55,401 nt of DNA from Dehalococcoidia bacterium (GTDB lineage: Bacteria; Chloroflexota; Dehalococcoidia; Tepidiformales; Tepidiformaceae): the NCBI GenBank assembly GCA_034431815.1, contig DAOUCS010000132.1:1-55401 (forward strand), read 5' to 3'. Below are positions 1 through 55,401 of the stretch, in pieces (positions within the stretch are counted from its first letter, which is position 1; the number at the start of each line of letters is the position of its first letter). The position numbers were made by a program, and so were the translations under genes. Under the pieces are notes generated by a model. The model had not been told where the DNA came from and did not search any database. It was given only the letters and a program-made list of their open reading frames with translations.

Positions 1-218
1 GGCGCTCGAGGCTCCGCCACGTCTCGATCTGCTCCCGAAGAGCGGCGGACCGCTGGAGGACGCGGCGCGCCTCCACGGGGTCGTTCCAGAGATCGGGGTC
101 AGCGGCGCGCGTTTCGAGGGCCTCGAGTTCGCGTTCGGCGGCAGGGATGTCAAAGACGCACCAGCGTATCGGAGATGCGCTGGAGGAGGGCAGCGGCGCA
201 GTCGATGCGTTCGCTCAC
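1..218 (-). CDS. prfB: Peptide chain release factor 2, 5' part (gene runs off the window start), with programmed +1 frameshift site
   Basis: Not a single frame in the ORF track. Minus strand: GGAG, then GTG at 218..216. The 22-codon frame-0 leader VSERIDCAAALLQRISDTLVRL ends in CTT(155..153) TGA(152..150) C(149), the canonical RF2 'CUU UGA C' shift site. The +1 frame continues DIPAAERELEALETRAADPDLWNDPVEARRVLQRSAALREQIETWRSLE with no stop to position 1. It aligns by eye with the RF2 N-terminus (E. coli ...LRGYL/[29 protein letters not shown]). Confidence 0.85.
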
Positions 219-243
219 GGCTCCAGGGTAGCGCGGGGAGTTG

Positions 244-1158
244 TCAGGGGGTAGGCGCGAACGAGGACGGAGGAAGACCAGCGGCGCGCTCGGCAGCGCG
301 CAGGGTGTTCACCAGGAGCATGGCGATGGTCATGGGGCCGACTCCGCCCGGCACGGGAGTGATCCAGCCGGCGACATCGCGGACAGCGTCGAAGTCGACG
401 TCGCCCACCAGCCGCCATCCGCGCTTCCGCGAGGGGTCGTCGATGCGGTTCGTTCCGACGTCGACCACGACGGCGCCGGGCTTCACCATCTCCGCGTTGA
501 CGGTGCGTGGCCGGCCAGCGGCGACGACGAGGATATCGGCCTGACGCGTGTGGAGTCCGAGGTCGGGCGTTCCGGTGTGGCAAATGGTCACGGTAGCGTT
601 GGCGCCCGGGGCCTTGTTGGTGAGAAGGATCGCGAGGGGACGCCCGACGAGCGTCGAGCGGCCAACGATGACCACGTGCTTCCCGGCGGGGTCGTTGCCG
701 GTCCGGAGGAGCAGTTGCTGGACGCCGTGGGGCGTGCAGGGAATCGGCCCGTCGAGACCGCCGCGGAGCAGCTTGCCGAGGTTCCAGGGGTGGAGGCCGT
801 CGGCGTCCTTCGCCGGGAGGATGCGCTCGAGCACGGCCCGCTCGTCGATATGGAGAGGGAGCGGCAACTGCGGGAGGATGGCGTGCACCTCGGGGTCGGC
901 GTTCAGGCGGTCGACGAGCGCGAGGACCTCGTCTTGCGGGGTATCAGCCGGCAGGTGGAAGGTGCGGGCGCGGATGCCGGCCTCGTCCGCGGCCTTCGCC
1001 TTCGCGGAAACGTAGGAGATGCTTGCTGGGTTGTCTCCGACGAGGATGGCAGCGAGGCCGGGGACGATTCCCCGTTCCCGCAGACGGGCGGCGCCTTCGG
1101 CGACCCGACGGCGAATCTCGGCCGCAATTGCCGCGCCGTCGATGAGCTGGGCAGTCAC
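244..1158 (-). CDS. folD: Bifunctional methylenetetrahydrofolate dehydrogenase/methenyl-THF cyclohydrolase
   Basis: 304-aa ORF MTAQLIDGAAIAAEIR...YVSAKAKAADEAGI...VVIVGRSTLVGRPLA...TPVPGGVGPMTIAML. Full-length FolD-like over the whole protein. Confidence 0.95.
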   Translation of the reverse strand: MTAQLIDGAAIAAEIRRRVAEGAARLRERGIVPGLAAILVGDNPASISYVSAKAKAADEAGIRARTFHLPADTPQDEVLALVDRLNADPEVHAILPQLPLPLHIDERAVLERILPAKDADGLHPWNLGKLLRGGLDGPIPCTPHGVQQLLLRTGNDPAGKHVVIVGRSTLVGRPLAILLTNKAPGANATVTICHTGTPDLGLHTRQADILVVAAGRPRTVNAEMVKPGAVVVDVGTNRIDDPSRKRGWRLVGDVDFDAVRDVAGWITPVPGGVGPMTIAMLLVNTLRAAERAAGLPPSSFAPTP

Positions 1159-1215
1159 GCCTCATAGGTTAGCGTGCCGGGGCTCTTGGGGCGCGAATCC
1201 CGTAGCATGGGGCCG

Positions 1216-1662
1216 ATGGAGACCAAGTTCGCGCTCGGCATCGACATCATCGAGATCGCCCGGATCGCCGACGTCATCGCCCGGCACGGCGAGCGGTTTC
1301 TCCAGCGCGTCTACACGGCCGACGAGATTGCCTTCTGCCGGGGACGGATTCCGGAACTGGCGGCCAGGTTCGCCGCCAAGGAGGCGGTCATGAAGGCAAT
1401 GGGCACCGGCGTCCGCGGCGTCGGCTGGCGGGAGATCGAGGTGCTCCCGAACCGGCGGGGAAAGCCGCTGGTCTTCTTGTACGGGAGGGCGGAGGCGCGA
1501 GCGGCTGCCATCGGCCTCCGGGGGTTGGAGGTGAGCCTGACGCATTCCCGTGAGTACGCGATGGCCGTCGTCGTCGGGGAGCGCTGGCTGACCGCCGACG
1601 AAGATACCCCGCGGTTCGGGGAGCGCGCGCGGAAGCTCGTCGAGGAGCATGGGCTGCGATGA
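1216..1662 (+). CDS. acpS: Holo-ACP synthase (4'-phosphopantetheinyl transferase)
   Basis: METKFALGIDIIEIARI...FAAKEAVMKA...SLTHSREYAMAVVV is the typical AcpS layout. Start chosen at ATG 1216 (family N-terminus M..GIG.DI.E); ATG 1207 and the track start 1174 are alternatives. The stop overlaps the nnr start (ATGA at 1659). Confidence 0.85.
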   Translation: METKFALGIDIIEIARIADVIARHGERFLQRVYTADEIAFCRGRIPELAARFAAKEAVMKAMGTGVRGVGWREIEVLPNRRGKPLVFLYGRAEARAAAIGLRGLEVSLTHSREYAMAVVVGERWLTADEDTPRFGERARKLVEEHGLR

Positions 1663-3215
1663 AGCTGGTGACCGTGGAGGAGATGCGGCGGCTCGAACAG
1701 GCAGCCGTCGCAGCGGGTGTCTCGGAACGGCAGATGATGGAGGAGGCCGGGCTGGCCGTGGCCCAGGAGGCCTGGATGGCCCTGGGTACCCTTGAGGGCC
1801 GGCGCATCGCCGTGCTGGCCGGGCCCGGCAACAACGGCGGCGACGCGCTGGTGGCGGCCCGGCACCTCGCGGATTGGGGCGCCGAGGTGGCCGTATTCGC
1901 GCCCATGGGCCGCCGGGCCGATGAGCTGCGGGAGGAGGCCGAGGCGCGGGGCATTCCCATCGCCGAGGGCGAAGCGGCGGCCGGCCCGGCACTCGAACGC
2001 GCCCTGGCCGACGCCGACCTTGTGATCGACGGGCTGCTCGGCATCGGGAAGGCGCGGCCCATCGACCCCGGCAGCACCCTCGGGCGGACGCTGGAGGCGC
2101 TGCGGGCGGCACGCTCGCGCCGGAACCCTCCGAAGCTGCTGGCGGTCGATATTCCCACCGGTCTCGATGCGGATACGGGGACGCTCGACCCGCTGACCGT
2201 CGCCGCCGACCGCACGGTGACGTTCGGATTGCCGAAGGTAGGGATGTACCAGCTCCCCGGGAGCTCGGCCGTGGGCCGGGTTCAGGTGATCGACATCGGC
2301 ATTCCCAGGGAAGCCCAGGAGGCGGTGCGGCTGGAGCTGCTCACCGCGCGCTGGCTGCGGGGAGCACTCCCCCGCCGGCCCGAAGAAGCGAACAAGGGGA
2401 CGTTCGGCCGGGTGCTGGTGGCGGGCGGATGCAGGAGGTACGTGGGGGCTCCCGCGCTGGCGGCCCTGGGCGCCTACCGCGCAGGAGCGGGACTGGTGAC
2501 GGTGGCGTGCCCGGAGTCGATCCAGCCGATGGCTGCTCCGGCAGCGCTCGAGGCGACCTGGCTGCCCCTCCCCGCCGACGAGGAGGGGTACCTCCCCGGA
2601 GCGACTGCCGTCGCCCTGCGGCGCGAATGGGGCGCGTTCGACGCTGCGGTCTTGGGCTGCGGGCTGGGTAACACCGAGGGCACGCGGGCGTTCGTGTGGG
2701 CGGCGCTCCCCGACCTGGCGGCGCTGCGGCGCGGTTGCGTCATCGATGCGGACGGCCTCAACGCCTTGGCAACCTTCGACGACGCCCGGGAACGGCTCCC
2801 GCACCGCGCCGTGATGACGCCCCATCCCGGCGAGATGGCGCGCCTCCTGCGGTGTGAGGTGCGCCAGGTGCAGGGCGACCGGCTGGGCGCGGCGCGGGAA
2901 GCGGCTGCGCGCTTCGGGTGTACGGTCGTGCTCAAGGGGGCGCACACAGTGGTCGCCGCTCCCGACGGTCGCGCGCGGCTGTCGCCGTACGCCAACCCGC
3001 TGCTCGCCACCGCCGGCACGGGCGACGTACTCGCCGGGCTCATCGCGGGCTACCTCGCGCAGGGGCTCGAACCATTCGAGGCGGCCTGCGCCGGCGTGTA
3101 CGTGCATGCGGCGGCCGGCGAATCGCTCCGCGAGGAGCTGGGCGACAGCGGCCTGTTGGCGCACGAAGTGGCGGCCCGCGTGCCGCGGATCGTGCGCGAG
3201 CTCACGGCGGGCTGA
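1659..3215 (+). CDS. nnr: Bifunctional NAD(P)H-hydrate repair enzyme (YjeF_N epimerase + ADP-dependent dehydratase)
   Basis: 518 aa. N-terminal YjeF_N (GPGNNGGDALVAARHL) plus C-terminal carbohydrate-kinase-like domain (KGTFGRVLVAGG...TAGTGDVLAG). acpS-nnr adjacency is common. Confidence 0.9.
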   Translation: MKLVTVEEMRRLEQAAVAAGVSERQMMEEAGLAVAQEAWMALGTLEGRRIAVLAGPGNNGGDALVAARHLADWGAEVAVFAPMGRRADELREEAEARGIPIAEGEAAAGPALERALADADLVIDGLLGIGKARPIDPGSTLGRTLEALRAARSRRNPPKLLAVDIPTGLDADTGTLDPLTVAADRTVTFGLPKVGMYQLPGSSAVGRVQVIDIGIPREAQEAVRLELLTARWLRGALPRRPEEANKGTFGRVLVAGGCRRYVGAPALAALGAYRAGAGLVTVACPESIQPMAAPAALEATWLPLPADEEGYLPGATAVALRREWGAFDAAVLGCGLGNTEGTRAFVWAALPDLAALRRGCVIDADGLNALATFDDARERLPHRAVMTPHPGEMARLLRCEVRQVQGDRLGAAREAAARFGCTVVLKGAHTVVAAPDGRARLSPYANPLLATAGTGDVLAGLIAGYLAQGLEPFEAACAGVYVHAAAGESLREELGDSGLLAHEVAARVPRIVRELTAG

Positions 3216-3224
3216 TAGTATACT
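3213..3224 (+). promoter_or_regulatory. Candidate -10 element (TGaTAGTAT / TATACT) for fabF
   Basis: AT-rich ctgaTAGTATACTgcg overlaps the nnr stop, 36 nt upstream of the fabF GTG (3260). GGAGGT SD at 3249..3254. No convincing -35. Confidence 0.25.
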
Positions 3225-3259
3225 GCGCAACAACCTGATCGATTTCCCGGAGGTCGGGC

Positions 3260-4498
3260 GTGCGGCGCGTGGTGGTCACGGGTATCGGCTTGGTAACGCC
3301 CGTCGGGTTGACGACCGACGAAACGTGGGACGCGCTCACGAACGGCCGCGTCGGCATTGGACCCATCACCTTATTCGACGCCGCTGGGTTCGATTCGCGC
3401 ATCGCCGGCGAAGTGAAGGGCTTCGACCCGCTGCGCTGCATGGAACGTAAGGAGGCGCGGCGGGCGGACCGCTTCACGCAGTTCGCTGCGGCCGCGGCGC
3501 AGGAGGCGCTGGCCCACGCCGCGCTCGACATTACACACGACAACGGGCAGCGAACGGCGATCATCGTCGGCACGGCGATGGGCGGGATCATGACGCTGGC
3601 GGAGGAGTTCGAGCAGCTCCGGACGAAGGGGCCGGGCCGGGTAAGCCCCTTCCTCATGCCGATGATGCTACCGGATATGGCCAGCGGGCAGCTCACCATC
3701 CGTCTGGGCGCGAGGGGCCCGAACTACGCGCTCGTGAGCGCCTGCGCCAGCGGAGCCGACGCAATCGGCGAAGCAGCGAACATGATCGCCCGGGGCGACG
3801 CCGACGTGGCGCTGGCGGGCGGAGCCGAGGCGCCCATCACGCCCATCGCCGTCGCCGGATTCGCGGCGGCGAAAGCGCTCAGCACGCGCAACGACGACCC
3901 TGCGACCGCGTCCCGTCCCTTCGCCGCGGGCCGCGACGGCTTCGTCATTGCCGAGGGGTGCGGCCTGCTCGTGCTGGAGGCGGAGGAGCACGCGAAGGCG
4001 CGGGGCGCGCGCATCCTCGCCGAGGTCGCCGGGTACGCCGCAACCAGCGACGCCTTCCACATCACCCAGCCCGACGAGCAGGGAGAGGGCGCCGCGCGAG
4101 CGATGCGGTTGGCCCTCGAACGCGCCGGACTGCAGCCCGACGACGTCGACTACATCAACGCGCACGGCACGTCGACGCCCCTCAACGACCGAATGGAAAC
4201 CCTGGCCATCAAGCGGGCGTTCGGGGAGTACGCCTACCAGGTACCTATCAGCTCCACGAAGTCGATGATCGGTCACCTCCTCGGCGCCGCCGGAGCGGTC
4301 GAAGCGGCGGTCTGCGTACTGGCAATCGAACGGGGGGTCATCCCGCCCACGGCAAATTACGTCGAGCCCGACCCCGAGTGCGACCTCGACTACGTGCCGA
4401 ACCTTGCCAGGGCCGCGACCGTGGACGTTGCGATGACGAACTCATTCGGGTTCGGCGGGCACAACTCCTGCCTCATCTTCCGAAGGTACGTACCGTGA
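3260..4498 (+). CDS. fabF: Beta-ketoacyl-ACP synthase II
   Basis: 412 aa: RRVVVTGIGLVTPVG...VSACASGADAIG (active-site Cys)...NAHGTSTPLND...SMIGHLLGAAG...NSFGFGGHN. GTG start. Confidence 0.93.
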   Translation: MRRVVVTGIGLVTPVGLTTDETWDALTNGRVGIGPITLFDAAGFDSRIAGEVKGFDPLRCMERKEARRADRFTQFAAAAAQEALAHAALDITHDNGQRTAIIVGTAMGGIMTLAEEFEQLRTKGPGRVSPFLMPMMLPDMASGQLTIRLGARGPNYALVSACASGADAIGEAANMIARGDADVALAGGAEAPITPIAVAGFAAAKALSTRNDDPATASRPFAAGRDGFVIAEGCGLLVLEAEEHAKARGARILAEVAGYAATSDAFHITQPDEQGEGAARAMRLALERAGLQPDDVDYINAHGTSTPLNDRMETLAIKRAFGEYAYQVPISSTKSMIGHLLGAAGAVEAAVCVLAIERGVIPPTANYVEPDPECDLDYVPNLARAATVDVAMTNSFGFGGHNSCLIFRRYVP

Positions 4499-6213
4499 TG
4501 GGGGCGAGCGCGGCGCTGGTGCGCGGGACTCCGCGGTGGAAGCTGCGGCGGCCCGACGCCCTCCGCCACGCGATCCCCCGGTACCCGGCCGTGGTGGCGC
4601 GCGTCCTCGCGGCGCGCGGCATTACCGACCGCGAGTCAGCCCGGCGGTTTTACCGCCCCGCTGAGTCGCCGCCCGGGGACCCCTTCCTGCTGCCCGGGAT
4701 GGCAGAAGCCGTCGCGCGAACGCGCCGCGCCCTACAGGCGGGGGAGCTCATCGGTCTGTACGGCGACTTCGACGTCGACGGCGTCACGTCCCTCGCCGTG
4801 CTCGAGCTGGGGCTCCGACCGCTAGGGGCGCGAACGCTGCGGTACATCCCCGACCGCTTCGCGGAAGGCTACGGACTGAACACCGCCGCACTGGAGCGTC
4901 TGAGTGCAGCGGGCGTCTCCCTGCTCATCACGGCCGACTGCGGGATCACGTCGGTGGCCGAAATCGCCGACGCACGCCGCCGCGGCATGGACGTTATCGT
5001 TCTCGACCATCACACCGTTCCGCGGAGACTCCCCCCCGCGGTCGCCAACATCGACCCGAAGCGGCCGGATTCCGCCTACCCGTTCGACGAGCTAGCAGCC
5101 GTGGGCGTTTCGTACCGCTTCCTCGAGGCGCTCTACGACGCCCTTGGTCGGGTGCTCCCGGCCGGCGAGCTCATCGACCTGGTCGCGCTTGGCACCGTCG
5201 TCGATGTCGCCCCGCTCGTGGGCGAGAACCGGGCCATCGTCCGAAAGGGCCTGGATGCGATGCGGCGCGGCCTGCGGCCGGGGCTCGCCGCCCTGGCTGC
5301 GGTGGCCGGCACGGGCGAGCGCGCCGACGCGGAGGTTCTCGCCTACCAGTGGGGACCGCGGCTGAACGCGGCCGGACGCCTTCGCCACGCCCAGCTGGCG
5401 CTCGACCTCCTGCTGGCGGAACGGGTGGAGGATGCGCTGCCGCTGGCCGAGGAGCTGGACCGGCTGAACCGGGAGCGGCAGCGGCTCACCGAGAAGGCGA
5501 TGGCCCTGGCAGAGTCGCTCGCCGTCGGCGGCAGCCCGCTCCTCTTCGTGGGGCACGAGTCGATGCACGTGGGGATCGTCGGCATCGTCGCGGGCAAACT
5601 GGCCGAGAAATATTGCCGGCCGGCCATCGTCTACAGCCGAGGGGAGCGGGAGAGCCGCGGGAGCGCCAGGAGCATCCCCGCCTTCGACGTCGTGAGGGCC
5701 ATCGGGCGGGCAGCCGACGTACTGGAGCGGCATGGCGGCCACCGTGCCGCCGCCGGCTTCACCGTACGGAACGAGCAGCTCCCCGAGCTTCAGCGGCGCC
5801 TGAAGGCCTACGCGGAGGAGCTTCTGACGCCGGAGGACTTGCGGCCCGTCATCGAGATCGACGCGGAGGCGCACCTGGACGAGCTGAACCCCACGGAGCT
5901 GAAGGGACTGCTCGCCTTCGAACCGTGCGGGTACGGGAACGAACGGCCGGTGCTGCTGGCCCGGCGGGTGCGCGTGGCCGACTGGCGACCGGTGGGAAGC
6001 GACGGCGCGCACGTACGAATGAAACTGAAGGGCGACGGCGCGGCGGTCTGGCCCGCCATCGCCTTCAGGCAAGGGAACGGCCGGATGGCGGACGAGGTGG
6101 ACGTCGTGTACACCCTCCGCAACGGTCGCGAGGGGCTCGTGGAGCTGGAAGTGCTCGATTTCGCTCCCGCCGCGGAGCGCCGGCCCCTGGAGGGTGCGGA
6201 GCAGCATGGCTGA
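4498..6213 (+). CDS. recJ: Single-stranded-DNA-specific exonuclease RecJ
   Basis: Internal ATG of track ORF 3958..6213, overlapping the fabF stop (GTGATG, 4496..4500). DHH motifs GDFDVDGVTS, ITADCG, VIVLDHH. DHHA1-like GGHRAAAGF. Confidence 0.9.
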   Translation: MGASAALVRGTPRWKLRRPDALRHAIPRYPAVVARVLAARGITDRESARRFYRPAESPPGDPFLLPGMAEAVARTRRALQAGELIGLYGDFDVDGVTSLAVLELGLRPLGARTLRYIPDRFAEGYGLNTAALERLSAAGVSLLITADCGITSVAEIADARRRGMDVIVLDHHTVPRRLPPAVANIDPKRPDSAYPFDELAAVGVSYRFLEALYDALGRVLPAGELIDLVALGTVVDVAPLVGENRAIVRKGLDAMRRGLRPGLAALAAVAGTGERADAEVLAYQWGPRLNAAGRLRHAQLALDLLLAERVEDALPLAEELDRLNRERQRLTEKAMALAESLAVGGSPLLFVGHESMHVGIVGIVAGKLAEKYCRPAIVYSRGERESRGSARSIPAFDVVRAIGRAADVLERHGGHRAAAGFTVRNEQLPELQRRLKAYAEELLTPEDLRPVIEIDAEAHLDELNPTELKGLLAFEPCGYGNERPVLLARRVRVADWRPVGSDGAHVRMKLKGDGAAVWPAIAFRQGNGRMADEVDVVYTLRNGREGLVELEVLDFAPAAERRPLEGAEQHG

Positions 6214-6619
6214 CGAGGTCCATCTGACAGCCGACGGTCAGCGGGCACTGCGCGAGGCGGAGCAGCTCTGCTGGCGGATGAACGTCGCCATCGAGGCGCC
6301 GGAGCACCTTCTCGCCGGCGCCCTCCTCGTGCTCGGCGGAAGCGGCGCCGTCGGGCTCCCCGACCGGGCGCGCATCGAAGAGGCGCTGCTGCTGGTGCAC
6401 GGCGCAGGGGCCGAGCCGCTCCGCGAGCAGGTGATGCCGAGCCCGGGCGCCCGGGCGGCGCTGAACCACGCCGTGCGCAGGCTGCGTGAGGCAGGAGGCC
6501 GCGGCCTCGGCGCCCGCGAGATCGCCCACGGCGTCATCGATTCCGGCGAGGTGAATCCCCTCTTCTACCGCGGCCTCGGCATCGACCGCGACGAGCTTCT
6601 GAGGCTCATCGGCCGCTAA
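6206..6619 (+). CDS. Standalone Clp N-terminal (Clp_N/Clp R) double-repeat domain protein
   Basis: 137 aa with two about 60-aa repeats resembling the ClpA/B/C N-domain (LTADGQRALREAEQLCWRMNVAIEAPEHLLAGAL; SPGARAALNHAVRRLREAGGRGLGAREIAHGVI). No AAA+ module follows. ATG 6206 overlaps the recJ stop by 8 nt; GGAG lies 4 nt upstream. Confidence 0.6.
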   Translation: MADEVHLTADGQRALREAEQLCWRMNVAIEAPEHLLAGALLVLGGSGAVGLPDRARIEEALLLVHGAGAEPLREQVMPSPGARAALNHAVRRLREAGGRGLGAREIAHGVIDSGEVNPLFYRGLGIDRDELLRLIGR

Positions 6620-7283
6620 AAGGGTCGGCCGGGGGGTCGGCAACGTCGACGCCGGCAGCACGGAGCGCCGCCGCAAGTTCGCCCGCGCCGCGGAACTGGT
6701 GGGCCGTCATGCCCACGCCACGCGCCGCCTCCACATTGTGCGCGAGGTCGTCGGTGAAGAAACAGGCTTCGGGCCGAACCCCGAGACGCTCGGCAGCGAG
6801 GAGGAAGATGCGCGGGTCGGGCTTGGCCAGCCGCACGGTGGCGGAATTCACGATGTCGTCGAACAGATGGGCGATCTGGAACTTCCGCTCGAGGTCTTGT
6901 TCGAGGCCCGGGGCCGCGTTCGAAAGGAGGCCGACTCGGTACCGGCCGCGCAGCTGCTGGATGAGTTCGAGCATGCCGGGATTGAAGGCCGGAGGCCGGT
7001 CGGCCGTGAGGGCCTCGATGAACGCTTCCGCGGCTTCAGCCGAGGCGCGCTCCGTGATGAGGCGGCGGCTCGTCTCGTGCCACTCTTCGAAGGAGCCCTC
7101 GCCCACCCGCAAGCGCATCCAGCCCGGGTTCTCGAGGTAGAGCCAGCGAAAGGCGAACCCTGGGGGAAGGCCGAAGCGCCGTTCGACCTGCACGAAGGGA
7201 GACTCCGTTTCGTTGGCGATGGGCTCCGCGCCGCCGGGAACGATGACGCCGCCAAAGTCGAAGATGACCGCCTCGATGCTCAT
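6606..7283 (-). CDS. HAD-superfamily hydrolase (subfamily IA-like)
   Basis: Internal ATG (7283) of track ORF 6606..8159. MSIEAVIFDFGGVIV (DxDGV motif I), LLSNA (motif II), FFTDDLAHNVEAARGVGM (motif IV). Confidence 0.8.
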   Translation of the reverse strand: MSIEAVIFDFGGVIVPGGAEPIANETESPFVQVERRFGLPPGFAFRWLYLENPGWMRLRVGEGSFEEWHETSRRLITERASAEAAEAFIEALTADRPPAFNPGMLELIQQLRGRYRVGLLSNAAPGLEQDLERKFQIAHLFDDIVNSATVRLAKPDPRIFLLAAERLGVRPEACFFTDDLAHNVEAARGVGMTAHQFRGAGELAAALRAAGVDVADPPADPFSGR

Positions 7284-7324
7284 ATCGCCGAGTGTGGCGG
7301 GGCCGCCCCCCGGGAGGCAACCGG

Positions 7325-9058
7325 TCACCGATGGCGGACGCGGGCAGCGATTGGCAGGCGCCGGTCGCGGCCGAAGGCCCGGGGGGTGATCTTCACGCCG
7401 GGCGGAGCCTGGCGGCGCTTGTATTCGTTTCGGTCCACCATGGCGACGACCCGTTCGACGGTGGCGCGGTCGAAGCCCATGGCGACGATCTCCTCGGGCG
7501 TGCGGTCCAGCTCGACGTACTGTTCGAGGATGGGGTCGAGGACTTCGTACGGTGGCAGGGTGTCCTGGTCCACCTGACCAGGCTTCAGTTCGGCGGAAGG
7601 CGGCTTGCGGAGCACCGACTCGGGGATGAGATCGAACCCGGCGCGGGCGTTCCGCCAGCGGGCGAGGCGGTAGACGAGGGTCTTCGGGACGTCCTTGATT
7701 ACCGCGTAGCCGCCGGCCATGTCCCCGTAGAGGGTGGCATACCCTGTCGCCATCTCGCTCTTGTTGCCGGTGGTGAGGACGAGCCAGCCGAACTTGTTGG
7801 AAAGGGTCATCAGCACGTTGCCCCGCTGGCGGGACTGCAGGTTCTCCTCGGCGGTGCCAGGTTCCGTCCCTTCGAAGGCATCGGCCAGCATTTCGAGCAT
7901 GGCGGCGTGGGCCGGCTCGATGGGGATGGTGAGGAGACGAATGCCGAGATTTCGGGCGAGCTTTGCCGCGTCGGCCTTGCTGTGTTCGCTGGAGTAGCGG
8001 CTGGGCATGGAGACGCCGACAACGTTGTCGGCCCCGAGGGCATCGACTGCGATGACTGCGACCAAGCTGGAATCGATGCCCCCCGAGAGCCCGATGACGG
8101 CCTGCCGGAAGCCGGTCTTCGCCAGGTAGTCGCGGGTTCCGAGGACGAGCGCTTCCCACACTTCCTCCTCGTCGCCCAGCAAGGGGAGGACGTCGCGGTG
8201 CCGGGGCACCTCGCAGGAGGGTTCGATGCGGAAGCCGAGGGGGATGGTTTCCACCGGCACCTCGCCCCGCTCCCGGAGCTCGACGCGCCGTCGCGGGTCG
8301 TGGAGCCGCCGCTGGGCCACGAAGTCGAGATCGATATCGGCGAGCACGGTATCGTCGCGGAACTGCGGGCCCCGAGCGACGATGCTTCCGTCGGGGTCGA
8401 ACACCATGCAGCAGCCGTCGAAGACCAGCTCGTCCTGGCCGCCAACCTGATTGACGTAGGCGAGGGCGATGAGGTTATCGGCGGCCCGCGTGGCGAGCAT
8501 CCGCTCGCGGTCGCGGACCTTACCGCGGTGGTACGGCGAGGCATTGATGTTGATGACGAGCTCGGCGCCGGCCAGCGCCATCGCCTCGAGCGGGAGGCCC
8601 GGGTACCAGATGTCCTCGCAGATGCTCACGCCAAAAGTGAAGCTGCCGGCGTCGTAAATCGGGACGCGTTTGCCCGGAGCGAAGTAGCGCTCTTCGTCGA
8701 ACACGCCGTAGTTGGGGAGGCGGCGCTTCCGGTAGGTATCGACCCAACGGCCATCGGCAAGGACGGCGGCGGCGTTGTAGGCCGCGTCGCCATCCCAATC
8801 GACGAAACCGACGACCGCGACGACCCCTGCGGAGGCAGGGAGCAAGCGCTCGACCGCCGCGCGGGAGGCTTCGCAGAATGCCCGGCGGAGGAGCAGGTCC
8901 TCCGGCGGATACCCCGTGACCGCCAGTTCGGGCACGGCGACGATGTGCGCCCCTGCGCGCTTCGCCCGGAGGATGGCGCGGGCGATGAGGTCGACGTTGC
9001 CCTCGATGTCGCCGACGGTCGTGTTGAGCTGGGCCAGGGCGAGGCGGATAGTCCGCAT
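7325..9058 (-). CDS. nadE: Glutamine-dependent NAD+ synthetase (CN-hydrolase + NAD synthase domains)
   Basis: Internal ATG (9058) of track ORF 7325..10255. N-terminal nitrilase-like domain (VPELAVTGY, VSICEDIW). C-terminal PP-loop GLSGGIDSS. Tail NEYKRRQAPPG. Confidence 0.92.
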   Translation of the reverse strand: MRTIRLALAQLNTTVGDIEGNVDLIARAILRAKRAGAHIVAVPELAVTGYPPEDLLLRRAFCEASRAAVERLLPASAGVVAVVGFVDWDGDAAYNAAAVLADGRWVDTYRKRRLPNYGVFDEERYFAPGKRVPIYDAGSFTFGVSICEDIWYPGLPLEAMALAGAELVININASPYHRGKVRDRERMLATRAADNLIALAYVNQVGGQDELVFDGCCMVFDPDGSIVARGPQFRDDTVLADIDLDFVAQRRLHDPRRRVELRERGEVPVETIPLGFRIEPSCEVPRHRDVLPLLGDEEEVWEALVLGTRDYLAKTGFRQAVIGLSGGIDSSLVAVIAVDALGADNVVGVSMPSRYSSEHSKADAAKLARNLGIRLLTIPIEPAHAAMLEMLADAFEGTEPGTAEENLQSRQRGNVLMTLSNKFGWLVLTTGNKSEMATGYATLYGDMAGGYAVIKDVPKTLVYRLARWRNARAGFDLIPESVLRKPPSAELKPGQVDQDTLPPYEVLDPILEQYVELDRTPEEIVAMGFDRATVERVVAMVDRNEYKRRQAPPGVKITPRAFGRDRRLPIAARVRHR

Positions 9059-9084
9059 CGGCTCCACCGGCGGGAGATGGAGGA

Positions 9085-9090
9085 AGTATA
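9085..9090 (-). promoter_or_regulatory. Candidate -10 hexamer TATACT upstream of nadE
   Basis: Minus-strand gcgaTATACTtcctcc lies about 27 nt upstream of the nadE ATG (SD GGTGGAG). No clear -35. Confidence 0.25.
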
Positions 9091-9211
9091 TCGCCTGACG
9101 GCCACGGGCCCCGGGAGCGCGCTCGGGGAAATGCCTTAGGCGAATCGCCCGATTGGCAGCGGGGGCGACGGCGGCAAAGATGGCGGATGGCGGGGCTACG
9201 AGGAAGGGGAG

Positions 9212-9406
9212 ATGACTCGCAGCCAACTGAATACCGAGGCATGCCCGCTCTGCGGGCGCACGGGGCAATCGCGCACGCGGCTGCTCCTGGCCGATGTCGA
9301 GGCGGCAGCAGGGGTTCGGGGCGCGCGGTTCGCCACCGTGATCTGCCGCGACTGCGCGTTGGCGATGGTGGCGCGCACGGCAGCAGCAGCCGCCGAGCGG
9401 CGGTAG
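9212..9406 (+). CDS. Small (64 aa) zinc-ribbon protein, ClpX-zinc-finger-like CxxC...CxxC
   Basis: Strong SD (GGAAGGGGAG) immediately before ATG 9212. MTRSQLNTEACPLCGR...VICRDCALAMV carries two CxxC pairs. Third codon positions are mostly G/C, as in neighbouring genes. It occupies an otherwise empty 435-nt gap, divergent from nadE. Confidence 0.45.
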   Translation: MTRSQLNTEACPLCGRTGQSRTRLLLADVEAAAGVRGARFATVICRDCALAMVARTAAAAAERR

Positions 9407-9435
9407 GCCCGCTCCGGACCCGTGCGGGGGCTCTC

Positions 9436-9465
9436 CTGACAGGCGGGGAAGCCCGGGGCTAGAAT
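9436..9465 (+). promoter_or_regulatory. Sigma-70-like promoter for glgC (CTGACA-N18-TAGAAT)
   Basis: CTGACA at 9436..9441, 18-nt spacer, TAGAAT at 9460..9465, about 29 nt before the glgC ATG. It shares the 9-mer TAGAATCGG with the promoter at 43112. Confidence 0.4.
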
Positions 9466-9493
9466 CGGGGCAGACCCCCGCACCGGAGCAGCC

Positions 9494-10783
9494 ATGAACG
9501 ACGTCCTGGCGATGATCCTCGCGGGCGGACAGGGGGACCGGCTCTCCGTCCTCTCGGAGCAGCGGGCGAAGCCGGCGGTGGTGTTCGCCGGACACTACCG
9601 CATCATCGATTTCGCCCTGAGCAACTGCGCCAACAGCCAGCTCACGAAGGTGTGCGTGCTGACGCAATATCGCCCGCGCTCGCTCATCAATCACATCGGC
9701 TCGGGCAGGGCGTGGGGGCTGGACCGGCCCGACGGCGCCGTCCAGATTCTCCAGCCGTACCTCGGCCGCGCCGACATGGACTGGTACCAGGGGACGGCCG
9801 ACGCCGTCTACCAGAACCTGTACGTCATCGAGGAGTCGCGCGTCCGGGAGGTCCTCATCCTGGCCGGGGACCACATCTACCTGACGTCGTATCGGAACAT
9901 GATCGCCTACCACCGGAGCCAAGCGGCCGATGTGACGGTGGGCGTGTATACGGTGCCGCTCGAAGAGGCGAAGCGCTTCGGCGTCCTCGACCTCGACAGC
10001 AACGGGCGCATCGTCGACTGGCAGGAAAAGCCGGAACAGCCGAGGTCGACCTGGGTCTCGATGGGCGTCTACTGCTTCAACAAGGACGTCCTCGTCGAGG
10101 AGCTCCAGGCCGACGCCGACCTCGGCGACCAGAGCACCCACGACTTCGGGCGCGACATCATCCCGCGGATCTTCCAGCGCTATCGGGTCTTCGGGTACCA
10201 GTACCAGGACTACTGGCGCGACGTCGGGACCATCCAGTCGTACTGGCAGGCCCACATGGATCTCTTGGGGTCGCGGCCGGCGCTGGACCTCGACGACCCT
10301 GACCTGAAGCTGCGCACCTCGGCACCAACCATGCCGCCCGCCTGGATCGGGCCGCGGGCGGAGGTCATCGATTCGTTGATCTCCCCCGGGGCGCGAATCG
10401 CCGGCCGGGTGGTGCGATCAGTCATCTCGCCCGGGGCGGTGATCGAAGAAGGCGCCGACGTGCGCGACTCGATCATCCAGCACCGATGCATCATCAAGCA
10501 GGGCGCAGTGGTGGACCGCTCGATCCTCGACAAAGAGGTGACGGTGGGCGCAGGTGCATACATCGGCTACGGAAACGATTTCCGCCCGAATGCCGAGCGG
10601 CCAGACATCGTGAATACGGGCATCACCGTCATCGGAAAGCGCGCGACCATTCCCTCCGGCCTTCGGGTGGGGCGGAACGTGGTCGTCGGCCCCGGCGTCG
10701 AAGAGGAGCTAGCGGATTTGGAGGAGCTGCCGAGCGGCGCTTCGGTCCACCCGACGCACATCCCGCTGCACCTCTTCGTGTAG
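9494..10783 (+). CDS. glgC: Glucose-1-phosphate adenylyltransferase
   Basis: 429 aa: ILAGGQGDRLSVLSEQRAKPAV, YRIIDFALSNC, WYQGTADAV, FGV...D....EKP. C-terminal left-handed beta-helix repeats. Confidence 0.92.
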   Translation: MNDVLAMILAGGQGDRLSVLSEQRAKPAVVFAGHYRIIDFALSNCANSQLTKVCVLTQYRPRSLINHIGSGRAWGLDRPDGAVQILQPYLGRADMDWYQGTADAVYQNLYVIEESRVREVLILAGDHIYLTSYRNMIAYHRSQAADVTVGVYTVPLEEAKRFGVLDLDSNGRIVDWQEKPEQPRSTWVSMGVYCFNKDVLVEELQADADLGDQSTHDFGRDIIPRIFQRYRVFGYQYQDYWRDVGTIQSYWQAHMDLLGSRPALDLDDPDLKLRTSAPTMPPAWIGPRAEVIDSLISPGARIAGRVVRSVISPGAVIEEGADVRDSIIQHRCIIKQGAVVDRSILDKEVTVGAGAYIGYGNDFRPNAERPDIVNTGITVIGKRATIPSGLRVGRNVVVGPGVEEELADLEELPSGASVHPTHIPLHLFV

Positions 10784-10792
10784 CATGCACGC

Positions 10793-11200
10793 GTGCGGCT
10801 GTTCACGGTCGAGGAGGCGCGGGCCGTCCTGCGAGCGCTGCTCCCCGTCATCGGGCGGATGGTCGCTGCCGCCCGCCGGGCTGAGCAACTCGAGCGTCGA
10901 ATCGTGGCGGCGGCCCGAACCGCCGCCGGCAACGGCCACTCCCGCGACCCGGTACCCCGGGAGGACGAGACCGGCCCCGGAGAGCTCGAAGAGCTTAGGT
11001 CCGTCCTCGAAGCGTTAGTGCGCGCCATCGCCGCGGCCGGCGCGGAGGTGAAGGACCTGCGGCGGGGGCTTGTCGACTTCCCCGCCGAGCGAGCCGGCGA
11101 AATCGTGTACCTCTGCTACGAATACGGGGAGCCCGACATCCAGTTCTGGCATCCCGCGGACACCGGCTACGCGGGCCGGCGGCCGCTCTCGGAGTTTTGA
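10793..11200 (+). CDS. DUF2203-family protein
   Basis: 135 aa. MRLFTVEEARAVLRALLP...GLVDFPAERAGEIVYLCYEYGEPDIQFWHPADTGYAGRRPL matches my memory of the DUF2203 pattern. GTG start 9 nt after glgC. Confidence 0.65.
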   Translation: MRLFTVEEARAVLRALLPVIGRMVAAARRAEQLERRIVAAARTAAGNGHSRDPVPREDETGPGELEELRSVLEALVRAIAAAGAEVKDLRRGLVDFPAERAGEIVYLCYEYGEPDIQFWHPADTGYAGRRPLSEF

Positions 11201-11229
11201 TTCGGGATGAGCAGGCGGAGGGACACGCG

Positions 11230-12090
11230 ATGACGGACGGACCGATGCGCGACATCTACGTGATGGCCAACGGCCTGCGTCACCATCTCATCGCCCGAGG
11301 GAAACAGGGCGCTCCCATCGTGATGATGATCCACGGGCTCACGCAGCAGGCCCACGTCTTCGACGGCGTGGCCTCGAGGCTTGCGCGGCACTTCCACGTG
11401 TACTGCCTCGATGTCCGCGGGCGCGGGGAGAGCGACTGGGGCCCGCCCGACGAGTACCGCCTCGACGTGTACGTGCGCGACTTGGAGGCCCTTCGCGAAG
11501 CGCTGGGAATCGACCGGTTCGCCCTCGTGGGGACATCGATGGGCGGCCTCATCACCATGTACTACACCCCGCAGCACCCCGAACGGGTGTGGGCAGCGGT
11601 GCTCAACGATATCGGGCCCGAGATCGCCCAGCCCGGGCTGCAGCGGATCATGACGATGCTGACCAGCGCCCCCGAGGCGTTCACCGACTTGAAGGCGGCG
11701 GCACGCTACTACCGGGAGTCGAACGCGCCGGTCCTTGCGCGGCGCACCGACGACGAGGTGCTCGAGTACGCCCGCTGGCACGTCCGCCGTGACGACACGG
11801 GGCTCTACGTCTGGAAGATGGACCCGGCCATCCGCCGTCCGCCGCAGCAGCCGATACCGCCTCCCATGGATCCCTGGGAGGCGTTTCGCGGCATCCAGGC
11901 GCCCGTCCTCGTGATTCGGGGCGCCGAGAGCGACGTGCTCGACCGCGCAACGGCGGAACGCATGGCGGCCGAACACCCGCAGTGCACGCTCGTCGAGGTC
12001 CCCGGCGTCGGCCATGCGCCCGCGCTCACGGAGCCGGAGGCGTACGGGCCTCTGGAGCGTTTCCTTCGCGAATGCGCCGGCATCGGCTAA
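11230..12090 (+). CDS. Alpha/beta-fold hydrolase
   Basis: ATG 11230, preceded by GGAGGG with a 7-nt spacer. HGLTQQAHVF, nucleophile elbow GTSMGG, C-terminal GHAP. Confidence 0.8.
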   Translation: MTDGPMRDIYVMANGLRHHLIARGKQGAPIVMMIHGLTQQAHVFDGVASRLARHFHVYCLDVRGRGESDWGPPDEYRLDVYVRDLEALREALGIDRFALVGTSMGGLITMYYTPQHPERVWAAVLNDIGPEIAQPGLQRIMTMLTSAPEAFTDLKAAARYYRESNAPVLARRTDDEVLEYARWHVRRDDTGLYVWKMDPAIRRPPQQPIPPPMDPWEAFRGIQAPVLVIRGAESDVLDRATAERMAAEHPQCTLVEVPGVGHAPALTEPEAYGPLERFLRECAGIG

Positions 12091-12134
12091 CATTTCGTCG
12101 GCCGGAAATGGCCCCAGTAAGGAAGGAGGAGCGA

Positions 12135-13169
12135 ATGCCGACGTCCCTTACCTGCATAAAGGCCGGACAGGGCCAAGTGGCGATGCAGACGATCCCCATG
12201 CCCGACCAGCCAGGTCCGGGCCAGGCGCTCGTGCGCACCACGCTGTCCACCGTCTGCGGCAGCGACATCCACATCGTCGACGAGCTCCCCGTCCCGCCCG
12301 GCGTGCCCATGGGCCACGAGGCAGTGGGCATCGTGGAAGCAGTCGGTGCGGGCGTGACGGCCTTCAAGCCGGGTGACCGCGTGGTGGTGAGCTGCCTGCT
12401 CTGCTGCGGGGTCTGCGTCCGCTGCCAAGAGGGGAACCAGCAGGTCTGCCAGACGTTCGCCGCCCCGAACAACCTCCTCTTCGGCGCGCAAGGGGAGTAC
12501 TTCCTCGTCAACGGGGCACAGACGTCAATGGCGAAAGTCCCCGACTCGCTGGAGGATGAGCAGGTCATCTTCGTGGGCGACATCCTCTCGACGGGCTTCG
12601 GGGCGATCGAGCGGGCCGGACTGCGCACGGGCGACACCGTCGCCATTTTCGCACAGGGCCCTGTGGGCCTCTGTGCCACCATGGCAGCTCGGGCGCTCGG
12701 CGCCGGCCTCATCATCGCCGTGGAGGGCATCCCCGAGCGCCAGGAGATGGCGAAGCGAATGGGCGCGGACGTCGTGGTCGAGCCCAACGACGCCGTCCAG
12801 CGGATCATGGCCCTCACCAACAATGTTGGCGTCGACGTGGCGGTTGAGGCCCTTGGGCACCAGGCAACCTTCGAGAATGCCTGCGCCGTGACGCGGTGGG
12901 GCGGCACGGTCAGCAGCGTCGGCGTGTACGGCGCCTTCCCCACTTTGACGCTGCCGACGGCGGGGACGTTCCTCCACCGGCGGATCGTGACCACGCTCTG
13001 CCCGGTGGGAACCGACCGGATGGAGCGGCTGATGCGCCTCATCGAGCGGGGCAGGATCGACCCCCGGCCGCTCTTCACCCACCGCATGAAGCTGGAGGAG
13101 ACGCCGGCAGCCTACGAACGGTTCCGCAAGCGCGAAGGAGGCGTTCTGAAGATCGCCCTCCGGCCATAG
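12135..13169 (+). CDS. Zinc-dependent alcohol dehydrogenase (MDR family)
   Basis: ATG 12135 after AAGGAAGGAGGAG. GHEAVGIVEAVGAGV, structural-Zn Cys cluster CLLCCGVCVRC, Rossmann FAQGPVGL. Confidence 0.85.
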   Translation: MPTSLTCIKAGQGQVAMQTIPMPDQPGPGQALVRTTLSTVCGSDIHIVDELPVPPGVPMGHEAVGIVEAVGAGVTAFKPGDRVVVSCLLCCGVCVRCQEGNQQVCQTFAAPNNLLFGAQGEYFLVNGAQTSMAKVPDSLEDEQVIFVGDILSTGFGAIERAGLRTGDTVAIFAQGPVGLCATMAARALGAGLIIAVEGIPERQEMAKRMGADVVVEPNDAVQRIMALTNNVGVDVAVEALGHQATFENACAVTRWGGTVSSVGVYGAFPTLTLPTAGTFLHRRIVTTLCPVGTDRMERLMRLIERGRIDPRPLFTHRMKLEETPAAYERFRKREGGVLKIALRP

Positions 13170-13172
13170 GGG

Positions 13173-14192
13173 TCATCGCCGCCGGGCCACGCCAGCCGCG
13201 AGTTCGACGAGCCGGCGCGCGTGGACCTCGAGCGCCCGGAGCTGGCGCTCGACCGTTCGCCGCACGGCAGCCGGGGCTCGCGGGTCGCCCTCGCACCACC
13301 ACCGCGCCAGGGCACGGACCGCGTCCCAGATGGCTACCGCCCGCACGAGCACGGGCAGCGCCTGCCACTCTTCCGGCTCGAGGGGCCGAAGCGCCTCGTA
13401 TCCCTCCAGGAGCCCGAGCGCTGCCGCCAGGTCGAACGCGGCCGGCCGCGCCGGGTTCCAGGCTTCGCGCACCAACGCGGCAGCAACGTCGAAGGCGAGC
13501 GCGTCCCAATGGGCGAGCTCCAAGCGCAGGAGCGCGGACGGCTGCCCGCCCGCAAAGGGGATCGTCTCGCGGCAGACCGTCAGGAGGACCACGCCGCGCG
13601 GAAGGTCGGCGTACCCGCAGCGGGCCAAGTCGCGCACGAGGCGGAACCGCTCCCTCCGGAAGGCGACGGCGAGGGCAGGAGCTTCCCGGGCGAAGGCCAC
13701 GAGGAGTTCGCCGAGGGTGCCGAGCCCCGCGGGCCGGACAAGGGTGTCGAGCTCCCAGGCGAGGCCGAGCCCCTCGGGCTGGTCGTCGACCGGAAAGCGC
13801 AGGGCGTCGCGGTGGAGGCGGGCGAGCAGCCTGCCGAGGATCGGCGCCGCGCCAGAGCTACGGGCGGGAAGCGGCCGACCCGGGCAGAAGGGGTACAGGG
13901 AGAAGCGTTCGCCACCGAGGCCGACCACGTCGCGGCCGTCGCGGGTGGTGAGCGGGGGCGCAGCAGGCCATCCCTTCCCCTCCAGGTAGGCCCGCAGCGC
14001 ATGCTCCCAAGTGACGGCCTGGTCGGGGCGCCCGGGGTCATGACGGCGGACGAGGTACGTCTCTCCCCCTGCGACGGCGCGCCACTCCAGTCCAGCCTCC
14101 CCTCCAGGGAGCGGGAAGATGCCCTCCGCCTCGATACCGAAGAGGCGGAGGGCGCGCACCACCTCTGGTCCTGGCGGACGGCGGCCTGCCAT
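13173..14192 (-). CDS. Homoserine kinase type II / APH-fold phosphotransferase-like protein with substituted catalytic residues (pseudokinase)
   Basis: 339 aa. Aligns without gaps by eye to ThrB2-type kinases: LPRGVVLLTVCRETIPFAGG..ALLRLELAHWDALAFDVAAAL versus LPRANLHADLFRDNVLFDG..GLIDFYNAC....YDLAITL. The H, D, N and D(F) positions are L, T, T and R here. Confidence 0.7.
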   Translation of the reverse strand: MAGRRPPGPEVVRALRLFGIEAEGIFPLPGGEAGLEWRAVAGGETYLVRRHDPGRPDQAVTWEHALRAYLEGKGWPAAPPLTTRDGRDVVGLGGERFSLYPFCPGRPLPARSSGAAPILGRLLARLHRDALRFPVDDQPEGLGLAWELDTLVRPAGLGTLGELLVAFAREAPALAVAFRRERFRLVRDLARCGYADLPRGVVLLTVCRETIPFAGGQPSALLRLELAHWDALAFDVAAALVREAWNPARPAAFDLAAALGLLEGYEALRPLEPEEWQALPVLVRAVAIWDAVRALARWWCEGDPRAPAAVRRTVERQLRALEVHARRLVELAAGVARRR

Positions 14193-14231
14193 GCCTCCCA
14201 GTGTACGCGCCGCCGCCCCCTGCCGGCCCGT

Positions 14232-14987
14232 TCAGTACGCCGTCCAGCCGCCGTCGGCCACGACGACAGCGCCGTTGACGAAGCTCGCCTCGTCGCTGGC
14301 AAGGAAGAGCGCCACAGCGGCGATTTCCTCCGGCTGCGCGATGCGAGGCATGAGGGCCGCGCCGAGCTGCATGCGAGATAGCCCAAAGGCGTTCGGTTCG
14401 CCGCCAAGCCCGATCGCAGTCTGCACGGGGCCAGGGCAGATGGCGTTGCAGCGGATGCGCTGGCTCGCGTACATGAACGCGATGTTCCTGGTGAGGCCGA
14501 CCAGGCCGTGCTTGGAGGCCGTGTAGGCGGCGCCGGCCCGCCCGCCGTGGAGCCCTCCGACCGAGGCGATGTTGATAATGACGCCGCCGTTCTGCCGGAG
14601 CATCACCGGGATAGCTTCCCGGCACAGCAGGAACGGGCCGGTAAGGTTCACACGGAGCACCCGTTCCCAGAGGTCGATAGGCGTGTCCGCGACAGGGGCC
14701 ATCCGGTCCATGATGCCGGCGTTGTTGCAGAGGATGTCCAGCCTGCCGAATCGCTCCACCGCGGCGGCGACGATGCGGGCTGCGTCCTCGGGCGAGCCGA
14801 CGTCGGCGCCGAGGGCGAGCGCCTCTCCCCCAGCGCCGGCAATCTCGCCGGCCGCCGCCTCGGCGCGGTCCGGGGCCACGTCGGCGGCCACGATGCGGGC
14901 GCCCTCGCCGGCGAACCGGAGGGCGATGGCCTTTCCGATGCCGGATCCGGCTCCGGTGACGATGGCGACGCGTCCTTCGAGCTGCAT
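14232..14987 (-). CDS. Short-chain dehydrogenase/reductase (classical SDR)
   Basis: Internal ATG 14987 after AAGGAGGA. TGAGSGIGKA, NNAG, YTASKHG (YxxxK). Confidence 0.88.
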   Translation of the reverse strand: MQLEGRVAIVTGAGSGIGKAIALRFAGEGARIVAADVAPDRAEAAAGEIAGAGGEALALGADVGSPEDAARIVAAAVERFGRLDILCNNAGIMDRMAPVADTPIDLWERVLRVNLTGPFLLCREAIPVMLRQNGGVIINIASVGGLHGGRAGAAYTASKHGLVGLTRNIAFMYASQRIRCNAICPGPVQTAIGLGGEPNAFGLSRMQLGAALMPRIAQPEEIAAVALFLASDEASFVNGAVVVADGGWTAY

Positions 14988-15071
14988 GGTCCGTCCTCCT
15001 TGCGAGCTTGCGTTCTCACGGCATCGTATCCGCGCCGCCGAGGCGGGGCCGAGGCCGAACGGGGAAAGGAA

Positions 15072-15104
15072 GCGCCCCCTCCCGACCGTTGCGGGAGGGG
15101 GCGC
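15072..15104 (-). terminator. Hairpin terminator after the thiolase gene
   Basis: Perfect 12-bp GC stem GCGCCCCCTCCC (15072..15083) / GGGAGGGGGCGC (15093..15104) with a 9-nt loop, 25 nt downstream of the thiolase stop. On the minus strand it is followed by UUCCUUUCCCC. Confidence 0.6.
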
Positions 15105-15129
15105 CCAGGGGAGTGAGGCCGGGTGCGGG

Positions 15130-16326
15130 CTACCGCTGGAGGATGTGGACGGTGCAGGCCGAGCAGAGGCCGATGACGTGGGCGAGGCCCACCTTGGCTC
15201 CCTCCACCTGGCGGGCGCCGGCCTGGCCGCGAAGGTGCCAGACGATCTCGGCGATGTTGGCAACGCCGGTGGCGCCGAGCGGATGTCCCTTGGAGAGGAG
15301 GCCGCCGCTGACGTTCACCACGGCCTTCGTCTTCGGCTTGTACGTCTTGTCGACGAAGGGCGCGACATCCTCTTCGTACTTGGTGGGAACCTTGTTCCCG
15401 AGCCAGGGAGCGCCGCTGGCGATGTGCTTCGCCGCCTCCCCCTCGCCGCAGAGGCCGAGGTTCTCGTAGTGCAGCAGCTCAGCGGTGGCGAAGCAGTCGT
15501 GCAGCTCGACCTGGTCGAGGTCTTCGGGGCCGATGCCCGCCATCTCGTACGCCTGCTTCGCCGCGTTCCGAGTCAAGGTGTTGATGTCGGGCAGCGTGAG
15601 GTCGCGGTCGGTGTACGGGTCGCTGGTAAGGACGCTTGCCGCGATCTTGATGGGCTGGGTGGTGAACTGCCGCGCCTTGTCCATGGAGCAGAGCACCGCT
15701 GCCGCAGCGCCGTCACCCGTCGGGCAGCACATGAGCAGGGTGTTGGGGTAGGCCACGACGCGGGAGTTGATGACCTCGTCCAGCGGGGTTTCCTTCTGGT
15801 ACTGGGCCAACGGGTTCATGGTGCTGTGCCAGTGGTTCTTCACACTGGCGAGGGCGAACTGCTCCTGCGTGGTGCCGTACTTGCGCATGTGCTCCATCCC
15901 AGCCATGCCGAATACGGCAGGCATGAGGTAGGAGCCGATCCGGCCTTCGATGGAGGTCGCCGGGTCGCGCGGCGCACCGAGCAGGCCCTGCTTCCCCATC
16001 TGCTCCGAACCGATGGCAAGGACGATGTCGTACGCGCCGGACGCAACGGCAAGGTACGCCTCGCGGAAGGCCGTGGAGCCGGTGGCGCAAGCGTTCGCGA
16101 CGTTGACGACGGGAATGCCCGTCTGGCCCATCTGCTGGAGGATGCGCTGGCCGGAGCCGCTCGTCTGGTACAGGTTGCCGCTGTAGAGCGCCTGAATCTG
16201 CTTCATCTCGACGCCCGCGTCCTTGAGGGCATCGAGGCCGGCGCGGGCGGCGAGCTCCTCGACCTTGCGGTCCGGATACCGCCCGAATTTGATCATCGAC
16301 ACTCCGATGATGGCGACTTCACGCAT
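15130..16326 (-). CDS. Thiolase-like protein (SCP-x / BbsB / archaeal-type acetyl-CoA acetyltransferase clade)
   Basis: 398 aa: MREVAIIGVSMIKFGR..., NVANACATGSTAF (active Cys), GGLLSKGHPLGATGV. Paired with a DUF35 gene 27 nt upstream. Confidence 0.88.
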   Translation of the reverse strand: MREVAIIGVSMIKFGRYPDRKVEELAARAGLDALKDAGVEMKQIQALYSGNLYQTSGSGQRILQQMGQTGIPVVNVANACATGSTAFREAYLAVASGAYDIVLAIGSEQMGKQGLLGAPRDPATSIEGRIGSYLMPAVFGMAGMEHMRKYGTTQEQFALASVKNHWHSTMNPLAQYQKETPLDEVINSRVVAYPNTLLMCCPTGDGAAAAVLCSMDKARQFTTQPIKIAASVLTSDPYTDRDLTLPDINTLTRNAAKQAYEMAGIGPEDLDQVELHDCFATAELLHYENLGLCGEGEAAKHIASGAPWLGNKVPTKYEEDVAPFVDKTYKPKTKAVVNVSGGLLSKGHPLGATGVANIAEIVWHLRGQAGARQVEGAKVGLAHVIGLCSACTVHILQR

Positions 16327-16353
16327 CGTACTTCCTCCTTCCTTTTGCAGGCG

Positions 16354-16782
16354 TCAGGCTGGGCGGAACTTGTAGCCCACGTACTGGTTCCCGTCGGCGT
16401 CTTGGGAGACGACCTCGGTGAACATCTTGACCTTCATGCCGAACTTGAGATTCTCCGGCTTCGGCTCGATGCCCTCGATGTTGGCGTTCACGGAGACGCC
16501 TTCGGGCAGGTCGATGACGGCGGCGATGTAGGGCACCTTCACCCAAGGCACCGACTGGTGGATGATCGACCAGACGTACACCTCGCCTTCCTTGCTGAGG
16601 CGGACCGTTTCGAAGGGGCCTTCACCACTGCACTTCCCGCAGAAGAGGCGCGGCCCGACGTACAGGGTGCCGCAGTTCTTGCAGCGGCTGCCGAAGAGGT
16701 AGTCCTCCTCGCGCGTGTTCCCGAGCGCGAGGTACGGCACGATGGGGCGGAGTTCGCCTTTTGGCGGGGCTTCGGTGGTCAA
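16354..16782 (-). CDS. DUF35 Zn-ribbon/OB-fold protein (BbsA / thiolase-partner type)
   Basis: 142 aa. CKNCGTLYVGPRLFCGKCSG (CxxC..CxxC rubredoxin-like), then an OB-fold segment. TTG start 7 nt after AGGAGG. Confidence 0.85.
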   Translation of the reverse strand: MTTEAPPKGELRPIVPYLALGNTREEDYLFGSRCKNCGTLYVGPRLFCGKCSGEGPFETVRLSKEGEVYVWSIIHQSVPWVKVPYIAAVIDLPEGVSVNANIEGIEPKPENLKFGMKVKMFTEVVSQDADGNQYVGYKFRPA

Positions 16783-16917
16783 TCCACTTCCTCCTTTGTC
16801 CGGCTGGGGTCGCGCCGCACGCCGGCCGGAGGCCTACGGCCGGCGAATCGCGTCCCAATTGTCGTTCTGGCGGCCGAAGGGCGTCAAGGTCGTTCGGTCG
16901 ACCGAAAACGACATCGG

Positions 16918-18816
16918 TCAGCGGACCACTGCAGGAGACGGCTCCGTCACAGACGGGGCGAAGCGCTCGACCACCCGGATCGCGGCGGGCGCAACCTCGC
17001 GGCACGCACCGCAGCGGACGCACAGCTCATCGTCGATCGTCCACCGCTCGTGGGTCTCGACGATGGCATCCGTGGGGCAGATCTCCGCCGCCTCGTGGAG
17101 CGAAGGATCGGCCTGGTTGGCGATTTCGTAGCGGATGAGCCCGCTCAACACTCCCGCGGGATCGCGCTTCTCGCGGATCACCGTTTCGAACTCGTCCCGG
17201 AAGTAGCGGAGGGCGAGCTTGACGGTCGTGAGGGCGAACTGGCCGTGGAGGCAGTTCGACCATACGAGGGTGCGCGTGAGCTCCTCGAGCTTCTCGAGGT
17301 CGCTCTCGCGCCCGCCCCCAGCGGCCATGCGGCGGAGGATCTCGACGGCGCGCTGGGTCCCGCCGTGACACGTGGTGCACCGTCCGCACGACTCGTCCTC
17401 GGCAAAGCCGACGAAGTACGTGCAAAGGTCGACGACGCTGGTGTGCTGGTCGAAGAAGATGATGCCGCCGGAGCCGAGGAACATCCCCCGCTCGCGGTAC
17501 GGGTCCAGAGCGACCGGGAGGTCGATTTCCGAGGCGGGGAGGATGCCCGAGAGCGGCCCGCCCGGCTGGAATCCTTTCAGGACGCTGCCGTCGCGCATGC
17601 CCCCGCCGTACTGTTCGAGGAGCCGGCGGACAGTGTAGCCGAAGGGGATCTCGATGCAGCCCATCTGCTTGATGGCGCCGCTCAGGGTGAACATCTTCGT
17701 CCCCTTGTCCTTCGCGTCGGAGACGCCGCTCCACCACCCGGCACCGTGGCGAAGGATGAGGGGAGCGTTCGCGTAGGATTCGACGTTGTTCACGTTCGTG
17801 GGCTTGTTCCACAGGCCGGCCTGGGCTGGGAACGGCGGCTTGATGCGCGGCATGCCCCGGTAGCCGTCGATGGAGGACATGAGCCCGGTCTCCTCGCCGC
17901 AGACGTAGGAACCGGCGCCGCGGAAGACGATGAGGTCGAAGTCGAGGCCGGAGCCGCAGATGTTCGTCCCCAAGAGCCCGCGCTCGTACGCCTGGGCGAC
18001 GGCCGTTTTCATCCGCTGGAAGGCGAGGGGATATTCGTAGCGGATATAGATGTACCCCTCGCGCGCCCCGGTCGCTTTGGCGGCGATGAGCATCCCCTCG
18101 ATGATGAGCTGCGGGTCGCTCTCCATCAGGATGCGGTTCACCCACGCGCCGGGGTCTCCTTCGTCGGCGTTACAGACGAGGTATTTCGGCTCGGCCGTGG
18201 CCGTGCGGAGGAAGTCCCACTTGCGCCCGGTGGGGAAGCCGCCACCGCCACGCCCGCCGAGGCCGCTGTCGAGCACTTCCTTGATGATCTCCTCGGGCGC
18301 GCGTTCGAGGGCGTTGGCGAATCCTTCGTACCCGCCCCGGGCGAGGTAGTGGTCGATGTTCTCCGGGTCGATGACGCCGCAGTTCGCCATGAGGCGGCGC
18401 ACCTGGCCCTGCATGAACGGGTGCTCTGCCAGCGGGACGATGCCTTCGTTAGAGACCCCCTCGACGACGGCGATGGCGAGCTCAGGGAGTTCCTCGCCGG
18501 CAATGAGCACACGGCGAACGAACTCCTCGGCCCGGTCGGGGGTGACGTTGCCGTAGAGGATGGTGCGCGTCCCGCCGGCGGTGCGGACCGTGACGGTAGG
18601 CTCCATCCAGCAGAAGCCCCACGAGCCGATGATGCCGATATCCGCATCGATCCCCTCGCGAGCGGCGGTCTCGCGAATGATGCGCAGGGTCTCGTCGGCG
18701 CCGCGAGCGAGGGACGAGGTATCGATGCAGACGTTCACCTTCGGGCGGCCGTTGGCGAGCCAGGCGTCATACGCCTCGCGGGCGCGGGCGATGAGCGATT
18801 GCAGGGCGGCGTTCAT
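16918..18816 (-). CDS. NuoF/HoxF/FdsB-like NAD(H)-binding FMN flavoprotein with extra N-terminal Trx-like domain and C-terminal ferredoxin-type 4Fe-4S motif
   Basis: Internal ATG 18816 of track ORF 16918..19053. GLGGRGGGGFPTGRKW, ADEGDPGAW, ESCGRCTTCHGG (N3-type cluster). C-terminal CVRCGACREVAP ... CP. Confidence 0.88.
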   Translation of the reverse strand: MNAALQSLIARAREAYDAWLANGRPKVNVCIDTSSLARGADETLRIIRETAAREGIDADIGIIGSWGFCWMEPTVTVRTAGGTRTILYGNVTPDRAEEFVRRVLIAGEELPELAIAVVEGVSNEGIVPLAEHPFMQGQVRRLMANCGVIDPENIDHYLARGGYEGFANALERAPEEIIKEVLDSGLGGRGGGGFPTGRKWDFLRTATAEPKYLVCNADEGDPGAWVNRILMESDPQLIIEGMLIAAKATGAREGYIYIRYEYPLAFQRMKTAVAQAYERGLLGTNICGSGLDFDLIVFRGAGSYVCGEETGLMSSIDGYRGMPRIKPPFPAQAGLWNKPTNVNNVESYANAPLILRHGAGWWSGVSDAKDKGTKMFTLSGAIKQMGCIEIPFGYTVRRLLEQYGGGMRDGSVLKGFQPGGPLSGILPASEIDLPVALDPYRERGMFLGSGGIIFFDQHTSVVDLCTYFVGFAEDESCGRCTTCHGGTQRAVEILRRMAAGGGRESDLEKLEELTRTLVWSNCLHGQFALTTVKLALRYFRDEFETVIREKRDPAGVLSGLIRYEIANQADPSLHEAAEICPTDAIVETHERWTIDDELCVRCGACREVAPAAIRVVERFAPSVTEPSPAVVR

Positions 18817-19289
18817 GCTCCCTCCCGAATGCGGCGGGCCAGGCGGATGGCGTCGGCCACGGTGAGTTTGCCGACGACTTTCCCGTTCACCCACACCTGG
18901 GGGGCTTCGCTGCAGGTGCCGTTGCACTGACCGAGGTGGAGCGCGTAGCGGCCGTCCTCGCTGTGGCCCCCGAGGGGCAGGCCGAGCGTGTGCTCGAGCG
19001 CCTCCCGAATGCGGTCGCCGCCGAGAATACGGCACGTCGGCCCGCTGCACCATGCGATTTCGGTTTGCGCAGGAGGGTGCGTCCGGAATTCGGCGTAGAA
19101 AGACATCGCCCCGTAAACGAGGGCGGGCGTGGTATTCAGCTGCCGGGCGATGACCTCGATGGCTCGCCGGGGGATGTAGCCGTACGTGTCCTGGACCTTG
19201 TGGAGCGCGGGGAGCAGATGGCCGCGGTTCGGGCGGAATTCGGAGACGAGCTGGCGCAGCTCTTCGAGGGACGGCTCGGCGGCAGCCAT
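18813..19289 (-). CDS. NuoE/HoxE/FdsG-like thioredoxin-like [2Fe-2S] subunit
   Basis: 158 aa. Cys pattern WCSGPTC ... CNGTC (C-x4-C ... C-x3-C). ATGA overlap with the NuoF-like gene. Confidence 0.88.
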   Translation of the reverse strand: MAAAEPSLEELRQLVSEFRPNRGHLLPALHKVQDTYGYIPRRAIEVIARQLNTTPALVYGAMSFYAEFRTHPPAQTEIAWCSGPTCRILGGDRIREALEHTLGLPLGGHSEDGRYALHLGQCNGTCSEAPQVWVNGKVVGKLTVADAIRLARRIREGA

Positions 19290-19318
19290 GCAGCCTCCCG
19301 ATTGTGAAATGCGGAACT

Positions 19319-19348
19319 ACTATATCGAGGCGCCTCGGCGGGCAGCAA
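19319..19348 (-). promoter_or_regulatory. Sigma-70-like promoter for the nuoE/F-like pair (TTGCTG-N18-TATAGT)
   Basis: Minus strand: TTGCTG (19348..19343), 18-nt spacer, TATAGT (19324..19319) overlapping the stop of the upstream oxidoreductase gene, 30 nt before the nuoE-like ATG. GGGAGG SD. Locally AT-rich in a GC-rich context. Confidence 0.4.
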
Positions 19349-20645
19349 CCGCGCGGGCGTCTTCATCCATGATGGCAGCGGCCCGCTCGCCGAGGAGCAG
19401 GGAGTAGTTCTGGCCGCGGTCCTCGGGGTAGATCTGCGTGGTGTTCGCAAGGTAGAGCCCCTGGACCCCGGTGCGGATATCGGGGATGGACCGCGAGTAG
19501 TTCGTGGTGATGATGGGCTGGCCGCCGGGATCGGTAAAGAACCAGAGGTCGCGAATCCAGGAGCGCTCGAAGCGGGGATTGATCGTGCGGATGCCTGGCA
19601 GGTAGAGCTCGAGCACCTCTTCGGCCCGCATCTGGAGGACGGGATGGTCGGGACGGACGTAGTTGGAGAGGTAGACGATGTGGTTCCCGCCGTAGTCCTC
19701 GGGCCGCATGAAGTTGGTGTGCTCGATGCAGGCTACGAACTTCAGGTCGTCGGCGATGCTCAGCCAGTAGATGTCGGTCAAGGGACGGTCGAGCGCCAGC
19801 ACGAGGCAGGTCGCCCATTGGTACCGGACCCGGTCGAGGATCGCGGCGTAATCGGGCGGAAGGTCGGGCGCGATCTTCCGCGTGATGATGTTCGGCGTGG
19901 TCATCAGCACCTGGTCGAACTCCCACAGCCGGCCCGCGGCGCGAATGCCGCGCACCTGACCGTTTTGGACGGCGACCCGTTCGACCGGCGTGGAAAGGTA
20001 GATAGTGCCTCCGCGCTCGACGATGCGGTCGGCCAGGGCCTGATAGTAGCGCCGGAACGAGCCTTCGAGATAGCCGAGCGCTTCGCGGCTGCCCTTCCGC
20101 GACGCAAAGCGGAGGTAAATCTTCCCCCACAGCCAGGCCATGCTCACCTCGTCGGCGTAATCGGCGAACTTCCCCCGGAGGAGGGGACCCCAGAAGGCGT
20201 CGTACGCCTTCCGGCCCACCGCCCGCATCATCCACTCCTTGGCGGTCACGGCCTCGTACTTCCGCCAGTTCTTCTGACGCCGTAGGTAGAGCGCCACGAG
20301 GCCGAGGCGGATCCGGCTTGTGAGCGGCACGGCGGTGAAACGGAGGAGGTCGAGCGGGGTCACGAACGGATAGATGCGCCCGCGGACGAGGTGGGCGTTG
20401 CGCGGCTCGATCCAGCGAAGGTACGGCTCGAGCCCCAGCTCCCGGATGTAGCGGACGACGGTGGTGTCGCTGGTGAAGAGGTGGTGGTAGAAGCACTCGA
20501 GCGGCGTTCCGCCCACCGGGAAGGTGACCACCTGACCCCCCACCTCGTGCCTCCCTTCGAAGATGGTGACCTGATGACCGCGCTCCTGGAGGACCTTGGC
20601 AGCAGCAAGGCCGCACACGCCTGCTCCGACGATGCCGATCTTCAT
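19320..20645 (-). CDS. FAD/NAD(P)-dependent oxidoreductase (amine-oxidase / CrtI / HemY-like fold)
   Basis: Internal ATG 20645. MKIGIVGAGVCGLAAAKVL..VTIFEGRHEVGGQ dinucleotide-binding motif. 441 aa. ATGA overlap with the upstream gene. Confidence 0.8.
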   Translation of the reverse strand: MKIGIVGAGVCGLAAAKVLQERGHQVTIFEGRHEVGGQVVTFPVGGTPLECFYHHLFTSDTTVVRYIRELGLEPYLRWIEPRNAHLVRGRIYPFVTPLDLLRFTAVPLTSRIRLGLVALYLRRQKNWRKYEAVTAKEWMMRAVGRKAYDAFWGPLLRGKFADYADEVSMAWLWGKIYLRFASRKGSREALGYLEGSFRRYYQALADRIVERGGTIYLSTPVERVAVQNGQVRGIRAAGRLWEFDQVLMTTPNIITRKIAPDLPPDYAAILDRVRYQWATCLVLALDRPLTDIYWLSIADDLKFVACIEHTNFMRPEDYGGNHIVYLSNYVRPDHPVLQMRAEEVLELYLPGIRTINPRFERSWIRDLWFFTDPGGQPIITTNYSRSIPDIRTGVQGLYLANTTQIYPEDRGQNYSLLLGERAAAIMDEDARAVAARRGASI

Positions 20646-21682
20646 GGAACCGGGGCCCTCTCCTCCGCTGGTGCTTCGGGGCGCATCACCCTGGCGAACG
20701 AAACGCCGAACGACCAGAGGAACAGCAGCCCGAGCACCGTGGTGGGGATGAAGATGACCGCATGGGCGAGGATGGAGTACGCCCCCGCAGGACCGTTGGC
20801 CACGCCTGCCCCGACGAGCACCAGCGTGGCCGCCCATTCGAACGGCCCCGTGCCGCCGAAGAAGGTGGGGAGGATGATCGCGAGGTTCGCAGCGGCAAGG
20901 AGCAGCACGTAGTGCCCGAAGTTCACCTCATCCGCGCCGAATCCGAAACCCAGGCCGATGATTGCGTACGCAGCGGCCTCGACAGTCCACCCCGCGATGC
21001 TCAGCAAGACGACCGCGCCGAGGGTACGCACGTCGTGCACGGAGCGGAGGCTCACCAGCAAGTTTTCGGCCACTTCTTCTGCGCGGTGCTCGAAGCGCCG
21101 CGGCAGGAGCCGGACGAGCAATCGCACCGTCCTCCGGGCACGGGCCTCGGAGAGGGTGAGGGCGTAGAAACCCGCGAGCACAACAGCGAACAGCCCAGCC
21201 GAAGCGACGGCGATGAGGTCGAGCCGGCGATCGTTGAATCCCACGGCAGCGCCGGCCCCGACGAAGAGCAGCACGAGCGTGGTGCCATCGAAGAGGCGCT
21301 CGACGGCGATGCTGCCGAGGGCGCCGACCTTCGAGATGCGCTCGCGGTCCCCGAGAACGTAGGCGCGGACGAGCTCTCCCGCGCGGGCAGGCAGGAGGTT
21401 GTTGGCCATGTAGCCGATAATCGCGTAGGTGAAAAGCCGCGGGGGCGCGATCGGCGCTACCGGCCGGAGGAGAATCGACCACCGGACGACTCGAATCGTG
21501 AGGGCGACAAAGAGCACGCCGATGGCAGGCGCCATGTACCAGTAGTTCACCTGCGAGAGCGCCTCGGCGAGCTCCCGGGGATGGATGGCGCGAAGGAAGA
21601 GCGCGATCAGCACCGCGCTGACGGCAAGCGCTGCCCAGAATCGGATGGACCGGAACAACGGCGCTCCTCGCGGGGGCTTCAA
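20642..21682 (-). CDS. Flippase-like / lysyl-PG-synthase-TM-region (UPF0104) integral membrane protein
   Basis: 346 aa, multi-TM. R/K-rich loops and NLLPARAGELVR are typical of the PF03706-type family (from memory). TTG start overlaps the upstream stop (TTGA). Confidence 0.72.
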   Translation of the reverse strand: MKPPRGAPLFRSIRFWAALAVSAVLIALFLRAIHPRELAEALSQVNYWYMAPAIGVLFVALTIRVVRWSILLRPVAPIAPPRLFTYAIIGYMANNLLPARAGELVRAYVLGDRERISKVGALGSIAVERLFDGTTLVLLFVGAGAAVGFNDRRLDLIAVASAGLFAVVLAGFYALTLSEARARRTVRLLVRLLPRRFEHRAEEVAENLLVSLRSVHDVRTLGAVVLLSIAGWTVEAAAYAIIGLGFGFGADEVNFGHYVLLLAAANLAIILPTFFGGTGPFEWAATLVLVGAGVANGPAGAYSILAHAVIFIPTTVLGLLFLWSFGVSFARVMRPEAPAEERAPVP

Positions 21683-24600
21683 TCGATGGCGAAGCCCCGG
21701 ACGCGGCTGGTCCCGCTTTCGACTACCCAGAGTCTACCATCGGCTCCCGTTACGAGACCGTAGGGAGACCGCATCGGGTCGCCATCGGGAGCGAGCGTCG
21801 CCAGCACACGGCCGTCGGCGCTGTAAATCCGCACCTCGTTACGGCTTGGAAGAGAAACGGCGATCCGGCCGCCGGCCAAGATGGCGAGGTACGGCTTGTC
21901 GAGTGCGTCCGTGCCGCCCCATCCGTCGACGGGGAACTCGCGGAGATAGCTGCCGTCGGCCGCGAGGACCTGCACGCGAGCATTGAACATGTCGGCGACG
22001 TACACCGTCCCGTCCGGGGCAATGGCGATGCCGACCGGCTCGTCGAACTGACCGGGCCCCCGCCCCGATCCTCCGACAGCCCGGATCGGCGTGCCGTCGG
22101 GGGCGAAGATTATGATGCGGTCGTGGCCGGTGTCGGTCACCCAAAGGTTGCCGGCCGGGTCGAAGGCGGCGTCCCGCGGGCCGAACAGCTCGTCGAGGGG
22201 CGGGGGCTGGGCACCGCCGGGAGCTCGTCCGAATTGGCGGAGGGGACGGAGGCCGGTGTCGAAGACGCGGACGGTCCAACCGAACGTGTCGGCAACCACC
22301 ACCTCGCCGTTCGGCCCCACCGCGAGGCCCCACGGCTCGGAAGCTTCCCCGGGTTCGCCGCGCACATCGACCGCACCGAGGAACCCCCCCTCGCGGTCGA
22401 ACTTCTGGAGCTTCCGGGTCACCCGGTCGATCACGTAGAAGTTGCCGTCGGTATCGGTTGCGATGTCGACGGGCGCGAGGAACTGGCCCGCGCCCGCGCC
22501 CGGCTGTCCGAAGACGGGCCTCCCTTCGCTGTCGGCGCTGGGCTCAGGCGGCGGAGCGGGAAGGAGCCGGAGAAGGCCCGTCTCGCGGTCGTAGCTGGAG
22601 GGGAAGAACGCGTACGCATCGACGGACCCAGGCGCACGAAGCGGCTCGTGGTCGCGCCAGAAGCGGTACCAAGTCGGCAGCCATTCGCCGGCGAACACGC
22701 CCCGAACGATGCGTTTCCAGGTGTCGAAACTCCAAGGCCCGCCGGGAAGGGCCGCCTTGTAGTCCTCGGGGAACCACCAGCGATGCGGGTACCGCTGCGG
22801 GGCGGCGAACTCCTGGATCCGGGGACCGAGAGCGTCAGTGACCTTCGACGCATTCCGTTCGGCGACGAGGATGACGCGGAAGTCGCCCGGGGGCAGCCCA
22901 TTGGAGAAATCGGCGTAACTGACCCGCCGGTAATCGCGGAGGTACCAGGCCCAGGGCCAGGCGAACGAGTCCGTCGTGTCGACGGCGATAGGAAGGTCGT
23001 ACCCGAGGCCGGTCGCACGGGCGAGGGCGGAGATGTCCGCGGCAAGGTCCGGGATGGCAGGGCTGGACTGGGTGTAGATGAGGAGGTCCTTCGGCACGTC
23101 GCCGCGTTCGAACGTGACGCCGACCATCGTCCGCAAGGAGAACGGCAGCAGCCCACCAACGAGCACGGCAGCAGCGGCGAGGGGAAAGGCACCGCGCCAC
23201 CAGGAGCGGGCTGCGGCTGCACCAGCAACAATCCCCGCCGCGCCGACCACAGCCCTCACGAGGGCACCGACGGAGCCCCCCAGCGGCAGGTAGACCAGCA
23301 CGAGCGCCGTCCCGGCTGCCACGAGCCCGACGCTCACGAACGAAGCCAGCGGCGGCCGGTTCGTGGCCGCCCGATCGAGTGCCTGCTGCAGGCTCCACGC
23401 CGCGAGGAGCGCCACCGGAAGGGCAATGTGGACGTTGAGCCAGGGCATCTTTTCGCCCGCCCAGGAGAGCGCGCCCCAGATGCCGACGACCCAGAACACG
23501 AGGAAGCGGGAGAACCCATCGCCCCGGGTCACGGCCCACCAGCCGCCGAAGAGCGCTAGAGACAGGGTGAGGAATTCGTAGGCGGGCATCAGCATGGTGT
23601 AGTAGAACCACGGCTGGTTTCCCCGGCGAACGTCGTGCTGCGTGATCCAGTAGTCGAGGGAGCCCCAGGGCCCGGAGCACAGCCCGCCGAGGTTCGTCCA
23701 GAAGGTCGTCATGAGCGTGAGGTAGAGGAGCGCCGCCAAGCTGGCTCCGATAAGCCAGGTGCGCGGCCGCCAGGCGAGCCCGACCCACGCAGCGGCGCCG
23801 ACCAGCAAAGCGTACGTTCCCCCGAGGATGAGGACGTTCTGGCGCGCGGTCGCGCCGGCGGCCTGACACACCGCCGGCCACTGAAGCTGGCCGGGTTGGG
23901 CCAGTGCGCGCTCGAGGGGCTCGCGGAGCACTGGCGCGAGGAGCGGCACCGTGAGCGTCCCGAGCACCACCAGCAGGTCACCGGCGCGGGGAAGGGCGGT
24001 CCACCCGGCCCAGCGGCGGAGGCGTTCGGCTGCCGGCCAGACGGCCGCGAGGGCCCAGGCGTAGGGGAAGAGCGCCGCCGTCAGCACCGCACGGTCGATA
24101 CGGGAGCCCGCAGGCCGGACCGCCACGGCTTCCCGCGCGAGCTCAGCAGCGAGCGCCGCATTCAGGAAGAGCAGGAAGATGGCGACGACGAGGTAGGTGG
24201 CTTCTTTCGTCGCGTGGGCCGCCGCGGCGGCGACGGCAAACACCACCAGCCAGCGGTCGCCCCCGCCCGCCAGGTACCGCCACATGGCGATGACCATGGC
24301 GAGGGTGAACACCGCCAGGTAGATGTCCTCCCGGAAGAAGCGGGAGAAGTAGACGAGGGTCGGCGAGAGCGAGATGAACGCGCACGCCGCAAAGGTCCCT
24401 GCGGGCCCCAGCCACCGGCGGAGTGCAAGAGGCATCGCCATAAGGGCGATGCCGAAGAAGGCTGCGGACAGCCGAGACGTGTAATCGCTCGCACCGAACA
24501 GCAGGAAGACGAACGCCTGTACGTGGTAGTAGAGCGGGCCGTGGAACACCGGGTTGTGTTCGTAGCCGCCGCGGAGGAGATCCCACGACCACTGCGCGTG

Positions 24601-24771
24601 GATGCTTTCGTCGTGATGCAGGGCGCGCGAGCCCAGGTCCCACAGGCGGAGGAGGGCGCCTGCAGCGAACACGGCAGCGTACGCGGCCGCTTCGCGCCTG
24701 AAGCGGAGGACGGCGCGAGAGGGCGCAGCATCCTCAGCGGGCCGCGCAGCCCGGGCAGCCTCGAGCGTCAC
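21679..24771 (-). CDS. TIGR03663-like GT-C-type membrane protein fused to a C-terminal six-bladed NHL beta-propeller
   Basis: N-terminal polytopic region with LHHDESIHAQWSW (acidic first-loop motif), PVFHGPLYYH, and a PMT_2/ArnT-like layout. Six NHL-like blades at the C-terminus (about 21682..22488). I prefer GTG 24771 (GTGA overlap with the upstream stop; GAGG 8 nt upstream) over the track ATG 24840, which would overlap the upstream gene by 73 nt. Confidence 0.8.
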   Translation of the reverse strand: MTLEAARAARPAEDAAPSRAVLRFRREAAAYAAVFAAGALLRLWDLGSRALHHDESIHAQWSWDLLRGGYEHNPVFHGPLYYHVQAFVFLLFGASDYTSRLSAAFFGIALMAMPLALRRWLGPAGTFAACAFISLSPTLVYFSRFFREDIYLAVFTLAMVIAMWRYLAGGGDRWLVVFAVAAAAAHATKEATYLVVAIFLLFLNAALAAELAREAVAVRPAGSRIDRAVLTAALFPYAWALAAVWPAAERLRRWAGWTALPRAGDLLVVLGTLTVPLLAPVLREPLERALAQPGQLQWPAVCQAAGATARQNVLILGGTYALLVGAAAWVGLAWRPRTWLIGASLAALLYLTLMTTFWTNLGGLCSGPWGSLDYWITQHDVRRGNQPWFYYTMLMPAYEFLTLSLALFGGWWAVTRGDGFSRFLVFWVVGIWGALSWAGEKMPWLNVHIALPVALLAAWSLQQALDRAATNRPPLASFVSVGLVAAGTALVLVYLPLGGSVGALVRAVVGAAGIVAGAAAARSWWRGAFPLAAAAVLVGGLLPFSLRTMVGVTFERGDVPKDLLIYTQSSPAIPDLAADISALARATGLGYDLPIAVDTTDSFAWPWAWYLRDYRRVSYADFSNGLPPGDFRVILVAERNASKVTDALGPRIQEFAAPQRYPHRWWFPEDYKAALPGGPWSFDTWKRIVRGVFAGEWLPTWYRFWRDHEPLRAPGSVDAYAFFPSSYDRETGLLRLLPAPPPEPSADSEGRPVFGQPGAGAGQFLAPVDIATDTDGNFYVIDRVTRKLQKFDREGGFLGAVDVRGEPGEASEPWGLAVGPNGEVVVADTFGWTVRVFDTGLRPLRQFGRAPGGAQPPPLDELFGPRDAAFDPAGNLWVTDTGHDRIIIFAPDGTPIRAVGGSGRGPGQFDEPVGIAIAPDGTVYVADMFNARVQVLAADGSYLREFPVDGWGGTDALDKPYLAILAGGRIAVSLPSRNEVRIYSADGRVLATLAPDGDPMRSPYGLVTGADGRLWVVESGTSRVRGFAID

Positions 24772-26411
24772 GGTGACGGCCTCGCGAACACCGAGATGGG
24801 GATGTCGCGGGAGGGGTGCGCGTTCCGGCTGGCAAGCCATCTGAGAACTGCCCGGATGCTCTCCGGAGGCTCCGTGAGGCGCAGGAAAGCCCAGGAGCCG
24901 TCGATGGCGAGAAAGCCGTCCGGCGCGGGTGTCCCTCCGGGAGCGAGGTACACGGAGGCGTCGCCCGGGGGACGGTCAGCGATGAGGATGGTGCCGGAGC
25001 GCCGCAAAGGCCATACCACCTCGTCGGCGAGGTCGGGGTGCACGGCAATTCGTCCCCGGCCCCCCGCGAGCTCGACGGCGGCGGCACGAATCACCCGTCC
25101 CTGGTCGGTTGCCGCCGGCGAATAGAGCGGCTCGGGGGCACCAGGCGCAGCCGCGCGGCCGGTCATGGCCGCGAGCCACAGGAAGCCCAAGGCAGCCGGC
25201 GCGAGGAAAGCGGCTGGCCGCGTGGGCGGCGAGGATGCGAGGAGCGCAGCCATGGCCGCGGCTCCGCCGGCGAGGAGCACCGCGAGGAGCGCGCTCCCGT
25301 TCGGGCGCCCGAAGGCCCACCCGAAGGCGAACAACCCCGCCGACGCAGCCGTCACGCCGGCGGCAGCGAGCGGCGGAGCGGCCGTGCGCCACTCGGCGCC
25401 GCGAAGGCCCTCCCACAAGAGAGGCGCTGCCACGCCGGCGAGGAGGGCCGCGGGTAGCGAGACGGCGGGTATCGCCGCCCACGCGTGCGAGCCCGCACCT
25501 GCGAGGAGCCAGACCAGACCGACCCCGCCCCAGGCGAGCGCCAAGCGCTGCCAGAGCGGAGGCGCCTCGGCACCCCGAGCCCAGCGGGCGAGGATCCAGG
25601 CTGCCGAAGCACCGCCGGCGGCGAGAACCGGCCAGCTGTAGAGAAGGGCAAGCTGGGCGGCGGCGCCCGTCGACCAGTCGGCATCGAGGGAGTCGGCGAA
25701 GAGGTCAGCCGGGGGCACCGCGAGGCCGACCCATCGGAATCCATACCCAGCGCTTGCCGCTGCGATCCCGGCGGCAGCTCCCGCGGCTGCGAGCGCCACC
25801 GTCAGCGGCCGGGGATACTGACCCTGCGCCAGCCGGGACGCGAGCACGGCGAACGCCAGCAGAAGCGGCAACGGCCCGCACACCGCAACCGCCGCGACGA
25901 GGAGGGGCCACACCCACGCCGCCGCAGGGGGCCTCACAATGACCGCGAACAGCAGCAAGGCGATGGGAACATCGAGCGCGAGGGCCGAGGCGGTACCGCC
26001 GCTCGCAGCATGAAACGGGTCGAGGGCCACGAGCACCCCGGCCGCGAGGAGCGGCCCGTCGCCGGTGACCGGCCGAAGCCGAAGGGCCGCAATCGCCAAC
26101 ACCGCGGCGCCGAGGAGCGCGAGCGCGAGCCGCGCCGGCACCGGGGAATCGGTGAAGGCGAAGGTTGCGGCGGCTGCTCCTTGCGCGAGGGAACCGGCGA
26201 AGCGTGGGTCGTCGGCCCCGGCCTGAGCTGCCCATGCCCCGGAGAGGCTCCAAAGTTCGGCACCGGCGACGGGCGCGTTCAGTACCACGCCCAGACGAAC
26301 GGCCCCGTACAGCACCGCCACGCCGGCCCACCCGAGGGCCGCGAGCGGAACCGTGATCGAGCCCTCACGTCGATCGGCGGCGGCGAGCAGAACGGGGCGA
26401 GGCATCGGCAT
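24768..26411 (-). CDS. Orphan Ala/Gly/Leu-rich polytopic membrane protein with a soluble C-terminal tail of about 110 aa
   Basis: Internal ATG 26411 (GGAG 5 nt upstream; ATG 26405 is an alternative) of track ORF 24768..27176. Many hydrophobic segments, W-rich loops. No family recognised by eye. Confidence 0.55.
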   Translation of the reverse strand: MPMPRPVLLAAADRREGSITVPLAALGWAGVAVLYGAVRLGVVLNAPVAGAELWSLSGAWAAQAGADDPRFAGSLAQGAAAATFAFTDSPVPARLALALLGAAVLAIAALRLRPVTGDGPLLAAGVLVALDPFHAASGGTASALALDVPIALLLFAVIVRPPAAAWVWPLLVAAVAVCGPLPLLLAFAVLASRLAQGQYPRPLTVALAAAGAAAGIAAASAGYGFRWVGLAVPPADLFADSLDADWSTGAAAQLALLYSWPVLAAGGASAAWILARWARGAEAPPLWQRLALAWGGVGLVWLLAGAGSHAWAAIPAVSLPAALLAGVAAPLLWEGLRGAEWRTAAPPLAAAGVTAASAGLFAFGWAFGRPNGSALLAVLLAGGAAAMAALLASSPPTRPAAFLAPAALGFLWLAAMTGRAAAPGAPEPLYSPAATDQGRVIRAAAVELAGGRGRIAVHPDLADEVVWPLRRSGTILIADRPPGDASVYLAPGGTPAPDGFLAIDGSWAFLRLTEPPESIRAVLRWLASRNAHPSRDIPISVFARPSP

Positions 26412-26500
26412 GGGCGCTCCGAAGCGGCCGAGCGGGCTTCCAGCTCGCCGGTATCGCACGGAGCATATCGCCGGCCGGCGGCGCGGACGAGTCGGAGCGT

Positions 26501-28900
26501 TCAGGATGTGGGAAGCTCCCGCTCCACGGGGACGCGGAAGAGCTGAACGGTGCCGTCGTCGTAGACGGTCACCAGGAAGTCCTCGAATCGGGGCATGAGG
26601 TCGGCAGGGTACCGGCTGCGCTCCACAGGCCCGACCACGACGTACTCGGCCCGGAGGCGGCGGAGGCGTTCGAGCGCGGTTGCGGCATCGGGGGCGAGGT
26701 AAACGCCGTCCACCAGCTCTTGGCGGGAGGAGAGGAGCCGGTGGTTCGCTTGCGAATCGCCGCGCCACTGGAGCTCGTGGAAGTACCAGCCGATGGGCGT
26801 CGGACGGCCGGTGCGGGCGGCGATGCGACCCGCATCGGTGTAGTCGACGTTCGCGGAAACGAGCTCGGGGCCCGAGTCCCCCTTCCTCCAGGTACGACCC
26901 GTCGCCTCGACGACGACTGCGCCAGGCGGAACGTAATGCTGGACGGCCTGGAGGAGCGCCCACTCTCCGGGAGACGCTTGGGCCAGGAAGGCGAGACCGT
27001 CGAGAGCCGTCGGCCCTCTGAATCCGTCGGTCCGGTTCGGGAGCGCGGCAATAGGGTAGACGAGTCCAGCAGCAGCCAGCAGAGCCGCCGGGGCCACCGC
27101 CAGGCGAAGCGCCGGACGGCGGCTCGCGAGGACAGCCACGGCCCCCGTGGCTCCAGCGAGCGACAGAAGCAGCCAAGCCTGGTACGAGAGCTTGAACACC
27201 GTGTTCATCCGCGGGGCGCTGCCCGCGAACACGTCGCGGATGTAGAAGAGTTCGGCACCGTAGAGGAGCAGAAAACCGCCGGCTGCGAGGGCTGCGGCAG
27301 CGGCCTCCGCGATACGGCGGGCGCGCGAAAGCGCTACGGCTGCCATGGCAGAGACGGCCGCGCCATAGGCGAGGATACTAAGGGTGAAAAACCCCCCGGC
27401 GGTGCGGGCACGAATAGCCGCTTCGAATTCTCCCCGCGCCAGCGTGAACACCACCCACACGGCGAGCGGGAGCACGAGCAGAGCCAGACCGACGGCGAAG
27501 GCTCCGCGGATCGGAGCGGTGCGCGCACGGGCAGCGAGGACGATGCTGCCCGTCATCGCCGCGACAGCGATCGGTCCGAACTGCAGGAGCGCGTGGGCAG
27601 GCTGGGTGCCCGGGCCCACGTACGGCTGGAGACCGGAGGCTTGCGACCGGAAATCGAGCCACCACGGGAGGTAGGCCAAAAGCCCTGCCCCGGTGACGAC
27701 GAGGAACCACGCCGCCGCCAGCGGCCCATCGCGCGGGCGGACGATGAGCGTCCGGCCCACGGCCGCGGCGCCCACCAGGAGCACGAACGTGATGACGTCC
27801 CAAGCGTTCAGGAAGGCGAGGCCGCCCAGCACGAGGGCCACCACCGCGAGCCGGAAGCCTTCCGCGGGGGCTACGCGGCCGCGGGCGGGCAGCGGACGCC
27901 GGCTCCGCCAGAAGGCGAGTGCAAGGGCCACAGCGAGGAGGTTCGCCGGAAGCGCCATGAGATGCGGGTGTAAGTCGCCGAGCAGGAAGCTGAAGAAAGG
28001 GAACTCCGTGATCGTCGCAGGGATGACACGGGTGCCCCGCCACCACCACCAGAACTCCGTAGGGTACCAGGCCGACGTGCGGGCCGCGTCGGGATAGCAG
28101 CGCTCGGTTTGGCCGGGAGCGCACGGCAGGAGCCATTCGAGCCCGAACGCCTCGAAGAGGCCGGCGTGCGTTCGCCCATGCGCAGCAGCCACCTCGAAGG
28201 GAGCAGAGAGCGACCCAACGAACAGGAGCAGCAGGACGGCAGCGGCGCCAGCGGCAGCGATTGGCCAGCTTCGGCGGCGCCCGAGCACGCCGCGAGCCAG
28301 GGCGGCGGCCACGCTCACCGCGCCCGTAAGCACGGCGCCGAACACGGCGGCCAGCCCAAGGTTGTAACCGACGGAGGAGGGGACGCCGGCTGCCTGCGTC
28401 AGCAGGCCGATTTGCAGGTAGCCGAAGTAGTAGTAGCTCGCGGCGTGTCCGGCGAGCCATGGGTCCTCGGGCGGGTACGACGGGGAAGCAACAGCCGCGT
28501 TCAGGTAGAGGAAGTCCATCGGCTGTTCGGTGCCCTGGATCTCCGGGACGTACGACCGGAAGGCCGCGTAGGCAAGGAAGGCGCTGGTGAAGAGCGCTAG
28601 CATCGCCCAGATGGCCCGGGACGCCCGGCGGAGACCGGAGCGGGCTTGCGGGTTGAGGCCCCAGGCGGCGGCGCCGGCGAGCCCGAGCAGGACGAGGGCG
28701 ATGAGTGCGCCCCCGCGTCCGAAGGGGAGCACGGAGGCCACGCGGAGGAGGAAGTAGCCCCATCCGGCGAGCATCAGCCCCAAGGGGAGCGCAAGCCCAG
28801 CGCCGCCGTCGGGAAAGCGGCGGAAGACGAGCAGCGCAATGGGGTAGGCGAACGCGGCGGTGCCGACTGCTGCGGCCCAGAACGCCAGCACGTCGGCCAC
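26501..28900 (-). CDS. DUF2298 / TIGR03662 'Chlor_Arch_YYY' giant membrane protein
   Basis: 799 aa, polytopic. GTEQPMDFLYLNAAVASPSYPPEDPWLAGHAASYYYFGY matches the remembered PMDF...PP.DPW...YYYxG family signature. GTG start 9 nt after the ftsY stop (GGTGAGG SD). Confidence 0.8.
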   Translation of the reverse strand: MADVLAFWAAAVGTAAFAYPIALLVFRRFPDGGAGLALPLGLMLAGWGYFLLRVASVLPFGRGGALIALVLLGLAGAAAWGLNPQARSGLRRASRAIWAMLALFTSAFLAYAAFRSYVPEIQGTEQPMDFLYLNAAVASPSYPPEDPWLAGHAASYYYFGYLQIGLLTQAAGVPSSVGYNLGLAAVFGAVLTGAVSVAAALARGVLGRRRSWPIAAAGAAAVLLLLFVGSLSAPFEVAAAHGRTHAGLFEAFGLEWLLPCAPGQTERCYPDAARTSAWYPTEFWWWWRGTRVIPATITEFPFFSFLLGDLHPHLMALPANLLAVALALAFWRSRRPLPARGRVAPAEGFRLAVVALVLGGLAFLNAWDVITFVLLVGAAAVGRTLIVRPRDGPLAAAWFLVVTGAGLLAYLPWWLDFRSQASGLQPYVGPGTQPAHALLQFGPIAVAAMTGSIVLAARARTAPIRGAFAVGLALLVLPLAVWVVFTLARGEFEAAIRARTAGGFFTLSILAYGAAVSAMAAVALSRARRIAEAAAAALAAGGFLLLYGAELFYIRDVFAGSAPRMNTVFKLSYQAWLLLSLAGATGAVAVLASRRPALRLAVAPAALLAAAGLVYPIAALPNRTDGFRGPTALDGLAFLAQASPGEWALLQAVQHYVPPGAVVVEATGRTWRKGDSGPELVSANVDYTDAGRIAARTGRPTPIGWYFHELQWRGDSQANHRLLSSRQELVDGVYLAPDAATALERLRRLRAEYVVVGPVERSRYPADLMPRFEDFLVTVYDDGTVQLFRVPVERELPTS

Positions 28901-28909
28901 CGCCTCACC

Positions 28910-29908
28910 TCAGGGCAAGATGGCGCCCACGAACTCGCGCGCGTCGAAGGGCGCGAGGTCGTCGATCCCCTCACCCGTGCCGATGAAGCGGACGGGAAGG
29001 CCGAGGTCGTGGGCGATGGCGAAGGCGATGCCCCCTTTTGCGGTGCCGTCGAGCTTCGTAAGCACGATGCCGGTAACGCCGACGGCCCCGGTAAACGTGC
29101 GCGCCTGGGCGAGGCCGTTCTGTCCCGTGGTGGCATCGAGGACGAGAAGCACCTCGTGAGGCGCGTCGGGGATGCGCCGCTGCACCACCCGGGCCACCTT
29201 CCGGAGCTCCTCCATCAGGTTGGTCTTGGTGTGGAGACGCCCGGCGGTATCGATGATGACGACATCAGCCCCGTCGGCTTGCGCCGCGGCGACCGCGTCG
29301 AAGGCGACGGCGCCGGGGTCGGAGCCCGGCTGCTGGGCGACGAGGCGGACGCCGACGCGCTCGGCCCAGACGCGGAGCTGGTCGATGGCCGCGGCCCGGA
29401 ACGTATCCGCTGCACCGAGGACGACCTTCGCGCCATCCCGCTGAAAGGCCCGCGCCAGCTTGCCGATGGTCGTGGTCTTGCCCGACCCATTCACCCCGAC
29501 GACCAGGATGACGAGCGGCGACGGCGTATCAGGAAGGGCCCAAGCCGGGGGGCGCCGAGCGGGCGCTTCGAGGACGGAAACCATCTCCTGGCGCAGAAGC
29601 TCGCGGACTCCGGCGGCGTCCTTCACGCTTTCAGCTTTCGCACGCTGACGGACGCGAGCGAGGAGGTCGCTGGCCGTGGCCGTGCCGGTGTCGGCGAGGA
29701 TGAGGATCTCCTCCAGTTCCTCCCAAAGGGATTCGTCGAACTGGGGGCGAGCGAAGACTTCGGCGAGGCGGCCGAGGATGCCGCGGCGGCTGCGGTCAGT
29801 GGCGCGCTCCGTCTGCTCATGGATCTCGCGGCGCTCGTCGGCCGTGAGCTCCAGCACCCCGACCTGGGATGTGTCCGCGCCTTCGGACTTCCTGCGCCAG
29901 AACCGCAC
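28910..29908 (-). CDS. ftsY: Signal recognition particle receptor FtsY
   Basis: Start set at GTG 29908 (AGGAGG + 6 nt) inside track ORF 28910..30211. [25 protein letters not shown]. Confidence 0.9.
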
Positions 29909-29954
29909 GAGACCCCTCCTCTGGCGTCGATGGTAGACGGTGGTCCGGTGAACG

Positions 29955-32900
29955 TCAGCGTTCCAGGTGGGCGGGGAGGTCGGCCAAGCGGAGGGAAAGC
30001 ACCTTCGAGACGCCGTCGGGCCCCATGGAAATGCCGTAGATGGCATCGGCGGCTTCGACGGTGCGGCGGTTGTGGGTGACGACGAGGAACTGCGTGCGTT
30101 CGGCAAGTCGCCGGAGGGCAGCCGTGAACCGGCCGATGTTCGCCTCGTCGAGGGCGGCGTCCACCTCGTCGAGCACGCAGAAGGGCGCCGGGTTGACAGT
30201 GAGGAGCGCAAAGAGCAACGCCACAGCCGTGAGGGAGCGTTCGCCGCCGGAGAGCGCGGCGAGGCTGTTGACGCGCTTACCGGGCGGCTGAGCCTCGATC
30301 TCGATTCCCGATTCGGCCGGGCGCTCGGGGTCGGTCAGCACGAGCCTCGCCGAACCACCGCCGAAGAAATCGGCGAAGAAGCGGCCGAACGAGTCGTTCA
30401 CGGCATCGAAGGCTGACTGGAAGCGCGTCCGAATCTGCTCGTTCAGTTCGTCGATGGCGGTGCGGAGCTGCTGTTCGGCTTCGCGCAGGTCGGTCATCTG
30501 GGCCGTCAGGAATTCGTACCGCTCGCGAGTCTCGCGGTAGTCTTCCGGCGCCTCCTGGTTGATGGGACCGAGCCTCCGGATGCGCCGGCGGACGTCCTCG
30601 ATGCGGCTGCGGAGCTCCTCCGTGCTGACGTGGGCAGCACCATGGATAGAGCGCCCTCCGCCGCTGTTCGCCTCGGCCAGCGTGACGACCTGACCCGAAG
30701 GCGCGGCGACGAGACCTTCGGCCTCCATCTCGGTCCGGAGCGTTCGGATCCGCTCCTCCCACCGGGCGATGTCCGACTCCAGCCCGAGCCGGCGGCGCTG
30801 CACCTCGAGGAGCGCTGCTTGGGCCTCAGACAGCTCATCCTGCACCTGGCGTTCGTGGTGCTCGAGGCGGTCGAGCTCATCCCGGTCGGGGGCCACGTCG
30901 TCGGCGAACCGCTGCTTTTCGGCGCGGATGAGCTCGATTTCGCGCTGAAGCTTGGCAATGCGCTCCTGAGCGACCTGAGCCTCGAGTTCGAGGTTCTTCG
31001 CCTGGAGCCGGCGGGCGGCGAGCTGACTGTCGAGCCGCTCGATGGCCCTTTCGTGCTGTTCTCGCATGAGCCGGAGCGCGTGCCGCTCGCCTTCGATGGC
31101 CGCAAGGCGGCTCGATGCCTCGGAGACGGCACGGAGTGCGGCATCGCGGCGGGCCGCAGCGCGGGCGAGCTCCTCCTCCAAGGTGCGGAGGTCAGCCTCC
31201 CGCGCCTGGCGGCGCTCTACGGCCTGAGCCGCAGCCTGCCGAGCCTGGTCGATCCGCCGGAGAAGCGACTCCCGCTCGCGGGCGATATCGCCCCGTTTCG
31301 AGAGGAGGGCCTGCATTTCCCGGCGGATGCGGTGGAGGCGCTCGCGCTCGCGGGCGAGGTTCGCCTGGGCAGCCTCCGCCTCGCGGCGAAGCTCCTGGTA
31401 ACGCGCGTCGGCCTCGCGCGCCTCGGCGGCCAGCCGCTCGATGGAGTGCCGGGCAGCCGCGATCTGCTGTTCGATCACGCTCGTGCGCTTGCGAAGCTCC
31501 TCGATCCGCGCAGGGAGCTCCTCCAACTCGCGCTGGCGAGCGAGCACCGAATCGTCCGAGGGCGAACCGCCCGTAATGGCGCCGCTCGGCTCGAAGAGGG
31601 TGCCGTCGAGGGTGACGACCGTCCCGAGGGCTCGGCGAAGGATGCGGAGCGCGTTGGGCGTGTCTTCGACGACGATCACCCGGCCGAGGAGCGTATCGAC
31701 CAGGGGCCGTACGGCAGGCTCGCAGCGAACGAGCCGCGCCGCTACGCCGACGACTCCGCGCTCCTTCTGAAGGTTCAGGGGGTAGACGTGTCGGATGGCG
31801 TCGAGGGGGAGGAACTGCGCGCGGCCGCCGTTCCGCTGCGCGAGCAGCCGGATCGCCTCCAGCGCGTCGGCGTGGCGTTCGATGACCACAGCGTGGAGGC
31901 GATGTTCGAGGGCCGCGTTGATAGCCGCCTCGAGGCCGGCGGGGACGCGCAGCTGGCGAGCCAGGATGCCGAGGACTCCCGGCACCTCGGGGGGTTCGCC
32001 GAGGCTCCCCGGCGCGATGCCCTCGATGAGGGCCTGACCCATGATGAGCACGTTGCGCGTGCCCTGGGCGATTCCCTCGTGCTCAGCATGCACCCGCTGG
32101 AGCGCCTCAAGACGGCCTTCGAGACGGTCGAGCTCGCGGAGCTCCTGGCTGCCAGCCGCTTCGAAGACACGCACCTCCTCTTCCACGCGAGCGAGGCGCT
32201 CGCGGACCGCCTCGGCTTCGCGGAGCGCGCGGGCGAGGTTATCGCCGACGGCGACTGCTGCCTCGGAGAGCTCGCGAAACCGCCGCCCGTAGCCGATGAG
32301 CTCCACGAGGAGCTGCTTGCGGCGGGCGAGGAGGTCGGCTTCCTCGCGTTCGAGGGCCGCCAGCCGGCTTTCCGCTGCCTGGACGTCGGCCTCGCTGGCC
32401 CTGATGCGCCGGTCGTCGGCCTCGGCTCCGGCGCGGAACTCCTGAAGCCGTCCGCGGAGGGCCGCGAACTCGCGCTCGGCGAGCTCCAGGGATTCGCGGG
32501 CGTCGGCGAGGGCGGCTTTCCGCGCCTCCACTTCGTCGGCCAAGGCAAGGCCGCGGCGGCTCTCGTCGACGTCGGCGGTCGAAAGGGAGAGCCGCTCCGC
32601 TTCGAGGGCCTCCAGCTCGAGGCGAAGCTCCTCGCGCCGGGCTGCCAGCATCCCCAGCCGCTCACGGTCGAGCGAAAGGGCGCGTTCGGTCTCCGCGAGC
32701 CGCTTGTCCAGGCCGGACTGCGCGGCGTCGCGACGGGCGATGGCCTCGCGGCGGCGGCGAATCTCCTCGCCGCGGGCGCGGAGCTGGCCGCGGAGCCGCT
32801 CGAGCCGCTGGGCGGCGGCCGCCTCTTCAGCCACGCACTGGTCGAGGGCGGCGCGGCTGCGGACAAGGGCATGTTGCGCCTCGTTCCAGAGCTGGCCGTA

Positions 32901-33587
32901 GTACGTCTTCAGCAGTTCGATGAGCTCCGCGGAGAGGCGGGCGTGCTCAGCCGCTCGTTCGGCCTGCCGCTCGAGCTGGCCGAGGCGGGGGCGGAGCTCT
33001 TCGACGATGAGCTCCACGCGCTCGAGGTTCTCGCGCGTAGCCGCTAGGCGGTCCTGCGCTTCCTTGATGCGATGCCGGAACCGCTTCACGTCGGCGGCCT
33101 CGTCCAGGAACACGCGGCGCTCCTGAGGCGGCAGGGAGAGGACCTCGTCGACGAGCCCCTGGGCCATGATGGTGTAGGAGTTCTGCCCGACGTCGCCCTT
33201 CATCAGGAGCTCTTGGATGTCGCGCAGGCGGACCCGGGAACCGTTGAGGAGGTATTCGGATTCGCCCGACCGGTAGAGCCGGCGGCCAATCTCAACCTCT
33301 GCGAACTCGATGGGAAGCCAGCGGTCCTCGTTATCGAGCGTGAGGATGACTTCCGCCATGCCGAGCGCCGCGCGCTTGGGGCCGCCGTTGAAGATGACGT
33401 CTTCGAGCTTCCGCGCACGGAGGAGGCGGAGGTTCTGTTCGCCGAGGACCCAGCGGATGGCATCGGCGACGTTGCTCTTTCCGGAACCGTTCGGCCCCAC
33501 AATGGCGGTAATGCCCGGCCCGAACTCCAGGATGGTCCGGGTTGGGAAGCTCTTGAATCCGTGGAGGGAGAGCTTTTTGAGGTACAC
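29955..33587 (-). CDS. smc: Chromosome partition protein SMC
   Basis: 1210 aa. MYLKKLSLHGFKSF...GPNGSGKSN (Walker A), long coiled coils and hinge, LSGGERSLTAVALLFAL, CVLDEVDAALD. Confidence 0.95.
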   Translation of the reverse strand: MYLKKLSLHGFKSFPTRTILEFGPGITAIVGPNGSGKSNVADAIRWVLGEQNLRLLRARKLEDVIFNGGPKRAALGMAEVILTLDNEDRWLPIEFAEVEIGRRLYRSGESEYLLNGSRVRLRDIQELLMKGDVGQNSYTIMAQGLVDEVLSLPPQERRVFLDEAADVKRFRHRIKEAQDRLAATRENLERVELIVEELRPRLGQLERQAERAAEHARLSAELIELLKTYYGQLWNEAQHALVRSRAALDQCVAEEAAAAQRLERLRGQLRARGEEIRRRREAIARRDAAQSGLDKRLAETERALSLDRERLGMLAARREELRLELEALEAERLSLSTADVDESRRGLALADEVEARKAALADARESLELAEREFAALRGRLQEFRAGAEADDRRIRASEADVQAAESRLAALEREEADLLARRKQLLVELIGYGRRFRELSEAAVAVGDNLARALREAEAVRERLARVEEEVRVFEAAGSQELRELDRLEGRLEALQRVHAEHEGIAQGTRNVLIMGQALIEGIAPGSLGEPPEVPGVLGILARQLRVPAGLEAAINAALEHRLHAVVIERHADALEAIRLLAQRNGGRAQFLPLDAIRHVYPLNLQKERGVVGVAARLVRCEPAVRPLVDTLLGRVIVVEDTPNALRILRRALGTVVTLDGTLFEPSGAITGGSPSDDSVLARQRELEELPARIEELRKRTSVIEQQIAAARHSIERLAAEAREADARYQELRREAEAAQANLARERERLHRIRREMQALLSKRGDIARERESLLRRIDQARQAAAQAVERRQAREADLRTLEEELARAAARRDAALRAVSEASSRLAAIEGERHALRLMREQHERAIERLDSQLAARRLQAKNLELEAQVAQERIAKLQREIELIRAEKQRFADDVAPDRDELDRLEHHERQVQDELSEAQAALLEVQRRRLGLESDIARWEERIRTLRTEMEAEGLVAAPSGQVVTLAEANSGGGRSIHGAAHVSTEELRSRIEDVRRRIRRLGPINQEAPEDYRETRERYEFLTAQMTDLREAEQQLRTAIDELNEQIRTRFQSAFDAVNDSFGRFFADFFGGGSARLVLTDPERPAESGIEIEAQPPGKRVNSLAALSGGERSLTAVALLFALLTVNPAPFCVLDEVDAALDEANIGRFTAALRRLAERTQFLVVTHNRRTVEAADAIYGISMGPDGVSKVLSLRLADLPAHLER

Positions 33588-33590
33588 GGC

Positions 33591-34301
33591 TCAGCCCTCG
33601 ACCGGCTCGAGGGTGCGGAGCGCATCGCGAGCGGCAGCCCGCTGGGCCTCGCGCTTGGAGGGGCCTGTGCCCCGGCCGTACGGTCGCCCTGCGATGCGGA
33701 CCTCGACGACGAAGAGCTGCCCCTCGGCTGTCATCTCTCGTCCGAGGGTCACATATTCGGGCGGTTGATGCCAGGTCGCTTGAGCCACGTGCTGGAGGCG
33801 GGATTTCGGGTCGATCTCGACGCCCATGGTTCTCACGCGGCGGAGTTCGGGAGCGAGCAGTCGCCGCACGAGGGCGCGTGCCGAGCGGTAGCCGCGGCCC
33901 AGGTAGACCGCGCCGATAAGCGCTTCGAGGGCGCCGGCCAGGTTCCGTTCCCGGCGCCGGCCTCCTGCCGCCTCCTCGCCCCTTCCCATGACAAGGTACT
34001 CGCCGAGGCCGATGCCCTGAGCGACGCGGGCGAGGGCGCGCCGCTGGACCAGCTCGGCTCGGATTCGGGTGAGCTCGCCCTCGCCGATGTCCGGGAAGAG
34101 GCGGAACAGCTCATCGGCGACGACGAGACCAAGGACGGCGTCACCAAGGAACTCGAGGCGTTCGTTGGAGCGGCCGGGCGTTTCCGTTTCGTTGAGAAAG
34201 GACGCGTGCGTCAGAGCCTCGCGCAGGAGCGGTTCGGGGAGCGTCCGAATCTTCAATTGTGCGAGGAGCGCATCGAGCGCAGAGTCGAGCGCCAGGGGCA
34301 C
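33591..34301 (-). CDS. rnc: Ribonuclease III
   Basis: 236 aa. NERLEFLGDAVLG signature, C-terminal dsRBD (GPSKREAQRAAA). GTG start after GGAGGG. Conserved rnc-smc-ftsY order. Confidence 0.93.
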   Translation of the reverse strand: MPLALDSALDALLAQLKIRTLPEPLLREALTHASFLNETETPGRSNERLEFLGDAVLGLVVADELFRLFPDIGEGELTRIRAELVQRRALARVAQGIGLGEYLVMGRGEEAAGGRRRERNLAGALEALIGAVYLGRGYRSARALVRRLLAPELRRVRTMGVEIDPKSRLQHVAQATWHQPPEYVTLGREMTAEGQLFVVEVRIAGRPYGRGTGPSKREAQRAAARDALRTLEPVEG

Positions 34302-34411
34302 GAGCCCTCCGCATTCGCCCTGCCGCGGGCGAAATTGTTAAGGTTGCCTCATCATATGGACGGCATTTCCGGCGTGTCAAGCGCTCGGCGCCGGCAGCGA
34401 GGAGGGCGCCG

Positions 34412-35893
34412 ATGTTCGCCGCCACGGTAGGTTCAGGCGGCCAGAGGAGCGGCCGAGCGGCGTTGCCAGCGGAGCTGGGGCCGTCGGGGCTCGCGGTGCT
34501 CGCGGCGGGCATCTTCCTTTCTGTCCTCAATGCCTCGATGTCGGCCATCGTGCTCCCGTGGGTCCAACGGGACTTCGGAGTCCGCGATGACACGCTCGTG
34601 TGGTTCGTGACCGGCTTCCTGATTCCGTTTGCCATCGGGACGATGGCCTACGGCCGGCTGGCCGATTCCCTGCCGCTCCGGCCGCTCTACACGGCCGGAG
34701 TTGCGTTGTTCGCCGCCGGCTCGGCGCTGACCGCCGTCGCGCCGGAGTTCTGGACGGCTGCAGCGGCCCGAGCCGTACAGGGGGCGGGGGCAACGGCCCT
34801 ACCTGCCATGACCGTACCGGCCATCGTCAGGACTGCTGCTGAAGAACGGCGCCCGCGGGCGCTCGGCACGGTGGTTCTTGCTGTTGGGCTCGCATTCGGC
34901 GCGGGCCCCCTGGCGGGGGGCGCTCTCGCCGAATGGCAGGGATGGCGCACGCCGTTCTGGCTGACCGCCGCCGGGGCCGCGGTGCTTGCGGTCGCTGCCG
35001 TCAGGTGGCTGCCTTCCATCCCGCGTGCAGGACGGGTGCGATTCGATGGCGTTGGCCTGGCGATCCTGGCGGGCGCCATCGCTACAGCGGTCTACGCCCT
35101 GAACCAGCTCTCGAGGGCCGGCGGCGACCCGACGGTCAGCGTAGCGGGAGCCTCTGCTCTGGTGCTGTGGGGAGGCGTCATGGTAGCCACCTTCGTCCGA
35201 ACGGAGCCGCTCATCCCGCGCGAACTGCTGACGAACGCGCGGTTCGCCGCGCTGTGTGCCTTCGGAGCTATGGCCCAGGCGGCGCACTTCGCGGCGGTCG
35301 TACTCCTGCCGCTCTATTTCGCCCGGTACGAAGGGCTGTCGGCGGCAGAAACGGGAGTATGGCTCGCGCCGGGAGCGGCGTTGCTGGGACTGGGTGGCAT
35401 CGCCGTAGGGAGCGTCGCGAGGGGCGCCGGCATCCAGCGCGGGCTGGTGTGGAGCGGGTGGGGCATGCTCGTCGCCGCTGCGATGCTGCACCTCGTCGCG
35501 TTCGATTGGCCCCGGTGGGGCATCGCCGCCGTTTATGCGGCCCTCGCGGGGAGCTTCGGGCTCGCCAACACGCTGACCCTCCGTGCCGTCGCAGCCGAAG
35601 TGCCGGAGCGCTCGATCGGGAGGGGGATGGGCGCGTTCAACCTCGCGTTCTTCCTGGGAGGCGCAACGGCAGCGGCCCTCGCTGGTTCGATCCTGGAGCT
35701 TCAAGCGCAGCGGACAGAGTCCTGGGACCCGTTCGTGAGCGCCGAGGCCGTCGAATTCGCCGATGCCGCCCTCGTAGCCCTCGTCGCGGCGCTGGCTGCG
35801 TTCGCGGCGGCCTTGGCATATCCGAGGCTGCCGCGAGGCGCGGCAGGGACGTGGCGGCGGCCGGGGAGGTGGAAGCCGAATCGCCTCGCCTGA
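34412..35893 (+). CDS. MFS transporter (drug:H+ antiporter-like)
   Basis: ATG 34412 after GAGGAGGG. 493 aa, many TM segments. GRLADSLPLRP loop motif (G-R-L-x-D). Confidence 0.85.
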   Translation: MFAATVGSGGQRSGRAALPAELGPSGLAVLAAGIFLSVLNASMSAIVLPWVQRDFGVRDDTLVWFVTGFLIPFAIGTMAYGRLADSLPLRPLYTAGVALFAAGSALTAVAPEFWTAAAARAVQGAGATALPAMTVPAIVRTAAEERRPRALGTVVLAVGLAFGAGPLAGGALAEWQGWRTPFWLTAAGAAVLAVAAVRWLPSIPRAGRVRFDGVGLAILAGAIATAVYALNQLSRAGGDPTVSVAGASALVLWGGVMVATFVRTEPLIPRELLTNARFAALCAFGAMAQAAHFAAVVLLPLYFARYEGLSAAETGVWLAPGAALLGLGGIAVGSVARGAGIQRGLVWSGWGMLVAAAMLHLVAFDWPRWGIAAVYAALAGSFGLANTLTLRAVAAEVPERSIGRGMGAFNLAFFLGGATAAALAGSILELQAQRTESWDPFVSAEAVEFADAALVALVAALAAFAAALAYPRLPRGAAGTWRRPGRWKPNRLA

Positions 35894-35906
35894 ACGGAGG
35901 GCCGTG

Positions 35907-35912
35907 TATACT
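35907..35912 (+). promoter_or_regulatory. Candidate -10 hexamer TATACT at the head of the acnA leader
   Basis: gtgTATACTggcc sits in the loop of a hairpin (35894..35929) just after the MFS stop. No clear -35. It would give a leader of about 265 nt. Confidence 0.25.
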
Positions 35913-36059
35913 GGCCGTGTCTCCTCCGTACGTACCTGGCCCGGGCCCAACGGTCCCTGCGGCAAGGGAAGTCGCGGGTCCAGGTGGAGCGAGGCAGCCT
36001 CGGCGCCCCCCGAGGAGAGGGCCCAAGTACCGCCACCGCTGCGTGGAAGGAGGCTTGGG

Positions 36060-36188
36060 ATGGTCCAGCGCCAGGAACCGCCCGGAGGCCGGCCGACGGG
36101 TCGGCGGGCGAGGTTACCCGCGGCGCTTCCTCGGGACGGCGTTCTGCTTCCGTTCGGCACCCACTGCGCAGGGAAGGAGGCCCCATGA
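36060..36188 (+). other. Candidate 42-codon upstream ORF translationally coupled to acnA
   Basis: GGAAGGAGG (36045..36053) + 6 nt + ATG 36060. Its TGA (36186..36188) overlaps the acnA ATG (ATGA). The same GGAAGGAGG string recurs as the acnA SD (36171..36179). The peptide [42 protein letters not shown] is low-complexity and basic, so coding status is doubtful. Confidence 0.25.
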
Positions 36189-38971
36189 CTGCGAACTCGT
36201 TCGGCACCCTCGCTGAGCTCTCCAGCGGGGGGACGGTCTACCGGTATCACCGCCTGGCCGCCCTACAGGAGCGCGGTGTCGGGCATATCGACCGTCTGCC
36301 GTTTTCACTGCGCATCCTCCTCGAAAACCTGCTCCGTCAGGAGGACGGCCGGACGGTCACGAAGGACGACATCGAGGCGGTGGCGCGGTGGGAGCCGAAC
36401 TCGGGGCAGGGCCGCGAGATCGCCTTCATGCCCGCAAGGGTGCTGCTCCAGGACTTCACGGGCGTGCCGGTCGTGGTGGACTTGGCGGCCATGCGCGACG
36501 CCGTGCGCGCGATGGGCGGCGACCCGGCCCGCATCAACCCGCTCCAGCCAGTAGACCTGGTCATCGACCACTCGGTGCAGGTGGATGTCTACGGAACGCC
36601 CGATGCCTTCCAGCGGAACGTGGAGCTGGAGTTCGCGCGCAACCGGGAGCGGTACGTCTTCCTCCGCTGGGGCCAGAACGCCTTCCGGAACTTCCGGGTC
36701 GTGCCGCCCGGAACGGGCATCGTCCACCAGGTGAACCTGGAGTACCTCGCGAAGGTCGTCTTCAGCGAGGAACGCGACGGCGCACGCTGGGCGTTCCCCG
36801 ACACGCTCGTTGGCACCGATTCGCATACGACGATGATCAACGGACTGGGCGTCCTGGGGTGGGGCGTCGGGGGCATCGAGGCGGAGGCGGCGATGCTCGG
36901 CCAGCCGATCTCGATGCTCATCCCTGAGGTCGTCGGGTTCAAAATCACGGGCCAGCTGCCGGAGGGCGCCACCGGCACCGACGTCGTCCTGCGGGTGACG
37001 CAGATGCTCCGGCAGCGGGGCGTAGTCGGGAAGTTCGTCGAATTCTACGGCGAAGGGCTTGCCAGGCTTCCCCTGGCGACGCGCGCGACCATCGCCAATA
37101 TGGCGCCCGAGTACGGGGCGACCGTCGGCTTCTTCCCCATCGACGACGAAACCCTCGCCTACCTGCGGTTCAGCGGTCGGGACGAACAGCTCGTGCAGCT
37201 CGTTGAGGCTTACGCGAAAGCCCAGGGACTCTTCCGAACTGCCGACACGCCCGATCCTGTGTACTCGGACTACCTGGAGCTCGACCTGGGCGAGGTGGAG
37301 CCCTCGATCGCCGGGCCCCGGCGCCCGCAGGACCGCATCCCGCTGCGGGAGGCAAAGCGCCGCTGGCGTGAGTCGCTGGTCGAACTGCTAGGTCACGGCC
37401 CGAACGACCTGGACCCGGCACGACTCGCGAAATGGCTGGACGAAGGGGGGAACGCCGAGGCCCACCAGCATGGCGCTCCGCCCCCGGAGCCCCTGGGGCG
37501 AATCTTCGACCGGGCCCGGGCGGTGATGGATGGCGAGGAGTTCGAGCTGGAGCATGGAGCGGTCGTCATCGCCGCCATCACAAGCTGTACGAACACCTCG
37601 AATCCGGAGGTGATGCTGGGGGCCGGTATCCTTGCGAAGAAGGCGGTCGAGCGCGGCCTTCGCACGAAGCCGTGGGTGAAGACGAGCCTGGCGCCGGGCT
37701 CCCAGGTGGTGACGGAGTATCTGCGGGAGTCGGGTCTGCAGCGGTATCTCGACGAGCTCGGGTTCGCCCTCGTTGGCTACGGCTGTACGACCTGCATCGG
37801 GAACTCCGGACCGCTGCGCCCGGAGATCAGCCGGGCGATTCACGAGGGGAACCTGGTGGCGGCTGCCGTCCTTTCGGGCAACCGGAACTTCGAGGGCCGC
37901 ATCAATCCCGAGGTTCGGGCCAACTTCCTGGCCTCGCCGCCGCTGGTCGTCGCCTACGCCATCGCGGGGCGTATGGATATCGACCTCTACCGTGAGCCGC
38001 TCGGTACGGGGAGCGACGGCCAGCCGGTGTACCTGCGCGACATTTGGCCGAGCCAGGCCGAGATTCAGGAGGCAATCCGCTCTTACGTCCGCTCGGAGAT
38101 GTTCCGGCGGAAGTACGCGGACGTCTTCACCGGCCCGGAGGCCTGGCGGAATCTGGAAACGCCGGCGGGGGAGCTCTTCGAGTGGGACGAGGCCTCGACC
38201 TACATTCGCCGCCCCCCGTACTTCGACGACATGCCCGCAGAGCCGCCCCCGCTCCAGGAGATTCGGGGCGCCCGGGTGCTTGCGGTGCTGGGCGATTCCG
38301 TGACGACGGATCACATCTCGCCGGCGGGCAGCATCCCGGTGAACAGCCCGGCCGGGCAGTACCTCATCGCGCACGGGGTGCGTAAGGAGGAGTTCAATTC
38401 GTACGGAGCGCGCCGCGGCAACCACGAAGTGATGATGCGCGGCACCTTCGCGAACATCCGGCTGCGCAACCTGCTCGTCCCCGGCGCGGAAGGCGGCGTG
38501 ACCCGCCACTTCCCCAGCGGCGAGCAGATGACCATCTACGACGCGGCGATGCGGTACCGGGCCGAAGGGGTACCCCTCGTGGTGATCGCCGGGAAGGAGT
38601 ACGGCGCGGGCTCCTCACGCGACTGGGCAGCGAAGGGACCGGCGCTCCTCGGCGTGCGCGCCGTCATTGCCGAGTCGTACGAGCGCATCCACCGCAGCAA
38701 CCTGGTGGGCATGGGCGTCCTGCCGCTCCAGTTCCTCCCAGGAGAGAGCCGAGAGGCCCTGGGCCTGACCGGTGAGGAGACGTACACGATCGAGGGGATC
38801 GAGACGCTGCAGCCCGGAAGGCGTGTCAGCGTCACCGCTGTCGCGCCCGGGGGAGAGGTCAAGCGGTTCGAGGCGGTGGCGCGGATCGACACCCCGGTAG
38901 AGCTGGACTATTACCGGCACGGAGGGATTCTGCAGTACGTCCTGCGGCAGATCCTGCGGCAGGCACGCTGA
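36185..38971 (+). CDS. acnA: Aconitate hydratase A
   Basis: Internal ATG 36185 of track ORF 35984..38971. 928 aa. Full-length AcnA/IRP-type ([54 protein letters not shown]). Confidence 0.95.
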
Positions 38972-38994
38972 CGAGACACAGCGGAGAGAGGCGC

Positions 38995-39757
38995 AAAGTC
39001 CTGAACCCAATCGTGGAACTCGGTAGGGACGAAGTGGCGCGGATTTTGTCAAGGAGCGCCTCATCGTTCCCTTCCTCGATATCCCTATCGAGTACTACGA
39101 CCTCAGCATCGAGAACCGAGACGCCAGGTCACAATCGATGCGGCGCTGGCCATCGAGAAGCACGGCGTCGGGGTGAAGTGCGCCACCATCACGCCCGATG
39201 AGACACGGGTATAGGAATTCAGCCTGAAGCAGATGTGGAAGTCCCCTAATGGGACGATCCGACACATCATCGCCGGCGTGGTATTCCGAGAGCCGATCAT
39301 CTGCGCGAACATCCCGCGGCTTGTGCCGAGCTGTGTGGGCGTGCAAGCACTACGACGGCGATGTCAGTCGGACGTCGCCGCCCAAGGGTTCGGGTCGCTC
39401 GGGCTGATGACGTCGGTGCTGATGACGCCCGACGGCATGACGGTCGAGGCCGAAGCAGCCCACGGTACGGTGGCCCGCCACTACCGCGCCTGGCAGCGGG
39501 GCGAGAAGACATCGACAAACCCGATCGCCTCGATCTTCGCCTGGACGAGGGGACTCGCCCACCGCGGAAAGCTGGATGGGACACCGGACGTCGTCCGCTT
39601 CGCGGAGCAGCTCGAGCAGGCATGCGTGGAGGCCGTCGAGGCGGGCGAGATGACGAAGGACTTGGCGATCCTCGTCGGGCCCGACCATCCGTGGCTCACG
39701 ACGGAGGAATACCTTGCCGCAGTCGAGCGCCGGCTGCGCCAGAAGCTTGAATCCTGA
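38995..39757 (+). pseudogene. icd: Decayed NADP-isocitrate dehydrogenase (IDH1/2-like, subfamily II) pseudogene
   Basis: Homology to KV.NPIVELDGDEMTRIIW..KE.LI.PFLDI...[52 protein letters not shown]...FREPII..NIPRLVPGW ... [28 protein letters not shown]...[13 protein letters not shown]...[22 protein letters not shown] is spread over three frames. Lesions: no start codon; frameshifts near 39043..39047 and 39125; in-frame TAG 39212..39214; a missing central block (rough estimate about 170 codons) with a junction near 39329; a 1-nt deletion near 39366. Confidence 0.88.
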
Positions 39758-39775
39758 GCCCGGTGCAGACGACGC

Positions 39776-39803
39776 GCCGGGGCGCGGTACGCCGCGCCCC
39801 GGC
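39776..39803. terminator. Strong GC hairpin between convergent icd remnant and GNAT gene (possible bidirectional terminator)
   Basis: 12-bp perfect stem GCCGGGGCGCGG (39776..39787) / CCGCGCCCCGGC (39792..39803) closed by a UACG (UNCG-type) tetraloop. No U-tract on either side. Confidence 0.5.
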
Positions 39804-39814
39804 CGCTGTCGCGA

Positions 39815-40213
39815 TTATCGCCCGGAACCCCCGTGCACGCGTTCGAACCAAATCCCCTCATCAGGTCCCAGCCCGAAGAGGGGCCGCAGGCCGTGGCGGA
39901 TCCAGAAGTAGACGGCCAGGCCGAGGTCCCCGGGGGCCCAAGCACGAAGACGCGTGAAACCGGCTTCGGCCACGGCGGAAGCGAACGCGAATGCCGCGTC
40001 GGAGCCGCAGCCATAGCCCCGCTCGGCGGCATCGATGCAGAGTGAGAGAATGAGAACCGCGTCGCCCTCAGGAGCTGCGCGAAGCGTGCCCACCTGCTCA
40101 CCGTCCCCCAGGCGGACGATTTCGTATTGGACCTCCGAGCCGGCGGTCGCCTGAGCAACGAGCCGGACACGCTCGCCGCAGACTTCCGGAGGAAGCGTGA
40201 GGGCGTGCCTCAT
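39815..40213 (-). CDS. Small GNAT-family N-acetyltransferase
   Basis: ATG 40213 overlaps the dinG stop (ATGA). ERGYGCGSDAAF resembles the acetyl-CoA motif A (R/Q-x-x-G-x-G/A). 132 aa. Confidence 0.65.
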   Translation of the reverse strand: MRHALTLPPEVCGERVRLVAQATAGSEVQYEIVRLGDGEQVGTLRAAPEGDAVLILSLCIDAAERGYGCGSDAAFAFASAVAEAGFTRLRAWAPGDLGLAVYFWIRHGLRPLFGLGPDEGIWFERVHGGSGR

Positions 40214-42972
40214 CGCTCCAGCCACCTGCGGGTTTCGCGGACTACCGTCTCGAGGCCTGCCTTCAACTGCCGGCAGGCGGGGAGAGCATCGAGGAAGGCC
40301 CGCCCGTAACTCCTCTGGATGAGCCGCCGGTCGAGCACGACCACCACGCCCCGGTCCGCCCTGTGGCGAATGAGGCGGCCGAATCCCTGGCGGAAACGCA
40401 GGACTGCGGACGGGAGCGCGTATTCCCGGAAGGGGCTCTCGTACTGCTCCGAGCGGGCAAGGAAAACGGGGTCGGTCGGCACGGGGAATGGCAACCGGGT
40501 GATAACCAAGAGCGAGAGCGCCTCGCCGCGGATATCGACGCCTTCCCAGAAGCTCGCAGTGCCGAGCACGACAGTGTTGGGGTCGGTGCGGAGCTGTTCG
40601 ATGAGCTGCCGGGGACTCCCGTCAACGTCCTGAGCGAGCAGCAGCAAGCCCCGGTCCCGCAGTGCGCTTGCTGCTCGTTCGCGGACGGCGCGCAGCGCCT
40701 CGTGCGAGGTGAAGAGCACCAAGGCCCGGCCGCGAGAGGCTACCGCGAGCTGGACGACGGCCTCAGCAACCGCGTCGAGGTAGCCGGGAGCGCCCGGCTC
40801 GGGCAGGTCGGTGACCGTGGCCAGGAGCGCTGCTCGCTCGTAGTCGAACGGCGAGCCGAGCCGCACCGTCTCGGCATCGTCGAGCCCAAGGGCGCGGAGG
40901 GTGTACCGCTCGTCGTCGCCGGGGAAGAGGGTGGCGCTGGTGGCGATCACCGCGGAGCGCCCTTCGAAGAGGGAAGCCGCGATGAGGGGGCCGGGAGCGA
41001 GCGGGGCCGAGCGGAGGACGCCGGCACCGTCTCGGTCGCGCTCCGCCCACGTTACCTCGCCGTGCCACCCCTCGACGATGCGTTCCAGCGCTTCGCGCAC
41101 GCTCCGAACCCCTGTCACCGCGCCCGAGAGCTCGTCGGCAAGCAGGTCGTCGCCCTGAACAGGCGAGGAGGCAGCGGCGATGCGGACCGCCTCTTCCCCA
41201 GCGACCTCGACTGCCCGAAGCGCGGCATCGAGGGCGAACCAGGCGCTTTCAACGTCGGCCCATTCGGGCGAGGAACGGACAGCGCGGCTGAGCAGGACGC
41301 GCTCCTCGCCGCCCACGCGGGAAGCGACTCGGGCGACAGCTGCTACCAGGGGGTCGGCGAGCTCGCGGGCGTTCGAAGCGGCCCGAGCGAGCCGGGTCCC
41401 CGCTTCGGCGAGCGGTTCCAGCGCCGACTGCTGGAGGAGGACGGCGACACCACCTGAGCCTCTGCCCCTGCCAGCGGGGCGCCAGACGGTCTCCAGCGCC
41501 TCGAGGACGGCGCGGCGCGACACGGCGGCCCCAAATTGCTGCGTCGCGACGTCCTCGAGGTTGTGAGCCTCGTCGACAATGAGGAGGTCGTGGGCGGGAA
41601 CGGCGCTGCCGGCATGGACGGCGTCAGCGAGAAGCAGCGCGTGGTTGACGATCACCAGATGCGAGGCATCGGCAGCCCTCCTCGCTCGCTCCAGAAAACA
41701 GCTGCCTTCGCGCACTTCCCGTGCTTGCCGGCGGAGGCAGTCGGCGTCGTGGGCCGAGACGGCGTGCCAGGCGGCGTAGGCATCGCGGTCGAGGCGGAGC
41801 TCGGCGCGGTCGCCCGTCAGCGTTTCCGCCAGCCAGGGAATGACGTAGGCCGCCAGGCAGGCGGTCTCCGGTTCGGTGAGGAAGGCAGCGACGCGCGCCC
41901 GCCAGCGCCGCAGACAGAGGTAGTTCGAGCGGCCCTTCAGCACAGCGACGCGAAGCTCGTCCTCGCCGCTGATCAACCCGGCTTCCGCGAGAATTCGGCG
42001 AACGAGCGGAATGTCCTTGCGGAGCAACTGGTCTTGAAGGGAGAGCGTGTGGGTGGAGATAACAACCCGCCGCTGGTTGCGCAAGGCATACAGGGCGGCG
42101 GGCAGCAGGTAGGCGAGCGACTTTCCCACCCCGGTTCCCGCTTCGATGAGGTAGCGCCCCCCGAGCACGAGCGCGCGGCGCACGTGCTCGGCCATCTCCT
42201 TCTGCTCCGGGCGATCCTCGAAGTCCTCGAACACCAGCGCGGCGGCCGCGAACGCGCGCTCCAATTCCGCGCGCGAGACCGGCGACGGCTGGTCGGCGGG
42301 CTTCAATGGCGGCGGGAGCGAAGGAGGCGGAGCGAGAACCGAGCGCCAGCCGCCGGACGTCGGCTTGAGCGACACACCCGGGCCGGCGATGAGCTGGGCG
42401 AGCACCGGCTGTTCGAAGGCAAGCAGCTCGGCCCATTGGAGGCGGAGCCGCTCGTCGAGCTGCCAGGCCTCCCGCAGCAGCGCGAGGAACACCTGGGCAG
42501 CCGTCTCGGCATCAGCCAGCGCGCGGTGGGCGCCGTTCGTTTCGATACCGAAGTGGGCGGCAAGCTCAGCGAGCGTGCGTGACGGCAGGCGGTCGCGGAG
42601 GAGCGCACGGGCCAGGAAGGCGGTATCGATGGCGGCGCTCCCGCCACGGAACCCGGCTCGCCGCAGGTGGGCCAAATCGAATTCCACGTTTTGACCCACC
42701 AGCACCGCATCCCCGACGAAGGACTCCAGCTCTTCGACCACGCAGTCGATGGTGGGAGCTCCCTGCACATCGTCGGGCCCGATTCCGGTCAGGCGGACCA
42801 CGAAGTCGGGAATCTCGCGTTTAGGATCGACGAGCCGCTGAAAGGTCCGGTGCCGCGTGCCGTCGAGTGAGAAGGCCACCGCCCCAACCTCGATGATGGC
42901 ATCCTCGTGGGGATCGAGCCCGGTCGTCTCGACATCGAGGGCAACGAAGGTGAGGTCTTCGAGGCGGTTCAT
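40210..42972 (-). CDS. dinG: DinG-family (XPD/Rad3-like) helicase with N-terminal DnaQ-like 3'-5' exonuclease domain
   Basis: Internal ATG 42972. Exo motifs FVALDVETTGL, GQNVEFDL, AHRALADAE. Pro-rich linker. EAGTGVGKSLAYL (Walker A), VDEAHNL (DEAH). Four Cys between them (NYLC, TAC, DADC, GSC). Confidence 0.88.
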   Translation of the reverse strand: MNRLEDLTFVALDVETTGLDPHEDAIIEVGAVAFSLDGTRHRTFQRLVDPKREIPDFVVRLTGIGPDDVQGAPTIDCVVEELESFVGDAVLVGQNVEFDLAHLRRAGFRGGSAAIDTAFLARALLRDRLPSRTLAELAAHFGIETNGAHRALADAETAAQVFLALLREAWQLDERLRLQWAELLAFEQPVLAQLIAGPGVSLKPTSGGWRSVLAPPPSLPPPLKPADQPSPVSRAELERAFAAAALVFEDFEDRPEQKEMAEHVRRALVLGGRYLIEAGTGVGKSLAYLLPAALYALRNQRRVVISTHTLSLQDQLLRKDIPLVRRILAEAGLISGEDELRVAVLKGRSNYLCLRRWRARVAAFLTEPETACLAAYVIPWLAETLTGDRAELRLDRDAYAAWHAVSAHDADCLRRQAREVREGSCFLERARRAADASHLVIVNHALLLADAVHAGSAVPAHDLLIVDEAHNLEDVATQQFGAAVSRRAVLEALETVWRPAGRGRGSGGVAVLLQQSALEPLAEAGTRLARAASNARELADPLVAAVARVASRVGGEERVLLSRAVRSSPEWADVESAWFALDAALRAVEVAGEEAVRIAAASSPVQGDDLLADELSGAVTGVRSVREALERIVEGWHGEVTWAERDRDGAGVLRSAPLAPGPLIAASLFEGRSAVIATSATLFPGDDERYTLRALGLDDAETVRLGSPFDYERAALLATVTDLPEPGAPGYLDAVAEAVVQLAVASRGRALVLFTSHEALRAVRERAASALRDRGLLLLAQDVDGSPRQLIEQLRTDPNTVVLGTASFWEGVDIRGEALSLLVITRLPFPVPTDPVFLARSEQYESPFREYALPSAVLRFRQGFGRLIRHRADRGVVVVLDRRLIQRSYGRAFLDALPACRQLKAGLETVVRETRRWLER

Positions 42973-43087
42973 GGCTCGAACATCCGTGCTGCTCCGGGTG
43001 CAGTGTAGCGCGGGACCGGTCCCACGCCCTACCCCGTATCGACATGATGAGGGAGCGATGCGCCAGCTCTTGTCGTTCCTTCCGCGG

Positions 43088-43117
43088 TTGAGAGGGCAGG
43101 ATCGGCCTGCGTAGAAT
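43088..43117 (+). promoter_or_regulatory. Sigma-70-like promoter for the EF-G paralog (TTGAGA-N18-TAGAAT)
   Basis: TTGAGA 43088..43093, 18-nt spacer, TAGAAT 43112..43117, about 52 nt before ATG 43170. The 9-mer TAGAATCGG is shared with the glgC promoter. Confidence 0.45.
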
Positions 43118-43169
43118 CGGCCCACCAGCCCTTGGCGAGGAGAGCAACGGAAGCGGAGGCGCGAACGAG

Positions 43170-45230
43170 ATGAGGGTCTACACGACCGAAGAGATCCGGA
43201 ACGTCGTCATCGTTGGCCACACGAGCGTGGGGAAGACGACGCTGACGGAGGCAAGCCTCTTCGTGTCGGGGGCGACCACGCGAATGGGGAGCGTGGAAGA
43301 CGGGAACACGGTGAGCGACTACGACGAGGACGAGCACCGCCGCAAGTTCAGCCTGAACCTCTCTCTCATTCCCGTCGAATGGGCAGGACGGAAGATCAAC
43401 CTCATCGATACGCCTGGATACGCCGACTTCGTCTCGGAGGTGATATGCGGCGCAGCCGCGGCGGATGCGGCGCTGATCCTCATCGACGCGGTTGCCGGCC
43501 CCGAGGTGGGAACTGACCGGGCGTGGTCCATCGCGGAGCGCGAAGGGCTGCCTCGGCTCTTCTTCGTAAACCGCATGGACCGGGAGAACGCGAACTTCGC
43601 GGGGGCCCTCTCGCGCTTACGCGAGAAGTGGGGGACGAAGGTCGCCGCGGCGCAGCTCCCCATCGGAGCCCAAAGCGAATTGCGCGGCGTCATCGACCTC
43701 CTGAGCATGCGCGCGAGGCTCGGCGAGAAGGGCGAAGAGGCAGACGTTCCCACCGAGCTTCGTGCCGCGGCCGACGAGGCCCGCGCGGCCCTCATCGAAG
43801 CGATCGTCGAAACCGACGAGGCCCTGATGGAGAAGTACTTCGCCGACGAGCCCCTGAGCGAGGAGGAGTTGCAACGGGCCTTCCGCGCGGCTGTAATCGA
43901 GGGGCGGCTCTACCCGGTGTACTGCGGGGCAGCCGCGAAGCGCATCGGCGTGCGCGACCTGCTCGATGCCCTCGCCGCGGCGGCCCCTTCGCCCGCCGAG
44001 CGACCGCCGATAGCCGTCGACGGCGAAGCGCTCCGGGCCGACCCGGACGGCCCGCTGGCCGTCCGCGTCTTCAAGACCGCCGCCGACCCGTTCGTCGGGA
44101 GGCTGAGCTACCTCCGAGTCATCCGCGGCACCCTGACGGCGGACTCGCACGTCTGGAACGCCTCGAAGAACGCGGACGAGCGCATCGCCACCCTCTTCGT
44201 ACAGCGGGGCAAGGAGCAGATGCCCGTGCCGAAGCTGCACGCGGGCGACATCGGGGTGGTGACGAAGCTCGCGCAGACCTCGACCGGCGACACTCTCTGC
44301 GAACGCGGTCACGAAGTTGTGCTGCCGCCCATCACGTTCCCGAGCCCGGTCTTCAGTCTGGCGGTGAAGCCGGTTTCGAAGGCGGCGGTGGATAAGCTCC
44401 TGCCGAGCCTCCAGCGGCTCATCGAGGAGGATCCGGGGCTTCGGCTGGAGCGCGACCCCGCCACGGGCGAGACGATCCTCTCCGGGCTGGGCGACGCGCA
44501 CCTGGAAGTGACCGTGGAACGGCTTCGGCGCAAGTTCAACGTCGAGGTCGAGCTGGCGCTCCCCCGGGTGCCCTACCGCGAGACCATCGCCAAGCGGGTG
44601 ACCGCCGAATACACGCACAAGAAGCAAACCGGCGGCCACGGCCAGTACGGGCGCGTGGCTATCGAAGTGAGCCCGCTGCCCCGCGGGTCGGGGGTGCAGT
44701 TCGAATCACGGGTGGTCGGCGGCGCCGTCCCGAAGGAGTACATCCCCGCGGTAGAGAAGGGCATTACGGAAACCGCACACGAGGGGATGCTGCCCGGCAT
44801 CGAGCTGACCGACATCCAGGTCGTGCTCTACGACGGGAAGCACCACCCTGTGGACTCCAGCGAAATGTCCTTCAAGGTGGCGGCGTCCCAGGCGCTGAAG
44901 GAAGCCGTCCAGCAGGCAGGAAGCGTGCTCCTCGAGCCCATCATGCTCATCCGCGTCCGCGTGCCCGACGAGTTCGCCGGCGACGTCGTCTCCGACCTGA
45001 ACGCCAAGCGAGCGCGCATTCACGGCGTCACACCGGAAGGTGGAGGGGTGACACTCATCGAAGCGGAGGTGCCGATGGCGGAGATCCAGCGGTACGCCGC
45101 CGACCTCCGCAGCCTCACCCAGGGCCGGGGCGTCTTTGAAGTCCAGTTTGACCACTACGGCGAGGTGCCCCCACACATCGCCCAGAAGGTCCGCGAAGAG
45201 TACCAGAAGGCCCTGGCGGAGGCGCACTGA
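43170..45230 (+). CDS. Elongation factor G paralog (EF-G2-like translational GTPase)
   Basis: 686 aa. G1 GHTSVGKTT, DTPGYADF, NRMD. EF-G domains II-V are recognisable (HKKQTGGHGQYG, VDSSEMSFK). Confidence 0.88.
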   Translation: MRVYTTEEIRNVVIVGHTSVGKTTLTEASLFVSGATTRMGSVEDGNTVSDYDEDEHRRKFSLNLSLIPVEWAGRKINLIDTPGYADFVSEVICGAAAADAALILIDAVAGPEVGTDRAWSIAEREGLPRLFFVNRMDRENANFAGALSRLREKWGTKVAAAQLPIGAQSELRGVIDLLSMRARLGEKGEEADVPTELRAAADEARAALIEAIVETDEALMEKYFADEPLSEEELQRAFRAAVIEGRLYPVYCGAAAKRIGVRDLLDALAAAAPSPAERPPIAVDGEALRADPDGPLAVRVFKTAADPFVGRLSYLRVIRGTLTADSHVWNASKNADERIATLFVQRGKEQMPVPKLHAGDIGVVTKLAQTSTGDTLCERGHEVVLPPITFPSPVFSLAVKPVSKAAVDKLLPSLQRLIEEDPGLRLERDPATGETILSGLGDAHLEVTVERLRRKFNVEVELALPRVPYRETIAKRVTAEYTHKKQTGGHGQYGRVAIEVSPLPRGSGVQFESRVVGGAVPKEYIPAVEKGITETAHEGMLPGIELTDIQVVLYDGKHHPVDSSEMSFKVAASQALKEAVQQAGSVLLEPIMLIRVRVPDEFAGDVVSDLNAKRARIHGVTPEGGGVTLIEAEVPMAEIQRYAADLRSLTQGRGVFEVQFDHYGEVPPHIAQKVREEYQKALAEAH

Positions 45231-45246
45231 AGCGCATCCGGCGCCG

Positions 45247-45732
45247 TTACGGCCCGAAGGCGAGCCACACCCGCACCACCGGCAGGCCGGCGGCCGTCCC
45301 GACTTTTCGCACCGCCGCGATGCGGGCGCTGCCGATGTTCGGCTCGACCGTGAGAGCACGCTGGACCCAGCGGCCGGCAGCGGGCGCGGCCATCAGCGCA
45401 AGCGCTGCCGCCGCCACCGCAGAGGGGAAGTTCTGACGCGCACGCCCGTTCGCCGCCGCCAGCGCGGCGGTAGCAGCGAGGAGCCCGCCGACAGCGAGGT
45501 TCGAGCCGCAGAGGTCGCTCACCGCCAGGGCGTGTTCGCCGGATCGGAGGCGGACCACCGCCTCGCCCGTTGCCGCTTCGACGTCCTCGGGCGAATAGGG
45601 CGAGACCATCGAAAACCCGAAGGGGTCGCTGAAGGCGATCGTCGGAGCACGGCGGCCAAGCCGTTCGTGGAGCACGGCGACGGCCGCATGCTCGATGGCG
45701 TGGGCGACGCGGATTCGGCGCAGCACGTTCAC
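45247..45732 (-). CDS. Hypothetical small membrane-associated protein with HxxEH and CGSN motifs
   Basis: GTG 45732 overlaps the upstream stop (GTGA). RRIRVAHAIEHAAVAVLHER...SDLCGSNLAVGGLLAATAALAAA, plus a second hydrophobic stretch. Confidence 0.45.
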   Translation of the reverse strand: MNVLRRIRVAHAIEHAAVAVLHERLGRRAPTIAFSDPFGFSMVSPYSPEDVEAATGEAVVRLRSGEHALAVSDLCGSNLAVGGLLAATAALAAANGRARQNFPSAVAAAALALMAAPAAGRWVQRALTVEPNIGSARIAAVRKVGTAAGLPVVRVWLAFGP

Positions 45733-47168
45733 CTCGCCAGGCCGGGGATCACGATGCGCTGGTTGGATATCGCGCCCGATTTCACCGCAACGATGTCGAT
45801 GCGGAAGGGTACGCCCTCGCCGAAGAGGGGCTCGATCCAAACCGTTCCGTTCGCCACGCCATCGGGCTGGCGGGCGCGATCGACGTCGACGAGGAGAACG
45901 CTCACGTACCCCGGCGTCGTCTGGCTGCCGGAGACGACCACCCTCGTTTCCGAACCAATCGCAACCCCGCCGTCGAGCGTGCGGCTGCCGGGGTCGTCCG
46001 GGTGGCGCACCCGGAGCCACGGGGCACTGGTTCGAACGCGGAAGGGCCCAATCCAGGAGCCGACATTGTGGACCGAGAGCGTCACCGACTCCGAACTGCC
46101 ATCCGGGAAGGTTTGGAGCACGGCAGAGGACGGGCCTTCCACAACGAGACGCGGGCCTCCGAGGAGTGCCGCCGCGGCCGCAGGGTCGCCTGGCGGCGAG
46201 GGATCGGGGTGCGGAGCGACGCCGAGCTCTGCGATTGTGGTGGGATAGTCCATGGCAGCGCAGCGGAGGTAGAGTGCGCATTCGAGCCAGTTCTGGGCAG
46301 AGAAGGCGGACGCCACCTCGGGGTAGTCGAAGCGGGGCATGGCAAACTCCACCGGCTCCCACATCCGCTGGCCACCGCGCGTCGGAGGGTAGCGCATACA
46401 GCCGTACACCCGCTCCTGGTAGGTGTAATCGCCGTACCCGAACCAGGGATAGCCAGGACCGCTGGGGTCCCCACAGTGGTACACCTCGCCCCTAAACGGA
46501 TCGCGTTCGGGATTCAGCGGATGGTTGCTCCAGGCAAAGCCGTTGTAGCTCCAGATGGCGAAGTACCAGTCTTCGAGCGCGGCGGGGTCGCCGTTGCCGG
46601 CTACCGGCCGGAACTCCGGCGCCGCGTTCCATTTCGACACGAGGATCCGGACCGACTCCGCGAGGTTGAACACGAAATGCGTGCCGGAAAGCACCTGCTT
46701 GGCCGACGGCGTTCCCGTCGTGTTCGCCATCCCCGTGGTGACCTGGCCCAGGCCGTAGCCGCAGTCAAACGAGCGAAGCGCGGGGCCGACACCACCCCAC
46801 GGGACGCTCCCTGAGGCCATCTGATAGGCGGACTCGATCCACACGATGGAGCGCATGATGGCCGGAGGCACTCTCAGGGAGGGGTCAGGCGGGAGGCGTG
46901 CGTCCCGCGGCCCCTGCTCCAACCCCGGGTAGCTGAAGTCGACGCTCTCCCCGGATGGGGTCGGGAACGGCCCGCTGAAGAACTTCCCTTCCGCGGCGAG
47001 CTGGATCGCCAAGCTGTACGTCCCTCTGGAATCGAGCGCCTCATAGGCGTCGAAGTCGAAGGGTCCTTGTGTGCCGCAGGTCTCGGGCCACGACTGCGCA
47101 CGGGCAGGCGGCGGCAGCGCCGCAACGGCAAGGGCGACGACGATTGCCGCGGCTACGGTGCGGACCAT
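45729..47168 (-). CDS. Secreted lytic-transglycosylase (SLT/lysozyme-like) domain protein with C-terminal BACON/Ig-like domain
   Basis: Signal peptide MVRTVAAAIVVALAVAALPPPARA/QS. IVWIESAYQ (E-S), CGYGLGQVT, AIWSYNGF (SLT motifs). C-terminal SVTLSVHNVGSWIGPFRVRTSAPWLRVRH. Confidence 0.68.
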   Translation of the reverse strand: MVRTVAAAIVVALAVAALPPPARAQSWPETCGTQGPFDFDAYEALDSRGTYSLAIQLAAEGKFFSGPFPTPSGESVDFSYPGLEQGPRDARLPPDPSLRVPPAIMRSIVWIESAYQMASGSVPWGGVGPALRSFDCGYGLGQVTTGMANTTGTPSAKQVLSGTHFVFNLAESVRILVSKWNAAPEFRPVAGNGDPAALEDWYFAIWSYNGFAWSNHPLNPERDPFRGEVYHCGDPSGPGYPWFGYGDYTYQERVYGCMRYPPTRGGQRMWEPVEFAMPRFDYPEVASAFSAQNWLECALYLRCAAMDYPTTIAELGVAPHPDPSPPGDPAAAAALLGGPRLVVEGPSSAVLQTFPDGSSESVTLSVHNVGSWIGPFRVRTSAPWLRVRHPDDPGSRTLDGGVAIGSETRVVVSGSQTTPGYVSVLLVDVDRARQPDGVANGTVWIEPLFGEGVPFRIDIVAVKSGAISNQRIVIPGLAR

Positions 47169-48220
47169 CCGAACACCCTCGTCATGGGGACAGACACCCG
47201 CTCGCCCCCGCGAATGACCTGGATTTCGGGCCGGCCCGGTGCGGCGAAGGAGGCGCCGTCCCAGTGCTCGACGGCGAGCGCGGAGCCGTCGGGGGCGGAG
47301 GCCAGCGGACGGTCGATGCCGGCTACCGACTGGGCGGCCGCGCCGCCCGCCGGCACCGGTTCCTCAGCGAAGACTGCGCGGCCCGTCGCCGGGTCCCACA
47401 CGGGGGCCAGGCGCTGGCGGCCGTCGGCGAACGGGCCGGCTTGAGCCGCGGCCACTCCTGGCTCGACGGGGACGATACGGCCCAGATGCTTGCCCTCGTT
47501 GAGTTCAACGAAGGCGAGCTGGCGGCCGTCCGGGCTGAGCGTCCAGTCGCGCGTGAGCCCCGCCGCGAGGTGCCGCACCTCCGCCGATCCGCGGAGGAGG
47601 GTGCTGCCGCGGGCATCGATCAGCACCGAATACAGTGTCCCATCGGGGGCGAACCCGACGGGATAGATGCCAAGCACACCCTTCCGTTCGAGAAGCAGTA
47701 CCTCGCCGCCGTCGAGATCGACGCGGATGACTTTGACCGTGCCGGAAACGGCTTCGCGGGTGACGGCGATGCTACGGCTGTCGTTCGCCCACACGGGGTC
47801 TTGGAGATAGGGAAGGCTCCCAGCGAGCGGCCGAACCCGCCCGTTCCAGAGGTCGACGAGGAGCAGTTCAGCCGAAGGCTGGGCGGGCGTTCCAGAGGTG
47901 GCGAGCACGACCGCGAGGTATCGGCCGTCCGGGCTCACAGCGCCCCTGGCGGAGAACCCGGGCAGGTGCGGAAGCACCGCCACTTCGATTGGCGCACCCC
48001 TCCCTCCCTGGCCGACGGCGACGACGCGGTCGGCTGATTCTCCCGGCTGGAGGCCGATGAGGTACGGGCCGTCGTTGGGGTCGAGGAGCACCGGTTCTCC
48101 CCGCGCCTCTCCGAACCACGAGGCGCCGAAACGAACGCCGAGCACAACGAGGAGCGCGCCCAGCGCGGCGCCAAGCGCTGCTCGGGAGACTCGGGCGGTG
48201 GGAACGGCGGAGCGGTTCAT
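47153..48220 (-). CDS. N-terminally membrane-anchored TolB/PD40-like beta-propeller protein (paralog 1)
   Basis: 355 aa. TM segment ALGAALGALLVVLGV. Repeated SPDG/APDG blades (VSPDGRYLAV, FAPDGTLYSV, LSPDGRQLAF, SAPDGSALAV). Confidence 0.65.
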   Translation of the reverse strand: MNRSAVPTARVSRAALGAALGALLVVLGVRFGASWFGEARGEPVLLDPNDGPYLIGLQPGESADRVVAVGQGGRGAPIEVAVLPHLPGFSARGAVSPDGRYLAVVLATSGTPAQPSAELLLVDLWNGRVRPLAGSLPYLQDPVWANDSRSIAVTREAVSGTVKVIRVDLDGGEVLLLERKGVLGIYPVGFAPDGTLYSVLIDARGSTLLRGSAEVRHLAAGLTRDWTLSPDGRQLAFVELNEGKHLGRIVPVEPGVAAAQAGPFADGRQRLAPVWDPATGRAVFAEEPVPAGGAAAQSVAGIDRPLASAPDGSALAVEHWDGASFAAPGRPEIQVIRGGERVSVPMTRVFGWSAP

Positions 48221-48265
48221 AGCGGCGGCACTCCTTCGGCGCGCCGGACGGCCCGGCCGCCCAGC

Positions 48266-49369
48266 CTACTCGGGCGCCACGGCCCACCCCAGCGGCTCCG
48301 ATGGTCCGTCATCGATGGGCACGCGGCCGGCCGCGGTGATGACTTCGAGCGAGGCGATGCCAGCGCCCGAATCGACGACGAGGGCGAGGAGCATCGAGCC
48401 GTCGGGCGACCAGTGGGCAGGATAGAGGTAGAGCTGGCTCGGTTCGAAGCCTTCGATCCAGAGATTGCCTCCTGGGCCTCCGAACTGCGGAAGCAGCGAG
48501 GAGGGACTCCAAACGGCCCCGAACTGGCTCGCGGCCGCCGGCACGTCGAAGACCGTGCCCGAGGCGAGTGTGACGACCCTTCCGCGGGCCACGCCGTCCT
48601 GGCCGGTTCCGGCAAGGGCAACGTACGCCATCTGGGTGCGGTCCGGGCTGAGGCGCCACGAAGCCGTGGGGCCGGCGCTGAGGAGCGCGACACGCCGGCG
48701 AGTCCCCGCGGCATCGACCGCCCAGAGCGTGGAGCCGGTGGGGTCGATGGTCACCACGTACAGTGTCGACCCGCGGGCATCGTACCCAACAGGGGCGGCG
48801 AGAAAAACGTCGGCAAAATCTGCACGGTCGCGCGGCTCGCCGGTGCGGGCATCGAACTCGGTAATGACGACGGTACGGCGGCCGCCCTCTCCGAGGGCGG
48901 CAATTCGTGCGACTGCCAGGCGTTGGCCCCAGCCGTCCCAGGCCATCGGCGCCGCGAAGTCGAACGCTCCCTCAGCGATGAGTCGCTCCCCGCGCGGCAA
49001 GGGAATGATGGTGACGCGGCCAGCCCCCCGCGACGTGAAGGATAGGACCGCCGCACGGTCGCCCAACGGAGCGATGGAGCCCACGGCGCGGACCCCGAAC
49101 GCGCGTGGGAAGACCGCCACCGGAACCCTGCGGCCATCCGGCCGCGGCTCGGCGAGATAGAGGACGTCCGCGTCGTCTTCGCGGGCGAGATAGGCCACCG
49201 CGCGGACGGCAGCGGGGTCAGGGCGCGGGATAACGACCGGCTCGGGATCGCTGGCGGTGCGGACGCCGACGAAGGCAGCCGCCAACACCGCGGCCGCCAC
49301 AGCGACGAGGCCCGCCACCGCGGGCACCACCGTGCGGGCAGGAGGACGCGGCCACCGAGGGAGTGACAT
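48266..49369 (-). CDS. N-terminally membrane-anchored TolB/PD40-like beta-propeller protein (paralog 2)
   Basis: Shares blocks with paralog 1 (PVGYDARGSTLYVVTIDPTGSTLW vs PVGFAPDGTLYSVLIDARGSTLL; WRLSPDRTQMAYVAL vs WTLSPDGRQLAFVEL). Start uncertain: ATG 49369 (MSLPRW, same tail length as paralog 1), ATG 49420 (GGGGGTGGG upstream) or track start 49507. Confidence 0.6.
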   Translation of the reverse strand: MSLPRWPRPPARTVVPAVAGLVAVAAAVLAAAFVGVRTASDPEPVVIPRPDPAAVRAVAYLAREDDADVLYLAEPRPDGRRVPVAVFPRAFGVRAVGSIAPLGDRAAVLSFTSRGAGRVTIIPLPRGERLIAEGAFDFAAPMAWDGWGQRLAVARIAALGEGGRRTVVITEFDARTGEPRDRADFADVFLAAPVGYDARGSTLYVVTIDPTGSTLWAVDAAGTRRRVALLSAGPTASWRLSPDRTQMAYVALAGTGQDGVARGRVVTLASGTVFDVPAAASQFGAVWSPSSLLPQFGGPGGNLWIEGFEPSQLYLYPAHWSPDGSMLLALVVDSGAGIASLEVITAAGRVPIDDGPSEPLGWAVAPE

Positions 49370-49580
49370 CGGCGCGGGATCCGACGCGCGAAGGCTGGTA
49401 CCGCTCTCCGCCCGCGCCATACGCCCACCCCCGTGCGGGGCAGATGCGCCGGGCGGTCGGCCATGGGACGGCTTCGCGAGCATTGCCCGCCTCGTATGCC
49501 CCGCCACCGCAGCCGCAACGGCTGCACCGTGGGACGATATCAGGGCTCGCCCAGGGCGTCAACCGTCAGGAAGGAGCACG

Positions 49581-49625
49581 TTGTCCGAAGGCAGCGGGGG
49601 CGTGTGCTACCATCGAACCGCATGA
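49581..49625 (+). other. Candidate 14-codon uORF overlapping the SD-less start of the M50 protease gene
   Basis: GGAAGGAG (49569..49576) + 4 nt + TTG 49581. (M)SEGSGGVCYHRTA, with TGA at 49623..49625 overlapping ATG 49622 (ATGA). The M50 ATG has no SD of its own. Confidence 0.2.
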
Positions 49626-50305
49626 TCTGGTTCCTGTCCGATTTGGCGGGCAACCCCGAGGCGTTGCTCGCGGTGTTCGCCGCCGTCTGCGTCGCCCTCA
49701 TCACCGGCATCGCCTTTCACGAGTTCAGCCACGCCTGGATGGCGTACCAGCTCGGCGACGGCACCGCCGCCGGCATGGGGCGCCTCACGCTCAACCCGAT
49801 GCGCCACCTCGACCCGCTGGGAACGCTTCTCCTCTTTCTCGTCGGGTTCGGTTGGGGGAAGCCGACGCCGGTCAACCCGTACCGGCTGCGGACAGGCCCT
49901 CGCCGGGGCAACGCCCTCGTGGCCGCCGCGGGTCCGCTTTCGAACTTTCTCTTCGCGGTACTGGCAGCGATGCCGCTGCGCATGGGGTGGGTCAGCGCGC
50001 CAGGGAGCCTCGACCGCATCGGCGAGGCCTCGGGCAACGAAGTGCTCGGGCTCTTCCTCTTCTACATCGTGCTGTTCAACGTCATCCTCGGCGTCTTCAA
50101 CCTCATTCCCATCCATCCGCTGGACGGCTTCAAGGTGGCGGTCGGCGTGCTGCCTCGACAAGCCGCAGCCGAGCTGGAGCGGTTGGCGCCGTGGGGCCCG
50201 GGAATCCTCATGGCCCTCATCGCCATCGGCTGGCTGACCCCCTTCAATCCCCTCGGACGGCTTATCGGCGGCGTGGGGTCGCGCATCCTCGAGCTCGTCT
50301 TGTAG
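49622..50305 (+). CDS. Site-2 protease family (peptidase M50) membrane metalloprotease
   Basis: Internal ATG 49622. HEFSHAWMA (HExxH) in a TM helix, NLIPIHPLDG (NxxPxxxLDG). 227 aa. Confidence 0.85.
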   Translation: MIWFLSDLAGNPEALLAVFAAVCVALITGIAFHEFSHAWMAYQLGDGTAAGMGRLTLNPMRHLDPLGTLLLFLVGFGWGKPTPVNPYRLRTGPRRGNALVAAAGPLSNFLFAVLAAMPLRMGWVSAPGSLDRIGEASGNEVLGLFLFYIVLFNVILGVFNLIPIHPLDGFKVAVGVLPRQAAAELERLAPWGPGILMALIAIGWLTPFNPLGRLIGGVGSRILELVL

Positions 50306-50309
50306 GGGC

Positions 50310-50792
50310 ATGCTGCAGCGCATCCGGCAGTTCGTAACGGCCGGCCGAGAGCCGACACCTGCGGAGCTCGAGCTCGCGCAGAGGTTCCTCTCGCCGAAGC
50401 TATACGAACTCTTCCTCCAGCAGCACCCACGGGACATCTGTCACGGGGCGGCGACCGCTCGCTGGCTGCTTGCCCGCGGCTACGACGACCCCGACCTCAT
50501 CGCTGCCGCGCTGCTCCATGACGTCGCCAAGGGGAATCAGCGCCGACTCGACCGGGCAGCGTACGTGGTGGCAACGTGGTTCCGGCTGGCAAGGCGGCTA
50601 GCGTGCGCAACTTCCCGCTTCGAGCTCCGGCGGGCGGCGGAGCGAAGCCTCCGTCACGCCGAACGGGGCGCCGACCTTCTCGCATGCTGCGGCGCGCCGG
50701 CGCGGGTTGTGGAGCTCACCCGCCGGCACCACGAACCCCCTGGCGGCGATGCTATGCTAGCGCTACTGCAACAGGCCGACGCCGCGAGCTAG
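50310..50792 (+). CDS. HD-domain protein
   Basis: 160 aa. H...LLHDVAKG...H pattern (ICHGAATARWL, AALLHDVAKG, RRHHEPP). Confidence 0.65.
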   Translation: MLQRIRQFVTAGREPTPAELELAQRFLSPKLYELFLQQHPRDICHGAATARWLLARGYDDPDLIAAALLHDVAKGNQRRLDRAAYVVATWFRLARRLACATSRFELRRAAERSLRHAERGADLLACCGAPARVVELTRRHHEPPGGDAMLALLQQADAAS

Positions 50793-50799
50793 GGACGCA

Positions 50800-51858
50800 A
50801 TGGGCAGCGAAGCACGTCCGCGGACGCGGATCACGATCGTTGGGACCGGGCTCATCGGAGCCTCCATCGGCCTGCGCCTGTGCAGCCTGCCGAACCGAAA
50901 TTTCGAAGTCGTGGGCATCGACCGCGACCCCGAGCAGACCCGGACAGCGAAGAAGCGCGGCGCGATCGACCGCGAGGCCCGCTCCTTCGAAGAAGCGGCA
51001 GAGGGTGCGGGACTCGTGGTGCTGGCGGTCCCCATCCTGGCCGGCCCGAAGGTCATGCGGGACTTAGCGCCCTATCTGTCCCCCGGCGCGGTCGTGACGG
51101 ACACGTTCAGCACCAAGAACGACGTGCTCTCGTGGGCAGCCGAATACCTGCCCGAAGAAGTCAGCTTCGTCGGCGGCCACCCGATGGCCGGGAAAGAGGA
51201 AAGCGGTGCGGCGGCCGCCGACGCCGCGCTGTTCGAAGGGGCCACGTGGGCCGTCGTACCTTCGCCGACTGCTTCGGAGGCAGCGGTGCGCACGGTGGTA
51301 GGGATGGTGGAAGCGCTGGGTGCGCGGCCGGCCTACTTCGACGCCGCCGAGCACGATCAGCTGACCGCCGCCATCAGCCACCTCCCCCTCTTCCTCTCGG
51401 TCGCGCTCTTCCGCATGGTTCGCGACAGCCCCAGCTGGGAGGATGCGGCACTGTTGGCAGGGCCGGGCTTCCGCGACACCACCCGCCTCGCCAGCGGGGA
51501 TCCTGTGCTCGCCCACGGCATCTGGCGGACGAACCGAGAGGCTATCCTTCACTGGCTCGACCGCTTCACTGGTCAGCTGCGGGAGCTTCGCTCGCTGCTG
51601 GCCGACCCGGAACGCGAGGAGGAGCTGGGGCAGCTGGTGACGAAGACGAAGCTCGACCGGGACGTCTTCATCGAAAACCCGCCTCGCCGGGAGCCGCCAG
51701 GCCGAGCCGCCGACGTTCCCTCGACCGCCGACGCCTTGGGGCAGTTCATCGCTGGGGCGATGTACCAGCGGCTAAAGGAGTACACCGCGAAGCCGCCCCC
51801 CATCCGTGCGGACGACCCCGCGCTGCGGCGCAAGCTGGGCATCGATGACGACGATTAG
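50800..51858 (+). CDS. tyrA: Prephenate/arogenate dehydrogenase
   Basis: 352 aa. ITIVGTGLIGASIG Rossmann motif, GGHPMAG, HDQLTAAISHLP, LAGPGFRDTTRLA. Confidence 0.88.
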   Translation: MGSEARPRTRITIVGTGLIGASIGLRLCSLPNRNFEVVGIDRDPEQTRTAKKRGAIDREARSFEEAAEGAGLVVLAVPILAGPKVMRDLAPYLSPGAVVTDTFSTKNDVLSWAAEYLPEEVSFVGGHPMAGKEESGAAAADAALFEGATWAVVPSPTASEAAVRTVVGMVEALGARPAYFDAAEHDQLTAAISHLPLFLSVALFRMVRDSPSWEDAALLAGPGFRDTTRLASGDPVLAHGIWRTNREAILHWLDRFTGQLRELRSLLADPEREEELGQLVTKTKLDRDVFIENPPRREPPGRAADVPSTADALGQFIAGAMYQRLKEYTAKPPPIRADDPALRRKLGIDDDD

Positions 51859-53146
51859 CCGCCCCTCCCGCATCCGCGCGCGGCTGCGCGTCCCGTCGGA
51901 CAAATCGATCTCGCACCGCGCGCTGCTGTTCGGCGCGCTCGCCGACGGCACGTCGGTGATCGAGCAGCCCCTCGACGCGGCGGACGTCCGTTCGACGGCG
52001 CGCTGCCTCGCCGCGCTCGGAGCGGAGATCGCATGGGAGCCGGGCAGCGGACGCGCGACCGTGCGCGGCCGCGGACTGCACGGGCTGAGCGAACCGGAGG
52101 ATGTCCTCGATTGCGGGAACAGCGGCACGACGATGCGGCTCCTCGCGGGGATGCTCGCCGGCCAGCCGCTTCTCGCGGTGCTCACGGGAGATGCCTCCCT
52201 TCGACGCCGGCCCATGGACCGCATCGTACGCCCCCTCCAGGAGATGGGCGCCACGGTTTTCGCCCGCATGGGTAACAGCCGGCCCCCGCTCGTCATCCGC
52301 GGGGGCAGCCTCCGCGGGATTGCATACCGCAGCCCGGTAGCGAGCGCGCAGGTGAAATCGGCGGTGGCGCTTGCGGCCTTGTTTGCCGAGGGCACGACGC
52401 GCTACGAAGAGCCTTCGCCCAGCCGCGACCACACGGAACGGATGCTGGCAGCCATGGGCGCGAGTATCCGAACGGACAGGACAGCTCTCGTTATCGAGCG
52501 GGCTGACCGGCTCGTGCCGCTCACCGTCCGCGTCCCGGGGGACATTTCGAGCGCCGCGCCCTGGCTCGTGCTGGCGGTGTGCCATCCGGATGCCGAAGTT
52601 CTCATCGAGGACGTGAACCTGAATCCGACCCGGACAGGGATCGTCGACATCTTGCGGGCCATGGGCGGCGACATCGCCGTGGGAGACCTGCGTGACGAAG
52701 GAGGCGAGCCGGTGGGCACGCTCGCAGCACGGAGCTCCCGCCTGCGGGCTGTGGAGGTCGGGGGCGCGCTCGTCCCGCGGGCGATCGACGAGCTGCCGCT
52801 CGTCGCCCTGGCAGCCTGTTTCGCCGAGGGGAGAACCGTGGTTCGGGACGCCGCCGAACTGCGCGTGAAGGAGTCGGACCGGATCGCGATGGTCGGCGCG
52901 ATCCTTGGGCGCTTCGGCGTCCGGGTGGAGCTCTTCCCGGATGGCTTCGCCGTGGAGGGCCCGCAGCTGCTGCGCGGGGCGCGGATCGATGCCGGGGGCG
53001 ACCACCGCATGGGCATGCTGGCCGGGATCGCTGGAGCTCTCGCGGAAGGGGAGACGCGCGTCCTGAACGACGCCGTGGACGTTTCATACCCGGCGTTCTG
53101 GCGCGACCTGGCGGCCGTAGCGTCGGAGGAGGGGGTGCCAGGGTGA
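51845..53146 (+). CDS. aroA: 3-phosphoshikimate 1-carboxyvinyltransferase (EPSP synthase)
   Basis: Internal ATG 51845 (14-nt overlap with tyrA). VPSDKSISHRALLF, LDCGNSGTTMRLL, LRRRPM, KESDRI, DHRMGM. Confidence 0.93.
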   Translation: MTTISRPSRIRARLRVPSDKSISHRALLFGALADGTSVIEQPLDAADVRSTARCLAALGAEIAWEPGSGRATVRGRGLHGLSEPEDVLDCGNSGTTMRLLAGMLAGQPLLAVLTGDASLRRRPMDRIVRPLQEMGATVFARMGNSRPPLVIRGGSLRGIAYRSPVASAQVKSAVALAALFAEGTTRYEEPSPSRDHTERMLAAMGASIRTDRTALVIERADRLVPLTVRVPGDISSAAPWLVLAVCHPDAEVLIEDVNLNPTRTGIVDILRAMGGDIAVGDLRDEGGEPVGTLAARSSRLRAVEVGGALVPRAIDELPLVALAACFAEGRTVVRDAAELRVKESDRIAMVGAILGRFGVRVELFPDGFAVEGPQLLRGARIDAGGDHRMGMLAGIAGALAEGETRVLNDAVDVSYPAFWRDLAAVASEEGVPG

Positions 53147-53787
53147 AGCGGAAGCCGGTGGTCATCGTCCTCCACGGGCCGTCGGGCGTGGGCAAGGACA
53201 CCGTCATCGCGCGGCTGCGGGAGCGGCTCGGCATCCGTCGCGCCACGAGCAGCACGACACGGCCGCCGCGCCCCGGCGAGATCGACGGCGTCGATTACCA
53301 CTTTCTGGATGAGCCCACATTCCGCCGGAAGATCGCCGCGGGCGAGTTCCTCGAGTTCGCGGAGGTCTACGGAGACCTGAAGGGGCTCGAGCGCCGCGAG
53401 CTGGAGGAGCCGCTCGAGCGGGGTGAGGACGTCATCATCCGCACCGACGTGCAGGGTGCGCGCTGGTGGCGGCAGGTGCTGGAGGGCGCCGTCTTCGTGC
53501 TTCTCGTCCCCGAAGACATAGCCGCCCTGCGACGGCGGCTCGAAGGGCGGAATTCAGAAGACCCGGAATCGCTCGCGAAGCGCCTGGCCGAATTCGACGC
53601 CGAAGTCGCCGATGCGCCGAACAACGACTACGTGGTGGTGAACCGCGAGGGCGCGCTCGAGGAGACCGTGGAGGAGCTCGCGTCGATCATCGAGCGCGAG
53701 CGGGCGAACCCCAACCGGCCAGCGCCCCGCATCCGCTGGGACGCCGTGCGGGCGGCGCAGATTCCGCAGACCGCCGGCGGCCGGTAG
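53143..53787 (+). CDS. gmk: Guanylate kinase-like protein
   Basis: GTG 53143 overlaps the aroA stop (GTGA). HGPSGVGKDT, TTRPPRPGEIDGVDYHF, FLEFAEVYG. The usual ..YYGT motif reads DLKGL. Confidence 0.78.
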   Translation: MKRKPVVIVLHGPSGVGKDTVIARLRERLGIRRATSSTTRPPRPGEIDGVDYHFLDEPTFRRKIAAGEFLEFAEVYGDLKGLERRELEEPLERGEDVIIRTDVQGARWWRQVLEGAVFVLLVPEDIAALRRRLEGRNSEDPESLAKRLAEFDAEVADAPNNDYVVVNREGALEETVEELASIIERERANPNRPAPRIRWDAVRAAQIPQTAGGR

Positions 53788-53823
53788 CATCCCCTGGGAG
53801 TCTTCGTCTCCGGGGGCAGCGGC

Positions 53824-54681
53824 ATGGACCCGACGTTCTGCCAGCTCTTCGACCTCAGCGGCAAGGTGGCCCTGGTCACCGGGGCGTCGAGCGGGCTCGG
53901 CGTCGCCTTCGCGCGGGGATTGGCGCGGGCCGGCGCAGACCTGGCCCTGACGGCGCGGCGCCGGGAGCAGCTCGAGCGCACGGCCGAAATGGTCCGGGGC
54001 TACGGCGTGCGGGCGAAGGTGTTCCCGGCCGACCTGACCGACGATGCCCAGCTGGAGCGTCTCTTCGAAGACGTCGTTGCCGCGTTCGGTCGGCTCGACA
54101 TTCTGGTGAACAACGCCGGATTCACCGACCGCTCGGGGCTGCGTCACGACATGGCCAGCCCCAAGCGGATTCGCGCCGTCATCGAACTGGACCTCATCGC
54201 GGTGGCGCAGGCGTGCCGCCTCGCCGCGCGGCAGATGCTGCGGCAAGGGGGCGGCGTCATCATCAACGTGAGCTCCATCCTCGGCCGGGTGGGAAGCGAG
54301 TTCCGCGCCGCCTCGTACCACGCCGCGAAAGGCGGCGTCGACGCCCTCACCCGTGTCCTGGCCCTCGAGTACGCACGGGAGAACATCCGGGTGAACGCCA
54401 TCGCCCCCTCGTACTTCGAAGGGACGGAGATGATGGACAAGGTGTTCGAAGCGACGCCGGGGACGAAAGTCCAGGCCGAAACGCGCACGCCGATGGGCCG
54501 TCTCGGGCGTCCGGAAGAGCTGGAGGCGGCGGTGGTCTTCCTCGCCTCGCAGGCATCGAGCTTCATTACCGGCCACATCCTCTACGTCGATGGCGGATGG
54601 ACCGCGGGAGGCGGTTACCACCAGCTGGCGCCGCCGTGGGAAACGGAGCCAGGGCGCCAGCGCACCGAGGCTCCGAGCTAG
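53824..54681 (+). CDS. Short-chain dehydrogenase/reductase
   Basis: TGASSGLGVA, NNAG, YHAAKGG (YxxxK). 285 aa. Confidence 0.88.
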   Translation: MDPTFCQLFDLSGKVALVTGASSGLGVAFARGLARAGADLALTARRREQLERTAEMVRGYGVRAKVFPADLTDDAQLERLFEDVVAAFGRLDILVNNAGFTDRSGLRHDMASPKRIRAVIELDLIAVAQACRLAARQMLRQGGGVIINVSSILGRVGSEFRAASYHAAKGGVDALTRVLALEYARENIRVNAIAPSYFEGTEMMDKVFEATPGTKVQAETRTPMGRLGRPEELEAAVVFLASQASSFITGHILYVDGGWTAGGGYHQLAPPWETEPGRQRTEAPS

Positions 54682-55401
54682 CGTGGGCCGTTCCGCACCA
54701 GCGAGAGGATGTCGATGTAGCGGTCGGCCGCGTTGCGGAGCACCGAGGCCGTCGACTGTTCGAAGCCAACGACTTCGACCCGAACGCCGCGCGCCTGCAG
54801 CGCCTCGACGAGGTGCGCGAAGTCCCCGTCGCCGGAGACCAGGACCACGACGTCGAGCCGGTCGGCGAGGGTGACGATATCGAATGCCATCTCGATGTCG
54901 ACGTTCGCCTTGATGGTGCCGTCGGCGAAGCGGCGCAGCGGCTTGGTGACGATCTTGTACCCCTTGTCGAGGAACGGCTCGACGAAGCGCTGCGATTCCG
55001 GGCTCACCTGCGGGTCGTCGTGCACGGGTGCATAGGCGACGGCGCGGACGAGCTGCCGGTCGCGGGTGAGGCGGGCGAGCAGTTCCCCCCAATCGAGGCG
55101 CACGCGCGCCCGCTCGGCCGCGAGCTCGATGTTGGCGACATCGACGAACACCCCCACCTTCGCTGGGGGAGCAGCCGCAGCCGGACGTTCCACGAGCTCG
55201 GCCAGGGCGCGGGCCAGGCGGTCGATCTGGCGCGACTGTTCGCGCACCGTTTCGGCAAGCTCGGCGATGCGCTGAAGGAGCGGTTCGACGGATAGCGCTT
55301 CGGGCGCGGCCACGGACGACGGCGGTTCCGCCGAGGGCGCGGCAGCAGCGCCCGCGGGAGCGGCGCCCGATTTCCCGCCGCCCCGCGAACGCCGCCGGCG
55401 C
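54678..55401 (-). CDS. NYN/LabA-like domain protein with N-terminal coiled-coil (5' end possibly beyond the window)
   Basis: VGVFVDVANI...VDIEMAFDI...VVLVSGDGDFAHLV is NYN (PF01936-like). The track starts at GTG 55313, but the frame stays open to the window edge (RRRRSRGGGKSGAAPAG...). Confidence 0.75.
   Translation of the reverse strand, partial: RRRRSRGGGKSGAAPAGAAAAPSAEPPSSVAAPEALSVEPLLQRIAELAETVREQSRQIDRLARALAELVERPAAAAPPAKVGVFVDVANIELAAERARVRLDWGELLARLTRDRQLVRAVAYAPVHDDPQVSPESQRFVEPFLDKGYKIVTKPLRRFADGTIKANVDIEMAFDIVTLADRLDVVVLVSGDGDFAHLVEALQARGVRVEVVGFEQSTASVLRNAADRYIDILSLVRNGPR

Follow-up and report, generated by a model that had tools for sequence, protein, structure and literature searches.

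A conserved Dehalococcoidia gene cluster of GT-C-fold proteins, a flippase-like protein and a flavoenzyme: a candidate extracytoplasmic glycosylation system

Introduction

Does a run of five co-directional genes that follows ftsY in a Dehalococcoidia bacterium form one functional unit, and what would that unit do? We analyzed these genes (G1–G5) in a window of 55,401 nt, which is the whole stretch of contig DAOUCS010000132.1 considered here. The original prediction saw in them a self-contained, lipid-carrier-dependent glycosylation or glycolipid-assembly machine, uncharacterised and shared by Chloroflexi and Archaea. Our analysis indicates that the cluster is real, strongly conserved in Dehalococcoidia and most likely uses a lipid-linked donor to place sugars on the cell surface, and that it resembles known glycosylation systems rather than a wholly unknown machine. 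Among the new findings are the modelled assignment of G2 as a third GT-C protein and a GT-C model for DUF2298.

Results

Gene organization

Open reading frames in the window confirmed the five head-to-tail minus-strand genes with their predicted boundaries:
28910..29908, minus strand: ftsY (SRP receptor), 332 aa; SRP54 and SRP54_N domains
26501..28900, minus strand: G1, YYY/DUF2298 polytopic membrane protein, 799 aa; TIGR03662, PF10060; modelled extracytoplasmic C-terminal domain
24768..26411, minus strand: G2, cryptic GT-C-fold protein by AF2/Foldseek, 547 aa; no family hits
22525..24771, minus strand: G3 membrane part, Agl23-like GT-C/PMT_2 by family match, about aa 1–749; TIGR03663, PMT_2
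21679..22524, minus strand: G3 C-terminal six-bladed NHL beta-propeller, about aa 750–1030; NHL and PDB matches
20642..21682, minus strand: G4, PF03706/UPF0104 (PplT, MprF-flippase-type) membrane protein, 346 aa; PF03706, TIGR00374
19320..20645, minus strand: G5, cytoplasmic FAD oxidoreductase of the PRK07233 family, amine-oxidase/CrtI fold, 441 aa; NF005560, PF01593
18813..19289, minus strand: NuoE-like gene (Pfam match)
16918..18816, minus strand: NuoF-like gene (Pfam match)

The whole G3 frame spans 21679..24771 on the minus strand (1030 aa). Family matches were scored against the curated cut-offs of Pfam and NCBIfam HMMs; all family hits of the five genes lie above them, including every family that the original prediction had named (TIGR03662, TIGR03663, PF03706, PF01593 and NHL). 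The motifs PMDF, PPEDPW and ASYYYFGY (G1), LHHDESIHAQW (G3) and GAGVCG (G5) are present in the translations, and the NCBI record of the source DNA also calls the 799-aa and 547-aa products.

The cluster follows directly on rnc-smc-ftsY, a housekeeping array of Dehalococcoidia. A ribosome-binding site (AGAGGAGGGG) precedes the ftsY GTG start, and the GTG start of G1 lies 9 nt behind the ftsY stop, as predicted. This gap is at most 20 nt in 71 of 76 loci, ftsY adjoins G1 also in the divergent loci L087, L088 and L094, and the two genes are probably co-transcribed. The 89-nt gap between G1 and G2 is peculiar to the lineage of the window: it occurs in 1 of 68 relatives, and 65 of the 68 offer a start that overlaps by 4 nt. 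The GTGA, TTGA and ATGA stop/start overlaps reported for the last three junctions are all present in the sequence. A GTG start overlapping the G2 stop by 4 nt is kept in 59 of 63 loci and the ATGA between G4 and G5 in 51 of 53, and G5 appears from this arrangement to be translationally coupled to G4. The TTGA between G3 and G4 is found in the window alone (1 of 56 loci); in most relatives 5–26 nt separate the two genes, so the G4 start may lie slightly downstream.

A separate promoter had been placed at the 3′ boundary, between G5 and nuoE. This 30-nt gap contains a GGGAGG ribosome-binding site alone; a consensus scan of it for promoters returned zero sites, and the best match by eye, TCGATA-16-CACAAT, agrees at 8 of 12 positions and would start transcription within GGGAGG itself, so that this part of the prediction does not hold. 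Across the array, the one intergenic gap with promoter-like and terminator-like sites is that after nuoF (16858..16928). The nuoE and nuoF genes overlap by ATGA. Of the Tepidiformales loci with a readable flank downstream of G5, roughly three in four have the pair there, as do L087 and L094; 13 loci and L088 lack it at this place. The two genes are possibly co-transcribed with the module and are not counted among its members.

Conservation of the cluster

We scored gene order in the sufficiently long members of a sample of 80 Dehalococcoidia loci and found it intact in every one. Together with the conserved 4-nt overlaps, this places the arrangement beyond chance, bears out the translational coupling originally proposed and shows that the genes are co-conserved. 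The core of ftsY, DUF2298, Agl23-like, PF03706 and PRK07233 genes persists across Dehalococcoidia to about 29% identity, and three divergent metagenome contigs (L087, L088 and L094) retain G1, G3, G4 and G5 at 29–33% G1 identity. G2 and the NHL domain are lineage-specific: G2 is missing in L066, L078, L079, L082, L087, L088 and L094, and the NHL domain in L066, L072, L078, L079, L082 and in the 693-aa and 722-aa G3 orthologues of L087 and L094.

Could the five genes be unrelated housekeeping membrane and redox genes that have stayed beside ftsY and nuoEF through common descent in a single class? Every sampled locus that has the full core appears to be from Dehalococcoidia (the marine-metagenome contigs that carry it are taken to belong there), and ftsY upstream and nuoEF downstream are nearly as conserved as the module; given the tight ftsY and frequent nuoEF linkage, the conserved neighbourhood is here in part plain synteny. 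As a full explanation, however, we regard shared inheritance as very improbable, because (i) the 4-nt overlaps are kept over deep divergence, (ii) the core outlives changes in its flanks, including the loss of smc in L087 and L094 and the losses of nuoEF, (iii) PMT_2, two YYY domains and TPR repeats are united in one natural 2572-aa fusion protein and (iv) the pairing of flavoenzyme and flippase recurs in other phyla, and that of GT-C protein and flippase (Agl23–GtrA) in one haloarchaeon. Beyond the class, the proposed sharing between Chloroflexi and Archaea stands for the families and fails for the module: three haloarchaeal Agl23 loci lack the DUF2298, PF03706 and PRK07233 partners.

GT-C-fold proteins

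G1 matches TIGR03662 at 439 bits (cut-off 300) and PF10060 at 317 bits. Its AF2 model (pLDDT 75.6, pTM 0.82) finds GT-C enzymes exclusively at E<1e-3 in Foldseek (DPY19, AftA), and G1 models as a GT-C fold with an extracytoplasmic C-terminal domain. G2, which had been described as an orphan, has zero hits in Pfam and NCBIfam and 11 database homologues only. Its model (pLDDT 69.5) nevertheless retrieves ArnT (E 1.3e-5, TM 0.53), ALG12 and STT3 as top matches, followed by ALG9, AglB, PglB and EmbB; as judged from this model, G2 is a cryptic GT-C-fold protein and the third GT-C protein of the cluster. An hhalign comparison of G2 with the G3 membrane domain gave E 6.4e-5 over 441 collinear columns with negative controls, and G2 is probably a shortened, diverged Agl23-like paralogue. 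The models of G1 and G2 are of moderate confidence (pLDDT 70–76, global TM-scores 0.3–0.55), and nearly all of their significant matches are GT-C enzymes with polyprenyl-phosphate-sugar donors (DPY19, AftA, ArnT, ALG9/12, STT3).

G3 matches TIGR03663 at 249.7 bits (cut-off 126) and PMT_2 at 31.9 bits, which supports a GT-C fold for its membrane part. PMT-type GT-C transferases keep a DE pair in the equivalent loop. The HHDESIHA loop of G3 with D54/E55 is invariant in 58 of 58 sequences, and acidic residues in predicted outward loops are likewise invariant in G2 (E52, 66 of 66) and in G1 (D129 and D146, together with Y156 and Y158, 81 of 81), where the positive-inside rule predicts loop 115–176 to face outward. 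The predicted fusion to a six-bladed NHL propeller is supported by three lines of evidence: the NHL match (84.4 bits), six blades readable directly in residues ~760–1030, and PDB matches to the six-bladed NHL domains of TRIM71 and Thin (E 1e-38 to 1e-47). We consider the propeller a candidate acceptor-binding domain.

NCBIfam now names TIGR03663 'flippase activity-associated protein Agl23', and over aa 38–200 (its N-terminal 165 residues) G3 is 34% identical to Halogeometricum Agl23, with the DE pair aligned. The claim that the family has no experimentally characterised member does not stand: PMC11182771, citing Lu et al. 2020, describes genetic work on Haloarcula hispanica Agl23, which handles dolichol-linked sugars, and reports that the purified protein translocates M5GN2-PP-lipid in liposomes and suppresses a yeast rft1 deletion. 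Translocation, as opposed to transfer, is the sole biochemical activity demonstrated for an Agl23. Together with the family name, these data argue that G3 might mainly be a scramblase or flippase of lipid-linked glycans, maybe with G4, which would leave G1 and/or G2 as the only transferases. Against this stand the invariant DE pair that G3 retains like PMT-type transferases, an extracytoplasmic propeller of the type that binds acceptors in other GT-C enzymes, and the redundancy of two dedicated flippases in one operon; flipping and transfer can also coexist. We judge a mainly translocating G3 unlikely, and favour a role in transfer.

The flippase-like protein and the flavoenzyme

The PF03706 match of G4 (161 bits) covers the whole protein, and TIGR00374 scores 83 bits. 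G4 always sits between G3 and G5, and it also occurs in L087, L088 (by tblastn) and L094. It is a candidate for translocating the lipid-linked donor. In archaeal glycosylation, PF03706 proteins have been predicted to act as flippases, and they neighbour PMT-like proteins (PMC5898192); all characterised ones move head-group-modified phospholipids or glycolipids, not polyprenyl-phosphate-sugars, and are tied to Lys-PG, GlcN-PG, the C. difficile HexSDF glycolipid and ClsB.

G5 matches NF005560 at 493 bits (cut-off 252) and PF01593 at 121 bits; its nearest named relatives, HpnE (89.7 bits) and phytoene desaturases, act on lipophilic isoprenoids. PRK07233 homologues (503–548 bits) in Burkholderia stagnalis, Rhizobium tumorigenes and Rhodobacteraceae SC52 belong to the same equivalog model as G5, with 31–33% identity over 96% of it. 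In these three replicons the gene lies between DprE1-like/DprE2-like genes and GtrA, downstream of a UbiA-type prenyltransferase (UbiA-DprE1-DprE2-SDR-PRK07233-GtrA), and overlaps the following flippase-type gene in two of them (L090 and L092). Their flippase partner is GtrA, not PF03706, and donor-synthesis genes are present. The literature searched reports no function for these cluster proteins. In Embleya, a PRK07233-family gene directly follows GT2 and DegT aminotransferase genes. The original speculation that the flavoenzyme tailors a carrier or a lipid can thus be narrowed: G5 may target a polyprenyl-phosphate-sugar or its lipid.

The same two proteins suggest another product, a membrane lipid or lipoglycan comparable to that of PimE/Mpt/Emb in mycobacterial LM/LAM: G4 would flip a head-group-modified lipid or glycolipid, G5 would modify that lipid and the GT-C proteins would extend a lipid-anchored glycan, with no protein glycosylation. 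The lipid substrates of every studied PF03706 protein, the isoprenoid substrates of the G5 relatives and the presence of PimE, EmbB and AftA among the structural matches are consistent with it. Yet the cluster lacks a lipid-synthesis gene, the proteobacterial context of the G5 family is polyprenyl-phosphate-pentose rather than membrane phospholipid, and Agl23 and its archaeal context point to dolichol-phosphate-hexose in protein glycosylation. We rate this lipid product as rather improbable.

Discussion

Three GT-C-fold proteins, an MprF-flippase-type protein and a flavoenzyme family found in polyprenyl-phosphate-sugar clusters fit the lipid-carrier-dependent glycosylation originally proposed, and we lean, with modest confidence, toward an extracytoplasmic system that draws on a polyprenyl-phosphate-sugar made by a synthase from elsewhere in the genome. 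It is not self-contained: a donor synthase (GT2, UbiA-type or phosphoglycosyl transferase) is absent from the cluster, from the scanned open reading frames of the window and from the region downstream of G5 in ten other loci. From the observed gene calls, family and fold assignments, order and coupling we infer a substrate, a transport direction, catalytic roles and an acceptor. A polyprenyl-phosphate-sugar would be made at the cytoplasmic face; soluble G5 would oxidise or otherwise tailor the lipid-linked sugar or the isoprenoid chain; G4, homologous to the MprF/PplT flippase domain, would move the donor to the outer leaflet; and G1 and G3, in Tepidiformales also G2, would transfer the sugar to an envelope acceptor that the G3 propeller may bind. 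Tepidiforma has an S-layer, and the marine radiation of Dehalococcoidia is reported to lack peptidoglycan; since the core occurs on marine-metagenome contigs taken to be from this class, the acceptor is probably an S-layer protein or other surface glycoconjugate, not peptidoglycan.

Among known systems, Agl22/Agl23 of Haloarcula hispanica (considered together with the AglD/AglS-type dolichol-phosphate-hexose steps of haloarchaeal N-glycosylation) shares the family TIGR03663 with G3, and both G3 and haloarchaeal Agl23 are PMT_2-type polytopic proteins that would handle lipid-linked sugars on the outer face. The bacterial protein differs in its length and propeller (haloarchaeal Agl23 has ~570–645 aa), has no nearby Agl22-like GT2 and is not reported to carry the Agl23_C domain (PF26681) recorded for archaeal Agl23. 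The archaeal neighbourhood arCOG00899 (PF03706)–arCOG00563 (PMT/STT3-like)–arCOG00897 (AglD-like GT2) was predicted to act in envelope glycosylation (Makarova, Galperin and Koonin 2015, PMC5898192). There, as here, a PF03706 gene adjoins a PMT-like protein, but DUF2298 and the flavoenzyme are absent and the GT2 synthase is part of the neighbourhood. The MprF flippase domain, PplT (E. coli YbhN) and P. aeruginosa GpgF resemble G4 over the full PF03706 domain and are tied to aminoacyl-/glucosaminyl-phosphatidylglycerol or cardiolipin synthesis, whereas the partners of G4 are GT-C proteins and a flavoenzyme.

In three-component systems the flippase family differs from case to case, the GT-C enzymes carry accessory binding domains, and redox enzymes or epimerases serve as auxiliaries. 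We compared GtrA/GtrB/GtrC, ArnC/ArnEF/ArnT, Citrobacter ORF15/ORF14/ORF12 with its auxiliary epimerase and the mycobacterial DPA pathway (DprE1/E2, Rv3789, Emb/Aft). The cluster described here departs from them in that (i) the donor synthase lies outside it, (ii) the flippase candidate is PF03706 instead of GtrA/SMR, MATE or ArnEF, (iii) two to three GT-C proteins stand in tandem and (iv) the fold of the redox enzyme is that of amine oxidases (PRK07233) instead of the DprE1 (FAD_binding_4) or SDR type. The logic would be shared: a lipid-linked monosaccharide donor, a small flippase of varying family, optional redox tailoring of the lipid-linked sugar and a GT-C transferase to which an extracytoplasmic binding domain is added; and the models of G1 and G2 match AftA, ArnT and EmbB from systems of this type.

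Gene content and boundaries of the module

The G+C content of the window is ~70%, and spurious open reading frames (ORFs) are therefore abundant. The five minus-strand ORFs of the original prediction are real: their translations are free of stops, third-position G+C is high, and four of the five match curated family models above threshold. The motifs quoted in that prediction are present in the translations, and HMM searches (TIGR03662, TIGR03663, PF03706, PF01593 and NHL) match G1, G3, G4 and G5 as named. The NCBI record, a single contig of 55,401 nt, calls the same 799-aa (G1) and 547-aa (G2) products; exact-product look-ups gave no entry on record for the window's own G1, for G3 or for G5.

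Genes of the array in the direction of transcription, with HMM scores
33591..34301, minus strand: RNase III (rnc), 5′ of smc, 3-nt gap
29955..33587, minus strand: SMC, 5′ of ftsY, 46-nt gap
28910..29908, minus strand: FtsY, directly 5′ of G1
26501..28900, minus strand: G1, 799 aa; TIGR03662 439 bits (cut-off 300.25; profile positions 5–726 of 727), PF10060/DUF2298 317 bits (against 27.8)
24768..26411, minus strand: G2, 547 aa; no family match in Pfam or NCBIfam
21679..24771, minus strand: G3, 1030 aa; TIGR03663 249.7 bits (curated cut-off 126.25), PMT_2 31.9 bits, NHL repeats 84.4 bits
20642..21682, minus strand: G4, 346 aa; PF03706 161 bits (profile positions 2–302 of 302), TIGR00374 83 bits (against 43.2)
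19320..20645, minus strand: G5, 441 aa; NF005560/PRK07233 493 bits (cut-off 252), Amino_oxidase (PF01593) 121 bits
18813..19289, minus strand: NuoE-like 2Fe-2S protein, first gene after G5
16918..18816, minus strand: NuoF-like protein, joined to the NuoE-like gene by an ATGA overlap

In the window, 9 nt separate the ftsY stop from the G1 start, and the predicted GTGA, TTGA and ATGA overlaps are found at the G2/G3, G3/G4 and G4/G5 junctions. The 89-nt spacer between G1 and G2 (26412..26500) occurs in the window and one related locus only, and the window offers an alternative in-frame G2 start, GTG at 26459..26457. G5 is followed after 30 nt by the nuoE-like gene. The separate promoter that had been proposed to mark this 3′ boundary is not borne out: the only feature of the gap is a GGGAGG ribosome-binding site, a consensus scan finds no promoter-like site in it, and the best match by eye (TCGATA-16-CACAAT, 8/12) would place the start site within the ribosome-binding site. 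Among the intergenic gaps of the array, only the one 3′ of nuoF contains terminator-like and promoter-like sites (16928..16858). Since rnc, smc and ftsY share the strand of the module and these sites follow nuoF, one transcription unit could, judged by sequence signals, span rnc through nuoF.

A conserved four-gene core in Dehalococcoidia

We scanned a genome collection and took the best 80 of 203 matches. All are Dehalococcoidia, mostly under the label Tepidiformales or Tepidiformaceae, and the closest is that of ‘bacterium HR29’ (87% identity); no archaeal or other-class DUF2298 locus is among these best 80 matches. Mapping of the window proteins by tblastn onto the 80 loci recovers the order smc–ftsY–G1–G2–G3–G4–G5 in every Dehalococcoidia locus long enough to tell, apart from the following variants. 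Four marine-type loci (L066, L078, L079 and L082; G1 38–39% identical) have neither G2 nor the NHL domain, and the NHL domain is also absent from locus L072. Three divergent metagenome contigs (L087, L088 and L094; G1 29–33% identical) show the order ftsY–DUF2298–TIGR03663–PF03706–PRK07233, with scores of 231–268 bits for TIGR03663 (268 in L087, 231 in L088) and 477–485 bits for PRK07233. Their TIGR03663 proteins comprise 693–840 aa, the 693-aa and 722-aa orthologues being too short for an NHL domain; smc is not upstream in L087 and L094, and nuoEF is not downstream in L088. Where the downstream flank of G5 can be read, NuoE/F come next in about three quarters of the loci. In 13 Tepidiformales loci unrelated genes take their place (FabD, FabF, a CoA-transferase, a thioredoxin-TPR protein and a methyltransferase), with no glycosyltransferase among the replacing genes.

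Because G2, the NHL domain, smc and nuoEF vary among loci while the remainder stays, we consider G1, the membrane part of G3, G4 and G5 to represent the predicted functional core, and G2 and the propeller to have been added in particular lineages. Comparative data, and not a promoter, support the 3′ boundary after G5. The presence of nuoEF beside G5 could reflect ancestral synteny or electron supply to the G5 flavoenzyme. In L087 (17120–22228) and L094 (17095–22156), NuoE/NuoF-like genes are followed by a NuoG/formate-dehydrogenase-like molybdopterin protein. The gene of the SRP receptor, ftsY, stays beside G1 even where smc is not upstream (L087 and L094).

Junctions were counted by taking the start closest to the upstream stop, so that the figures describe the availability of an overlapping start. 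A 4-nt overlapping start is available at G1/G2 in 65 of 68 loci, at G2/G3 in 59 of 63 and at G4/G5 in 51 of 53. The ftsY–G1 gap has a median of 9 nt and is ≤20 nt in 71 of 76 loci; G3 and G4 are usually 5–26 nt apart, and the TTGA overlap occurs only in the window. Next to this conserved order and spacing, we rate it very improbable that the linkage of the genes is mere synteny. An arrangement of ftsY with YYY, Agl23-like, PF03706 and PRK07233 genes in Dehalococcoidia was not found described in the literature searched.

Predicted GT-C folds of G1 and G2

G1 carries the YYYxG signature as ASYYYFGY at residues 154–161; Y156, Y158 and G160 as well as D129 and D146 are invariant in 81/81 orthologues. 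Its relatives number thousands (6140 clusters at 50% identity match G1). Names retrieved from the representative search and the clusters are Dehalococcoidia and Chloroflexales only, plasmid records give no match, and the literature searched mentions DUF2298 rarely and with no assigned function. We modelled G1 and G2 with moderate confidence only. For the AlphaFold2 model of G1 (pLDDT 75.6, pTM 0.82), the four Foldseek matches in the PDB with E<1e-3 are all GT-C enzymes, namely DPY19 (three entries) and AftA; lower down the list are PglB and AglB, the latter matched through its C-terminal globular domain. The model thus points to a GT-C fold for G1. By crude hydropathy and positive-inside analysis, the only basis for topology here, the acidic YYY loop is predicted to lie outside the cell, as is the C-terminal domain.

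A natural fusion on a Chloroflexales-type contig (L089, 10001–20110) independently supports a joint function of YYY and PMT_2-type GT-C proteins: a 2572-aa protein combines PMT_2, two YYY domains and TPR repeats and is followed by a separate 774-aa YYY gene. Neighbours of the fusion include GT4, epimerase and methyltransferase genes, and the named cluster members are Chloroflexales and Chloroflexia. A DUF2298 protein in the predicted GT-C fold, tied by adjacency and fusion to PMT_2/Agl23-type proteins, suggests a testable function for a large family.

G2 had been regarded as an orphan. It has 11 database relatives, all without Pfam domains, and both source-named ones are labelled Dehalococcoidia. 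All eight Foldseek matches of its model (pLDDT 69.5, pTM 0.70) with E<1e-3 are GT-C enzymes, led by ArnT (E 1.3e-5, TM 0.53), ALG12 and STT3, and the list contains solely GT-C proteins to rank 20 (further matches include ALG9, AglB, Pmt4, PglB, EmbB and PimE), with one weak match only at ranks 9–20 (rank 15) below a probability of 0.93. The comparison with GT-C structures that had been proposed thus gives GT-C enzymes as best matches for both models. In a profile–profile comparison of orthologue alignments drawn from the loci, G2 proves related to the G3 membrane part (E 6.4e-5, probability 64%, 441 collinear columns); the controls G2 against G1 (4.7%) and G2 against G4 (0.2%) are negative, and no sequence relationship is detectable between G1 and G3 (2.4%), the GT-C assignment of G1 being drawn from its model. 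The G2 motif PV-G-x-E-L-x-x-L-S-G-A-W aligns with the G3 motif HHDESIHAQWSW, and G2 therefore retains the Glu of the DE pair without the Asp. E52 of G2 is invariant in 66/66 and D68 is present in 64/66 sequences. By its model, the former orphan thus represents a third protein with the GT-C fold; it is probably an Agl23-like paralogue that has been shortened. No earlier description of the GT-C assignment proposed here for DUF2298 and for G2 was found in the literature searched.

G3 and its relation to archaeal Agl23

A GT-C architecture of G3 is suggested by the PMT_2 HMM only. The motif HHDESIHA, with the D54/E55 pair, is present in 58/58 sequences; an outward-facing placement of these conserved acidic residues near the N-terminus would follow solely from the positive-inside rule. 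The predicted six-bladed NHL propeller is confirmed by concurring evidence from the HMM, six blades readable in residues ~760–1030, and PDB sequence matches to six-bladed NHL domains with E down to 8e-47. The PDB sequence search gave no match for the membrane parts of G1, G3 and G4, returning only the NHL domain and generic flavoenzymes.

The NCBIfam name of TIGR03663 is now ‘flippase activity-associated protein Agl23’, and the original statement that the family has no characterised member is out of date. Haloarcula hispanica Agl23 is described as a putative hexose-phosphate-dolichol flippase in N- and O-glycan synthesis (Lu et al. 2020, as cited in PMC11182771); it rescues yeast without Rft1 and, once purified, translocates Man5GlcNAc2-PP-lipid in liposomes (Chen et al. 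2024, PMC11182771). Within TIGR03663, translocation of lipid-linked glycans and use of dolichol-phosphate-hexose are known only for this protein (PMC11182771). With scramblase activity demonstrated for archaeal Agl23, G3 might be chiefly a scramblase, a reading we consider unlikely. G3 is 34% identical to a haloarchaeal Agl23 over residues 38–200, with the DE pair aligned, and BLASTP similarity to archaeal Agl23 is confined to these residues. Agl23_C (PF26681, haloarchaeal members) is not among the Pfam matches of G3, the presence of PF26681 in the Pfam set searched being unconfirmed.

The module had been proposed to be common to Chloroflexi and Archaea, with YYY and Agl23 genes adjacent in the latter. 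Such sharing is shown for the families but not for the module: in three haloarchaeal Agl23 loci (Halogeometricum pHBOR02, Halobacterium chromosome and Halococcus chromosome), no DUF2298, PF03706 or amine-oxidase gene lies beside Agl23. Adjacency was checked from the Agl23 side only, since the scans gave no archaeal DUF2298 locus. On Halogeometricum borinquense plasmid pHBOR02 (L084, 9905–12276), Agl23 overlaps a GtrA-family gene by 4 nt, a pairing of GT-C protein and small flippase in an archaeon that lies downstream of two GH18 chitinase-family and two PKD-domain genes.

The PRK07233 flavoenzyme and the candidate flippase

G5 carries GAGVCG at residues 7–12, with all three glycines in 51/51 sequences, and its PDB relatives are weak only. 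HpnE, CrtI-type desaturase and protoporphyrinogen oxidase were rejected as identities, their scores being well below cut-offs. By tblastn against plasmid and chromid records we found full-length homologues at 31–37% identity. Those of Burkholderia stagnalis, Rhizobium tumorigenes and a Rhodobacteraceae strain score 503–548 bits on NF005560 and therefore belong to the same family as G5. The three replicons have a cluster in common (L090 2500–8739; L091 2510–8700; L092 2499–8666).

Genes of the common proteobacterial cluster
Gene 1: UbiA-family prenyltransferase related to decaprenyl-phosphate phosphoribosyltransferase
Gene 2: DprE1-like FAD oxidase, 319 bits, below cut-off
Gene 3: DprE2-like SDR, 192 bits, below cut-off
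Gene 4: second SDR or epimerase
Gene 5: PRK07233 protein
Gene 6: GtrA-family protein, overlapping the PRK07233 gene in 2/3 replicons (L090 and L092)

The cluster resembles a donor pathway of the decaprenyl-phospho-arabinose type, with a single additional flavoenzyme step. Near GtrA lie hypothetical polytopic proteins (L092 8738–10474; L091 10618–13065) with ~10–11 predicted TM segments and no Pfam match. In Embleya (Actinomycetota), a PRK07233 homologue is encoded immediately after a DegT aminotransferase and a GT2; this stretch (L093, 6732–15267), unannotated in the record, also contains a class-III-aminotransferase-like ORF and two GMC oxidoreductases. The proteobacterial and Embleya gene contexts suggest that the family recurs within pathways making lipid-linked sugar donors and that its immediate neighbour in Proteobacteria is a small flippase. 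The PF03706 protein takes the place of GtrA as flippase partner in Dehalococcoidia, with a conserved ATGA overlap. These homologues in lipid-linked-sugar clusters sharpen the loose idea of carrier or lipid tailoring in the original prediction: the most likely role of G5 is to tailor, ahead of export, a polyprenyl-phosphate-linked sugar or the lipid that bears it. The tie across three phyla points to a tailoring step of lipid-linked donors that has gone unrecognised, and a recurrent PRK07233–flippase pairing in such clusters was not found described in the literature searched.

For archaeal members of PF03706, the family of G4, a role as flippases in glycosylation pathways has been predicted, and their genes are reported to share a conserved neighbourhood with those of a PMT/STT3-like protein and of an AglD-like GT2 (Makarova, Galperin and Koonin 2015, PMC5898192). 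Characterised bacterial members move head-group-modified membrane lipids, and flipping of polyprenyl-phosphate sugars is known for no PF03706 protein. A system for building or flipping a membrane glycolipid or lipoglycan appears to us a poor bet.

Proposed function

Each family is already annotated and the general three-component logic is established: a synthase for the polyprenyl-phosphate sugar, a flippase whose family varies, a GT-C protein with accessory binding domain, and auxiliary epimerases (Kelly et al. 2024). We somewhat favour the reading of the module as a glycosylation system of this type. Like Gtr/Arn-type systems, it encodes a flippase candidate (G4) together with GT-C candidates (G1, G2 and G3) and is conserved and partly translationally coupled; unlike in those systems, the synthase is not encoded alongside. 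The module is hence not self-contained as originally supposed: no GT2, UbiA-type or phosphoglycosyl transferase is found in the cluster, the scanned window ORFs, or downstream of G5 in ten loci. In the proposed scheme, (i) a donor synthase would be encoded elsewhere in the genome, (ii) G5 would tailor the donor in the cytoplasm, (iii) G4 would flip it, and (iv) G1 and G3, with G2 where present, would transfer the sugar outside the membrane, where the NHL propeller may aid acceptor binding.

Dehalococcoidia, whose envelopes have an S-layer, occur abundantly in the oceans and in the subsurface. The envelope of Tepidiforma is of the monoderm type and contains peptidoglycan as well as a tetragonal S-layer. 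Since the marine radiation of Dehalococcoidia is reported to have lost peptidoglycan, yet the core module is also present on marine-metagenome contigs taken as Dehalococcoidia, an S-layer protein or another surface glycoconjugate is the likeliest acceptor. A class-wide housekeeping surface-glycosylation system would bear on the envelope biology of these bacteria, and Tepidiforma flava YIM 72310 (NZ_CP115149, L043) is a cultured test organism carrying the module. Only tentatively do we extend this to a broader proposal, in which Dehalococcoidia perform archaeal-type (Agl23/YYY) surface glycosylation, DUF2298 is a new GT-C family partnering Agl23-type proteins, and PRK07233 is an unrecognised class of flavoenzymes acting on polyprenyl-phosphate-linked sugars or the carrier isoprenoid chain, always paired with a flippase, which is of the PF03706 family in Dehalococcoidia and of the GtrA family in Proteobacteria.

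Elsewhere in the window, ORFs with high third-position G+C and no Pfam match lie at 5092..6237 (minus), 45729..47363 (minus), 48266..49558 (minus) and 13170..14381 (plus). The only sugar-activation gene noticed, not counted as part of the system, encodes a sugar-1-phosphate nucleotidyltransferase with a C-terminal hexapeptide-repeat domain (9440..10783, plus); it is separated from the module by ~8.5 kb and lies on the opposite strand.
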